The notes beneath the pieces are model-generated. The model did no database searches. It was not told the origin of the DNA and saw only the letters and a list, made by a program, of their open reading frames with translations. From NCBI GenBank assembly GCA_965649765.1, contig OZ287756.1, positions 64,790,001 to 64,854,000 on the forward strand: a stretch of 64,000 nt of DNA, written 5' to 3'. Positions 1 to 64,000 of the stretch are shown one piece after another. Positions within the stretch are counted from its first letter, which is position 1. The number at the start of each line of letters is the position of its first letter. The stretch is from Bispira polyomma (taxonomy: Eukaryota). A program made the translations under genes and the position numbers.

Positions 1-899
1 GACGTAAAAAAAATATATAAACTGACTTCTGCGTGGACTTTTACATCAAATATTTGCGAGAGCCCTGCGTGGTTAACATAGACTAACATCAATCCGGTGG
101 GACTGAGGTCTTAGGTGTCAGAGTGTCAAAAATAGAAAACAATTGTTTTCGATCGGTCCTGTGAGATTGTAATAGATCTAATGGATTCTTCCTTTGTTCC
201 ACTTTAATCAGTTCAGTTAGTATTTATACACATTGTTACGAAACCTTAACTAAAAGGTCTAAAACAAATACATTTACAAATAAACAAAAGTTCTTCACCA
301 CTTTTACCCTATAAAAAGATTATTCACTCAGTTAAACCGCTGTCTTTTTGTGTGGGTGTAATTGTAGTGACAAACTAACCAATGAACACAAGAGAAAGCA
401 TTACCTCCTTGGTTGATGTGATAAATTAATACAATTAATACATTTTCACAACTGCTGGTATTAAAAAAGAATTCCTACTCTTTGCACTAAAACATTTGAT
501 TGACTGGTCAAACTGTCTAAAGCAATCTCAATTAGCTCAAACTAAAACAGTTCTAAGATTGGCACTCTAATAATGATTTTGATTGTGGTCCCTGGTCTTT
601 GCAGACAAGAAATTGTTATACTTCTGCAAGGCAAGTCCCTGTGACTCACATGAGTACTGATTAATAAATCAATTATCTACCATTGTGGACTTAATGGGTA
701 ACACACTTGCCTAGAAACGAAGAGGACCTGGATTTGATTCAGGCATGTGACACCCAGGTTCAAGCAGATGCGTATGTATATAGGTGGTTTGGTTGAACAT
801 CTAAAATGGTGGTCATTTGTTGTATTGGTTCCATCGCGAGTTGCAGGCTAAATAACCTTGGTTAATATGGTGTCATTCTGAAATATCTTTAGTTAGGAA

Positions 900-1075
900 T
901 TTAGTTGGGGGTTCATGTCGCTTTCAACAGCTTAGGTCATAGAAAGATGGCCACTGTAAACTAACGACTTACAGAAAGTACCAGACAAACTTTCCCACAT
1001 AAAGAAACAAGCTTGATTCGAACCCACATTGATGAGAGGCCAGTGATCATGGAGCATTCACTTCTAACCACCTAT
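900..1075 (-). mobile_element. Degenerate tRNA-SINE
   Basis: Plus strand reads CTAACCAC, GAGAGGCCAGTGAT, TTCGAACCC and TTTCCCACATA, the reverse of the family head; tail TGTTGAAAGCGAC on the minus strand. Similar tails near 13055 and 20180. Confidence 0.6.
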
Positions 1076-1107
1076 ACTAGGGGAACATCAGTTACCGACG
1101 CTGGTAA

Positions 1108-1967
1108 AGGGGGGTTCCACATTCAAGTTTGATCGGCAAAATGGGCCCCATTTTAAAGTCGGGAAGATCGGGGCGAAAAAATCAATAAAATCTATTTTTG
1201 GTCGGGAAAATTCATATGTGGGGTGGCCTTCCCGATCGAACGAGACGCTGACCCCGATCTTACTTGAACCAGAATAGGATCAAACTTACTAGTGATAGGA
1301 TCTAAAATATCGCCCTAGGATCGAACGTATCACCAATAGGATCTGACAGATATAGATTCCAGACCATAAAGATCGAACGTAGAAAAGTCAAAGTAGGGAC
1401 TGTTATTGTATATAATACATATGACAAAATGAGATGACCTTATGAAATACAAGAAATAATACCTGTTTCAACCTCATTTTTTATGAAAGTTTGTTGTAAA
1501 TAACAGCAAATAATTTCTTCGTTCACGTACATGAACTGAACCGGAAGTGGGTTTGATGTTGCAAAGGTAAACAACTTTAAAACTTATTTATCGGGACTGC
1601 CAAAATGACAAACTAGGCTTAAAATATGTGTCTATATTCTTCCCGACAGTCCAGACCACCCCATTTTCGCCCCCCGACCTATACGTTTCGACAGGCCAGC
1701 GTTAGGACAAGCCGGGAGTCATATTAAGACCTATCAGACAAAACGTATCGCCAATAAGATTGAACTTATTTGCCGAAGCCTATACGTTTTTAGAGATCGG
1801 GGACACAAGTTGGGAGACTTTCAAAAATATCAAACTTTTTTGATATTCTTCCCAACCTTCCCGACCACCCCGTTTTCACCCCCGACCTATACGTTTTGCC
1901 GATTTTCCTGTTATCGATCACAAAGTCGGGAAGGTTGGGGACTAAATCCTGAATGTGGAACCCCTCT
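1108..1967. mobile_element. Non-autonomous TIR DNA transposon, Kolobok-like
   Basis: About 20-bp TIR AG(G/A)GGGGTTCCACATTCA(A/G)G, flanked by GTAA and TTAA; internal sub-repeats TAGGATC and CCCGACCTATACGTTT. Confidence 0.7.
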
Positions 1968-2153
1968 TTAAGCTGTACCTCGGCAGTCATGGAACGCTTA
2001 ATTGACGCTTCGAATGCAAGACAAAGGTACTCTTGTACCATAAATTTGAAAACAATTGTGTACATATTCCTTCAATTGTGTCCCAAATATCAAATTAAAC
2101 TTGCTTACAAAACTTGAGCCTTTAACAAAGGCTAGGAGATTGTGTACAACAAT

Positions 2154-2370
2154 AAACAAGAGTTGTCTTTTAAAAACAGACATAGGCGCACAGTGTGAAA
2201 TACACAAACGTTGATATGGCCACTTTATACTCAGGCAAATCTGACACCCCCTCAATTAGGACAGGTGGATTGCTTTCAACCAATACATGAATGTCTTACA
2301 TCTTTTTTTTCTAATCAATGGTGGCACCTTTTTCAGAATATAAAACAACATCAGGCTGCGCTTGATAAAA
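2154..2370 (+). repeat. Dispersed repeat, second copy at about 11158..11420
   Basis: AAACAAGAG(T/A)TGTCTTTTAAAA...ACGTTGATATGG...GGTGGCACC(C)TTTT...CAGG.TG.GC.TGATAAAA shared by both copies; the 3' part recurs near 11920..11963. Confidence 0.65.
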
Positions 2371-4913
2371 AGCAAGGCCGAGATCTATGTTATGGTAGTT
2401 TGATATGGCACTTGGTTCTCTGTGGGTCCTATGAAGGTTTTATAGCCTGGGGTGGGGCTATGGTACTTACTCAAATGTGTGAGTGGGTTGGCTCAAATAG
2501 TCTATAACCCTGATGATGGCTTGCTAAGCTCTGATTTACTTTCATGTATTGACTTGTTCCTAATAGGGGGTAAGAATCTTCTGAGATCCAATTTGTAACA
2601 CGATGTGGGAAAAATATATACCAAAGCAAATGTTATTGACCAAAAGTTTTTTTTAAACATAAAGTCATGCTTAAACTCAACTAACACATTTATTATAGAG
2701 TTCATTAACATTAATGGAAAAAACCAAGAACAAATTTACATTTGTTTTAACAGAGGTTTAGGATATGGCCAGGATATGTAGTGAGAATCCAGGCATATTT
2801 CCTGTAAACAAAGATACAGCAGCACATAATTTGTATGCTATTTTGAGTTTAAGTATGAAGACCTTTTTTGTAAAATATGTGTTCAGATGTGTAGGGGGGA
2901 TGGGTGATATATCATCTGATTTTATTAATATAAAGAAGTAAATTTACTGTTATATGAACTCCAGCAGTCCACTTTGGTCTTCCGGTGTAACTGTACACCA
3001 ACACTGTATATCTTCATGATACAGTAACACACTAATGTATATACCTTCTTAATATACTGTCTTTATATCTGCCTAGATATCTCTCACAGTTCACTATTTA
3101 GAACTCGCGGTCTCTATAATATTTATGTCCTTCAACATGGCTGTCAATACACGATCTGCCGTACTGCGCAGCTTTCCGTCGACCTTCACCTTTTACAGCC
3201 AAAGCGAGAGTTCTCCTCATCAAGATTAAGTTCTACGTAACTAGGAGATCACCCCAATACCTTGTTTTTATCTGCCATTTTGGCTATAAATATCAGATTT
3301 TGGGTGTGTTTTTTTGGGGGGGTGGGAAGATATACTGTAACTTTGGATAGGATATATATCAGTCAACACGTAGGGAACTATATGTGATTAATTTTTTTAA
3401 CATTTTTGGTATAAAAAATATTGACATTTGATCCCATGATTCAATAAAAACATCCATCTGACAGGTTTGAATATAGATAAGGTATATGCTACACAAAGTT
3501 CCCTTGACAAAACAGTGTCCGATATGTAAAACTTTGTGGGATAACCAATCATATGTACTGAAAATTGTCTTCTATAGTAACTCAGACAGAGATAGAGGGG
3601 ATCAATGCCTCTTTGACCTTAGAGTTTTTATTATTTTGAGAACATATCAACTGAGTACTTCCTTTTTCTTTATTGCTTCTCATCATTTTAATTGAAAATG
3701 GAGAGAAAATATGTTCTTCCAGACAATATTCCTCTAATTAATTGCTTTCCTGAAGAAAAAACACACCATTTCATGGTTATATTTTGTGCAATCGCAAACA
3801 TCGACTTTGCACAGCTGGGGAACTATTGCAGCAGAGATGATTTTTTCTTTAAGACAAGCATTTCCTCAAAATTTTCTTTTCACGAATTTGATTGATGTTT
3901 TTTTATTGTAAGGGGAAAACCTAAATTTACAATGTACTCTTACAACTATGCCAAGCCTAGCATGTTTCCATCTATTGAGTAAATTCTGCCATGTGGAAAT
4001 TTTAAACTTGAATTAAACACGCTAAATGTGAACAACTTATGTATGATACATCTCCAAAACCAAAAAAGATGATATGTATTATTACACTAAGGATATTACA
4101 ATGTTCTTGTTTTTGGCACTTGATGGTGAATATACAAATTTCTTTTATACCACCTAGCGGCCAAGCATGGTACCACAGTATCTTTTTAAACCTGGTGAAT
4201 CTTGTACTCAAACACACAAACTCAAAGACTGACATTTAAATTTCCAATCAAATTGCGGAGAAAAGGATCTGGTTTCGTTTAATTAAGAAATTCAAGCTGA
4301 TACATGATACCTGTAATAAAAGTAAGACTTCAGTGCGTTTTTTGTTTTCTGTTTCTTTTTTTCTTGTTATATGCATTGATATTATATATTCTCTGAGAAA
4401 ATTAATAACATTATTGTAACTCCCACAATACATATAACAAGTAACCTTTACCACTACCAGAGTGACTTTTAAACCTTCAAATAAATCTGTATATCCAAAT
4501 TAACCATTCAGACGTCGGCCGATTTGTGTGTGTCCGAGCCGATGTATTGCTTCCTTTCGTTAGATATGTAGTAAATATTTTAATATCAAATGCTTTTTCC
4601 CCTCCCTGTCAGATGAAATATGTTGACCCAACAGATGTCGCCCGACGTATAATCTGATCTGAGGCAAATATGATGAAAGGAAGCACTTGGTTATATTAAA
4701 TAATGACTTATAAAATCGACCTATATCGGCCGAAGTCGACCGAGAAAAACATGCTGAAAGGAAGCTTAGGCTAAGTGAATAATTGGTTTATGCATATTAC
4801 TATGTTTTCTTTTAACAATATGTTACAACTCCACATATGAAAATTGTTTTATTTTAATAATAGTTCCCCCTGTTGGAAAAAATGCCAAAACTGGGTATAC
4901 TACAGTATATCTA

Positions 4914-5145
4914 AAGCATTGCGCTTCACAATCACTGGTCTCTCACCTCTGGGCGGCGTGAGTCAGAATCCCGTCGATGCCTTTGTGGGAAAGTTGGTAG
5001 TTCCTTACTGTGGGCCGCTGGTTTCAGTGCAGAACCTTGACCGACTGTATGCAGCGTTTCCTCCAGCGTTTTCAACTACCCATCCCAATATAACATACTA
5101 AAATGTACTAGAGTGAACGTTAAATATCCAAATTTAAATTCAAAT
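4914..5145 (+). mobile_element. tRNA-derived SINE (family A), 5'-truncated copy
   Basis: Matches the other copies but lacks the A box. 13-bp TSD TACAGTATATCTA at 4901..4913 and 5146..5158. Confidence 0.9.
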
Positions 5146-5334
5146 TACAGTATATCTACCTTATACTGATTACCTCACTACTATATTGACCAAGCAGTTG
5201 TAGACCACTAACCAGAAATTTCATGTTTTAATTGGGTCACTTTGTGGAAAAGCATATTCTTTATATTTACAGCCTTCTTGTGTTCAAAGCTATCAAACTC
5301 AACCAACCTGCTTATTTGTCCTCACTCGTGAAGT

Positions 5335-5594
5335 GGGGGCCGCCATGGCCTAGTGGTTAGCAAGCATTGCGCTTCACAATCACTGGTCTCTCACCTCTGG
5401 GATCGGCTGGCGTGGGTTCGACTACCATCGATGCCTATGTGGGAAAGGGGGTAGTTCCTTACTGTGGGCCGCTGGTTTCAGTGCAGAATCTTGACCGACT
5501 GGATGCAGTGTTTCCTCCAGTGTTTCCAACTACCCGTCCCAATATAACTGATCTAAAGGTACTAGAGTGGACGTTAAAAATCCAAATTCAAAAT
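5335..5594 (+). mobile_element. tRNA-derived SINE (family A), full length
   Basis: A box TGGCCTAGTGG, B box GGTTCGACT, tail GGACGTTAAA..(CAAATT)n. TSD TCACTC(G/A)TGAAGT at 5322..5334 and 5595..5607. Confidence 0.9.
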
Positions 5595-6066
5595 TCACTC
5601 ATGAAGTCTAGTAGCCTTATTCAGGGAAACTGACTCTCCATTTCCTCAGCACGACCAAATAAGAAAATCGGCATGCATTGCTTTGCTGTCACAGCTCCTG
5701 TTGAATGGACAAGGATACAACCACGGGTTTTAGAAGCCATTTTAAAACATACCTTTTCAGAATGGCCAACACCGGCCCCCCCACCCTGCCTTCTCAGTTC
5801 AGGCTTCTCAGGTGGATCCTTTTTGGTAACAACCTTTTGGCTTACCCTTGCACCTTCTGTTTTAAATATTAGTGTCTTAGAGGATGTTCTGATCAAAGGC
5901 TTAAACATTATTATTATTATTTTGTTTCGGTCTTATATTTGTCAGGAAGTACGAGTACATTACATAGTAAATTATATACAATATAAATGTTTGAATCAGT
6001 TCCATATTGAATAAAACTGTTACACAAATATACATATTTTAAAATAGTTCCTATACAAATGAGACT

Positions 6067-6270
6067 GGGGGTCATCATAGCCTAGTGGTTAACAGTGCCT
6101 GTTTCATTATTACTGGCCTCTCACCAATGTCGGTTTAATTCCTTGCTTGTTCCTTTATGTGGGACAGTTTGTCGTAGAACCCTGGTTTTCAGGCCTTCAG
6201 CACGGGTTTCTTCTACCATTGAATCTTGATATGATCTAATCTGTTGACACAACTAAATTTAAATTCAAAT
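6067..6270 (+). mobile_element. Older related tRNA-SINE copy
   Basis: GGGGTCATCATAGCCTAGTGGTTA head, CTGGCCTCTCACC, TATGTGGGA and an AAATTCAAAT tail shared with family A. Confidence 0.65.
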
Positions 6271-8199
6271 ATAAATGAGATGATAAACATGAGTCTGAAT
6301 CAAGATTGGAAATCTTATTAACACCTTCAGTATAAGAAGAGTTACTGGGAATCTGATATTGTGTTAATAACATAGGAGGACAGATGTAAATGAGTAATAT
6401 AAAGGGAAACTCCCAGGAGTCTCTATCGAATATGGCATAAACAAATCAAAGCCGGTATTCTCCAAAAAGAACCCTAGCCTTTCAAAGCAAAAGGTTTTGT
6501 AATAACTCTTGCATGTCGACATAACCTATAACTTGTGACCATTCCTTTTAATAGAGCTTTCAGTGCTGAATCCAAATATACTGTCAGATTTGATGGTGTC
6601 TTGCCTTTTACCAGAGATGAGGATGACCCCTTAGATTAGAGCTTGGTGATGCTTGAGCTGTATTGAGAATATGACTTTCAGATAGCATCTGTACAAACCA
6701 GACGTGAAATGTCAGGGACATTGTGACAGGCGACAATAAGAGTGTTATTCCTTTACTTTATGGTCAGACTTGAACTCACATGATCCAAAACTTAAACTCA
6801 AAATTCCTGATAGCTCAGATGCAAAGATATCACACTATTTGTTTATGCTGAGCTCTCAAAGAAGAAACCTGAAAGATGTAGTATTGAGTTTAATGTTTTT
6901 TATAGAAACAAACATGTATTTCATTTATGATTCAAGTTTGTATTTGTTTTTTGTTTTTATTTAATATTTTTTTCAGTTTAAGTCAGAAATGCACAAAGCT
7001 CAAATATAAGCCAAACGATGTGACTGGATGTAATATTCCCATCATAAATGTTCTCGCCTTCCATATTTTGTATCTGATAAGATCAAGTAGGTTGACCTTT
7101 CTGAATTTATAGATGAAATAATACTTTCTCTCTAATTTGTGTTCCCACAATGTATTTTGTGTGAAACATTTTACAAAGTGTTTCTATTAATTTTTCTATG
7201 TCACATTTTTTTTATATTTCCCAGCAAATCCCTAAAATCTGAGTTTCATTTGTCTCTCGATATCTATAGACAATATGTGGGATTTGAGTGTCTGTAGTGA
7301 TAAAGTACCGCCCTTTTTGAAAGAGATCTGATATTGTTAAAGGTTCTAATTTATAAATTGTTGTCTCATCAAATGTTATTGGCTGTAAATATCGTTTCAG
7401 TAGGTCTGATTAGCTGAGACTAAGAAACTAGTCAATTAAGAAAAAAAATATATTTTAAGATATCTAAATCATAACGGACATTGGTATTTCGATTGATATA
7501 GCTGATGAGCAGCTTACTATTGGTTTATTATGAAAAATGTTCAGGAGAATATTGCTTAAAACTGTCACATTGCAAGAAACATTCTAAGAAACACGAGAAT
7601 ATGGCCCCTCAACTAAAACTCACTGGTATCTTTATTGGAGTATCTCTAAGGCTGAATTTCGTCACCACAAAATGCACAACAAATTAAGTCAATTAAATAC
7701 CGTTTCAATATGTTTTGAAGATTTTTAAAAATTACCAAAGAAAAAACATCATAACTCAGACTACACTAAGATTTAAAATTAAACCTATTCCAATGCTTTT
7801 ACATTAACTTAACAATATTTCTATATATATATGTTTTGATGAAACAAATTGAAATGATACATTATTTGACTAATACTAAACAGGCCCCTCCTCCTTTGAC
7901 TACATTAGTGTCAATCTCTTACCGACAGCCGCCATACTATTAATTATGAGGTATTTACAAAGACAACACGTCTTGCAAGGCAGTACACACCTGATGTGGC
8001 TGTTGATGTTAGATCCCTCTTTACTGTCAATTAGGTGGACATCAAAGCCGGTAAGGGTGCCACAAATTGACAGGCTTTTCTCTGATAATCACCAAAAGCA
8101 AAAATCTTGTAAGTCTTGGCCTGTACTTCAAAGACACACACAGTGGAGGAGACTGGTTTAAATGCAAGAAGAGGCTTACCCAGAGTATGACCCTTTGCA

Positions 8200-8833
8200 A
8201 TAATAAACTAAAAGGGTTTTCAGTTGAGCATACACATCTGCCATGGTGTACAACTGAAAATGCCAAAAACCTCGGTGTCACTTTTGACTCCGCCTTCTGG
8301 TTTGACACTTATATTGCCAACATCTGTCATTCCTGCTATTACCACATTCGTGAGATTAAAAGAACCTGTAACCACCTGTCGCAGGACACTGCTAAAACTG
8401 TGGCAAATGCCCTTGTAAGTAGTCGCATTGACTACGGCAACTTTTGTATGGAGTAAACCAGTCACATATTAAAAAGTCCATTCAAAATTACCAATGCAGG
8501 GTGATTTTTCACCTGGTTGGTTTCATCAACGTCACTACATACTTGAAACAACTACACTGGCTTCCCTTGCACAACATAATTTTGGTCAAAATTTACGTCA
8601 CCACATTCAAGACTGTATGTTCATTGCAGGTCCCTTGTTACGGAACAGTTTCCCAGTTGACATCAGATCATCAGATACACTATCCACCCTAATTTCGTTG
8701 TGTACACCCCCACATCTTTCCTTTTGACTTTTCTATGCCCATGGACTACACAATTGGATTACTGATTCTGCTGTTGAGCTTTAGAAGATGCCTAGCATCA
8801 ATAAAGCGCATAAAAATGCATAATAATAATAAT
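8200..8833 (+). mobile_element. L2/CR1-group LINE, 5'-truncated 3' fragment (RT C-terminus, 3'UTR, (TAA)n tail)
   Basis: NLGVTFDS...ICHSCYYHIREIKR..HLSQDTAKTVANALVSSRIDY and, after a frameshift, LKQLHWLP; both are typical of the L2 ORF2 C-terminus. Ends ATAAAGCGCATAAAAATGCA(TAA)4. Confidence 0.85.
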
Positions 8834-8929
8834 ATACAAAACAGCTACAAAACTTACTGAATTCCATTTTGGCCCCCATCTGTGAGGGATGCTAAGTTCT
8901 ATTATAAGTAGTTCAGTAGCTTTTTGTGT

Positions 8930-9460
8930 ACATTCTCCATTGCAGCCCCTTGTTATGTAACAGTCTCCCAGTTGACCTCAGATCACTAGAAACACTTAAA
9001 ACCTATCTGTTTAACTTTGCTTACTCAACTCAGTTCCCTTCTGTACACACACCTCAGATTTTTTTCTTACGACCTCACTCTGTCTATGGACTACACGATT
9101 GGCTCACCAATTCTATTGCTGCAGATGTCTAGCATCAATAAAACGTATTAAAAATGCATAATAATGATATTCTTGATTTAGAAAAAAACCCTACAACTTT
9201 AGACTCCGATGATAGTGTTTGGTTTTCTCTCTTCTACATTATCTCTAAGTAATTTTTTTATTGTATATTCAAATTGATACTTACCTCACTGTGTCTATGG
9301 ACCACATGTCTATAAATCGGCTCACCGATACTATTGTTGCACTTGAGAAGCCTAGCATCAATAGAAAAATGCATAATAACAATATTCTTGATAAAAAAGC
9401 AACCACAACTATAGACTCTGATGATTGTTTTGGTCTTCTCTCTTCTTCATCACCGGGTTA
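8930..9460 (+). repeat. Two further diverged copies of the L2 3' end
   Basis: CTATGGAC...CTAGCATCAATA...AAAATGCATAATAA recurs at about 9128..9170 and 9351..9383. Confidence 0.7.
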
Positions 9461-10607
9461 ATGGTCCTACTGTATATTCAAATGTGTATACTCGACACAT
9501 TTATCACCACTTATCTAGGCCCGTATGCTTGAACATATATTTAACTCAAATTCATACTCAACCTAAACCTGGATACAATAAACCTAAGTAAAATGTAACT
9601 CCATATTCGAATTCAGTATTAAGAGCTCTATTAAATGAATGGTCCCAAGTACAGGTTATTTCCGTGTGCTAAATTACCTTTTCTGAAGTCATTCCCCTGA
9701 CGGATGAGAGAGTTTTTGGGGATGACACCATTTATGAACGACCTTAGAGTCCTTTATCCCTGCCCCTACTGGGGATAAAGAACCCAGTGACAGAAGGATG
9801 ACAACTTTTTAAATTGATTATCCAATCCACTATAAATGTACATGTAGCTTGTAACACCAGACTAGGACAGAACCCAGGTCCTCTGCATCCATAATTGAGT
9901 GAGTGTTACCCACTGAACCACAGTGGCAAAGAGTGTGTTATATTTAATCTACTTACCCAGTAGTGCATTGTGTTTGTGAGACATCTTTGAATAAATGCTA
10001 CTACTTAATCATGTACTTCACAACAAAAAAAGGAGCACATATTCTTTAGAGAAAAAAGTTTATAATAAGTTGATAAAAGAAGCAGCACATATGGTCTCAG
10101 CAATGTTGTCACTACAAAACCGTTGTCCATTTATATAACACGCCCTTGAAATTCTAATTGGATCAGATTTGACTACAGCATGAAGCACTTAAGGGCCATT
10201 TTCTCCAAAGAAACCAGAGATCTCAAATCTCTCCTCAACTTTGTCTTGAAGGTCAAATTGGAGGTTATTATGAACAAAAATAGCCTGTAATTGTGTCTTT
10301 GAATGGAGCTTTTTAGTGTTGAATTCATACATAAAAGTCATATTTCTTTTAAACCTTAAAGTCAGGTATTACTTAATGTCAGATTGTTTCCCTTGAGTTA
10401 CATTTTTAACTTAAATTTTACTTACAATCAACTTTCTGCTGTGGTCATAGATATTGTAACCTGACCATTTGAGTTAAGTCACACAATCTAAGACAACACA
10501 AGAATTGCCAGAAATGGTAGATACATCACCTGAAATAAATAATGAAAAAATGATTTTCCATTTTATTTTTATTTTTTTTTTTTTTTTTTGGGGGGGGGGC
10601 TGCTGTT

Positions 10608-10776
10608 AACCCAATTGAGCACCTTTGGGTCGCCTTAGGCAATGTTCTTTAATCACTGGATGCAGAACCTTCAAATTTAATTGAACTGGAACAAGCTTTT
10701 ACAGAAAGAGTGGAGAACAATGCCTCGAAGAATGGCAGATGTTATGCAGTCCAGAGGCTTTTATTCAAAATGCTGA
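10608..10776 (+). pseudogene. Tc1/mariner transposase C-terminal remnant
   Basis: Reads NPIEHLWVALG, then EPSNLIELEQA, then QKEWRTMPRRMADVMQSRG across frameshifts; matches the Tc1 SPDLNPIEHLW...EW...MPRR...RG signature. Confidence 0.75.
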
Positions 10777-12419
10777 ACAAATTAACTGTAGTCAAATGTT
10801 TGCTAATTAAATTAAAATGTATTTTCATCAAAATATGTTCTAGTTTGTTTTCTTTTTAAAATTAAGGTTTAACAGTTATTAGCTTTAATTAACTTTTTAT
10901 TTGAAATCCTTTTAGTTAAGTTTAAGTGTGACAACTTCAATACAAAGAATATTTGGAAATGCCTGAAAATCATGAACCAACATGACATATACCTAGCTAA
11001 CTTATTATTTCTATTTTTAAAGAATCAGAGGAAGTTTATCCACCCATGTTCAGCAACCCAATAAAAGCCAGAGATTTAAAATAAAGTTCCTCTTTTGTTC
11101 CTGCCCTAGTGTATGTTTTCCATAGGTGGATCAGTTTCCATATTATGAACCCAAACAAAACAAGAGATGTCTTTTAAAAGAATACACAGGCACACAGTGT
11201 ACGATACTCTGACGTTGATATGGGCCACTATATACTGACACACCCTTGGCACCCACCTACAAATATAAATTTGAGCCCCCCTCAGTTTGAATGGGTCAAC
11301 TGCTTCCAATAAATCCAATGAAGAAGGCCTGACATATTATTTCTAAGATGGTGGTGCCCTTTCTTAAATGGTGGCACCCTTTTCGGAATGAAAATCATAT
11401 CAGGATGTGCCTGATAAAAGAAATCAACAACCCTATTGTAATCACAGAGGATTGGGGAGAAGCCTTGTTAGCACATTAGCTTTTATGGAGAACTAAAAAA
11501 ACCTTACAACTAGATACCCATTAGAAGGAAACCCTATCCACTTGTTTCAGAGGTTTGCTATATTCAAGTCTCCATTAAGCAATCAAAAGCTTAATAACGT
11601 CCCACTTAGCCTCGATTCTACAGCACTTACAGGCAGATTACTGCTCCAAACAGAAGGGTAGGGGGGCACTCATTTTAGAATTGGGTAAATATCCCATTCT
11701 GGACAATTTACAAATGAGTTACATCATTTGAAATTCTGCAATAACCCACTTATTACAATGGAAAGGAAAGTGGAAGTTGAAAGGGAAAGGCGGGTTTATT
11801 TTTCTGTTTTGGTTTGGGGCACAGGTCAAGGGATCATCTATTATAATATGGAGCGGATGCCGGTAGAGCCGCAGAAACAGGATGTTATTTTTTTTCATTT
11901 TTTAGCACTGTTGCTGATTTCCCTTTTTAAGAATGAAAACAACATTTGGCTGTGCCTGATAAAACACACTATGTCCAACTTTTATCCTATCTGCCATCAG
12001 CAGCTTAGCTGGTTCCCGGATATTTTGACAAATTGATAAGTATCTCAGTGATTGATGTGACCCACAGGGGACCAGTTGATCAGGTGAAAGTAAACCCGAT
12101 ATATATATATATATATATGTGGCACATATGAGTCAGTAGAATGTATCTATATAGTCATTGATCAATTACTTACACTTACACAACTATTACAGCCTAGTTT
12201 GCAATGCTTTTGTTTCATTTGTGTAATGCAGTTGTTTGTTTTCTGCCCCCCCCCCCCCCTCTACTCCGCATCCTCCTCCCCCTCTATCCATATGCATTTA
12301 ATTTGTCCTAAATGACCAGCCATTTGACACAGTAGTTTGGCCACATTTTGTTTATGTGCTATCAACCATCGAATAACTTAGGGGTTAGTATTCTGAAAAC
12401 AATTACCCTGGTAAAATTG

Positions 12420-12672
12420 GGGCCGTGGTGGCCTAGTGGTTAGCAAGCATTGCGCTTCACAATCACTGGTCTCTCACCTCTGGGCGGCGTGAGTTCGAAT
12501 CCCGTCGATGCCTATGTGGGAAAGGTGGTAGTTCCTTACTGTGGGCTGCTGGTTTCAGTGGAGAACCTTGATCAACTGTATGCAGTGTTTCCTCCAGCGT
12601 TTCCAACTACCCGTCCCAATGCAACCAAAACAGGTACTAGAGTGCAAGTTAAATATCTAAATTAAAAAAAAA
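12420..12672 (+). mobile_element. tRNA-derived SINE (family A), full length
   Basis: A box TGGCCTAGTGG, B box GTTCGAATCC. Perfect 12-bp TSD CTGGTAAAATTG at 12408..12419 and 12673..12684. Confidence 0.92.
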
Positions 12673-13330
12673 CTGGTAAAATTGCAGCTGTTTAGGATTG
12701 GATGGTTTCAATTATATGTTACAGATAGTTGAATTACCCTATATATTAGTTGAATGTCATTGTTATATAGATTATAACTAAATGTGTGATTGACACACAG
12801 CTTCAAATGAAACATGCACAATAATGATACATGTAAAACAAATATAACACACACGTCAGTGACATTCATGACAAAAGGGGAAACATTAAAAAAGCAGTTG
12901 CAATTTATTCATGGTTTTGATGTTGCTTCCAACATTTACACAATGACAAGGTAATTTATTAGTGGGAAACTAATGCTGTATTTTACCTAAAGCCACAAAA
13001 GATTCATAATAATAGTGAAAACGGTAAAAGCTTAGGGTTTTGTAGTTTAGTTGGGGTTTTCACATTGCTTTCAACAATTACATAATGATATATTTTAATG
13101 ACTTTTAATAGTGGAGAACACCAGTACAAGTTAGCTGGTTTATACCACCCTGTATTGTTAGCCACTGTACTGCTGCAAGTCTACTGCCAAACTTTCCCAC
13201 CAGAACCAAGAAACCTCCCTGCAAAAAAGCAACTACTACACATTTCACAGGCGGATCCACCCCTCCCAACCCAACCACCCCCTGCCTCCTCTTAAAGCAT
13301 TTTTTATATGCATCAAACGTGAATTATCAA

Positions 13331-13643
13331 GCCTGTTTTGACTGCCAACTACACGGCATAACACTAAGCTACACGTGGTTGTATGACACGACAGTAATAT
13401 TTACATCAACCACGACACAGCACTACGTAATCCATAGAGAACATACATCGTGCTGTTTTGCTCGTATATTTACATCATATGGATACCCTACAATATACGC
13501 AATGACACAACATATGTTTAGATGTTTCTCCAAGTTCAATTGCCATGTCGTGAAATGTCGTGTCGGGAACAGTATGTCTAATATTTCTATATTCTCTTAT
13601 ATCTAATTTTTGATGAGTCATGTCGTTGGCAGTCTATATAGGC
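13331..13643. mobile_element. MITE with about 25-bp imperfect TIRs
   Basis: GCCTGTTTTGACTGCCAACTACACG versus the reverse complement of the right end, GCCTATATAGACTGCCAACGACATG; internal ACGACAC/GTGTCGT motifs. Confidence 0.65.
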
Positions 13644-13723
13644 CATTTAAGTTTACAATATATCTTGGCAGTGCCCCCCCCCCCCCCTGCGCTTAATCCT
13701 GTCCTGAAACCATGTATGATCCA

Positions 13724-13933
13724 GGGCTGGTATTCTCGTATGTATACTCAGTTCAAACAGCTCAAACAGTAGAGATATCCAAAATTTGACATCATATTTG
13801 AATTCAGTGTTGAAGGCTCTATTAAAATGGATGGTCACAAGTATAGGTTATTTCTATGTACAATGATTTCCCCATGGCCTATATTTGAGTTGAGTACGAG
13901 TTTACGCTGAGTATACGTTGGAAAATATGGGCC
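13724..13933. mobile_element. MITE with GGCC..TATT...GTATACTCAG TIRs; internal core also at about 6520..6590 (inverted), 9518..9670 and 10270..10330
   Basis: Imperfect terminal inverted repeats, and a shared core GAATTCAGTRTT..GCTCTATTAAA..ATGGTC.CAAGTA.AGGTTAT at four sites. Confidence 0.6.
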
Positions 13934-14726
13934 GTGGTGTCAAAAGATCATAGACTTAAACTCATGTCTAAAGTCAAATACTATATGTGTCATTTTCCTT
14001 AACAATTGGAATAATCTAGAGAAGTCACCGGTCTTTGTAATCAGACTTTAGATATCTTTTGAACGTGCATAAAGATAAAGCAGGGCCTATGTTGAGATCA
14101 TTGGGACTTTCTCAATTAAAGAACTCAGATAAAATACCCCCCCCCCCCCCTCTGACTGGTGCTAAAACACTAGAACTATCACCGTCTTGAATAATTTATG
14201 GATGTATGCATTAAAATTTCTTCACCTAGAACATTTATGTAATGAAGAATTTAGTGGTGTCTGTCTGTTTCACTGTTAAAGTCCATCATTGCAAGCCCAG
14301 ATCCATCTTGCCTGATACACCCTCTCCAATGCACTTCCATTCATAATAGCTTATTAAAGTTCAGAGCTGCTTAAATATGTATGAGGCATTTATGCTGTCC
14401 ATTAGAATGGATTTGAAACTGCAAATACTATGTCTCAGGGGAGGATAGGATGTGGCCCAATGGGGGTAAAACATAGATTTAGAAGATAGACTTAGGTATC
14501 TTGTGTGATGGTTTTAGGACACAATTTAAAGCCAGAGAGATGCATTTTAGGCATTAGCATTTAAAGAGGTTTTTTTTTTTCAAACTAACATAGGCAAAGT
14601 TATGTCAAAGATATATATCACTTGACAATTAGCAAGCCAAACATGTGTAAAAGTCCATCATGGAGATGCATATTTTTAGAGAGTGAGAAATATGGAAAAT
14701 ACTGTTTTAGATAAATCTGTGGATTT

Positions 14727-14900
14727 TGGCCTTGTGGTTAGGGAGTTTGTCCGGTGATGGGAAGGTGTCCTCAGTTTGACTCCCAGTAGTGTAAGAGTTA
14801 TTTACGAGGGCGTAAACACCCTTGGACACGCCATTGCCTACTGATAACTACCAATGCTAAGTTCCCTTGTCGGTGAACAATATGTAAGCTGTAAAGGATG
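14727..14900 (+). mobile_element. Degenerate tRNA-SINE of a second family
   Basis: A-box-like GGCCTTGTGGTTAG, B-box-like GTTTGACTCCC, then CORE-like CCCTTGGACA. Confidence 0.4.
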
Positions 14901-15468
14901 AATTACGAAGTTGATGCTATATTAATGCTTCAATTTAATATCAAAACAACATGGGATTTGTAAGTATTATATCTGCATGTATCACAATCTGATAACAATG
15001 AAATATTATGTTTTCTGCTAATTAAGGTGGAACTTTGACTCTGTAATAAGTGCCATTGTAACATAAGTTAACCATATGCTTCCAAAACCATGTCATATGG
15101 TTCAAGTGATTTTATATAGACCATATGAAAGCTGTTAGTGTGAACTGTAAACAAAAGAAAATCAATGTATTAACTGAAACTAAGGTTATTCTTAGAAAGT
15201 TGTTGTGGAAATATTGAGTTATCAGTGAGAGTTACAAATTGAGGCCATGTCCCTCACAGCTATGTGTGACACTATTTCCTTGAGAGAATAGACCCCCTCT
15301 GCCCCCACCCCTATCCTGGTTCTCCCTAAGGATTAATTACCAAACTCCAGAGAGGAAAGTCTTTCTCACGTCCTTTAAGACCCTATTTTATCCTCAAGAT
15401 TTCATGGTCTGTTGGGGCAGAATGTTCAATCACAAATGGGTCCCAGGAGTATAATATTTCCACCTTAA

Positions 15469-15632
15469 CCCTGACAGCACTAAAGTCCAATATGATCCAA
15501 AAATGCAATGTTTAGTTTGAACAGCCAACTGTATTTCTACGATCTTGCTAATAACAATGGAAATTGTCTGATATACGAAATAACATATATATTTTTTTCA
15601 TTCCTCCTCAAACCAGGAATGTACGATGAGGG
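15469..15632. mobile_element. Possible piggyBac-like MITE
   Basis: TTAA-CCCT...AGGG-TTAA; the TIR matches at 8 of 12 positions. Confidence 0.45.
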
Positions 15633-16477
15633 TTAAAATTATATTCTACCTGATAAATGACTAACACTATGTTGCATATCACCAATATTTACATTTATAT
15701 TCACTTGTCAAGAAACAGCCTCAATGGTTGCAGGTGTATGTGATGTATAGCAACACCGGTTGAGTAAATAATGAATGACATTTATAAATGGGAAGTCTGC
15801 AACCACAACGCACTCTTTAGGAATGGTTCTTTAATAACCAGTATATGTGAAGTCATTATAGCTTGGTGTGTGAATAGTTGTTTAGAATATGATTATTATT
15901 ATATTAAACAAAACAGCTGGACTAGATATAACAGGATTTCGCCAATGGAACATAATGGTAAACACCTTAAAAAAAAACCCAAAAATTGAATTTACATCTG
16001 TACAATCAGGTTTGTGTGTGATAACTTTGCTGTATGAAACCTTCACTATTAAAAGTTGGTAGATTATTGTTATTAATATGTATGTTTTGTACTGTTCCAA
16101 TGTCTGTTGTTGCTGGTTAATTAATTACAAAGACAACTATAAGGTTCTACATGTATAATTACGAGTCTTGTAGTTTTGCACATATTGTTCACAGATTTTT
16201 AGTAGTATCAGTTGTGAAGTAACAAAATCTTTAGGCATTTATTTGTAATACAACTGTTATGTTTGAAGTATTATCAGAGTTCACATTTGGTACAAAATAA
16301 AATTGTATTGAAATACTAGTAGGTTAGGAAAACCATAAAAAACTAAAATTTGGATTATATAAATTCTATTTATTTGGGGTGTGCATTTATAATATTTGAT
16401 TTTAGTGACATAATGTCCCCATATATGAACACATCAAATCCCACTGCATCAGAGCTGTATGTTTATTAAACATTTTT

Positions 16478-16751
16478 GTTATTGTCATTGTTTTTTTCAG
16501 ATGCGAGTGGAATGGAATATCCGCCAATGTACTTTGCCACTATGAAAGTCTAGCTGACTCTTGGACTACTTCGTTAATAGGCTTGTGAGGAAGACTCTGC
16601 TACTAAATCAACAATTACCCTGGAGTTACATAGTTTCAAAGTAGCAATGCAAATTTGGTAGACATCGTTCTTGGGATGTAGTAGCCCAAAGTTCAGTTCT
16701 AGTTCCTGAGTTAATCAACCTCAGAAAAAGAGGAAGAAAAAACTGTCCAAA
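16478..16751 (+). promoter_or_regulatory. Splice acceptor and 5'UTR part of the GPCR coding exon, carrying four uORFs
   Basis: Polypyrimidine tract ttgtttttttcag| ends at 16500. uORFs at 16501..16545, 16512..16553, 16647..16661 and 16676..16681. Confidence 0.6.
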
Positions 16752-17936
16752 ATGTCAAGTTTCAAGGAGGCCCCTTACCAGGCAGCAGATATAGATGGAG
16801 GACTGAGTACAGGCTCACCCATTGCTGGCATCAATCTGAGCCACAATATGATATTCTCCAATGACACCACTACACCAGGAGATGAGCAAGAGGCCGCATG
16901 CGAGGGGAGCTTCTGCTTTGTAGTGCTGGGAATTATACAGCCAACTGTCTTTAGCCTCATCACACTTACTGGTATCTTAGGGAACAGCCTCGTGATCTAC
17001 GTCATCTTATCTAGGAAGAAGATGCGGACTGTCACCAACCTCCTCCTGCTTAACCTGGCCATCGCTGACCTGTCGTTTGTTATCATCTGTCCACCGTTCA
17101 CCGCCTACCAGTATGCCACCAACCACTGGCCTATACCTGGCATCTTTGGCTCGTTTGTGTGTAAGCTCATGCACTATTTGCTAAACGTCACCGTCTACGT
17201 CACCATCTACACCCTAGTATTAATCTCGGCCATTCGGTACATGACTATAGTCCACAATACCCAGACCATGAAGTACCGGACCCGTCGCAACATCATCCTT
17301 ACGATCGTTGGCATCTGGATTGTGGTGTCGGGCCTGAATGTGCCCATCATCATGACCCATGGCATCATCTACCAGTCCAGTACCCCTGTTTGTAATAACT
17401 ATGGCTTGGAGGTAGGCCGAGTGCTATACGTCATCTTCTTTGCATTCGCCTACGTTATCCCACTGACAGTGATAGCAGTGCTCAGCATTTGCATCTTACT
17501 GCACATCCAGACAAAGCGTCCAGTCATGATTGGCAAGCGCAAGTCCAGAAGCGCCAAGAAGAAGCGTCACGCTGCCCGTTTACTCATCCTGGTGGTCGTC
17601 ATTTTTGCGATCCTCTGGCTGCCCATCAATATTTTCCTGCTGGTTGCTTACTTCCATGGCGTCCCCGAAAACGCACCTATCATGGCAATCACCGTGGTAT
17701 GCTCCTGCCTGGCCTACTTCAACTCCTGTGTTAACCCCTTTATTTATAATTATGCTTCTAAAGACTTCCGCGAGAGTTTCAGGGAAGTGGCCTGCTGCGT
17801 AAGGGGCAGAAAATATGTGGACGGTGAGACTTCTTTTTACACTAAGGCCGCTGGTAATGACCTTTGCCATAATGGTCAAAACAAGACCACGATAACATGT
17901 GTCAAAGAGGACGTTTCTGATGCAGATGATGTGTGA
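16752..17936 (+). CDS. Rhodopsin-class neuropeptide GPCR, allatostatin-A/galanin/kisspeptin receptor-like (intronless CDS, 394 aa)
   Basis: Seven hydrophobic segments with TM1 GN, MRTVTNLLLLNLAIAD (TM2), PFTA..Y...WP, CKLMHY, YTLVLIS-AIRY (TM3), YVIP (TM5), LWLP (TM6), LAYFNSCVNPFIY (TM7), helix 8 FRESF and a CC palmitoylation pair. N-terminal N-glycosylation sequons NLS and NDT. Start context CAAAATG. Confidence 0.93.
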   Translation: MSSFKEAPYQAADIDGGLSTGSPIAGINLSHNMIFSNDTTTPGDEQEAACEGSFCFVVLGIIQPTVFSLITLTGILGNSLVIYVILSRKKMRTVTNLLLLNLAIADLSFVIICPPFTAYQYATNHWPIPGIFGSFVCKLMHYLLNVTVYVTIYTLVLISAIRYMTIVHNTQTMKYRTRRNIILTIVGIWIVVSGLNVPIIMTHGIIYQSSTPVCNNYGLEVGRVLYVIFFAFAYVIPLTVIAVLSICILLHIQTKRPVMIGKRKSRSAKKKRHAARLLILVVVIFAILWLPINIFLLVAYFHGVPENAPIMAITVVCSCLAYFNSCVNPFIYNYASKDFRESFREVACCVRGRKYVDGETSFYTKAAGNDLCHNGQNKTTITCVKEDVSDADDV

Positions 17937-18283
17937 CCATTGTAACAAAAAAATTGATGATACTGATAAAAATATGGATCCAGTTACAAAACAAATATTA
18001 AGGATGTAACCTTGGCAACCACAGGGGGTTTCTAAACGATGAGTAATGCAAGTCTGGAACATTACTGGCTTTTCACAAAGAGAATGGGGTGGTCATGTAA
18101 CCAAAGGTTTTGCCATGAGAATGGGTCACAATGCAATGGATAGCCAAGTTTATGATATGTAAAACCCAAACGGTCCTGTACTATCCATTCATATACTACT
18201 GAATTGTGTATTTTAGTTATTATATTTCAGTACAGAAACAGTCTCCTTTTTATGTGTATAACCGTTGAAAATAATAGATTTGA

Positions 18284-18340
18284 CAATTTATCAATCAGTA
18301 CAATTTATTAATCAGTGCAATTTATTAATCAGTGCAATTT
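18284..18340 (+). repeat. 3.3 copies of a 17-bp tandem repeat in the GPCR 3'UTR
   Basis: CAATTTAT(C/T)AATCAGT(A/G) repeated. Confidence 0.85.
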
Positions 18341-19267
18341 CAAACAGTGTCATCGCCCAACATACTGTTATTCGCGATCTAAAATAAAAACCATGGTTCT
18401 TTGAAAATGTGCTAACATCTTACCCCAAAGACTATAGTTGGGCTGCAAAGCAACTGTGGATATCGATGGCATATGATATTGGAAACTAGTAATATAGTAA
18501 AATATTAACATATTTAGCATTTGTAAATATTTACGTTTTGCAGTTTTAATGTAAAAGTGAAATACCATGTCATGTATTTTACTGCTAGAGTAGGAGTTGA
18601 CATGACACTATATGTGACAAACCACTATCAGAATTATCAGTTGGTTATTATTTAGAATTAGAAACTTATAACATTATAGCTAGTATAATACCAATCCTTA
18701 TGTCAACTTTGAAATATCTGGATATATATATGGGTATAAGAAGAAGAACAAGTTCTCTAATCATGTGTGTACTTATTTCTATTTGGTTTCCTGCAGAAAT
18801 ACATTTAAGTTTCCTTTTTTAAATCTGGAGTTATATTGTGATCTTCTGTTGATTCAAATTAATTGGTTAATTTTATTTAACTATATTGAAGTGCTGAACA
18901 CAAACAGGGTTTGTACTCTGTAAACTAGTTGGGGCTGTAAATTCATACTTCATTCAGATGGGAGACTATGTGGAAGATTTCTGTGTATATAGATATATTT
19001 CTCAATAGCCAGTTTAATAGAACTGTCAGTCCTGTGAAGTCAAGATTGCCAAAAAAGGAAAACTATTTACTGCTGACAAAAACATGGAGACCACCATTTG
19101 GATCTGAGCAGGGGACTGAGCTTGAGCATACCAATATCGTAAGTGTAAACTTGATCTATTAAATCTATTGTGAATTGCAGTAATTACTTATATGTGCACA
19201 TTATTTGATGAAACTTGATATAACATAGAAGCTGTTAATATAGTTATATACTATCTTGTATTTATGG

Positions 19268-19315
19268 TGTACATAGTGTGAAAGACCTGTACATAATACA
19301 ATGTTTGAAAATAAA
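19268..19315 (+). terminator. Probable GPCR polyadenylation signal (AATAAA 19310..19315) preceded by two TGTACATA motifs
   Basis: AATAAA with upstream TGTA motifs and a downstream T-rich tract; implies a 3'UTR of about 1.4 kb. Confidence 0.45.
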
Positions 19316-21387
19316 ATTATAAAAGTTATTGGCAGTTTTTTTCTTTTAGAATAGAACAAACTTTGGTTTGTCCTATTTACAAAAAAGTAAAATGCCGATT
19401 TTCATTAGATTGTTATTTTAATATGCTAAATTACATTTGATTGTTATATTATTATATAAGCAAAGAAGAGATTATAAGTTTCAAATTGCTAAATAATTCC
19501 TTTTCTCATTCATGGTTATATTGTTAAAACAAGTCATAAAAGAAGCATTCAATGACCGATGAATCAGTCACAATTCTTCAATGTGATGCAACAACCCGTA
19601 ACAGGCAGAAATGAAAAGACAATATCTTTGCAGAATACAAAGGCATTCAATGACCTCACATATCTGACAACCCTACGACACTCAAAAATTATTCATCAGC
19701 GGTTATCCAGCTGGTGAACCACAATTGCTAGTTAAGGTAGTGGCCAAAAAGTCTTCCATTTCCTCTCACTGATGACAAGGATTGCATAAAATTATCTTCA
19801 AATGCTCAAATCATTTTTGCTATTCGTGCTATTTGAACTACATATGACACCTACATAACGTTACAAGGATCACTGACCAAATAACCTGCTTTGAAGTGGT
19901 AATTTCACAAAATAATCTCTCTTTATATACAATATATGTCAAGTACTTTTCAGAACTTTAGTTTTGATATAGGTAGTATTAACAAAAAAGATTTTCCTTG
20001 AAAACTTGGACAACTTCCTAAATGAGTCTGTGTATGACAGTGTTTCCCAGAAAATGAGAATGAAAACAAATTGTGTCAGACATTTACGTTATACACAAGG
20101 AACTCTTCTTTTGCAAATAAAAAACTTATCCGATCACACAAACATGGCAGGGTTACAATAGTTTGCGATTATTTCGAAGTTTAACGCTGCTTTCAACATG
20201 CCTTGTGTCACATTACTGGTGGAAGAAACTAGAATAGAGTAGTTGGTCAAGGGTTTTTTTCCCATTCTACAAACTATGGGCCTTCAACAAATCTTATCAC
20301 CAATTTTACCCACATCCTTGCCAGGACCAAGGTTTAAAACAACTAGTTATAGAGGTGTGGGAACCAACAGTGCTACCCTTACACCTATTATGATGCCATA
20401 ATTTTTCTTTCAATATATATATATAAATATTGACACACATTTGGCATACCAGGTGGTCCAAAACATTCAGTATTTAATAAAGCACCTGGAACTGTGACTG
20501 ATTTGTCAACACTACTTTGTGGATGCATGGAGTAATGGGTGGAATAACTGCCTACAACTGAGAGTTAGATAAAAACAAGTGTCTGCAATCTACAAGCTAT
20601 TTATTAGAAATCAAATTACATGTATTTTAATTCATCATTACATGTGTAACTAGAATTGAAGGAACAAATATTTTTTTTTTGCATTGATCAAAATTACAAA
20701 CAAATAATGTCAAGAGTCCCATGAAAATCCATACGAGATACAACCTACACAAGTGCAATACGGTAATTTTTACTATGATTGGGGGCATAGTAAGCCAAAG
20801 GCAAATTAATTTTATTACCAGATTCCAGCTGTTTTTACTGCAAAATTACGTTATTGAAGAACTACATCCATTGTGCATCAAGTATACTGCACACAAAATT
20901 AGTCTACTTCTGTCTATGTATATACGGGTATTTTTAACTTAGCATTGAGCCAATCAGAATTGTGGACACACCCGTGTCATGTTAGAATTCAGTATTATTT
21001 TGACAGTACAAAGGGTTATATGACAAAACTTTACATAATTAAAAGTTTACTAATTTACTGAATCAAGTTGACCCCCCTTGAAAATAGTGCCAAGTTGAAG
21101 TTGGAACACAGGGAAATCTGTCAATTTGAAAACTAAGTTCACTGTTTAAAATGTGTGAACAGAAATTATATATGCTGTAACTTATGTAGGTTGTATCCAC
21201 ATATCCGTTTTGAAAAAAAATACTGAAATCAATTTAACTAAAATGTAAACCAACAGACAGTTGTGCAATTTAGATTTAAAATTAAAAATTATCTGATGTG
21301 TGCATGTCACTGGATCCTTAGCCTAAGAAATAAAAAAAAAAACTTCTGTCATCATTTAGTTACAATGTAATTTTTACTTCAATTTAA

Positions 21388-21865
21388 GGGTTTAGTAACG
21401 TAAACACACAAATACGTCGCCGAAAAATCATACTGAATTTGTGCAAGTTCATTTACAGACTAAAGTAGCCTTAAAATGCTTCTCTTGTGGTGTTTTTAAC
21501 TATTTTTGGTATACCTACACAATTTAAAACTTAAATAGTTTGCCATAAAGTGATTAAACACCCATGCCACGACTTTTGTATTGTGACATCGCACAATTTA
21601 AAATCTATGTAGAAACATCATATTTATAAACAATTCTCGCAGTGAAGCCTTTCTATTGTGACACAATACTAGTAATTTTAAAATTACACCTAAAATATAT
21701 GAATTAGTATAAAGTTAAAATATGTGTCATTCTTTATTATTTCTACTCATGAAAATATAAATATGTTATCCATAAATCGAGTTTAAGACAACAAAGAAAA
21801 AAAGGAGCTAGAGCACATATAACGTGGTTTAGCGGTGATCATTTTTTGTTTACGTTACTAAAGCC
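21388..21865. mobile_element. MITE with TTAA TSD, Kolobok-like
   Basis: 19-bp TIR GG(G/C)TTTAGTAACGTAAACA with one mismatch; TTAA at 21384..21387 and 21866..21869. Confidence 0.85.
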
Positions 21866-22692
21866 TTAATACACAACACTACAAGTTGATCATAGTGCAT
21901 ATACTTTTTTGGGGGAGACAAAATCCCAATCACAACCAAAATGCAAAAAATATATATATATATATAGTCATCGTGGATCAATTATCCTTTACTCTGCCTC
22001 AAGTAGCTTAATTAACATCTTAAATTACAATGAAACTTGTGACGTCCAATTACAGAAAAAGAAATATTAATTTGTACATATTCATAGTTACTGTATATCC
22101 ACAAAATTTATTTTGAAATGCATCTTAAAAGCGACACAAACTGAAGCATCTGAGATGTCAAACAAGAACTGAATGCCCAAATGGGCATACTGTCAGCCCA
22201 CTCTGCAAAGTTAAAAATGATGTATACAAAGCAATGTTTCAACAATTGTCATGCATATGAAAAATAACAGGGAACTTGACCCTTTTGGGGTCATGAGAGT
22301 GACCTTAAAATATATCTGTATGCTGCCGAAAAGTACAAGTATGTTTTTGAACCTCACAAGTAATTTTATTTAACCCTATTAGGATACACCAGTAAGTTTA
22401 TTGAGAGATCATAAAAAATACTGGCCTTTGTGACCTTAGTTTGACCTTGAGTAAAATATGGCCAGTGTATTACATTATATGACCCTACTGTCCCATATGC
22501 TCAAAATACATTCAATGGCTCTTAACACAATAGTTAACTAGATATTTTACATTTTGTGAATCTGGTAAACATTAACAAAAATTGAAAAGTCCAAAACTGA
22601 AACTCCCAGCACAATGCCATTAAGAATACAAACATTTAGTAGTCAATTAATCGGTTAAAGATCTTGATCACAATTGTAGGCTAAAGTAAGAA

Positions 22693-22943
22693 TTTGAATT
22701 TGGATATTTAACGTCCACTCTAGTACCTTTTAGTAGGTTATATTGGGACGGGTAGTTGAAAACGCTGGAGGAAACACTGCATACAGTCGGTCAAGGTTCT
22801 GCAGAGAAACCAGTGGCCCACAGTAAGGAACTACCAACTTTCCCACATAGGCATCGACGGGATTCGAACTCACGCTGCCCAGAGGTGAAAGACCAGTGAT
22901 TGTGAAGCGTAATGCTTGCTAACCACTAGGCCACCGCGGCCCC
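22693..22943 (-). mobile_element. tRNA-derived SINE (family A), full length
   Basis: Reverse-strand copy. TSD GGCTAAAGT(A/G)AGAA at 22679..22692 and 22944..22957. Confidence 0.92.
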
Positions 22944-24404
22944 GGCTAAAGTGAGAAACCATATTACTGTATATGCACCACCAATACATGGACATAGTTT
23001 ATCACAAAAACTGTTCCCCAAAACAAAACACCAAGCGACAGGGCTGCATCACCAAATGGGCGAAAATTTATTTTTAGTATCAGTACATCCAGACCTCACA
23101 AAATGGAAAGAAACATCCAGGAATAAGTGTTTATAACTGTGCACTGACCTGGCGAATCTTCTTTTAAAAGGTAAATTATTTAAACGTGGTCGCACATTTC
23201 GCAAATTCAAAATCAACTGCATCCACATCAATGCTTTTGCCATCTACAGCGTAAACGATCGCACACAATGAAGCTAGGAAAAGTACCAAAAATGCTGTTG
23301 CCTGCCTCAGCAGAATAGACTTAAAATTCTAGACGTCCCTTCTAGCAGTGTGTTTTGAAAATACTATGTATGTGACAAGGTATATGTTTATAAAATTTCA
23401 GACTGGTCCCTTTTGTGGTTCCGGAGAACAAAATTGCCACAAAGGAAAGTGCTTTATATGACAGAAAATATAGGAATTTTTTAAAAAAAATTGTAATATC
23501 TGGATCACGAGGTGATTATCCCAAGCTACATGTAAACAATGAGTAAGTCTGTAGCCCCTTTAATTTGAGAGAAAAGGTTGATGTGTACACGTATGCAGAC
23601 CCATAGCAATAAGACAGCGACTATGTAAGCCGACTTAAAAACCTACAACCATGCTGTGTATTAGTACTGTACATAATGAAAGGAAAAAAAAAGACGCAAC
23701 ATTTCACTTTTGTGAGGACAGGATTTTGTTGTCTAGGTGATACTTTACTATTGATTACTAATCACTCATTTGTTTACATATTTCGAGTAATCATGATAAA
23801 AAACCAAACCAACCAATGGATATGGGTGAAAACCTAACCTCATTTTGTGGAGGTTTGATCAGAATCTACCAGAACATGTTCAAAGAGACTAATATTACTA
23901 GTTTGTGCGAGTTATGATGACCATTATCACTTAGTGGGACGCTGGGGGACACTTTATCGCAAGATATCATAATATTACACTGTTTACTAGTAGAGGTTTG
24001 ATAATACTACAGGTTATTTGTAGATAGAATCAAAAACTAAAAGAAACAAAGTCACCAGTGCCTAAAAGTTAAAATATTCTTGGATCTGCGCTTGCAACGA
24101 TACTGGCTCAAAAATTGAATGGGTTCTACATTTTTGCCCTTGCCCTATGTCGCTATAATGATTCATGTAAATTGGTTCTGTAATGTTGGGCCTGGTGACA
24201 AACGGACATGAATATATTCTCTTTGGTAGAGGTAAAAATTGGAATTGTAGAAAATTGATGTACACAGCATGGCATTTACAATACACATTTGGACACAAAT
24301 TGAAGAACATTCTAACTACAAGCAAAATTGTGAAAAATTACAACAAACACCCATCTGTAGTTATTAAAAAAATTCGAAAATAAAATATTATATTATTCAA
24401 CTAT

Positions 24405-27400
24405 TACACCAAACCACTAAAACTGTCCATATGGAGCAAATACAATGCTACAACCCACAAAATTCCCAGGTAGTATACCTAACTACAAATATCAACCAAC
24501 CATATAAAGCCACCTAAAACTGTCCACATCAACAAAATACAATGTAACCATTAACAAAACCCCATATGTTATACTTATTACTACAAACATCACCTAACCA
24601 TATAAAACTACCAAAACAGTTCATATAAAGCAAATACATTGCTACCATCCACAAAACACCCCATATATTATACTTATAGCTAGAAATATAGCCTAACCAT
24701 ATAAAACCGACATTGTCCATAGTGTATTATACCTATAACTACAAATATCATTTAACCATATCAAACCACCTAAACCATCCATGTCAAGCAAATACATTGC
24801 TACCAGCCACAATCCTTTGTCCCCAGACACCCCATATAATATATTTAATACAAATATCACCCAACCATATTATACCATCCACAGACCCCATGTAGTTTAC
24901 TTATAACTACAACTATCATCCAATCATATAAAACCACCAAAACCATCCATATCAAGCAAATACATTGCCACCATTAATAAAACCCCCAAACATATTATAC
25001 TTATAAATACAAATATTATCTTATCATATATATAATATAATCATATATATAAAACCACAGAAAACCATCCATATCAAATAAATACAATGTTACCATCCAC
25101 AAATACCCCATGTAGTATACTGATAACTACAAATATCACCTAACCATATAACACAACCAAATCAGTCCATAACAATAAAATACATTGCTACGAGACACAA
25201 TCCTTTGTCCACAGACACCCCATATTGTATATTTAATACAAATATCACCCAACCATATAAACCCACAAAAACCATGCATATCAAGCAAATACAATACTAT
25301 CATCCACAAAACCCAATGTAGTATACATAGAACTACAAACATCACCATGTGCTTATAACTAAACTATCAGCAAACCTTATAAAACCACCAAAACAGTACA
25401 AAGCCACAATCTCAAAACCACCTCATACTTATACTTATAACTACAAATATCACCTAACCCTATAAAACCACAAAAGCCATAAATATCAAGCATATACAAT
25501 GTTACCATCCACCAAACCCCATGTAGCATTCTTATAACTACAAATATCACCTGACCCTATAAAACCACATAAGCCATCCATATCAAGCATATACAATACT
25601 ATCATCCACAAAACCTGATGTAGTATACTCAGAACTACAAATATCACCTAACCATATAAAACCACAAAAGCCATCCATAACAATCAAATACATTGCTACC
25701 AGCCACAAAACGAAATGTAGTATACTAATAACTACAAATATCACCCAACCATATAACACAACCAAATCAGTCCATAACAATGAAATATTTTGCTACGAGC
25801 CACAATCCTTTGTCCACAGACACCTCATATAATATATTTAAATACAAATATCACAAAACCATATAAAACCACCCAAACAGTCCATATGAAGCAAATACAT
25901 TGATACCATCCACAAACCCCATGTAGTTTACGTACAACTATACATATCATCCAATCATATAAAACCACCAAAACCATCCATATCAAGCATATACATTGCC
26001 ACCATTAAGAAAACCCCCATATTATACTTATAAATACAAATATTACCATATCATATATATAATATAATCATATATATAAAACCACAGAAAACCATCCATA
26101 TCAAATAAATACAATGTTACCATCCACAAATACCCCATGTAGTATACTGATAACTACAAATATCACCTAACCATATAACACAACCAAATCAGTCCATAAC
26201 AATCAAAGACATTGCTACGAGCCACAATCCTTTGTCCACAGACACCCCATATAATATATTTAGTACAAATATCACCCAACCATATAAACCCACAAAAACT
26301 ATGCATATCAAGCATATACAATACTATCATCCACAAAACCTGATGTGGTATACTCAGAACTACAACTATCACCCAACCATATAAAACAACCCAAACCGTC
26401 CATATCAAGCAAATACATGTTATGAGCCACAATCCTTTGTCTACAAAAAACCCATATCATATATATAAATAGAAATATAAAACCACAAAAACTGTCCAAA
26501 ACAATCGAATACATTGATACCATCCACAAAACCCCATATATTATACTGATAACTACACGTATCATCTAATCATATCAAACCACCAAAACCATCCGTATCA
26601 AGCAAATACATTGCCACCATTAACAAAACCCCCAAACATATTATACTTATAAATACAAATATAAAAAAAAATGATATATATACAACCACAAAAAACCGTC
26701 CATATCAATCAAATACAATGTTACCAGCCATAAAACCCCATGTAGTATACTGATAACTACAACTATCACCCAACCATAAAACACAACCAAAAAAGTCTAA
26801 ATGAAGCAAATACATTGCTACCAGCCACAATCCTCTGTCCACAGACACCCCATATAATATATTGAAATACAATATCATCCAACCATAAAAAACCACCCAA
26901 AATTTTCCATATCAAGCAAAAAAAAAAGCTACCATCCACAAAGCCCTTGTAGTATACTGATAACTACACATATCATCCAATCATATAAAATCACCAAAAC
27001 CGTCCATAACAATCAAATACATTGCTACGAGCCACAATCCTTTGTCCATAAAAATCTCATGTAGTACACTTATAACTACAAATATCTCCCAACCATATAA
27101 AACCAACAAATCAGTCTATATCAAGCAAATATATTGCTAAAACCCCAAAAACCCATATATTATCCTGATAACTACAAATATCACCCAACCATATAAAACC
27201 ACAAAACCATCCATATCAAACAAATAAAATGCTACCATCCACAAAACCCCATGTAGTACACCTATAACTACAACTTTCACCCAACTATATAAACCACAAG
27301 AAACATCCATATCAAGCATATACAATGCTACCGTCCATCAAACAACCCAAATATTGTACTTATAAGTACAAATTATCTGGAATAATATATGTCACTAACA

Positions 27401-28710
27401 TCACATAACACACTATTTACAGATTAAACTAACAAAATACATTTTCACAAGGAACATGCCGTATACTGTTTTATAAGGTTAAATAATTAGGCTTAGTTTC
27501 AACAGTAAAACAGCAGAAATAATATACATTACACACACACATCAACTAAACTATAAAATACACATTTGAGCATCAACTAAAATAAAAATACAATTCTCAA
27601 ATAGAAAAAAAAATAAGTGACACTCAGTGAATATGACTGGATTCTAATACTACAAGCTAATATGTTCAAGTAACACACATTAGATATTTACATGTTGATA
27701 TTTAGAATATACAGAATATACATGTTTTAATGCCAAATCTTTGGCGCTTCTAAAATTACATCAAAGTTTCATAAAACAACACATATTCATGTCAATAGTT
27801 CAAGCTCGGTTTTTGTATCATCCACAATAACACAAATAGTATACTTGTAACTACAAATAACATCAAATCAAACCGCATAAACTATGAAACCCATCCACAA
27901 CAAGCTAATATATTGCTACTATCCGCAAAAACCCAATGTAGAATACGTATAACTACAAATATCACCAACCATAAAAAACCACCAAATCAGTCCATATCAA
28001 GCAATTACATTGCTACCATCCACAAAATCCCATGTAGTTTACATATAACATTTAACCATATAAAATAACCAACACCATCCATATCAAGCAAATACAATAC
28101 TACTATCTACAAAGACCCCGTGTAGTTTACTGAGAACTACAAATATCACCCAACTATATAAAACCATCCAAACCATCTATATCAAGCATATACAAGTACA
28201 AATTATCTGGAATAATATTTGTCACTAACATCACACCACACAACACACTATTTACAGATTAAACTAACAAAATACATTTTTGTTGTATACTGTTTCTTAA
28301 GGTGAAATAATTAGGCATAGTTCTAAATGTAACACAGCCAAAATAATACACATTACACACACATATAAACTAACAATGAAAATACAATTCTCAAATAGAG
28401 AAAAATCATCAGTAACACTCAGTGAATATGACTGGATTCTAGTACTACAAACTAATATGTTTAACTTATACACAATTACATGTTGATATTTAGACTTTTC
28501 AGAATTTATAAATTGTAATTCCAAATATTTGGCGGTTCTAAAATTACATCAAAGTTTAATAAAGTACAATATAGCCATGTCAATAGTTTGAGCTCAGTGC
28601 TTGTGTCAAAAACACATATAGTATACTTATAACTACAAACATCACCTAACCATATAAAACCACAAAATGCGTCCATATCAAGTAAATACAAAGCTACAAT
28701 CAATAGAAAC
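24405..28710. repeat. About 97-bp tandem satellite array with longer variant units and higher-order repeats
   Basis: Unit AACCATATAAAACCAC.AAA.CCATCCATATCAAGCAAATACATTGCTACCATCCACAAAACCCCATGTAGTATACTTATAACTACAAATATCACC; period 97 between 25434 and 25531. Interrupted at about 27364..27830 and 28194..28600. Confidence 0.9.
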
Positions 28711-29025
28711 CAGATATATTTACTATTTACAGATTAAACTCACAAAATACATACTGTTACAAAGAACATACAATATACTGTTTAAGAAGGTGAAATAATT
28801 TAGGCATAGTTCCAAATGTAACACAGCCAAATTAGTATACATTACACATAAACTAAAAAATGAAAATACAATTCTCAATCCAATATGATTATGTTATACA
28901 CATTACATATTTACATGTTGATATTTAGATCATACAGAATTCACATTCACATGTTGTACATATATTGCCAAATCTTTTGGCGCTTCTAAAATTACATTGA
29001 TGTTTAATAAAGTACAACATATCCA
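27364..29025. repeat. Three diverged copies of a 300-480 bp non-satellite block interleaved with satellite units
   Basis: TATTTACAGATTAAACT...AATACAATTCTCAA...GGCG(C/G)TTCTAAAATTACAT at about 27414, 28249 and 28723. Confidence 0.75.
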
Positions 29026-29208
29026 CATATCCACAATATATACAGTCTTTGTACTGACTGTTGCACATATTGGTAGCTATTAAATATATCATCATCAATT
29101 TTCACTTGTCAACTACTTCTACTAAGTAGAATCAGCCACTCAAAGCCACTAAATAACCAACCCCTAATTGACCACAATCTAGCCAATTCAGAGTAAATTA
29201 CAACTACC

Positions 29209-29239
<31 letters not shown>

Positions 29240-29382
29240 AAAAAGATTTCTGCTGAAGCATTTTCCATGTACATTGAATAACAAATAAATGGACACCACC
29301 CACACTATCATAAACAATTGATATAAACAATATTCATCTCTATGTGTCAGCAAATACACAGCAGACAGTAACTAAGTGATAT

Positions 29383-29441
29383 TATCTAATCTAACTTTTA
29401 TAGCGCTTAAATTTCTCCTTTTTAGGGGATTCTAAGGCGCA
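29383..29441 (-). repeat. Short L2-type 3' tail fragment
   Basis: Minus strand GCGCCTTAGAATCCCC..AAGCGCTATAAAAGT(TAGAT)2 resembles the L2 stem-loop plus short tail repeat. Confidence 0.4.
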
Positions 29442-31276
29442 AGACAGTATCCTTATTCAATTTGCATTTCCGTTAGACAAGCATGGGTCAACACCATGGA
29501 GACACCTGGTGAAATTACATATACAAAGAAACAATTATACCACAAGCCACATCAGGGCACTTCAGTGATCAAATCCACACTTAACATTGAGGCACCAATA
29601 TAGATAATATACAATAATATTTAGTATACTGACAAAGTAGTTTAAATAATAACATTTATATGTTAGTAATATATGGTACACACTGGCTGAAACTCGTTAT
29701 GGCCTCATAATGTAACCGAAAATCACAAACCTATCATATACACAAGAAACCAATATATAATTGTAACAAGAAAATTACTGGGATAACCAGACAGAATGTG
29801 TAAATATTAACATTTTACTAAATAGTTTAAACATATATTACAAGTTATACATAGTGTCAAGTCTCTATACATAGAAATACTAAGCTATTGTCACTACACT
29901 GCTCAAAACACACAGGTGATGATGGAGCATATAAACGATGAATGGAAAATATTTACATACATTTGTGCCTATCAAATATTCTGGCCACTATTAAACACAG
30001 AGATTGCTGTGTTTGTTTGGTCAACAATAGCATTTATTTCTTTTTTGTAATTGTGATTTGTGCAAATCCATCAACGACATCATTTCCATTACCACTGATT
30101 ACATCATCACAACATATATGTAAGTTCAATAAATTATACTCATTTAAACAACTACACTCATATCATATTTACATTAGACCAACATATCTGAAATAAGGTG
30201 TACATATCGATCTATAGTTTGCAAAATAACATATATAAGCACTAATGTTAGTTATGCATACATACATTGTCTTTTGGAAATAAAATAAGGTCAAATAAAT
30301 GGTCAATTCATATATACATGTACACACAAATTTTAGCATGTCAGCAAAAAATTATCTACACAATTCTCCATTTACTCAGTAATAAAGTAAGCAAAGTAAA
30401 AATAACAGAGTAAGCTAACTATAAATATTTCCATTATGAAACTATTATGCGAAAATATACGGCAAAATAGTTACAACTCCCAGTCATTCTGACACTTAAT
30501 AGTTGCAAATGTGCACAATGACATAAACAAAAATTATTATATTACCGGCCAAAACCATAGAATAGTATATTGATGCCATCTTGTCAAGTGTCTAAACCAA
30601 TCAGGTTCTTACTTGGGGCATATTTGATCACATACAAGTTAAATATCAACTCTAAAATATAAAGTATATACAGGTGTTTTACATTCTCTTCAATGCAATA
30701 TTACAAATGTATATTTACAAAATACAATATAACATTTTATTTATAATGCAAACATGTAAACTTATCATGATCATTTAAGGTGACAACAATGTCCTACATA
30801 TACACTATCAAAAATAACAAATACAGGTATTTGCAAATGGTTATAAACTGTACAGCTCACATCATACACAATATCAGATATACATTATATAAAGCACAAG
30901 GTATATCTACACAAGTTTACAAAACATAAAGCTTTGAAGCCATGCTCATACTAGTAGACAAAGCTGTTAGACTCAACAACATTTCCTCAAAAAACTAAAT
31001 ACCATACAAGAATAATTGGAATACTCTAGACAGGCTTTCCATTAATCGCCTGCACAATCAATTCAAACACAAACATACAAACTACACAACAGTGCATGGA
31101 CTCTGAAGAAACTCTTATATATTATCCATATTGACACAAATCATGACAACATATATGCACAAATCTCAACAAAAGTCTATATATAAAAGAACTTAACCAC
31201 TGTCAGCAGATATGTCCATATATTTACAAAATGATTCAGTCATTCTCATGTACACCCTGTGATAATTCTTATGTGT

Positions 31277-31369
31277 TTAGGTTTTACTCATCAATATTCT
31301 GGTTCTCTTTTTCTTCTTTTGGACAGTTCTCAGTGGAGCAGAGGCCATGTCAGTCTTCTCTGCCTTTAC
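31277..31369 (-). CDS. RNF213: RNF213-like terminal coding exon (VKAEKTDMASAPLRTVQKKKKRTRILMSKT*)
   Basis: Acceptor ttgttttaaatcag|GTA at 31370/31369 in phase 0, matching the upstream donor. Open to TAA at 31277..31279 and followed by AT-rich UTR-like sequence. Confidence 0.75.
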   Translation of the reverse strand, partial: VKAEKTDMASAPLRTVQKKKKRTRILMSKT

Positions 31370-34300
31370 CTGATTTAAAACAAATAACACGGAAACAGTT
31401 AGAAACTAAAAAGTCACTTAGTGGAGTGCACCCTTTCACCAAGGAAACAACCTGATAAAACTGCTAGAATAAGTTCACAGATAATTTGTTCTACTAATTT
31501 GATTCTTTCCTAATTCTTACACCATCCCTCAACCCAAATTCATGCCACTGGGTTCAGAATCTTTTGTTTGATTTTTGTGGCAAACGAACAAGGTACAGAG
31601 ATGAAAACATGATCTAGTTGACTAAAGTAATTATTAAAATACACGTAATTTTAACAGCAAGTTTAAACCACACACTACATACAATACACATATCTATAAA
31701 TTATATCAAGATATATAAAAAAAGTCTCTTTGTTAGCCATTATATGCACAGTATTCTCTACAAAAATAGTAAGCTGTCCAACAGCATATTGTAATGAAAA
31801 ATATAAACCATGTTTATGTAGCAGTAACTATAATTTCATTAACATTTTAATCCCTTTAAATTAAAATAGCATCATTCTTACCTTCACTTTTTCAGTCAGA
31901 CGATCATGAAACCACTTAATATTTTGGATCATCAGTAGGGCTGGAAACTTTTCCCTGAAATTCTCCATCGTGACTGCGGAGTTCTTGTTTTCATAGTTTG
32001 GCCACAGATCCTGGTGAAACAATATTCCTGCTATTGCTAAATCTGGTGATACAACAGTAGCCATTTCAGAACTAATATGCCTAACAATGAGTCTTCTGAC
32101 AGCTGACAGCAACATCAAATCATCTTTTACCTCTTTATCCAAATAATCTTCAGACATTTTGACAACATCCATACTTGGTTTTACAGCATAATTTTCATCT
32201 AGTGACTCCACAAAGACGGTTTTCGCTGCTTCCTCTTCTAGGAATTCATACAGGCTGCACACTTGACTAAGTTTCACATATTTCTGTATTTGTTCTCTTA
32301 AAGTCACTGCTTTGACGTTTTCATATTCAATACCCCACCTTTGTGCATATGTGCCCAGCATGTCTGTTTCTTGTATACCTGTTTTCTTCATAAATATCAT
32401 TACTGTCTCAAGAAAGGTAATGAACGGCCTCAGTGAAATCTGACCAAAATTTTCCCTCAACCCCTCATGCAGGGTAACTTTTATATTTTCTGTCAACTCT
32501 ACTTGCATGAATTTATTTCTAAGCACTGTCACTGAGTGTCCTCCCTGATGAAATACTTCATTCCTGTACATTGTAAATGGAAATTCTTCGCCAAGCATTA
32601 AGTAATTTTTCCCCAGCATTAAATCATCGGCCATATCTTTTTCTATCTGAGCAAGGTTGTAGTTTTCCCAAAATCCTTCACCGTATCTCAGGTTATTTTG
32701 GCAATAGTTTGTAACTCCTTCAGGTAGATCAAACCTAATGACATTTGAATCTTGAGCTGCTTGTAAGTGAATGGTGGGGACTTCTACAAATGGTCCTTTC
32801 TTGAGAAATGAAAGACCTTTACATCCTGCTAGTGTGGCTATTGCAGCTTTTTGTATGAATACATTTTGAATTGCACACAGTACAGACATCACGTGATACA
32901 TTGGGCTATTTTCATCCTTCACAATACAAGATGATACAGGAGATAAACGGGTTACTTCAGGGATAGAATCTGAATGACCAATTCTTGACTGTACTACTTT
33001 TGAACATCTCACAGCATTCCAGCTCTCCTTAAACTGGGTGAAGCATTTTTTTCTTCTATCTTTTTCACTAACATCCTGATAGATGAAGTCATCAATTTGC
33101 AGACTTTCAGCCTCTTTCTGGGACATCTTTACATTGATACACGGGTATAACATCAGGTGCCACATCACAATTGGAAGAAGATGGTTCAAAAGTAACAGTT
33201 CTTCTTTGTACATCAGCGCTATGTGTAAGAAAGGACACACTTCAAACCTACTAGAAGCAATCTGACAACACATCTTCTCAATTGTTGGCATAGTACGATG
33301 TCTGCATATTAGGGAGTAACCATTGCTATTATCATTGTCACATTCATTGAGAATAGCAAGTAGGTCAGTCTTTTTAACCATCCCCTTGGTAAATTCTGTC
33401 AACATACTCTGTCGCTCTTCAAGTATGGTGTTGCAACATTGAACAAATTTAGCAGGGTCAGTCGCATTTATCATTTCTGTATTTTTCAACAACATATGAA
33501 GAAAGAAAGTCATTTGTTTAGCTGAAACATTCATGGCTGCGACTAAACTGTTCCAGTGGCTCTTGAAATGATTAAAGGTTTCATCTAAAGCTTCGCTATC
33601 CATCTCAGGTTTACAGTTTGCTTCTACGAGCATACATCCATGAAATAGAATACCACCTATGTGAAAAGTAGGTGTTTGGCACTTATAAAGTTGGGTTGCT
33701 TTGTAGCTATGTTTTGTCACAATGTATTTTTCTTTACAAGTATCACAATTTGCTTCATGACTGGTACTGCAGAATATTACATGATTACACTTGCAAGAGA
33801 TCATCTGCATTTCTGTTTCTACACTTTTGACACACAGCCTTGCTACATCACACAAGAAGTTATTTTCTGATCCAGTATTTCTGAGAATTTCATGCAGTAG
33901 CTTGCCTGAATTACTGACAAATACAGTGAATGTATGTAGCAGGAAGCTTGCTTGCAAAAGTGATTCATAGGTTGACTCTTGTGTTATATTCAAAATCGAA
34001 TGTACAAACTCCTTTCTTCCAAGAACACATTCCAGCAGTTCTTTTGCATGATCATGAAAAGGTGCAAGTTCAATTTCCTTAATTGCTATTCTATGACTGT
34101 GTTCAAGAGGTTCAATATATCTGGGCCAGTAGAATCTTTCTGCTAAGACTGCCACAACACTTTCAATATTGCTATAATCCAAGGCTAGTCTGCCCAGCAC
34201 ATCAGCAGTACCATCTAACGCAGCCATCTCGTCTTCTGCACACATGCCTCTAAAACCAATTCCACTCTCTAATGTATTTGTTGGCCATGGAATGTCTGTC

Positions 34301-37300
34301 ATGTTTTGTCCAGCTGACGGAAACATTGCAACTCTCTCTTTCAAATCTTTCAGCGAACCCATATACAATTGTTTCAAAAAATAGACCTTTAATGGGTTCA
34401 AACTCTCTTTATCTTGTTCATTCCAGGTGAGAGAGGCATCAACTCTTTGAAGTGTTGCTCTTTCTGCATTCACAGAATTGGGGTCACCTAATATGAATTT
34501 GGCTACACTCTCAATAAAAAGCCTTGCATAGGAAACACAAACAATATACTTGACAGACCAAGTTTCTGATCTCTTTATAAAAGCAACAGCATGTTGAAAC
34601 CTCTGTATGGAACCTTCACTCAAGTCAAGACTTTCAAAAAGTTGGTCTGACATCATATTTTCCACCACATCATTGCAAAGACAAATGCAAACATGAAAGT
34701 CAGTGACAGGGATTGGCTCTAAAAACTTTTGCAGTTCATCAATATCAATGACAGCTTCATCTGTTTGTAGCACTTTCAATAACGTATCTTCTTTGGCTAA
34801 AGTGTACAACATCCTCTGAATGATAGGGCCAGCATACACCACCAGCAGATCTAGGTTCTTTTGTCTGGTAAGGTATGTTATTGCATCAATTCTCCTTGGA
34901 GTGTTAGGATTAGCATCTAAGCAACGTAAAAAGTACATCAAAAGAATCTTCTGAATACTTAGAGCACTTAGTCCATCTGTTTCTGTGGATGATTCAAAGT
35001 GCTGGTAGACACTGTCACAATCAAATATGCCTTGGTCTTCTGCTGTGGTGTCTTCTGATGTCAATACTTCCTGTGATATTTTGTCAAGAAATACCACACA
35101 GTGCTCCTCTGTCTCAAACACAGAAGCCATAAATATATCTCTACATAGCCTGAGAAAGTGAAGTAATTCAGAAAAAGGATTTACCTTTGATGCATATGCC
35201 AGCAATTGACTACACTTACAGTACCATTCATCAAAACAGGAAAACTTTTCTAGACATGTTCTCACTGGCATCAGACTTCTACAAAGACATGTGACTATGT
35301 GTTCATCGATATCAGTATCTTCTGCTTCCTCTTCACTTGCAGATTGTGTAATTCTGTAAGTTTTTAAAGCATTCATAACATCTTTTCTTATTGAACTTCC
35401 ACAACCAGCCAGTAGCTTTAACAGCTGTTTAACTTTCTGTTTCTGGAGGGCCCATGTCAAAATCATTATTATTATGTCATCTATCAATTGTTCTCCTGGT
35501 AATGATAAACAGTGTCCTTCAAGGAACAGCCTACAAATTACACTTGCACTTTCATCATAAAAATCATCTTCACTGTTACTGTTGATGGTGTGGGATACAC
35601 TTAAGTAAAAGTCATGTTTCAGTCTTTCAAAACTCTCTCTATCACATTCCTTTTGGCCCAAGTGATCCGAGATCCGTTGTTCAATAAGACCAATATACCT
35701 ACGTATTAAACTACCTCGATCTTCTGGTATAATATCTTCAAGTGAATCAATCCCACCGATGTTCTCTCTCATCAGAAACAATTGGACAACATCATCAATT
35801 TCCTCTAGCAGATCTCTACTGTAAGGTAAATTATAATTAACTGGAGAATGAGTAACCACAAATCTTTCTGTTTCTGATGATTTACTTTTGGCCGACTTGT
35901 AGTGAGAAAATTTTCTCTGAAACATTTCCTCCCATCTAAATTTCAACCAAGAAGTACCATGGCCGTCTATATCTGTGTAACTCCACCAAGATGCTGTGCT
36001 TTCCAAAAACCAGATTAACTCTACAAGGGCATTCTTAACTAAATCTTGCAGGTGAAAATTCAAAGCCCCATGTAATGAACCACCCTCGAGCATTTTCACT
36101 GGATTTTTTGCCACATCAATGTACCAGTTGTCAGTGTGATAAACATTGACTTGTGTTGTAACGGGTAACTGTTCTGCATACGTCATGATTTCTTCACAAA
36201 GAAAGTTCAATAAGCATTCACTCCTTTGCATAGTGTCACCCACTCTCCATAATCTTTTTGCAGATCCTCCTAAGCTTGAATACTCCAAACTTCCCAAAGC
36301 CCATACTAAATTATGGCTTATTACATCCCTTACTGGACAGAAGTCACTCTTCAGCAAATCGTGTGGTGAATTGCCTAATAGACCAGATCTAATAGGAAAC
36401 TTTGTCTTTTCAATCATGTCTAATGTAAATAGTTCCCAATCATTGGTATAGTCAAATTTCCATCCATGACACTTTTTGTCTTCTGATCTTGACAAATGTA
36501 TAAGAAAAGCCACATGTTTCACAAGCCCACCAGGCAAAACTGACTGAATGTAAATTTGTCGCTCATTTTCTATCAGCAATTTTGCAAGAAGCATATGCTC
36601 ACTGTCTAAAGATGGTTTACATTGAAGCACAAATAGAACCTTGTCTTCACTGAAAAATTTGGATATCTGATTTGATAACTGTTTCTCAGACTTGACTGCA
36701 CTAAGCTTTTCAACATGACATAGAATACCAGGGCAGAGTCCATGTACATCTGTATTTATGTCAGTGTTTGTCATGATAACATATTTCTTTGGCACTTCAC
36801 CACCAAGTCCTTCAGCATAAAAAAAATCCTGAATACCATCAGTGGTGTGGTAGTCAAAATAGGCTTCCTGCATTTCTTCAATATCTTCGATCCCTTTTTC
36901 TGCCCATCGTGACAATGACATCCTAAGTACTGCACTTGGAGGGCATGTATAGAGCAGCAGTTGTTTGCATCTCTCAATGACATCTTCCTCTCTATCTTTG
37001 GATTTCTGTACTCTGTGTATCAATGATGGAATACTGTCACTCTGAAAGCCAAAAAATGCATCACCTGTGGTAAATATTTTGCCCTCTATATGACTGACAT
37101 CTGCAACCCATTTCTCCAGTGTCTTCACAACTGTCCGTTGAGAAGAAGAGAGCACTTCCTCATATAGTAATATCTGCTTTTCAAAGCGATTTAAGAAAGG
37201 TGGATCTGAATAGTCAACCTTTGTCCTGTCTACAATGACAATGCACTTGAAATTATCATGTACCACACACATTGGATTGCTGTAGGCATCTAATGCAATT

Positions 37301-40300
37301 CTGCAGTTTTTCTTTCTGCCAACAATGGTATAGTTCTGATTCAGCATATCATACAAAGAACCATATACACTTTCAAGATCCTTCAAAATTAATACAACAC
37401 CTTGTTCCATGCACAGGATAATTTTACTGATTATCCGATAGTTGTATTCTTCGTTCATGTCTTCTTCGAATTTGCTGCCGTATATAATCTCACAATGTCT
37501 TCCACTTGACCTCAGGATTTCTGAAATTAAACCGAGTGAAGAGTCACCACTAGTGATGATCATTAAGTGGCGACTGCTACTGTCAGCCAGATTTTCTTCA
37601 ATGAGATTCTTTACAACTGCACCATGGAAATGTTTTATACCTGGTCTTTTAGAATTTCTTTCAAAAGACCTGGCAAATGCCCCAGTGTCATTGCACAAAC
37701 CTCCAAAATTTCGGCTGATTCCTGTCATAATTAAGGAGGAAATTTCCTTGTGGTGAGCAACTGTGCTTGTTGAATCATATCTTGGACATAAGAATTTAAC
37801 AAGAGAGTAAAAATCTCTCAAACCATGAAAGTTTTTCATTGGTTGTGTATCATGATAATGAAAATATGTCACTGCCAGCGTTTTGAGAACATCATTTGGT
37901 ACTCTGTTTTGAAAACCATCTCTTATGGCCATTCCTGTATCATAAAGCTCATCAGCTGTGAGATCTGGCCTTGACAAATGCACAGCCCGATTCATTTTGG
38001 CAGAATCTAAAGCCCAATTAGAAATACCCACAACTGCAACATCAGGGAAATCCCCTGCATCTGGTTCAAGCAAGGTATGGAGAACTTTAAGAGGATTGAA
38101 CTTGGAAATTTCAGCCAAGCCAACTTCATCAAGCAGAACCACTGGCAAAATGTTTTCAGTTCTCTTGTGCCTTTTGTAATTATTGGCTTTTTCAAACACT
38201 TTTTGGATGCCTTCTGAAGTAGATGATTCAGAGCCCTGGTATGATACTATGTATAATTCTGGTAAAGTCTGAAGAAATTTGTCAACAGAATCTGGTCCAC
38301 GGAGACTGCTTTTTAACACTTGTACTGACAATGATTTGCTACAACCAGGTTTCCCTACAAGGAAAATAGGAATCCTATTCAACATACATGTCAAAATCAC
38401 AAACACATTTTCTCTTAATGCAGTATTCTTTGCTGTTCCATGTGGTAGTATCATTCGATTTAGGATATTCATTTGTTCCCATCGGACAAATTCTGTAACT
38501 GTATCTACTGTTTCAGACATCTCTGCAGTAACAGTTTTCCAATAATCTTTCCTCATAGTAGTTTTAGGCATTCTTACCTCATATGATAGTGAAAGAGACA
38601 GTATCAAGGCACGTATATGGCAAGACATAGCTGTAAATTTGAAGGGCAAAGACTGGTTCTTATGCCTAAAGATGTGTTTATCTTTATTTGTTAAGAATTT
38701 CAGAAACCATTCTATCAGAGTTTTACATCTATAGACATCCCTTAGACTCACAGCTGACATACTTATCTCTGTTTTTCTAACAAACTTCTGTGAGGCCATG
38801 AGGATGTCGGCTATTTTAGGCAACTCTCCTTCCAAATCGCCAACCATTCTCTTTATATACATCAGTTCATCTGTCTCATGAAGTGTTCCATAATCCCATA
38901 CAAAGTCGATCATTGTTTCTGGCAGTGGATGCACCCTGTATACTAGCTGTGAAAACTCATCTGTTCTGGCTTTTTCAGTCAAACCACAGGATAGAATTTC
39001 ATGCTCTTCTCTTAGTCGGTAAGGATTACAAGCTGCTAATGTCACCAAGTTGGGGGACAATTTTTTGCCTCCACAAGAATGACTGGTAATGATTTCATTC
39101 AAGAGGCCAAGATGATTGCATGTATTTATTTCATCCAAAAACAACCAGTGCTGTTGGTCTAAGTTTTCCATTGCAATGGTATTACAGGTTACTACCTTTT
39201 CGAGTATCACATCTTCAGTAATCCCCGCATGAAACTGTAAGTCATAAAACTTAGCATCACATGTCTTTGCCAAGTATTTCACCAGTGTTGTTTTTCCACA
39301 ACCAGTCTCACCCATCAGCACAACAGGTACACCATTCTTAATTCTAAGAATAATCAGTACCATTTTTAATAAATTGTCTGGTGTCAATGCGTATGTGTCA
39401 CATAGATGTCCCAATCGTTTCTTGACATTTGAATCTTTTTTATCACAAACTAGTCTTTCAAGGCGATTTTTAAGGTCATCCTGGGGCAATGTTGTTAAGT
39501 CTGGTAGTGGCTTTTTCAACTGGTCTTGAAATAGTTGCCGAATATCTTCAGGGACATCAGATACATTTCTGTATAGAGCTGATACAGTGGCACTGTCTTG
39601 AAGGTGAAACAGCAACAATAAATGATTTGATGAATTCCATTGTATCATTCCCTTGACCCGGTTTACCATTTCATCAACTTCTGAGCTTTTTGTACCTCGA
39701 ACTGCAGATACACTTTGATGTTGTGATGATTTGCAAGCTGCAATTGATCTACATGAGAATTCCTTTGACATTGCAATCAGTTGTGTGACTATTAATTCTC
39801 TTACTGAATGTGCTTTTTTCTGGTCTCCAAGCATTAAGCAAAGACAATTTATTTTGAAATATTGGCTAACGGTGAGTTTTCTCAACTGATCTGCAAGAGC
39901 CTCCAAGAAAGTGTTTACAATGCTGAAAGACAAATCTGTGTCACCTTCAAATGTTTTCCTCAGTAACATTTGACATCTGTTTGATTCTATTGGTGCTGTA
40001 ATTTCAGATATGGAAACATCCTCCTTTCCAAAGCCATCTTCTTGTTTCAGTCTCAGATACTGGCAAACTACTTGGACTGCACTATATTGTTCCATACTAA
40101 CCACAAAATCGGTAAAGTTTGTCCATTTCAAGTGAATGGTTTGAAAGCATGATGCAATATACAAGGCATTCTGAAGGTAGTTATTCAGTGTGTTACAAAT
40201 TTCAATAGCTACATGGTCTGTCTTGAGTTCAAAGTAATGTGTTTCACACAGCGCAAATTTCATAACAAGTACTTCAAAAAGTAAATGGTCTAAAACTTGG

Positions 40301-43300
40301 CAATCATCAAGGTGTCCTATGTCTAAGTGTAAAACAACATCTTTGGAGACATCTGCCATCTGAAGTTGCTTCAACAAACTTTTCTTAGTTTGTAACCCAC
40401 TGACAGGAACAGTAACAATGCCTTTCTTTGCTTGTGCAGCAATGTCGTGTATCTTTTCTGTTTTGCCCAATCCAGGCAAATCTGATGTGACCATATATAC
40501 CAAAGGGCATGCCAACTGCAAGCATTCTTCAAGCTTCTGGGCTGATAGACCTGGAATTTTGTGAACCTTATCCCTAAATGAGTCTAAGAAAGGATGATGA
40601 ACATCTGACCTGCAGATAAAAGCTAACAAAAAATCTGTGGTACTAGTGCTTAACATTTTCATCTCTTTCATCAAAGAAAAAAGAACATCATATTCAAGCA
40701 TCTCAATTCCAATTATGCAATGTAGACTTCTGTCCCTGTGATATCCATAATGGGATCTGTTCAGCAGGATCATGCATTCCTCAAATGTTGTTTGCTCATT
40801 ACAAAACAGCAGATGAGCAGGCAAAGGAAACAAACCAGTGGTGTTTGCATACATTGATAATACTACTGGCATAACATGTGGATTTTTGGAATCAATGTGT
40901 GCAATAAACATATTTCCTACTTCTACTCTGGAATCTATGCTGTTGTCGCCTTTAAGAAAAACGTTCTGTTCATCTGCCAAACTTCCAACCATTACAGCTA
41001 ATTGTGTCCCTAAATAATGCAATTTCATATCCACACAGACATCACCATCATCTTTGAGTGGTTCAATTTCAGTGCAATTAATGTTTTTTGCACTAAGCCT
41101 CATATATCTCAGTATACCAAGAGCTTCTTTGTTAACACGACCTTGACTATTAAAATACTGGAAGACAATTGATAACTGTTTACCATGCAAAAAGTTCAGA
41201 TAATAGTGTTTTGATCGCTGATAAGCTAATGCCTGTTCCCATTCCTGAAGCTTGCCTTGCAATTTTTCTTTCCAGTTGGCTAAATGATCTATTTTCTCTG
41301 TGATAGTTGGTTTTGTAACCTCACAATCCAAAACATCAAAGTCAAAATGACCTGCTCTGCTAAGTTCCTGCAACACAAGATCAATTTCATTGACCAAATC
41401 AACAAATTCCACAAAATTTACAAGGTTTCCAGTTTTATTTTTTTCATCTGGTTTAACTTTTTCTGTATTGCTAATAAGCAAAGCACGACTTCTCAAGTCA
41501 GACATGTCAGACAACTGATAAACTTTTTCTTTGCCTTCCGAACATTTTACTGATGTTGTAACAGTATCATTATGCAAACTAAAAACTACAATTCCATCCT
41601 TCAATATACGTCCGACAGTATGCTTTGTTACTTCTCCCCTGTTTGCTACATTCATGTACAGAGCCTTTAAGCTGTTACAATTGTGTGCACAATTGTTAAT
41701 TCTCTGTGGAGCCTGTGTTTCTTTAGTGCTGAAACATTTGTTCAAGTGACGCATAAGCTCAGACAAACTTAGACTTTTATTCTTGGTACATTCTCTTAAA
41801 ACTGGATGAAGCATGTTCTTTAGTTGAATGAAATCTGATACAATACCTTCCTGCAACAGTTCATCAGAGTGTTCTTCTACTGCATCAATTAGATTGCGCA
41901 GATCTTCATCCTGAACACTAATGAGAAACTCTATCAAGCCTTGACTTGTGGACAATTCTGCAATTACCTCCCACTGATACTCTGTTTGTATCTGCTTTGT
42001 TTGCTCTAAAAATGATTTACTGTTCCTGTAAAGTGTTTCAGTTTGTAACAAATGTGTGTTCTGTTTCATTTCAAGCATGCTCTTTACAGCTTTTAGTACT
42101 GGTTTTGTGTCATCAGAATCTAACATAAACACAGTGGGCAGCTTTACTAAATATTCTGCTTTGTCTGTGTTATAATCAAAATCAGCAATATTCCCAAGCA
42201 CAACACTAAACATCTCTGGGATATTTTGATGGAGAACTCGCTCAACCTCTTTTACTTCTGCCATGATGTCACATTCTTTGAAGAAGTTTTCAAGATCAGC
42301 AACCAAAACAGATTCCTTCCGCATAAGCAGTGCCATTGCTTTCTCATGGTAGCTTGGAAGTAACTGTTTACTGACATAATCTACAACATCATTTGCATTT
42401 GCATATTCTGTTGAATCTATAACTTCAAAATGCACAACCAATGAATCATCAGAACCTTCATGTAATTCATGCCTGGCTTCTGATGCTCTTTTATCTTCCT
42501 TTGGAGCTGAATAATCTGTTGTATCCTTATCTTTAGAACGTTCACTCATTGAATCACGAGAATGTTCTGGTGACATTTTGTCATCTTTGATATCTGTTTC
42601 TTCAATAGCTAAATCTGCAAATTCTGTCGATCCAAAACTATCAGATTCATCTGTTCCAAGTTCAGACCTAGCACTGTGAACGGCGACCACAAAGGGATCA
42701 AAAGTGTCAAGAATATGATTTTTAAAAGACTGCATAGATGATACTACATGCAGCTCTAAACAAGAAGATAGATGCCACACCTCTTCCCAATCTTGATGCT
42801 CAAGAACATCAATTATGGTGATTTTGCTATTGGAAACATCACAGATAAACTCTTCCAACTGACATTCTCTAGCAGACAAATTCACTATTCTACATTTATT
42901 TTGGGAAATGAATTGAAGCATCTTGTTGGCTTTTTGTAAGGACTCTAAACAACTATCTAATTCACCAAGTGATTGCTCCAATCTCTTCACCAAATGTGGA
43001 TAATCATGTTCAATAGAATTTTCAAGGACAACATTCAGAAATGACACACAGTTCTTTTCACCTGTTGTTTTTAGGAGGTCAAACAGCCATTTAGCATACA
43101 TTGGGCACATATGTTGATTCTCCAAAACCTTATACAAATTTGTCAAAAGAGTTCTCAGATGTTTACTTGTACGATGAGATGTTACCTTTCCAGCTTCAGG
43201 CCCTTTACATGTCATTATTCTAAACCAAAACTTCCAGTTTTGAAAAATAGCACTGATTCCTTTCATATCGTCATCACCTACTCCAAATGCTGGGTGTTTT

Positions 43301-46300
43301 GATAACAATTCATCCATGAACATATCATATGTAGCCCTAAAAGAACAACATAGTTACACATTAACGAATTACTCCTTATAAAGAACACAATATTCTAACT
43401 AGAGTACTGCTTTGCAAATGAAAAGAAATTGTTTTTGCACAGCAAAAACAAAGCGTCTCAATAAGACATTGAGCAATTTTCTGCATATACCCTTCGAGCC
43501 CTTTAAATTTTGGGTAAGTTGCTGAGTATACTGAGTATACCCTCCGAGCCCAAAAAATTTTAATTTTCTAATTTTTTAAAAATTTAAAATTTTTGAAAAA
43601 TGTTTAAATTTTGAAAAATGTTAAATTTTTGGGCAAGTTGCTAAGTATACTGAATACACCCTTTGGGCCAAAAATTCAGCCAAAATCGCTCTATTTCGCA
43701 CCGTTTCAGAGTTATTAAGAATTTTTATATATTTTGTTGAGATATTAAGGATTTTTGCAAAATTTTGACTTTTTTAAAAAAATTTAAATTTTTTTAACAA
43801 TTTTGAAAATTTTGACTTTTTCACTTTTTAAAAATTTTTTAAAAGTTTTGCATTTTAAAAAAAATTTAAATTTTTGAAAAAAATTTAAATTTTTGGGCAA
43901 GTTGCTGAGTACTGAGTATACTGAGTATGCGCTCTGGGCCCAAAATTCAGCCGAAATTGCTCGCACTGTTTCCGAGATATTAATAATTTTTCATTTTCTT
44001 CGTTTTGAAAAATTCTAACGTTTAATTAATCGTTAATAAGTCGGCTATTTTGTATCTGATCGCTTCCCAAAGTTATCTACTGCCGGACATCTATATAAGA
44101 AACCTACTTGCCAAATTTCATGAGAATAGGTAAAGCGCTTTTTAAGTTATCATCCGGACAAGCACACCCCTTTAAAAAACGTGTTTTTGGTCATGTGACT
44201 TGATAGGTCGAAATGTGATGGCACTATATTGAAATTTTTTTACCAGGGCTACTGCATACATGTACAAAATTTGAAGAAGATCCAACCAGTGGTTGCTGAA
44301 CTATAGCAATTAGAAAATACGGGAGCCGGCAGAGCAGGCAGAGCCGGCGGCCCTTTCCGCGTGAATCTTCAGCTGTATACAATAAAAGGGAAATTTTTTG
44401 TCACGCCTTATCAATTGGCTATAACTCAGCAACCACTGGGTGGATTCTCTTCAAATTTGGCATATGTATGCAGTAGCTCTTGGGCAAATTTTCAAAATAG
44501 TGTCATCACATTTCGACCAATCAGAGAAGTCGCATGACCAAGAACGCGTAAATTTTACTCCTATATACAAACAAGCGCCCTTACGGGACGCTTAATAAAG
44601 AACCAAAGTAAGACACAAACAGTACAAACATAAGCACATATATCATGAGTTTTCTAACACTTTCGCTTTAACTGCTATCATATCGTTTTGCACAGAGACC
44701 TAAGTCAACATATTTCTTTCAAATTATATTTCACTAAAACTGAGTACAAAATGTTGTACTGACAATAAAAACTTATTATGTTTTTACCAATTGAGAATTT
44801 AAATACATGTAGTTAAAACATGTTTCACGATCTCATTTTAAAGTAATTGATTTTATTTAAGGAGTTTTTATTAAATGTGGCATGTCCATATAAAATTAAT
44901 GAATTCACCCAAAAAATAAATCAACTATGCATCGACAATCCATTCTTCATTAAGAGCATTTTAAAAACTATATATGCTAATAATCAATGATGCATCTATT
45001 TTACATAGAGTATACAGCATACCCAAATTTCATGCAGGCAGACTCACAAGAAAGGTGTATAAAAATGGGGGGATAAAAAAAGTGCTATGCACATTGGATT
45101 GTAGCTATTGAAGGCACTACATTATAAGTGTAGTAATATATTAAAATATCAGGTAGTTTCATAATAATTATGTTGGATTGGCTTAATGAAAAGTTATCTT
45201 CAAATAAAAGTACAGAAGTACCAAAGACCAAGTAGGAGATGTGTTGCTGATACATATCATTTAAATTTTTCAAATAGAAGGGCACAAATACATATTGAGA
45301 GGAATGTCCAAATTCAGAACATTCAGAGATATTTTGAAGACAACATATTGCCCAAATATGGTGTGTTGGGTACTACTACTGATTTGCCCTCAACTTTCCC
45401 TGTTCTCTAACACTCACAAAATGATGATTTTGCATGTACCTAAAATCAACATATTGAAAAATGTAAAGTCACTAGGAAAAGGTTTTTTGGCCCGATTGAT
45501 CTGTAAATCTACTGACGTCTGGATATTATCATACATAAGGTCCATACTAAATCTTATTGAGGTAAGAAGAATACTATCACAAAAAAGTTAGTAACAAGCA
45601 GGTGTAACATAAAAAATTGTTTTTGATACAATGGTGAAAAGTAAAAAAGTTACAAGTCAAACATTCCCGCGTCTATAGAAGAGACCTGCAAAAAATCTTA
45701 ATGATAGCAATTATAACAAGACCTAGCGCAACCGATGGATATTTGTATCCACTGGGAACATAAAGCACCCTAGGTAGGAAGCACTATAGCTAGCACCCAA
45801 GTTAGCAGCCTATTATATGCTGCAGGGCATTTTTTTACAGAAGTGTTAGGGCCAAAATGGCACAAGTGGCTTTGACATTGCAAACTTGTGGGAGCAGTAA
45901 TAAGTGTGAGATAGGTGCTTTTAAGTTCAGCCATCCCTGTTTGACCTTAAAGGAGAGGCCAAAGGCCAAATTTGAACACAGCAAAAGATTCCCACCCCAT
46001 GATTTCCTATAGCCTTCTTTTACACCCTAAACCTGTTTGACCAAAAATAAGCACGATATAGGCACTTTTAAGTTTGGCCATCCGTGTTTGATCTTGAAGG
46101 AGAGGGCCAAGGTCAAATGTGAGCACATCAAAAGATTCCCTACTCATGATTTCCTATAGGTTGGTTCCAGATCCCAAACTTCTGGGACCAATAATAAGCG
46201 AGATATAGGCACTTTTAAATTTGGCCAAAATCAGTCACTTAGTGTACTTTGGCACTTTGTCGATGACCTTGAATGAAGTGATTCAAGGTTAAATGTCTGC

Positions 46301-49300
46301 ATGCTTAAACAGGACATATATATGCGTTAAACATATCACCCATAAAGAGATTCAACCTTCTTCAGCAGAGAAACAGACAAAGTTGGTCAATACAAAAAGC
46401 ATGATTATTTTTAAAGAAACGCCTGTGGCGGCCATCTTTATTTTCAAAATGAGGCCAAAATTACTCACAGGCAAGCTTTTCTAAAAAAAAGCATTTCCTG
46501 TAAATTTGGGGAGCCTTGTAAAAGTTTTCTCATGACAGTGGTAATGGCAAAATCCAAAATCCAATGTATCCAGCGGAGTTTTCCGGTGGATACAATAAGG
46601 GAGATTTTTAAAGGAGACCATAATGCGGCGGCGGCAGCAACAAAACCATGGGTGAATCCTAAAAAGTGCCATTTTCAAGGGATGCTTAATTATGAACCTA
46701 CATTTTGTCCAGGTGGATAGGCCCTGGTCCAAAAACCTCCTCTAAAATCTTTTCATTATCCCTTTCCCAATCAAAGTTTTGTCGGTGAAGCAACAGTCTA
46801 GCCTTGCACTGTCTTTCAAAGACATCTCTTGACGTTTTACTGAGACCCATTGCATTTTCCCATGCCTCCATAAGAACTTCTACTTTTATTTTGCAAACAT
46901 CAGAGTACACAGAGTCTTCTAAAATTTTAATTAGTGCAGCATCTTTGGCCACACATTCCAGTTCTAAGATATATCCAAGAGCTACATAGAGATCCAACAC
47001 TTGCTCAAACGCTTTGCTTCTATGTTGCTTTAAAAATGATTTCCCCTGATTCAGCCAATGCAAACATATGTGGTGGTCCTCGGCTTCCAGTGAAGTGTAT
47101 GCCTTTTGTACATACACTACAAACAGTGAGTGTAGCTGTGGACACTTTGATTCTGCTAAAATTTTCATCAACTCTCTGGAGTTGTTTTTGCTAAATGTAA
47201 GATCAGATAAAATGTTCTGAGAAAGCATGTTTACTTCGTCTTCACTCCAGTACCTTGAACTAAATTTTACAATCTCAATTATTTTATCTTCGATAGGAAT
47301 CTGCACTTTGAGTAACAGATCCTTCCCAGCATGTGTAGTTAATTTCTGAACAATCTCTGCAATCATCCTCAGAGATTGCCTCTGATAGGAAGCAGCATCA
47401 ACTATTTCTTTTGTTACTTTAGCAATAACTTCCTTCTTTACACAATCTTGAATTTCTTGACATAATTCCTTCTGAATCATCTTTGACTTGGCTATTGTTT
47501 TTACTGTTTCTAATATTTTTTCAAAACTTGAGGCTTTCCTGACTACTAACAAGAATGGCTGAATCGCTTCTCTGCCATATTGCTCGACACAACTCGCTAC
47601 TTTTGCAAGACACTGGTCCAACCCAGTTTCTTCTTTGCCCCTTTCATATTTAACCATTTCAACCACACATTCACTCGTTAGGAATGGAAAACAAAAATAA
47701 ACCACCTCAAAGGTCGTCATGTGCTTTTGAAAGGCCCTGTCAAACAAGTGTCTACATAGACTACCAAGTAACATAAAATCTGTTTTGCTGGGAAAAATGT
47801 CAAAGCATGACTTGTATACCACATCTAAGCACCTTTTAGCAACAGCTTTAGAGATATCCAATGTGATACTACTCTTTTTGAAACAAGAAGAAAGTGTATG
47901 CAGCAAGCACAATAATTGAGCATCATGACTTTCATGTAATAGATCCAGTAACTTTCGGAGAACTCTAAACTTCTTTTCTCTGTTAAGACTGTGAGACTCA
48001 ATCAGGCATGCAACAACATGTTGATCTTGCAAAATCATTATATTATCTTTCAGATTTTCATTTGAAGTCATTTTGCTGACTATTTCAACAATAATTCCAC
48101 AGCCGTCATAAGTGTCGTCTTGTATATCTTTATGAGCTGTCACTGAAGGGTCAGTAAATATATGATAAAAGTTATTCATAAGAGGCAAAGGTTTGTACCA
48201 TTTTTCTTCGACATCTTTCGAACCACGTATTGAACTAAACAATTGGTATTTGGTGATACCAAAACGACACCTATAATTGGCACAATCTGACACCAAAACA
48301 GGTAGATTTGTTTTCCACACACATTCATGGATATCTGATCTCTTGAGATTACATGACTGTTCTTCAGTGTTGTCCTCATTAACTGTTACCCATGCCTCAG
48401 TTGCGTTTACATGATGAGGAATGACTAAATGTATAGTCATGCTTATTTTCTAGAAATAAAAATACATATCTCAATGTTTATTAAATTAAAACATTTCATA
48501 ACATATGTCATGATAAATATGATACAGTATAATGATGCTTTGATCAAACAGCAAAATGATTATAGAACTAGAAATATGTATCACAAACAGAAATGCCCCT
48601 GGCATCACTGCTAAGCATATGTGATTAACATCGCAGTCATTTACTGTTATGCTATTTGTAAAAGGTAATACATGAAAATAATACAGGAAGATATTGTACA
48701 ACATAATATATTATTACTTATACCATGGATCTGATACTAGTTAATTCTATTAACCCATTAATTAATACAATATTCTTTGTATATAAATATTGATGAGTGA
48801 ATCTCACATTCCTCCATCCTGGAGTTCAAGATGGTTGCCAAAATCATAAAATTTGTGAAAAGTTACAATCACTCTATCACGCACCGTTTACGAAATAGCT
48901 GGTCAAATAAGGTCAAATCGCTCTATCTTGCATCGAATGGCTCTATCTTGCACCGTTATGAGATAGTGGACATTTCCAGAAAATAAGCAAAAATTCAAGA
49001 TGGCCATCATTGTCGTAAAATTTGTGAAAAATTGTCATAGACCCTGAACAAGATACCCTGTTGACCAAGAATGAAGTCAAAATCACTCTGCATTTATGAG
49101 ATTGCTGACATTTCCGAAAAAGACAGAAATTCAAGCTGGCTGTCAAAATAGTAACACTTGTAAAAAGTTGTCAGATCCAAACAAGAGGAGAATGGACTGG
49201 CGGCCATATCATGACAATGCCACTACAAAGCAAGTTACTGACGAGTCTGGAAATAGTGAACCAGTCATTACTCAGCGATCGAAATGGATTTGAGAACCAT

Positions 49301-52300
49301 CTACTGTGGGTACCCAGTTAGGTAAACCAAAGGCAAAATTCAAAGTAAAATCTGAAACATATGTATGAAAAATGTTTTGATGATTTATTTTTTACACAAG
49401 TTTGCTTTAAAACCTGATAAAAACAATTTTATATATATATTGGTAGCTCACAAAAGTTGGTTTACCTACAAAATTATCGGGTTTTTTGACAGCTCTAGAA
49501 ACGACCAAACCATAATTTATTTTCCAATTTTAATATTTTCATTTTTAGCTGTTATAGCTCGCAATATGTCCGAAATTAGTCCGAAGATAGTGAACCACTA
49601 GTTACTATCCCTATAGACAAAAGAAAGTACTAGTCATCAGTACAGAAGCCACTATAGCACCCCCAACAAATCTATCACTTAAATTAATTCCTTGCTTATC
49701 AAAGCCCATGTTAATCCAATTAAAGACTTTTTTTACTAAACTGTCGCTGTTCTATGCACTAACATTTTACAAATCACAACAGCTCATTTTGGCCGTTTTT
49801 GGCTAAAGACCTACCTTAAGTAGCTAAACTAGGTCAAACTAAAGTGGTTTTAGGCTGCACCTGGATCCCCAAACAATAATTGATAGGTTTTAGAGCAATC
49901 CTCAAAGTTGAGATTTAACATGGTGACATAGGGGAAGCACCATAGAATAATTATTTTAGTCACACTTACTTGAATCCTTTAATAATCTAAGTCATAAAAG
50001 GTAAATAAAATAGCACTCAGCTAAAATGGCTTATAAGTTTTAAGCTTATAAATATAATACACATATATAAATAGTCAGAGAATAAATTTATTTGTTTCCA
50101 GGGGATACATTATTTTGCAAGGGGATACAAAAATTTGTATCTAAATTTATTTGTTTCCAGGGGATACATTATTTTGCAAGGGGATACAAAAATTTGTATC
50201 TAAAATTTCGCCATCCCTAAAATTTAGGCCAAATAAATATAAACTGGCGAAAAATAACTGGCAAGGAAGGCAAATTATTCATAAAAAAATTTATTTAAGC
50301 AACTACTTACCACAATTCTACCCAAAACACAACATTTTCTAGGTTGCGAATTTCAGATGGTGGCAAATTTTATATTCCTTACAGCCACAACCACCCATTA
50401 ACCAAAGTATGTATATATGTTATATATCTTCCCAAACCTAATGTTTGTCATGTATAGTATATATTCCTTTTAAAACCATTAAAAAGGGCTGTAATGGAAC
50501 CTTCAATCAAATCTGAGAATCCCAATATTTAAAACTTGAATAACTTCTACTATACTGCATATAATCACACCAAATTAATTTTGGACTAACTAGAGACCAA
50601 AAAGTGTATATATACCAAATTTAAGAGCACAACTCTTTACAGATTCAGAGATTACCCTGTTGACACGTCATAACCATACGTAACCAAGGGCTTTTACACT
50701 ATTTCCTTTCTCTAGGAAAGCATGATTATGCCAATAAGCACCCATTAACACTTTTTTTCGACATTCTGTATGATTGATCGACCCTGTCAATCAAAATCTC
50801 AAAATTTACAAACATCTATACTTTGGTATTTGCAATGTGCATGCCAAATTTTATTGAACTATGACAAGTACTTCAAAAGAAAAGTTAACTAGACCCAGCA
50901 CATCGGAGAACCGATGCATATTTGTATCCACCCGAAAGACAGAGCACCCTAAGTAGGAAGCACCCAAGCTATGGCTACCCTCGTCTGACCTTGAAGGAGG
51001 GGTGTAAGGTCAAATCTGACCACATCAGACGATTCAGCCCATGATTACCTATAAGTTAGTTTTACATCTCAAAACTGTAGGACCAATAATAAGTGAGTCA
51101 TAAGCACTTTTAAGTTTGGCTATTGTCATTTGACCTTTAAGGAGGGCCCCAAGGTTAAACCTAACCACATTAGAAGACTCCTATCCCATGATTTCCTATA
51201 GGTTGGTTTCACAATGCAAACATCTAGGACCAATAATAAGTACTTTTAAGTTTGGATACCTTGCTTGATCTTGAATGAGGGGCCCAAAGTTTAACCTGAC
51301 CACATTAGATTCCCAGCCCATAATTTTCTATAGGTAGGCTTCACATGGCAAACCTATAAGACCAATATTAAGGGAGATATAGGCACTTTTTAAGTTTGCA
51401 ATGTGCGGTACTTTGGATGACCTTGAATGAAGAGCTTCAAGGTGAAATGTCTGCATGCTTGTAGAGGACATAAATATCTGTTATACATATCACCAACATT
51501 AACCTTCTAGTTATGAGAACTGGTCAGTAGAAAAAGGTGGATAATTTTCAAAGAAATGCTGATGGCGGCCATCTTGTTTTTAAGAATGAGGCTAATTTCA
51601 GTCGCAGAGAAGCTTACCCCCAATAAAGATATCCTGCAAATTTGGTGAAGCTAGCTGGTCGAGTTTTCCGCTTAGAGTGTGAACGGCAGAAATCTACGCG
51701 TCAGCAGCGGTGGTGGTGGCAGTGGAGATGGGGGCATAGCAAAGGCTAAACTAAAGTGTCCACCGATCCAGTGGATACAATGATCTAGTGGATACAACAA
51801 ACGTGCAAGATAGAGCAAAATACTCATTTGAAGTATTAAGTACTCATTGAGTATTGGAGTTAGAATTTGAATTAGGATATTTAACGTCCACTCTAGTACC
51901 TTTTAGTAGGTTATATTGGGACAGGTAGTTGGAAACGCTGGAGGAAACACTGCATACAGTCGGTCAAGGTTCTGCAGAGAAACCAGCGGCCCACAGTAAG
52001 GAACTACCACCTTTCCCACATAGGCATTGACGGAATTCGAACTCACGCCGCCCAGAGGTGAGAGACCAGTGATTGTGAAGCGCAATGCTTGCTAACCACT
52101 AGGCCACCGCAGCCCCCCCATATCATGACGATATCACAACAAAGTAAATTAGTGACGAGTGTGAAAATAGTAAACCTGTGACTAGTTAGCGGTCGAATGG
52201 AAACAAAAACCATCTGCTGTGGGTACCCAATAAGGTAAACAAAAAGCAAAACTAGAATACTGTTTTGCAAATGAAAGGAAATTTTTTTTGCACAATAAAA

Positions 52301-55300
52301 ACAAAGCGATTTAATGAGACATTGTGTCACGTCAAATGTATTTTGATGGCTGCAAAAAATGGCAGGAGAGCGATTTCTGCATATAATCATGCGTAAATAA
52401 AACGGTCGGCAATCAGTCAATTATCATCCGATTGATCAACAGCGTCTCCCGGCCAGAAAATTGCCTTACCAAAGTACACTCAAAATTTTATTGAACTGTG
52501 ACAAATATTTTGAGAAAACCTAGTGAAAGGCACTTTTACACCCCCGGAGTCACCTGACTTTTAAGTAGGCTAAAGTTCAAACCCAAGAATTTGAAAAAAA
52601 AATCTCATTCCTGGTTAATAGCCAAAAATAATTTTGATGCAGATAATATTGAAAGAGATATTCAAGGAAGACCATGCGGCGGTGGCACAGGTGGCACGTG
52701 TGGCGGCAGCTAGGAAACCTTGGGTGAAACCAAATAAGCGCCCTTTTCAAGGGACGCCTAATCAATACAAACATTCAGACTTGCACATCTGAGAGGAGTG
52801 ACAAATGTTAGTCCCTTTACCTCAGTTGTTTCAGGTGGTTTTGTCGCAGCTCCTCCACCTTTTGCCTTGGTTCTCTGCTGAGGAAACAAAACATATTTGA
52901 AACCTCGCATAATAATTCAACAATTACTTTTTCCCTGGCAATAGGACAGATTTACAGCAAGCTACATTGACAATGAACAAATTTGTAGAAAAAATTTAAT
53001 TAATACATTTGCATATTTCTCTAATTGAATGGAAACATAAAATTAGTTGCAGCTGTGGATGAAAAAATTTCAAAGCACACATAGTCAAAGTTTTTGTTTG
53101 TGATTCATCAATATTTTTAAGATAAAAACTGGTAACATTGAAACCCTAAAGTTGACTTTCCATTAGATTAAACAATAACAAAGTATCAAGGACATACATA
53201 CTGACACACATGAAATTTAAAAGAGGAACCTGGAAAAAGATTTGATTGATTCAGGTTTAACATCACTTTTTACACATTGTATAGGTCATATCCAGTTTTC
53301 CTGGTGGGAGAAAGCAGTGCATACTAGTCAGAAGTGGGAGGCGAGTGTTACAACTGCACCACCAAGGTCCCTATTCAAAAAGACAGTCTTTAGATTATAC
53401 ACCGAATACAAACAAACTCACTAACTGACACTGAAGTTAAAGCTTGATTAAAATATTGAAGTCAACAAGGATGAAATTATATAGAGATCACTGTGAATAC
53501 AGTCAAATTTCAAAGATTGTTACTTACCAAGAAAACTGTGGCCATGGGCCACGTATCAGAGTTTGCTATCTGAATGCATGTACAACAAATTGGCGAAACA
53601 TGTGATAAAAAACAGGTCAAAATATCCATATTATTCCGAAAATAGTGAACCATCAGAAAAAATTAAAGAATTGTCGGGGACAGAAAAATTGGCTTACAAA
53701 AGTTTTAGTTATAGCTCACGGCTCCTTAAAGTTCGGTTCCTTAAATAACATATTTTATTTCTACCTACATTTGGTATTTATATTAATTTCACGGTATTTT
53801 CACTGCCATCCAGTTGAGGTTATATATTGCTAGGAAATCTCAGATTTGCAGTCAATCCCGTCAAAATTACCCAAATTACCCTTATGGGAGGTAATTTAAA
53901 ATAAACTTTTATAATGAATTTATTTATAAGGAATTAATTTTATATGAATGTAGTATTATATGTATTCCAATAAATAACCAATGTATTGTTACATTTATTT
54001 TTCATTCGATTTGGGGATTATAATATACAGTGCAGGAATTAATTTTGTATTGATGTATTATTATGTTTATTCTTTATTGGATTTGGAATTATATAATATA
54101 CAGTCTAGGAGTTATTTTTTTTATGTTTATTCTCCACAAATATAATTATTTTATCTATATTTATTTTTAGATATAGACAATTTTAGAGCTACTACCCAAG
54201 ATTCAGGTGAGTAGGGTGAGTTTTTCCAAGTTATAGGTTGGAGACAAAAAATAATTTATTTTGATTTGTATAAAGAACTACAGGTTTACCACAGAAACAC
54301 AGGGCCAGGACGATTTTCTCCAAGCTAAAGGTTAGACACAAAAACAGCAATTAATTTTGAATTGTATAATAATACCTACAAAACACAAAAACATATGAGC
54401 AGGGCGATTTTGTCTAAGATATAGGTTGGAGACAAAACAAAAAATCAATAATTTTGACTCGTATTAAAAACTATAAAACACAAAAAGATACGAGTAGGGC
54501 GATTTTGTCCAAGATATAGGTTGGAGACAAAACAATTAATAATTTTGACTTGCATGAATCACTACAAAACACAAAAACATATGAATAGGGTGATCTTCTT
54601 TAAGTTACAGGTTGGAGACAGAAAACAATTAATTCTGATTTGTATGAAGAGCTACCTGATTACCATGAAAACATATGTCCAGGGATATTTTGTCTAAGTT
54701 GAAAACAATACAGATACATCCATTTAATCACATTAAAAAAACTTCTATACCTCACAAAACCATATGAGCAGGGAAATTTTGTCCAAGACATAGGTTAGAG
54801 ACCAAAAAACAACTAATAATTTTGACTGGCATGAATCACTACAAAACACAACAAGATAAGAGTGGTCCATGGACCACATCGCCAGATGACTGACAATTTG
54901 CATCGATTATCACCCACACAGACTCGATGCATCGAAAACCCAATTTTAAACTAAGTAAAATGCTGATACATACCTAAGCTTTACTATATTATATGTTGTC
55001 CCAAAATCCAACTTCAAATTTAGGTGTAAAATGAACATAAAGTTACCTTTTTATCGATCTATTAATTATATTTGCCCTATGCGGCAATGTGTTTTTGGGC
55101 AAATACTAAAATTCAGCAAATAGGGAGTAAAATATACACAATCGAGTCGCAAAGCCCATGATACATGCCCAAAACGATTTTGTCTAAGTTAAAGGTTGGA
55201 GACAAACAAAACAACAATTAATTTTGACTTGTATGAATCACTACAAAACACAGAAACATATGTCCAAGATTTAGGAGACAAAAAAAAAAAAAAAATTAAT

Positions 55301-58058
55301 TTCGACTTGTGTTGAAAACTACAAAACACAAAAACATATGAGCAGGGTGATTTTGTCCAAGATACAGGTTGAAGACAAAAAAACAACTAGAAAACTGTTT
55401 TTGATAACAAAAACGAAGCGTCCCTAAAGTTGAAAAAATAATGAAATTGTTTAGTGTACAAGGTTTGACTTTATTTAAAAGTTGACATATAAGCAGAATC
55501 AGCACTTTTGGTCGAATATGAGCTCAAAATCGCTTTATGTAGCACCATTTCCGAGATAACCGATGTTTTCTAAAAAGACGCAGAAATTGAAGATGGTTAC
55601 CCAAATCAAAAATTACTTTAAAAGTTTACATATATGCAAAATCAGCCCTGTGGGTCGAAAATGAGCTCGAAATCGTTCTATCCAGCAGCGTTTCTGAGAT
55701 AAAGGACATTTTCGAAAAAAAAGCAGAAATTCAAGATGGCCGCCAAAATTCAATAGTCTACTTATAAACAAAATCAACCGTGTGGGTCAAAAATGAGCTC
55801 AAAATTGCTCTGTCTAACACCGTTTCCAAGATAAGGGACATTTTCGAAAAAGACACAGAAATTCAAGATGGTCGCCAAAATTAAAATTTTTTCAAAAGCT
55901 TACATATGAGCAAAATCAACCCTGTGTGTCGAAAATTAGCTCGAAATCGCTCTATCTAGCACAGTTTCTGAGATAACGAACATTTTCGAAAAAGACGCAA
56001 GACGAAATTCAAGATGGCCGCCAAAATCAAAGATTTTTTTAAAAGTATAAATATAAGCAAAAACAACCCTCAGGGTTGAAAATGAGCACAAAATCGCTGT
56101 ATCTAGAACCGTTTCCGAGATAACGGACATTTTCGAAAAATATGCAGAAATTCAAGATGACCGCCAAATTTGAAAATTTTTGAAAGTTTACATATGAGCA
56201 AAAATAACCCTGTGGGTCGAACATTAGCTCGAAATCGCTCTATCTAGCACCGTTGCCGAGATAGCGGATATTTTCGAAAAAAAAGCAGAAATTCAAAATG
56301 GTCGCCAAAATTGAACATTTTTTCAATAGTCTACGTAAGATCAATCCTGTGGGTCGAAAATGAACTCAAAATCGCTCTATCTAGCACCGTTTCCGAGATG
56401 ATGGACGTTAAAAAAAACAACTTAATTTTTAAAAATTTAAAATTTAAATAGTTTTATATCAGTAACAATCGCATACTTTTGGACGGGGTAAAAGATAAAT
56501 AAAAATTTAGGCTATTCTTTAAAAGTTACACTCTGCATGTACTGGTCTAAAATTATAAATAAAAAAAATCCTCACACGCTCAAAAAAGCACCCATCAACA
56601 CATTTTTCCCCCATTTTGTATGATTGATTGACCCTGTCAATCAGTCCAGATTGATCTAAAAATTTACGGACATCTATGCCTTGGTATTTGCAATGCGCAT
56701 GCTAAATTTTATTGAACTATGACAAGTACTTCAAAAGAAAAGTTGATAAAAGTGCAAGATAGAGCAAAATAGAGCAAAATACTCATTTGAAGTACTCAGT
56801 ACTCATTGAGTACTGGACTTAGAACTGTGAGATTTTTACATCTCACATAAAATCAAAAAGTAGATGAATAACTTATACCAAGAAAAAGCCGAAATCCCAA
56901 TAGTTTCATAGATAGCAAAAAAGTACCCATTTTTCGCATTTCAATAAAAATCAATCGGTTGACAATCGGTCAATTATCATCCGATTAATCTCATCAGCAT
57001 CTCCCGTCCTAAAAATTGCCTTACCAAGGTAGATACCAAATTTCATTGAGCTATGATGGATACTTTCTGAGAAAAACCTAGTGACAAGCACTTTTACACC
57101 CCCAGGGTCGCGTGACATTTAAGTAGGCCAAAGTCAAGAATATGAAAAAAATTTCTCACTCCTGGTTAAGAGAACTGCCAAAAATAATTTAGATGCAGAT
57201 AATATTGAAGGAGATATTCAAGGAAGACCATGCGGCGGCGGCAGCAGCGAGGAAACCAACCAGGGGTGAAACCAAATAAGCGCCCTTTTCAAAGGATGCT
57301 TAATTAATAATTTTGACTTGCATGGATCACTACAAAACACAAAAACATACGAGTAGGGCGATTTTGTCCAAGATATAGGTTGGAGAAAAAAACACATTAT
57401 AATTTTTACTTGTATGAATAACTACAAAACATAGGAGTACAGTGATTTTGTCCAAGTTACAGGTTAGAGACAAAAAGCAATCAATTTTGATTTGTTTGAA
57501 GAACTACCTGTTTACCATGAAACATATGTTTTCATATGATTGTATTGTATTCTGAGGAAGGAGTAAGGCTCCAAAAGCTCAATAAACTTTATATTTCTAT
57601 ATGCTCTTGTGTTAAAGTTTGTTTTTCACAAAACATTTTATAATTCTACCATGAAACATATGACCAGGGCAATTTTGTCGTAATAGTATTTCGTTATAAA
57701 AAGACACAGTTAAAAGCCTGATAATTTTCAAAGTAACGCGGCCATCTTGTTTTTCAAAATACGGCTAAAATTAGCTTTTATAATAAAGAGCATTTCCTAT
57801 AAATGTCAGGAGCCTAGGTGTAAAAGTTTTCCCAGGAGAGCGGTAATGGTAAAATCTCTACACCCACTGACACGGCAGCTGTGGCATAACAAAGTGTAAG
57901 CAGTGTTCCGGTGGATACAAAAAGAACCAAGCAGGACATCATACCTGATTGTGAAGCTAACATAATAGTTCATATCATTAGTAACAAATTAACTTTACCT
58001 CAGATGCCCCAGATTGCTTTGTCACAGTTTCTTTTGCATCTGTTACTGTTTTGGTTGC
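31277..58058 (-). CDS. RNF213: RNF213/mysterin-like giant AAA+ ATPase / E3 ubiquitin ligase, spliced, 5'-partial: join(complement 57999..58058, [53528..53569?], 52821..52877, 46702..48449, 31882..43336, 31277..31369), at least 4470 aa
   Basis: RNF213-type motifs in the expected order: SDLPGLGKT, PVVLMGETGCGKT, WLFLDEIN, AACNPYR, VYRVHPLP, VSLRDV, IPIFLVGKPGCSKSLS, VVLLDEVGLAEISKFNPLKVLH, ISNWALDSAKMNR, HGLRDFYSL, LYDMLNQNY, PPFLNRFEKQ. All junctions are GT-AG and phase-compatible. Best called RNF213-like; one-to-one orthology is not shown. Confidence 0.9.
31882..43336 (-). CDS. RNF213: RNF213-like giant coding exon (11,455 bp): stalk, AAA+ ring, E3 module
   Basis: 3820-aa open frame. Acceptor tgttgttcttttag|G at 43337/43336 (phase 2; completes ATG from the previous exon). 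Donor AAG|gtaaga at 31882/31881 (phase 0). The ORF-track start M and the VRMMLF* end are artefacts of reading into introns. Confidence 0.93.
43397..44598. mobile_element. Composite Helitron/Helentron-like repeat with AT-rich tandem units and a long internal inverted repeat
   Basis: Starts AACTAGAGTACTG..GCAAATGAAA (also near 52250). Ends in the hairpin AAGCGCCCTTACGGGACGCTT; variants at 46664, 52736 and 57278. Confidence 0.55.
45715..46598 (-). mobile_element. Helentron-type non-autonomous element (HINE/DINE-1-like) with internal about 127-bp tandem repeats
   Basis: Subterminal inverted repeats ATTTGTATCCAC (45741) and GTGGATACAAT (46586), end hairpin TGTATCCAGCGG..CCGGTGGATACA, terminal AACAAG, no TSD. 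Nested in another element. Confidence 0.7.
46702..48449 (-). CDS. RNF213: RNF213-like N-terminal coding exon (1748 bp): beta-rich domain followed by helical stalk
   Basis: 580-aa ORF. Acceptor tatttttatttctag|AAA at 48450/48449 (phase 0). Donor AAAAT|gtaggt at 46702/46701 (phase 2), matching the phase-2 acceptor of the giant exon to give ...HLDK-M-ATYDMFMD... Confidence 0.85.
50084..50205. repeat. Near-perfect tandem duplication of about 59 bp
   Basis: AAATTTATTTGTTTCCAGGGGATACATTATTTTGCAAGGG(G)ATACAAAAATTTGTATCT occurs twice. Confidence 0.85.
50887..51797 (-). mobile_element. Helentron-type non-autonomous element, same family as 45715..46598
   Basis: AACTAG...ATTTGTATCCAC at the left end, GTGTCCACCG..CCAGTGGATACAAT at the right, a (GGT/GGC)n microsatellite and the same internal tandem unit. 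An empty-site paralogue lies at 56721..56770. Confidence 0.72.
51863..52116 (-). mobile_element. tRNA-derived SINE (family A), in an RNF213-like intron
   Basis: Reverse-strand full-length copy; no TSD visible. Confidence 0.88.
52821..52877 (-). CDS. RNF213: 57-bp symmetric (phase 0-0) micro-exon, QRTKAKGGGAATKPPETTE
   Basis: Acceptor ttttgtttcctcag|CAG (NAGNAG), donor GAG|gtaaag. In frame, no stop, in a unique island between repeats. Confidence 0.7.
53528..53569 (-). CDS. Candidate 42-bp phase 0-0 micro-exon, IANSDTWPMATVFL
   Basis: Acceptor tgcattcag|ATA, consensus donor TTG|gtaagt, frame-preserving with no stop. No similarity to the other two micro-exons. Confidence 0.35.
54200..55385. 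repeat. About 90-bp tandem array, split by insertions and resuming at about 57303..57680
   Basis: Unit ACTACAAAACACAAAAACATATGAGCAGGGCGATTTTGTCCAAGATATAGGTTGGAGACAAAA..AATTTTGACTTGTATGAA. Confidence 0.8.
55500..56410. repeat. About 120-bp tandem array (AAATTCAAGATGGCCGCCAAAA unit), about 7-8 copies
   Basis: Unit GAAATCGCTCTATCTAGCACCGTTTCCGAGATAACGGACATTTTCGAAAAAGACGCAGAAATTCAAGATGGCCGCC. Related arrays at about 48825..49150 and 59330..59990. Confidence 0.85.
57999..58058 (-). CDS. RNF213: 60-bp symmetric (phase 0-0) micro-exon, ATKTVTDAKETVTKQSGASE
   Basis: Acceptor attttattcaacag|GCA, donor GAG|gtaaag. The last 33 nt match the 52821..52877 exon at 23/33 positions. Confidence 0.7.
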
Positions 58059-59329
58059 CTGTTGAATAAAATATTTTAAACTATTTAACATAAACTCTGG
58101 GCTAATTAATACGTATTCCGCTGTGACCTAGTGAGTACCACTTGGATACCGATACATACTAGGTCAGAGGACCTCTTAAAATGTTGACTGTGTAATTCAG
58201 TGTTATCCCCAGTGGCAGGCTAAAATAACCTTCGATCCTGATAGTCTGTTGATTGATAGATCTTGAAGCATATATGGAATTTCAGCATGCAAAAATGAAT
58301 CGCCACATTTTCATATTTGTAGTGCATCTACCATTTTCAAACTGTGAAAACAAATGTATGTAAAATCATGTACATACGCTGACATATTACTGCACTTTTA
58401 CTGTACATTTTAGTATTTTCATAATCTGAATACTATTTGACAAACACAACACAAGCTTCCGAAAATAAACTTTTAAGATGGGTATTTTTATTTTTACTAT
58501 ACAGAGTACATTATTTTGCTATTTTGTTCATTTTATGAAATGAAGTTTAAAATATATAAGTTCATAACATTTTAAGGAGAATTGTCACTGATGATATGTG
58601 TGTTTACTTTGCAAGACCCTTGAAACAATACTTTTTTTAAATAGGACACCAATAATAGGAAAGTGACTTTCATGACCAAAGTTTCACCTATAATCCAAGG
58701 CCATAGTTGAAAATATAAAGGCCATCAAGATCCCTGATCAAGGCATTCCTACCATCAACACATTCCAAAGCTCTAAAAGCAACAGTAACATTGGTGCAAA
58801 GCAAAACCGTCATAAAAGTTACCTTAACTTGATATAGATAGTAACTTTGTTTAGCCCCCCCAAAAAAATTTCACCAACCATAATTAATTTTCAAAGAGAG
58901 CCTAAAACTAGATGTTATGCAAGAACATGAAAACTGACACTTTAAGAGTCATGGAAGTATAAAGACCTACTTGGTTTTGAGTGTTATAAAAGTTGGTATC
59001 AAAGTTATGAAAAAGGAAAGTTATAAAAAAGTCATTCTTACTATCATCTGGATTACTGCTTATTTGACAGCCTAAGTAGGTAGCTGATTGAACTGCTGTA
59101 TCAAATACACTCAGACATATTAACCAAATATAAGAGCACAACTCCCTATAGATTCGGAGACAGACACACGGTTAGGTATAACCTACATACTAAACTCTTT
59201 ATAGGAAAGCATGAGAATGCCAGGCCATTGCATTTTCATGCAAAAAACAGATTTGAAGTAAAACTGAATTCATAAAATTGACCTTGAACCCAAAGTTGTA
59301 ATGGGAGGTCAAATGTGACTAATTTATAA

Positions 59330-59990
59330 GATTTCCAAGATAATGGACATTTCTGGAAAAGACATGCAAATTCAAGATGACTGACCAAATTAGAACAAGA
59401 TGCCCTGTTGACCGAAAATGAGATCTTGCAGTTTCCAAGACAGTGTAAAGTACGTTTCAGGAAAAAGATACATAAATTCAAGATAACTGCCAAAGTGTTT
59501 GAAAAGTGGTCCTACAATCTGAACAAGATGGCCTGGGGGCTAAAAATTAAGTCGAAATGGCTGTATCTTGCACCGTATCTTGGACGTTTCTGGAAAGGAC
59601 TTAAAAATTTAAGATTACCTCCAAAATCGGAAAATGTCCGAAAAATTGTCATAGAACCTGAAAATGGGGTTGAAATATCTCTTATCTTACAACATTTCCG
59701 AAATAAAGGAAGTTTCTGGCAAAAAGACGCAGAACTTTAAGATGGCCGCTAGAATGGGAAAATTTCTGAAAAATTATCATACAATCTAAACAAGATTTCT
59801 GTGGGCCGAAAATAAATCAAAATTGCTCTGTCTTACACCGTTTCCGAGATACTGGATGTTTCCAAAAAACAGACGTGAAAATTCAAGATGGCCGCCAAAA
59901 TGGAAAAATTTCTGAAAAGTTGTCATGGACCCTAAACCAGATGCCCTGTGGGCCGAAAATGAGGTCAAAATTGCACCGTTTTCGAGATAA
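59330..59990. repeat. Degenerate tandem array of the AAATTCAAGATGGCCGCC family
   Basis: Five to six units containing GATGCCCTGTGGGCCGAAAATGAGGTCAAAATTGC. Confidence 0.7.
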
Positions 59991-60281
59991 CAAACGCTTT
60001 CATTGCCAATCTTAAAAAATTGGTATCTGGGATAGGGTCCAGCAACTAACTTTAAATTTATCATTTGTTTGTACAGATTTATAGTTATTTACCGTAAACG
60101 GTTCTACAGACCGCAAGACTATTGGCCCGAGTCATTTTTTAAAAGAACGTTTTTTAGATCATGGCGTCCATCTCATTTTTTGGAATGGGCCCAAATATAA
60201 TCCCAACCAAGCTATTGACATGATACACATCCAAAACAAATTTGGTAATGATAGCTGCAATACTTTTGTTTAAATGTCCAG

Positions 60282-60504
60282 TGTTGAGTACGGCGTACGA
60301 TAACCTCACCATCGTATTTGAGTTTTAGTATGAACCGGAAGTTGCCGACCGCATGTCGCAGAAAGCTAGCGTGGACTTATGTTACAGTATATATATTGTT
60401 TGTGTATCAGCGGTTTATCACATCATGAATATGAAATAAAGATAATAAACTAGTATTAATATTGTGTCTATCTTCCTACAATGGCAGCCTCCAACATTCC
60501 AACA
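60282..60504 (+). repeat. 5' LTR of the copia element (223 bp)
   Basis: TG...CA ends with a 5-bp inverted repeat, internal TATATATA and AATAAA motifs, PBS directly after. The left edge cannot be confirmed without the 3' LTR. Confidence 0.7.
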
Positions 60505-63500
60505 GGTTATGGGCCCAGAATGTACTTTAATGGAGATGAGAGTAAATATGAGCTGTGGGAAATGAAATTTTTAGGACACATGAGGATAGTAAAATTGTAT
60601 GGTGTTTTTGGTGGTCCCGATGAACCAACACTGGCAAACAATGCATTAGGGTTTGCACAACTTATACAGTACCTCGATGACAGAAGTCTTAACCTGATCA
60701 TGCGAGATGCGAAAGATGACGGAAGGAAGGCATTGAAAATTCTCAGAGAGCATTACCTAGGAAAGGGAAAACCCCGTATTATATATCTCTACACACAGCT
60801 AACATCATTACAGATGCAAGAAGGTGAACCCATTACAGACTATTTAATAAGAGCTGAAACAATATCGACTGCATTAAAAACTGCTGGTGAAAGTATAAGT
60901 GACAGTTTGTTAATGGCCATGATTATGAAAGGACTACCAGACAAATACAACACGTTTTGTGCAGTGATGAGCCAGAAGGATGGTGAAAGTACATTCCTTG
61001 AGTTCAAAATTTCTCTCAAGTCGTTTGATGAAAATGATCGATATCGGCATACTTCAGAAAGCAAAGAAAGTGACAGAGTAATGAAGACACGTCCATTCAA
61101 CAAACCCTCTTCTAAAATCATGTGTTATACTTGTGGTCAGCCAAACCACAAATCTTACCAGTGTTCATCAAATGAGAAGTCAAGCAACCGTGGTGATACT
61201 TATGGCTACCGTGGTAACGGTCACCGACAAATCAACAATCGTACCAAGTGGTGCAGCAGGTGCAAGAGTTCATTACATACTGATCGAGAATGCAGAAAAC
61301 CAGGGAAAGACTCCGCGAAAACTGTATCTGGCGCTGGTGTGAATGAAAAAGAACAAGGGACTGTGGATGATCATAGTTTTGCCTTTAAGGTTGATTATGT
61401 TAAGTATAATGATGAAATAACTGTTGCATGTAATTCCGTCTTAGTTGATTGTGGGGCAACAGCCCATATTGTTACAAAAAGAGAGAATTTTATTTTATTC
61501 GATGATTCAGATACTAAGGCCCACTTTATTGAACTAGCAGATGGTAGTAGGTCAAACAATGTTGTGGTAGCGAAAGGAAATGCTTCTACTTCTGTTCATG
61601 ATAGTGACGGTGTAAAACATAAGGTACTGCTTGAAAATGCATTGTACATACCATCTTACAAACAAGATTTTTTTCTGTACAAGCAGCAGCAAGCAAAGGT
61701 GCCAACATAAATTTTGGTCCAAATAAAGCAGAAATCATAGCTCCAGATGGCACTGTATCCAATGTTAAAAAATCTGGTCGTTTGTACTATCTAAATTCTT
61801 TGATGAGCTCTGAAACTGCCCCTCGTACCAGTGAAGAATGGCACAAAACTATGGGTCACTGTAATACTCAAGATGTGTTGAAATTAGAAAGTGTCGTAGA
61901 TGGTATGAAAATTTCCGACAAATCCGATTTTGATTGTAATGTGTGTGTGATGGGCAAAATGCCCCAGTTCACAAATCGTAGTCAAGACAAAAAGGCCCAA
62001 ACTTTGTTTGAATTAGTGCATTATGACCTTGCAGGTCCAATCACCCCAGTAGCAAGAGAAGGTTACAAGTATTGTTCAATGTTTGTAGATGATTATTCTG
62101 GAATATCAATGGTATATTTCTTGAAAAATAAACTGACAACACTGAAGCTCTAAAAAGGTTTCTCGCCGATGTAGAACCTTTCGGCAAAGTAAAAACGGTG
62201 AGATCGGACAACGGGACTGAACTAACTTGTCATACTTTTGAATCTGTGTTAGTCGAAAACAAGATCAAGCACGAGTTTAGTGCACCTTATTCTCCGCACA
62301 AAAATGGTACCGTAGAACGTGGGTGGAGAATGATATTCGATATGGCTAGATGCCTTATAATAGAAGCGAAATTACCGAAATATCTATGGGCATATGCTGT
62401 ATATGCTTCTGTTTACATAAGAAATCGCTGCTACAATCACAGATTAAAGAAAACTCCTCATGAAGTACTTACAGGCAGAAAACCAAACCTAGGCAAAATG
62501 CACATTTTTGGAACAGACTGTTTTGCTTATGTACAAAACAAAACTCGATCCCCGCAGTCAGAGAGGAATATTTCTGGGCTATAATAAAAATAGCCCAGCA
62601 TACATTGTGTACTTTCCGGAACAAAACACAATAAAACGAGTTTGATGTGTAAAGTTCACCGACAAATTTAATGTAGGTCCGAAAAATGAGCAGTGTGACA
62701 GTAACATACCTATTGTAGGTGAAATGAGTGAACTCAGTTGTTGTACTGAAGAAACTGTTATCTCAAATGATAATGTACCTGAGAATACCGATAGAAGATA
62801 TCCAACTAGAAGTCGTGCTGAACCTGAATATTTGAAAGACTATGTAACTGTGGTAGAAGCATGCAATAACAATCCGAGTATAGATTATTTGTATGAATTA
62901 CATAATTTTGAAGCCCCCAAAACATATGGAGAGGCAATTGCTAGTGACAAATCAAAAGAGTGGCTGAATGCCATGAAAGAGGAAATGTGTGCCCTTGATG
63001 AAAATGAAACATTTGACTATACAGTATTACCACCAGGTGCAAATTTGATAGGTGGAAAATGGGTTTTTGCTATTAAACAAGATTCTAAGGGTAAGAGAAA
63101 ATACAAAGCCAGATATGTAGCAAAAGGGTATTCCCAAATTCCAAACATAGAACACACAGACACATTTTCACCAACGGCACGTATCACATCTGTTTGTATG
63201 CTAATGCAAATAGCCATGCAACAAAATATGACAGTACATCAGATGGATGTAAAAACAGCCTTCTTAAATGGGCAAATTGATTGTGAAATTTTTGTAGAAC
63301 AGCCAAACGGTTTTGAAAAATCTGAAAATAATGGTAAACAATTGGTTTGCAAACTTAGAAAATCATTGTATGGGCTAAAGCAAAGTGGACGTATTTGGAA
63401 TCAGTTGTTGCATGACTATCTTGTTGAAAATGGCTTTCAACAATTGTTGTCAGATTCATGTGTATATGTACAAGATAGTAAAAGATCTAAGGTTATTCTT

Positions 63501-64000
63501 GTTGTATGGGTTGATGACATCATAATTGCTTCAACAAATGATGAAGAATTATGTAAAGTCAAAAACATGCTCAATACAAAATTTAAGATGAAGGATATGG
63601 GTGCATTGTCACTGTTTTTAAACATCAATTTCACTTTTAAAGATGACTGTGTTGAGATGGATCAGGCAAGTTATGTTGACAAAATGTTGCAAAAGTTTAA
63701 AATGGAGGATTGTACGCCAAAAGGCACTCCTTGTGACTTAAGTGTGAATAAGTTAAGAACTAGTGATTCTACTCCTCTTGACGATCCAGAACTGTATCGA
63801 AAAATTGTTGGAAGTTTGATTTACATAATGACATGTACTAGACCAGACATATGTTACAGTGTAACAATGTTGTCCCAATTCCTGGTAAATCCAACCAAAG
63901 CTCATTTAGAATGGGCTAAACATGTCCTAAGGTATTTAAAGGGAACCCAAAATCAAAGCCTGAAACTTTTCAAATGTGAAACTTTACAGTTGTACGGTTT
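60481..64000 (+). pseudogene. copia gag-pol polyprotein, disrupted
   Basis: Zinc knuckles CYTCGQPNHKSYQC and CSRCKSSLHTDREC; protease LVDCGATAH; integrase WHKTMGH..CNVC, DLAGP, FVDDYS, RSDNGTE, NGTVER; RT YKARYVAKGYSQ, QMDVKTAFLNG, LYGLKQSGR, WVDD (63507..63518). Frameshifts near 61669, 62133 and 62545, and an in-frame TGA at 62643..62645. The RT frame is open from 62646 to the window end. Confidence 0.9.

Follow-up and report, generated by a model that had tools for sequence, protein, structure and literature searches.

A giant coding exon in Bispira polyomma belongs to a second deep clade of animal RNF213 and probably encodes a sensor or scaffold rather than a ubiquitin ligase

The 64,000-nucleotide stretch of the Bispira polyomma genome analysed here (the window) contains a coding exon of 11,455 nt. 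In our judgement this exon probably forms the main part of a gene with three exons, which belongs to an ancient second clade of RNF213 and whose product serves as a sensor or scaffold powered by ATP and does not itself transfer ubiquitin. RNF213 (mysterin), the moyamoya gene, is an immune ligase that ubiquitylates LPS.

The giant exon comprises one base followed by 3,818 codons in a single stop-free frame (frame 2), against 365 and 295 stops in the other two frames of 31882-43336; the chance of a frame remaining open over this length at 37.4% GC is about 1e-115. It is bounded by a pyrimidine tract with an AG acceptor and by an AAG/GTAAG donor, and its AG and GT ends are in phase with two neighbouring exons, the donor of exon A being phase 2 (Table 1). 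The uninterrupted exon of the preliminary description therefore stands, as do its canonical, phase-matched splice sites, in so far as these can be read from sequence. Splicing would join the three exons to give a protein of 4,428 amino acids. Three modelled exons compare with dozens in mammalian RNF213, and the human gene has 68. The basic tail specified by exon C, an addition relative to mammalian RNF213, has counterparts in annotated relatives and, as separate last exons, in loci L021 and L026. Three public sequencing runs from one study contain the giant exon at single-copy depth with no listed letter difference, which argues that it is not an assembly artefact, although the runs may derive from the source sample; judged by their cover of the introns they are DNA, and their contigs carry no splice joints for the gene.

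Table 1. Features of the giant-exon gene, with positions numbered from the first letter of the window
Feature	Position	Strand	Details
Exon A	46702..48449	minus	about 580 codons (583-codon ORF); in-frame ATG at 48440; AG acceptor and GT donor
Predicted beta-sandwich of seven strands, positioned where RNF213 has CBM20	48159..48446	minus	AlphaFold2 strands, residues 2-97
Upstream (5′) intron	43337..46701	minus	3,365 nt, phase 2, repeat-rich
Giant coding exon	31882..43336	minus	11,455 nt; encodes the remainder of the stalk, the AAA core, the E3-module scaffold and the C-terminal domain
AAA2 P-loop	40459..40476	minus	the Walker B after it is degenerate, in keeping with a site that binds only
AAA3	39130..39312	minus	Walker A 39289-39312, Walker B 39130-39144, intact; aligned to human RNF213
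AAA4	38125..38355	minus	Walker A 38332-38355, Walker B 38125-38139, intact
E3-module scaffold and C-terminal domain	31882..35376	minus	predicted RNF213 fold, model pLDDT 77
Place of the canonical RING (RING absent)	34993..34998	minus	from aligning 20 clade proteins with 20 others
Four-cysteine zinc ribbon at the RZ-finger position	33709..33795	minus	C3187, C3189, C3203, C3206 (ORF numbering)
Downstream (3′) intron	31370..31881	minus	512 nt, phase 0, no repeats
Exon C	31277..31369	minus	short lysine/arginine-rich tail and stop

An open frame of this size might conceal in-frame introns that are spliced out, in which case the mRNA would lack a one-piece exon. We regard this as very improbable: relative to its closest relative, P0001 (58% identical), the window protein has no insertion of at least 8 residues, and both of the two gaps are insertions in P0001; identity is 44-74% in every 250-residue block; and annotated relatives align along the span of the giant exon. 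In the same comparison the N-terminal parts evolve fastest (44% identity, compared with 72-74% for the AAA core), as they do in mammalian RNF213. This conservation profile, together with dN/dS values of 0.10-0.25 among coral-like copies, supports the purifying selection proposed earlier, and at 0.19-0.25 the E3 half is evidently still constrained. Transposons are expected to be absent from a working exon. The description of the adjacent introns as saturated with repeats holds for the upstream one, 64% of which is repeated within the own-genome DNA compared (depth above 40,000 in repeat bins), but not for the downstream intron, which is 0% repeated with flat depth.

Animal RNF213 falls into two deep clades, with support of 100 in three trees, and each spans cnidarians, lophotrochozoans and deuterostomes; of the origins suggested previously, that of an old separate clade is thus supported, and it sets the gene apart from mammalian RNF213. 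The same giant exon, with the same layout and intron phases, is present in the coral-like metagenome loci L021 (12,505 nt) and L022 (12,568 nt), whilst L023-L025 match this layout at the 5′ side and P0371 (44%) and P0372 are ORFs of the same size as exon A. Among 94 database proteins, which are coral-, octocoral-, oyster- or gastropod-like by their nearest named protein at 60% identity or above, 87 begin 1,100-1,360 aa N-terminal to the AAA3 Walker A and extend at least 2,450 aa beyond it, the span of the giant exon. Echinoderm, amphioxus and brachiopod members of the clade are annotated proteins only, the exon layout being known from other members. Since intron phases are the same and positions near-identical in the coral-like loci, the layout would predate the cnidarian-bilaterian split. 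The giant exon is the standard layout of the clade, no local oddity, and a handy clade marker. It had been considered that every invertebrate RNF213 gene might normally have such an exon; this is true of the clade but not overall, as the genome also contains three paralogues divided into many small exons. RNF213-like or uncharacterised proteins of Lingula (P0002), Haliotis (P0027), Ostrea (P0107), Asterias (P0023), Branchiostoma (P0028), Nematostella (P0067) and Montipora (P0118) belong to the same clade and share its ribbon and basic tail; they carry either the ligase name or none, and we found no paper that treats them as a distinct clade, nor any literature description of the giant-exon clade. 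No vertebrate member occurs among the matches listed.

In the B. polyomma genome we found one giant-exon copy, a lower bound, and three intron-rich canonical copies, each of which appears as 26-28 separate matching segments (median 171-180 nt) per 50-kb stretch. No local expansion was seen, and the expanded family that had been envisaged is not apparent in this genome. The presence of intron-rich paralogues is what a recent retrocopy, or a recent product of intron loss, would call for, but their identity to the giant-exon gene is only about 42% on the best shared segments. Forcing the window gene to group with them costs 603 log-likelihood units in an AU test (p-AU 9e-6), which rules out a processed retrocopy nesting with an intron-rich parent of the same genome, and the exon and its phases are common to coral-like loci. 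We therefore consider the other two origins first suggested, retroposition and intron loss, extraordinarily unlikely as recent events in this lineage.

The AAA core is homologous to that of RNF213: a phmmer search matched 9 PDB sequences, all of them RNF213, at E values of about 1e-125. [quoted passage not shown] The gene product thus shares with mammalian RNF213 (PDB 6TAX, 7OIK, 8S24, 9JW1) the AAA core, active-type AAA3 and AAA4 and the AAA2 P-loop, as well as a predicted E3-module and C-terminal fold with a zinc site where RZ lies. The N-terminal arrangement, in which exon A is predicted to carry a beta-sandwich followed by a helical stalk, also appears to be shared. No sequence match of the sandwich to CBM20 was obtained, nor a fold match in searches that covered mainly the helical part; for exon A these returned generic helical repeats, with RNF213 only at ranks 6 and 8 (one run excluded chains of more than 3,000 residues). 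The N-terminal profile of exon A matches annotated Montipora, Nematostella and Branchiostoma proteins and did not reach canonical RNF213. Bacterial DUF5717, a lead under 0.9 in an atlas search with exon A, was set aside.

The E3 half differs from that of mammalian RNF213 in its motifs. By pattern count the RING is found in 0/119 clade members and in 47/89 canonical ones, the same pattern being missing from 42 of those 89 canonical invertebrate proteins. At the RZ position the clade has a Cys4 ribbon, which matches the canonical RZ region in a profile-profile comparison (probability 99.5, E 8e-23) and whose four cysteines are present in 45-46 of 46 aligned sequences; in the predicted zinc site CxC replaces the canonical C-x3-H. 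The RZ catalytic motif, which carries the Cys/His dyad, occurs in none of 114 clade members and in 86 of 97 canonical ones, and the IGG motif gives the same counts (0/114 and 86/97). The catalytic residues of the RZ finger of RNF213 and their necessity are as described in the part of PMC12075652 available to us. Pfam RZ has no match in the window protein or in 10/10 clade members scanned, and is found in the outgroup-like locus L027. The predicted scaffold nevertheless resembles RNF213, all 9 Foldseek matches of the E3 half with E up to 0.001 being RNF213 (best 6TAX, E 1e-17, TM-score 0.45). The E2-binding residue pattern, present in 11/107 clade and 20/83 canonical members and absent from the window protein, is too variable to give a clear contrast, and atlas matches of the E3 half to RZ-bearing clusters were leads under 0.9 only. 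Separately, a K/Q/E-V read-through pattern was noted in 77/89, counted without a chance control.

The exon had been said to hold nearly the whole mysterin machine. By length it does (3,818 of the 4,428 residues in the model); by function it does not, as it has neither a RING nor the RZ catalytic motif, a lack that the preliminary description did not mention. The absence of the RING and of the usual ubiquitin-transfer motif makes the clade protein likely to be a sensor or scaffold and not a ligase. It could instead still work as a transthiolating ligase, through a rearranged ribbon (Cys3195 with His3215) or through a different conserved cysteine in the E3 half, which we think unlikely. The spacing is close to that of RZ: the CxxC follows Cys3195 by 8 residues and precedes His3215 by nine, where RZ has 9 in each case, and the window protein alone among 102 ribbons has both a loop cysteine and a histidine nine residues past the last zinc ligand. 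These residues are, however, private to the window protein; neither is present in P0001, and the clade as a whole has the cysteine in 9/102 ribbons, several of them pattern misregistrations, and the histidine in 6/102. A hidden nucleophile might be sought among four other cysteine columns (ORF positions 2691, 2737, 2811 and 3476), moderately conserved in 37-39 of 46 sequences, and the E3 scaffold and C-terminal domain are wholly kept under purifying selection, but of all cysteines in that half only the four that form the ribbon are nearly invariant.

Canonical invertebrate RNF213 (rnf213-alpha-like; molluscs, nemertean, hemichordates, amphioxus, corals and the three copies here) shares the overall architecture of the giant-exon clade and differs in keeping the RZ catalytic motif, this genome's three copies lying outside the count given above. 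L027, a non-animal RNF213-like sequence in one 4,677-codon frame, is 42% identical over AAA3-AAA4 and also has no RING but, unlike the clade, its RZ retains a catalytic Cys-Gly. Its placement near the giant-exon clade rests on a long branch, and scans of viral and prokaryote genomes gave no relatives of its AAA region. The giant-exon lineage may descend from a RING-less branch outside animals.

By analogy with mammalian RNF213, ATP binding and hydrolysis at AAA3 and AAA4 would drive assembly of the sensor or scaffold on foreign or damaged membranes. The ubiquitin signal, if any, would be supplied by a partner, for example the canonical RZ-bearing RNF213 type also encoded in this genome. In the part of PMC11549300 available, RZ-dead mutants of mammalian RNF213 retain the ability to coat Toxoplasma vacuoles, and the RZ-dead human protein forms no coat on bacteria, so a bacterial coat formed by the clade protein would need a partner. 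An immune role for the clade is suggested by kinship only. The RNF213 body plan could also have been kept for housekeeping, as a non-immune ATP-driven scaffold or remodeller at, for example, lipid droplets or organelles. The single copy found here, the stable three-exon layout and the low dN/dS fit such a conserved role, but among the matches listed corals, sea stars, abalone and Lingula have several clade copies per species, and evolution is fastest in the N-terminal parts, as in mammalian RNF213; we think it improbable, slightly more so than an active ligase. We lean, with some reserve, towards a second RNF213 lineage that predates the cnidarian-bilaterian split, with three exons and a ribbon that has lost its dyad: a natural pseudo-ligase in which the ATP-driven recognition of targets is uncoupled from ubiquitylation, and which acts as a partner or regulator of the canonical enzyme.

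A giant exon is in itself of modest interest, and the biochemical absence of the ligase motifs is the more interesting point. The label 'E3 ligase RNF213-like' covers invertebrate genes of both clades, and the RNF213 expansion or induction reported in bivalves and cnidarians, as far as the available parts of these papers go (PMC9993606, PMC13319465), would therefore need sorting by clade. The retention of motor and scaffold, with the catalytic motif dropped, points to a function of RNF213 without ubiquitin transfer, for which this clade provides a natural control.

The giant exon of the RNF213-like gene lies in a minus-strand stop-to-stop frame of 3,830 codons (43353-31864), of which there is one in the window and in which residues are numbered here. 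As the preliminary description had it, the exon is 11,455 nt long. It consists of 3,818 codons and a single additional base, and is bounded by an AG acceptor and an AAG/GTAAG donor. An upstream frame of 583 codons (exon A) terminates at 46702 with a phase-2 donor, and a short exon from 31369 carries the giant exon's frame onward; modelled from sequence, the gene would encode 4,428 residues from an ATG at 48440, with extra 5′ exons possible. A profile of exon A retrieves the N-termini of annotated relatives, and exon A is therefore part of the same gene. It is predicted to form a beta-sandwich, which may correspond to CBM20, followed by helices. Over the giant exon, no difference is listed against the contigs of three runs, all belonging to a single study. 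The repeat saturation described for both adjacent introns holds upstream (64% repeats) but not downstream (0%).

A metagenome scan yielded seven loci (L021-L027), in six of which a long frame comes after an exon of roughly 590-610 codons. The giant exon measures 12,505 nt in L021 and 12,568 nt in L022, both with the phase-2 acceptor and phase-0 donor of the window gene; L023-L025 have the 5′ junction in common with it and lose the rest at contig ends, and L026 has the long frame and donor, its acceptor not being picked up by the pattern used. A short basic last exon closes L021 and L026, and the tree places L021, L022 and L026 together with Montipora. Among the best 120 of 1,729 protein matches, 94 are without a species label, and 87 of these cover exactly the extent of the giant exon, as a gene caller blind to introns would produce; the closest of the 120, P0001 (3,831 residues), is 58% identical to the window protein. 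From this common layout it follows that the giant exon is the clade norm in cnidarian-like sequences and, we infer, in mollusc-like ones, the clade members from echinoderms, amphioxus and brachiopods being represented by annotated proteins. The giant exon is a real feature, yet an ordinary one within its clade, and that introns are concealed inside it is very improbable. The coral-like L022 has a single in-frame stop (L022:7139-7141) near the start of its otherwise open 12.5-kb exon: a null allele, a young pseudogene or an assembly error.

A midpoint-rooted AAA3-AAA5 tree (58 rows, quick method) bears out the earlier suggestion of an old separate clade. Canonical RNF213, including vertebrates and three own-genome paralogues, is split from the window gene and its brachiopod, mollusc, echinoderm, amphioxus and cnidarian relatives, with support of 100 in smaller trees excluding L027. 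Cnidarians and bilaterians occur in both clades, which would place the split before their divergence. Named vertebrates number zero among the best 120 of 1,729 protein matches, which does not in itself prove absence from vertebrates. The paralogues cluster (support 99) with proteins from nemerteans, leeches and molluscs, making a lophotrochozoan host likely. Within 50 kb each of them matches in 26-28 separate segments, and many of these stop at common guide positions. The C9 paralogue sits on a long branch, and that at C1:93.3 Mb has a short exon piece duplicated near region position 25591-25665. Origin of the window gene as a recent retrocopy of such a paralogue is vanishingly improbable, since forcing them together is rejected (p-AU 9e-6); the clade's intron-poor state may reflect early intron loss, or introns may never have been there. 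The expanded family envisaged earlier finds no support in three own-genome searches, which gave at least one copy of the giant-exon gene and at least three other RNF213 loci. Species-unlabelled canonical frames of about 1,170-1,300 residues lie over the AAA core, and this sequence pattern suggests that some canonical genes, likely vertebrate, similarly have one large AAA-core exon.

Features of the window outside the RNF213-like gene, and paralogues elsewhere in the genome
Feature	Position	Strand	Remarks
Rhodopsin-family GPCR, single frame, 408 codons	16710-17933	+	Pfam 7tm_1, E 3e-54; possible neuropeptide receptor (impression)
Copia-type LTR retrotransposon (gag, protease-like, integrase, RVT_2)	60460-63998	+	Disrupted across four frames; extends past window
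Long degenerate array, AT-rich unit of roughly 97 nt	24411-28130		Downstream of RNF213-like gene
Array, 91-nt unit	54208-54633		
Array, unit about 142 nt	55470-56406		
Short frame, putative decayed LINE reverse-transcriptase end (impression)	8055-8453	+	Pfam search: no match
Intron-rich canonical RNF213 paralogues (L001-L015)	G000 C1:93.30-93.35 Mb, C1:106.53-106.59 Mb, C9:12.76-12.81 Mb		

Neither a second animal RNF213 clade nor its exon layout was found in the full-text literature, as represented by titles and abstract openings (most subscription papers lie outside). RNF213 expansion in symbiotic bivalves (PMC9993606) and induction in Nematostella (PMC13319465) are described without a clade being named in the portions of text available. 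Clade proteins are already deposited in databases under generic names.

All nine PDB sequences matched by the window protein are RNF213, as are 9/9 Foldseek matches (E up to 0.001) of its modelled last 1,173 residues (pLDDT 77). Walker A and B motifs are present in AAA3 and AAA4, with a P-loop in AAA2, a pattern known from mouse RNF213 (PMC7311170). The AAA core is 72-74% identical to that of P0001; the corresponding figures are 46-65% for the E3 half and 44-45% for residues 1-500. Purifying selection, proposed earlier, is upheld by dN/dS among L021, L022 (with its one in-frame stop) and L026 of 0.18-0.22 in the stalk, 0.10-0.12 in AAA and 0.19-0.25 in the E3 half (NG86, dS up to 1.2).

The ligase elements differ. 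Among proteins long enough for the region, the RING pattern occurs in 0/119 of the clade (close variants and three loci included) versus 47/89 canonical proteins. Many canonical invertebrate proteins in P0251-P0370, molluscan ones especially, have RZ and lack RING. In RNF213, zinc is held by four residues of the RZ finger; Cys4462 serves as nucleophile and His4483 as base (mouse numbering), and activity is lost when the nucleophile is mutated (PMC12075652). The RZ-flanking region is homologous in both clades (probability 99.5), and the clade has at this position a CxC...CxxC ribbon whose four cysteines are kept in 45-46/46 sequences. Where the region was located (114 of 121 clade and 97 of 120 canonical proteins), the catalytic motif is found in 0/114 versus 86/97. 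The outgroup-like L027 retains the catalytic Cys-Gly, so the clade is marked by loss of the dyad motif and not by the CxC knuckle. L027:11-14041, probably from a protist, is a single RNF213-like frame of 4,677 codons (29% GC) that has an RZ finger but lacks a RING.

The protein might still be a ligase through a hidden catalytic site: among 102 ribbons, the window protein is the one case in which a loop Cys (3195) is combined with a His (3215), both close to the spacing in RZ, and four more Cys columns are kept in 37-39/46 sequences. However, P0001 has neither this Cys nor this His, and we consider such a site unlikely. A non-immune role for the window protein is somewhat less likely still. The clade protein has been shown to retain motor motifs and scaffold with ligase motifs absent. 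RNF213 coats require ATP binding and hydrolysis; RZ-dead mutants continue to form them on Toxoplasma vacuoles but fail to do so on bacteria (PMC11549300). We favour, with some confidence, a role in which ATP would drive assembly of the window protein on target membranes and signalling would run via partners, possibly canonical RNF213, the protein itself not acting as a ligase.

What the first reader, a model, noticed from the sequence alone, without database searches (positions are those of the whole stretch)
33709..33795. RING-less RNF213-like protein with a compact RZ finger
Seen: I find no C3HC4 RING anywhere in the 3.8k-aa exon, but the E3 module contains CKCNHVIFCSTSHEANCDTCKEKYIVTKH, i.e. 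C-x3-H-x3-C-x7-C-x2-C-x8-H. Known (recalled from the literature): mammalian RNF213 ubiquitylates bacterial LPS without its RING, using the RZ finger (about C-x3-H-x6-C-x8-C-x2-C-x8-H) with four Zn ligands, an active-site Cys and a downstream His. Inference: all six positions appear to be kept here, but the loop around the putative catalytic Cys is 4 aa shorter and the usual GECG and IGG glycines are missing. This may be an invertebrate RZ-only transthiolating immune E3 with altered E2 or substrate preference.
Basis: partly seen in the sequence, partly recalled or inferred. Interest (0 to 1): 0.8.

Follow-up and report, generated by a model that had tools for sequence, protein, structure and literature searches.

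The report
RNF213-like protein with reduced RZ finger
A giant RNF213-type ATPase gene of an invertebrate lacks the RING and keeps only the four zinc-binding residues of the RZ finger, as does a whole uncharacterised animal subfamily, so the proposed catalytic Cys/His pair is probably a private coincidence of this one gene.

Summary
The sequence observation holds. The motif is at window 33709-33795 (-), residues 3177-3205 of an intact 3820-aa ORF. That ORF is a true RNF213 relative (AAA core E 7e-126; E3 module fold Foldseek E 1e-17, VIA Z 16.8). The ORF holds a single CxxC, and no frame of the window holds a RING signature. Three alignments and a fold match place the finger where the RZ finger sits.

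The catalytic reading is not supported. Pfam's RZ model does not detect the finger. Among 52 relatives with the same short finger, only four positions are conserved: C3177 (49/52), C3179 (45/52), C3193 (52/52) and C3196 (51/52). Its "active-site" Cys3185 is Cys in 4 of 61 aligned relatives. Two of 48 fingers have His at +9 (one is this gene). The nearest relative (56% identical) has Arg and Gly there. Cys3185 also sits three residues before the canonical nucleophile column.

The short finger marks an old, unnamed RING-less subfamily found in bivalves, a gastropod, a nemertean and sea stars. The same genome also has a classical RING+RZ paralogue. The finger is most likely a structural zinc knuckle left from an RZ finger. 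This is a new variant of a known kind, of moderate interest.

The parts
31861..43323 (-). Single 11.46-kb open reading frame of 3820 aa (Q): the AAA core, E3 module and C-terminal domain of an RNF213-like protein. The stop codon is included.
   Evidence: ORF list and translation. phmmer against PDB: RNF213 E 7e-126, Q1133-2171 against human about 2212-3303.
39289..39312 (-). Walker A (GETGCGKT, Q1338-1345) of the first active AAA module. The matching Walker B (LFLDE) is at Q1394-1398.
   Evidence: Pfam AAA/AAA_5 hit at Q1334-1402. Motif scan. Aligned to the RNF213 Walker A.
38332..38355 (-). Walker A (GKPGCSKS, Q1657-1664) of the second active AAA module. The matching Walker B (VVLLDE) is at Q1728-1733.
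   Evidence: Motif scan. Aligned to the RNF213 GKPGSSKS.
31864..34773 (-). Q2851-3820: E3-shell C-lobe, finger and C-terminal domain, with an RNF213 E3-module fold.
   Evidence: AF2 model with pLDDT 83.5. The Foldseek top 9 are all RNF213, E 1e-17 to 5e-11. VIA-align against 9jwg_A: Z 16.8, model 6-736 against human 4146-4979.
33709..33795 (-).
33793..33795 (-). Cys3177, metal ligand 1 (Cys in 49/52 short fingers; invariant in the 41-row MAFFT alignment).
33787..33789 (-). Cys3179, the likely metal ligand 2 (Cys in 45/52; Cys in 8/8 canonical RZ rows).
33781..33783 (-). It is kept in Q, P0001 and P0002 but in only 14/52 of the subfamily. It is an alternative second ligand, as in vertebrate C-x3-H.
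33769..33771 (-). It is Arg in P0001 and Cys in 4 of 61 aligned relatives. It aligns with an Ile/Val strand position of canonical RZ fingers, three residues before their catalytic Cys.
33736..33747 (-). Cys3193-x2-Cys3196, metal ligands 3 and 4 (52/52 and 51/52). The subfamily consensus is C-P-x-C.
33709..33711 (-). His3205. It is in the same column as the canonical RZ general-base His (IGGxxH), but 2 of 48 short fingers have a His at +9, one of them this gene. It is Gly in P0001.
46698..48440 (-). 580-aa ORF 3.4 kb upstream on the same strand, probably an upstream (N-arm) exon of the same gene. It has no CxxC and no Pfam family.
   Evidence: It is 43% identical over 583 aa to the ORF that lies 2.2 kb upstream of P0001 in another assembly. 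It has weak hits to N-terminal parts of P0044 and P0067. It was not joined to the main exon.

Best explanation
The motif is the remnant of an RZ finger in a genuine but RING-less member of the RNF213 (mysterin) family. The gene belongs to an old, unnamed subfamily. Named members come from bivalves, a gastropod, a nemertean and sea stars, and many more come from metagenomic contigs. In this subfamily the finger has shrunk to a four-ligand zinc knuckle, C-x-C-x(13-20)-C-P-x-C. The hairpin tip that carries the nucleophile (GxCG) and the IGGxxH segment that carries the general base have been lost. Shown here: homology of the protein, absence of a RING, positional homology of the finger with RZ, conservation of only the four ligands, and lack of conservation of Cys3185 and His3205. 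Inferred: the finger binds one zinc ion and acts as a structural or docking element of the E3 module, not as a transthiolation site. With both Walker A/B pairs intact, the protein most likely works as an ATP-driven AAA+ machine, perhaps in immunity as reported for bivalve genes annotated RNF213. Its ligase chemistry, if any, does not rest on a family-conserved RZ Cys/His dyad.
For: RNF213 homology: E 7e-126; Foldseek E 1e-17, top 9 all RNF213; Z 16.8, 617 residues aligned. No RING: with a positive control. RZ position: the Pfam RZ of P0024 at 3664-3713 falls in the same columns; hhalign 93%, E 2.6e-7; Q3105-3287 against human 4427-4654. Conservation: one search gives C3177 49/52, C3179 45/52, H3181 14/52, C3193 52/52 and C3196 51/52. 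One search gives Cys in 4 of 61 at the C3185 column and His in 6 of 61 at the H3205 column. Of those six His, four are among the 52 short-finger rows. One search gives His at +9 in 2/48. P0001 (56% identical over the C-terminal 970 aa) has Arg and Gly, and P0002 has neither residue. Reading the alignment by eye, Q and P0001 share about 40% of the 40 finger residues, below their 56% average. Pfam PF20173 finds 14 RZ fingers in this genome but not this one, and nothing at E<=10 on sub-fragments. Tree with the finger columns removed: canonical-RZ rows lie on one side of a branch (SH-aLRT 99) and 33 short-finger rows on the other; Q+P0001+P0002 form a supported group among the short-finger rows. 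Taxa. Walker motifs.
Against: In this one gene a Cys does lie in the loop, and a His lies exactly in the canonical general-base column. From background frequencies I estimate the joint chance at roughly 1% per sequence, so a lineage-specific regain or retention is not excluded. I had no model coordinates, so I could not measure the Cys3185-His3205 distance. The tail holding His3205 is modelled at low confidence (pLDDT about 55). No zinc-binding, expression or activity data exist for any member. The trees are unrooted and lack vertebrate RNF213, so 'loss' of the dyad rests on parsimony: the dyad is shared with canonical RNF213 and ZNFX1. Only one close relative (P0001) is available to test conservation.
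Confidence: 0.72

Rival explanations
1. In this species the short finger is an active, minimal RZ finger. Cys3185 accepts ubiquitin from an E2 by transthiolation and His3205 acts as general base, so the protein is an RZ-only immune E3 with altered E2 or substrate preference.
For: All six residue types are present. His3205 falls in the canonical His column in hhalign and MAFFT. The finger is at the RZ position in an RNF213-type E3 module. Mammalian RNF213 works without its RING (PMC11549300, PMC12075652). RING-less relatives with a full RZ exist in fungi.
Against: Cys3185 and His3205 are missing in P0001 and P0002 and in about 95% of the subfamily. Cys3185 is out of register by three residues and sits on a predicted beta strand rather than a hairpin tip. 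The GxCG and IGG motifs are absent. Pfam RZ gives no hit. The loop and tail evolve faster than the rest of the protein.
Confidence: 0.12
2. The subfamily is still a cysteine-dependent ligase but has moved the nucleophile elsewhere in the E3 module or C-terminal domain. One candidate is the subfamily-specific Cys3466.
For: Cys3466 is Cys in 36/50 (hmmalign) and 25/33 (MAFFT) short-finger rows, but Gly/Ala in 7/8 canonical-RZ rows. The E3-shell and C-terminal domain folds are retained at high model confidence, which suggests the module still does something.
Against: The support is purely correlative. 72-76% conservation is low for an active site. No partner His was identified. Nothing known in RNF213 points to this site.
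Confidence: 0.08
3. The motif is a chance cluster of Cys/His residues with no metal binding and no relation to RZ.
For: Pfam PF20173 gives no hit. The small AF2 model had no significant Foldseek match.
Against: Four Cys columns are invariant or nearly so across 41-62 diverse homologues, including canonical RZ fingers. hhalign gives E 2.6e-7. This is the only CxxC in 3820 residues, yet it is conserved in 51-52 of 52 relatives.
Confidence: 0.03

Closest known systems
Mammalian RNF213 / mysterin (PDB 6TAX, 7OIK, 8S24, 9JWG)
   Same: Giant protein with a dynein-like AAA core and two Walker A/B-competent modules. The E3-shell and C-terminal domain fold is the same, with a zinc finger inserted at the same place in the E3 module.
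   Different: No RING. The finger is four residues shorter between ligands 2 and 3. The GxCG nucleophile tip and IGGxxH are not conserved. The single 3820-aa exon starts at about human residue 1080, so the N-arm lies in other exons if it is present at all. Sequence identity in the E3 module is only 13-14%.
RZ-type zinc finger (Pfam PF20173; RNF213 and ZNFX1)
   Same: Same position and same four-ligand zinc site. The profile-profile match has 93% probability. The C-x-C form of the first ligand pair is shared with canonical RZ fingers of fungal and metagenomic RNF213-like proteins.
   Different: Below detection by the Pfam model. The Cys/His catalytic dyad that defines RZ activity (PMC12075652, PMC11549300) is not a conserved feature of the short finger.
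RING-less RNF213-like proteins of Glomeromycota fungi (e.g. CAG8454752.1 of Acaulospora morrowiae, CAG8457357.1 of Racocetra persica)
   Same: Same overall architecture and no RING by pattern search. They are homologous over the whole C-terminal 970 aa.
   Different: They keep the full canonical RZ (CxCG[FY]xYxIGxCG...CPxC...IGGxxH) and fall on the other side of the tree split.
Classical RNF213 paralogue in the same genome (G000 C1, about 106.51-106.56 Mb, minus strand)
   Same: Homologous AAA segment and E3-module exon.
   Different: It is multi-exon. It carries a true C3HC4 RING (L026) and a Pfam-positive RZ of 70 bits with GECG and IGGxxH.

Membership tests
RNF213 / mysterin family | Dynein-like AAA core homologous to RNF213, with two Walker A/B-competent modules | tested here: met
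   phmmer against PDB RNF213 gives E 7e-126 over Q1133-2171. Walker A is at Q1338 and Q1657, and Walker B at Q1394-1398 and Q1728-1733.
RNF213 / mysterin family | E3 module (E3 shell) plus C-terminal domain fold | tested here: met
   AF2 model with pLDDT 83.5. Foldseek E 1e-17, top 9 all RNF213. VIA Z 16.8 with 617 residues aligned to human 4146-4979.
RNF213 / mysterin family | C3HC4 RING inside the E3 module | tested here: not met
   One CxxC in 3820 aa. No Pfam RING. No RING or half-RING pattern in any frame of the window. The pattern was validated on a paralogue.
RZ-type zinc finger (PF20173) | Match to the curated family profile | tested here: not met
   No hit at E<=10 on three sub-fragments. 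It is not among the 14 hits of a six-frame scan of the whole genome. The profile does recognise the relative P0024 in the same alignment columns.
RZ-type zinc finger (PF20173) | Four metal ligands, located between the E3 shell and the C-terminal domain | tested here: met
   C3177, C3179 (or H3181), C3193 and C3196 are conserved. Position. Metal binding itself was not tested.
RZ-type zinc finger (PF20173) | Nucleophilic Cys on the first hairpin tip (GxCG; human C4516, mouse C4462) | tested here: not met
   The GxCG tip is deleted. Cys3185 lies three residues upstream of the canonical column. That column is Cys in 4 of 61 relatives and Arg in the nearest one.
RZ-type zinc finger (PF20173) | General-base His nine residues after the last ligand (IGGxxH; human H4537, mouse H4483) | tested here: inconclusive
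   His3205 is in the right column. But IGG is absent, His at +9 occurs in 2/48 short fingers, and P0001 has Gly there.
RZ-type zinc finger (PF20173) | E2~Ub transthiolation activity | not testable with these tools
   This needs a biochemical assay.

The most novel reading that the evidence does not exclude
A large, ancient branch of RNF213-like giants in animals (molluscs, nemerteans, echinoderms) has lost both known ligase elements, the RING and the RZ Cys/His dyad, while keeping the AAA motor and the E3-shell scaffold. On this reading its members are either ATP-driven 'pseudo-ligases' (sensors or coat formers) or ligases with a new active site: a relocated cysteine such as Cys3466, or, in this gene alone, a re-created minimal dyad Cys3185/His3205.
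Probability: 0.2. Interest if true: 0.7.

Novelty: new variant of a known kind. Interest (0 to 1): 0.4.

Why it matters
RNF213 is the only known enzyme that ubiquitylates bacterial lipopolysaccharide, and its chemistry rests on the RZ Cys/His dyad. Genes annotated RNF213 are expanded and PAMP-responsive in bivalves (PMC9993606, PMC7430831), and they are often assumed to act like the mammalian enzyme. This analysis shows that at least one large invertebrate subfamily keeps the motor and scaffold but not the RING or the conserved dyad. Function cannot therefore be transferred by name. The subfamily gives a natural test of what the RNF213 scaffold does without its known active sites. RING-less fungal relatives with a full RZ suggest that the RING may not be an original feature of the family.

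Tried and rejected
Pfam on the whole ORF and on three sub-fragments at E<=10 found no RZ, no RING and nothing else in the C-terminal 1400 aa.

The word-index protein search on Q2950-3450 gave only two relatives, so I used the exhaustive profile search.

A search of the own genome with the 400 aa around the finger found only the gene itself, so there is no close paralogue of the short-finger type in this genome.

The 191-aa AF2 model had no significant Foldseek match (best RNF213 row E 0.63). VIA-align on the same model ranked human RNF213 first, but at a middling Z of 7.4.

Model coordinates are not exposed, so I could not measure the Cys3185-His3205 distance or superpose the finger on the human RZ.

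Otten et al. 2021 (PMC7610904) is not held. I took the RZ definitions from PMC11549300 and PMC12075652 instead.

A RING pattern search of the second canonical paralogue (C1 93.35-93.39 Mb) found nothing. This may mean the motif is split by an intron or that the RING is absent, and I did not resolve it.

All searches used single exons by reference.

Literature searches found no description of this subfamily. The library is incomplete, so prior description elsewhere cannot be excluded.

Full report
**Observation**

These are residues 3177-3205 of an uninterrupted 3820-aa ORF at 31861-43323 (-). The mouse dyad C4462/H4483 is given in PMC12075652.

**What the protein is**

- phmmer against solved structures matches human and mouse RNF213 at E 7e-126 over Q1133-2171.
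- Both Walker A/B pairs of the two active AAA modules are present.
- An AF2 model of Q2851-3820, built on 41 homologues, has pLDDT 83.5.
- Foldseek returns RNF213 structures as all nine significant hits, at E 1e-17 to 5e-11.
- VIA-align gives Z 16.8 against the human E3 module, mapping model 6-736 onto human 4146-4979.

The ORF is therefore a genuine RNF213-family member covering the AAA core, E3 shell and C-terminal domain. A 580-aa ORF 3.4 kb upstream on the same strand is 43% identical to an ORF in the same position upstream of the nearest relative. It is probably an upstream exon.

**RING**

- The ORF contains a single CxxC.
- Pfam finds only AAA families.
- A C3HC4/half-RING pattern finds nothing in any frame of the 64-kb window.
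- The same pattern finds a textbook RING in a paralogue on contig C1 at about 106.514 Mb, between its AAA and RZ exons.

The gene is therefore RING-less, while the genome also holds a classical RING+RZ RNF213. None of 67 homologues spanning the finger has a RING by this pattern. Pfam confirms this for two of them. RING-less RNF213-like proteins are thus common, not a peculiarity of this gene.

**Is the finger at the RZ position?**

Yes. An exhaustive profile search found 324 relatives.

- In an hmmalign of 67 that span the finger, and in independent MAFFT alignments, about ten relatives carry a full canonical RZ (CxCG[FY]xYxIGxCG...CPxC...IGGxxH). Their four ligands fall in the same columns as C3177, C3179, C3193 and C3196.
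- One of these, P0024, is recognised by Pfam PF20173 at exactly those residues, at E 2e-16.
- hhalign of a 38-row short-finger profile against a 12-row canonical profile, which includes two RZ exons of this same genome, gives 93.4% probability and E 2.6e-7.
- VIA-align of a 191-aa model ranks human RNF213 first (Z 7.4, a middling value). It maps Q3105-3287 onto human 4427-4654, which brackets the RZ.

**Is it an active RZ?**

The evidence is against this.

- Pfam PF20173 does not detect the finger, either on fragments at E<=10 or in a six-frame scan of the genome that found 14 other RZ fingers.
- Conservation among 52 short-finger relatives is as follows:

| Residue in Q | Same residue kept |
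|---|---|
| C3177 | 49/52 |
| C3179 | 45/52 |
| C3193 | 52/52 |
| C3196 | 51/52 |
| H3181 | 14/52 |

- The C3185 column is Cys in 4 of 61 aligned relatives, and the H3205 column is His in 6 of 61. Of those six His, four are among the 52 short-finger rows.
- Counted without alignment, 2 of 48 short fingers have His at +9, one of them this gene. 17 of 48 have some Cys in the loop, several of which are shifted ligands of C-x2-C type.
- The nearest relative P0001 is 56% identical over 970 aa, is also a single exon and shares the upstream ORF. It has Arg and Gly at the two positions. P0002 has neither residue.
- In both hhalign and MAFFT, Cys3185 aligns with the Ile/Val strand residue three positions before the canonical nucleophile. 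His3205 does fall in the canonical His column.
- The loop and tail are less conserved between Q and P0001 (about 40%, counted by eye) than the protein average.

The family signature is therefore a Cys4 knuckle, C-x-C-x(13-20)-C-P-x-C. The apparent dyad in this gene is best explained as coincidence. From background Cys and His frequencies I estimate roughly 1% per sequence, so such a case is expected somewhere in a family of hundreds.

**Distribution and history**

- Named short-finger members come from Sinanodonta, Mercenaria, Haliotis, Lineus and Asterias. All are annotated 'uncharacterized' or 'hypothetical'.
- Canonical-RZ, RING-less members among the hits come from Glomeromycota fungi.
- In a tree built without the finger columns, canonical rows lie on one side of a branch (SH-aLRT 99) and all 33 short-finger rows on the other. 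Q+P0001 (100) plus P0002 (99) form a group among the short-finger rows.
- Adding the two canonical RZ exons of this genome puts them with the canonical group (support 87). The finger columns were not removed in that run.
- The trees are unrooted. Because the dyad is shared with vertebrate RNF213 and ZNFX1, its loss in the short-finger branch is the parsimonious reading.

**Mechanism proposed**

Shown: homology, absence of a RING, the finger's position, and the conservation pattern.

Inferred: the finger binds one zinc ion through C3177, C3179 (or H3181), C3193 and C3196, and serves as a structural or docking element. The protein acts through its intact AAA motor and E3-shell scaffold. It may have an immune role, since bivalve genes annotated RNF213 are expanded and PAMP-responsive (PMC9993606, PMC7430831). 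It does not use a family-conserved RZ dyad.

Rivals: a private, active mini-RZ in this gene (about 0.12), a relocated nucleophile such as the subfamily-specific Cys3466 (about 0.08), and a chance motif (about 0.03).

**Limits**

I had no model coordinates. Only one close relative is available. The literature library is incomplete.

**Verdict**

This is a new variant of a known kind, of moderate interest.

Noticed in passing
G000 C1:106507758-106555397 (loci L003, L026, L017): The same genome has a classical multi-exon RNF213 paralogue. It has an AAA match, a true C3HC4 RING (about C1:106514143) and a Pfam-positive RZ (70 bits, with GECG and IGGxxH).
   Followed up: partly
G000 C1:93316666-93390012 (loci L019, L002): There is a second canonical paralogue whose RZ (72 bits) has Tyr instead of the general-base His (IGGQNY). 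No RING pattern was found in the 40 kb upstream of the RZ exon.
   Followed up: partly
G000 C6:40.14-40.21 Mb, C11:30.62-30.64 Mb, C9:21.32-21.37 Mb, C3:53.91-53.93 Mb, C12:44.57 Mb (loci L004-L015): Several near-identical partial RZ-finger matches (51-59 bits, and a second series at 26-28 bits) recur on five contigs. Some have an in-frame stop. They look like a dispersed duplicated gene or element that carries RZ fingers, possibly ZNFX1-like.
   Followed up: no
window 33076-33078 (-), residue Cys3466: This Cys is conserved in 72-76% of short-finger relatives but is Gly/Ala in 7 of 8 canonical-RZ relatives. It is a subfamily-specific conserved cysteine in the C-terminal part of the E3 module.
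   Followed up: partly
proteins P0077, P0096, P0104, P0068, P0060 (Glomeromycota): Arbuscular-mycorrhizal fungi encode RNF213-like giants of 3400-4670 aa with a full canonical RZ finger and no RING by pattern search.
   Followed up: partly
window 46698-48440 (-): This 580-aa ORF has no Pfam family. It is 43% identical to the ORF upstream of P0001 and is probably an N-arm exon of the same gene.
   Followed up: partly
window 16752-17936 (+): Intact 394-aa single-exon rhodopsin-family GPCR (7tm_1, E 3e-54).
   Followed up: no
window 60481-61710 (+): A 409-aa ORF with copia-type gag, a zinc knuckle and the Pol beta-barrel domain. It is a fragment of an LTR retrotransposon.
   Followed up: no
loci L020 and L021 (ENA ERZ22147071): The two closest relatives, P0001 and P0002, come from one assembly. 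Each is a single exon of about 3830 aa, so the giant single-exon structure and the duplication into two paralogues are shared with at least one other species. The window's own genome showed no P0002-like copy in the search I made.
   Followed up: partly
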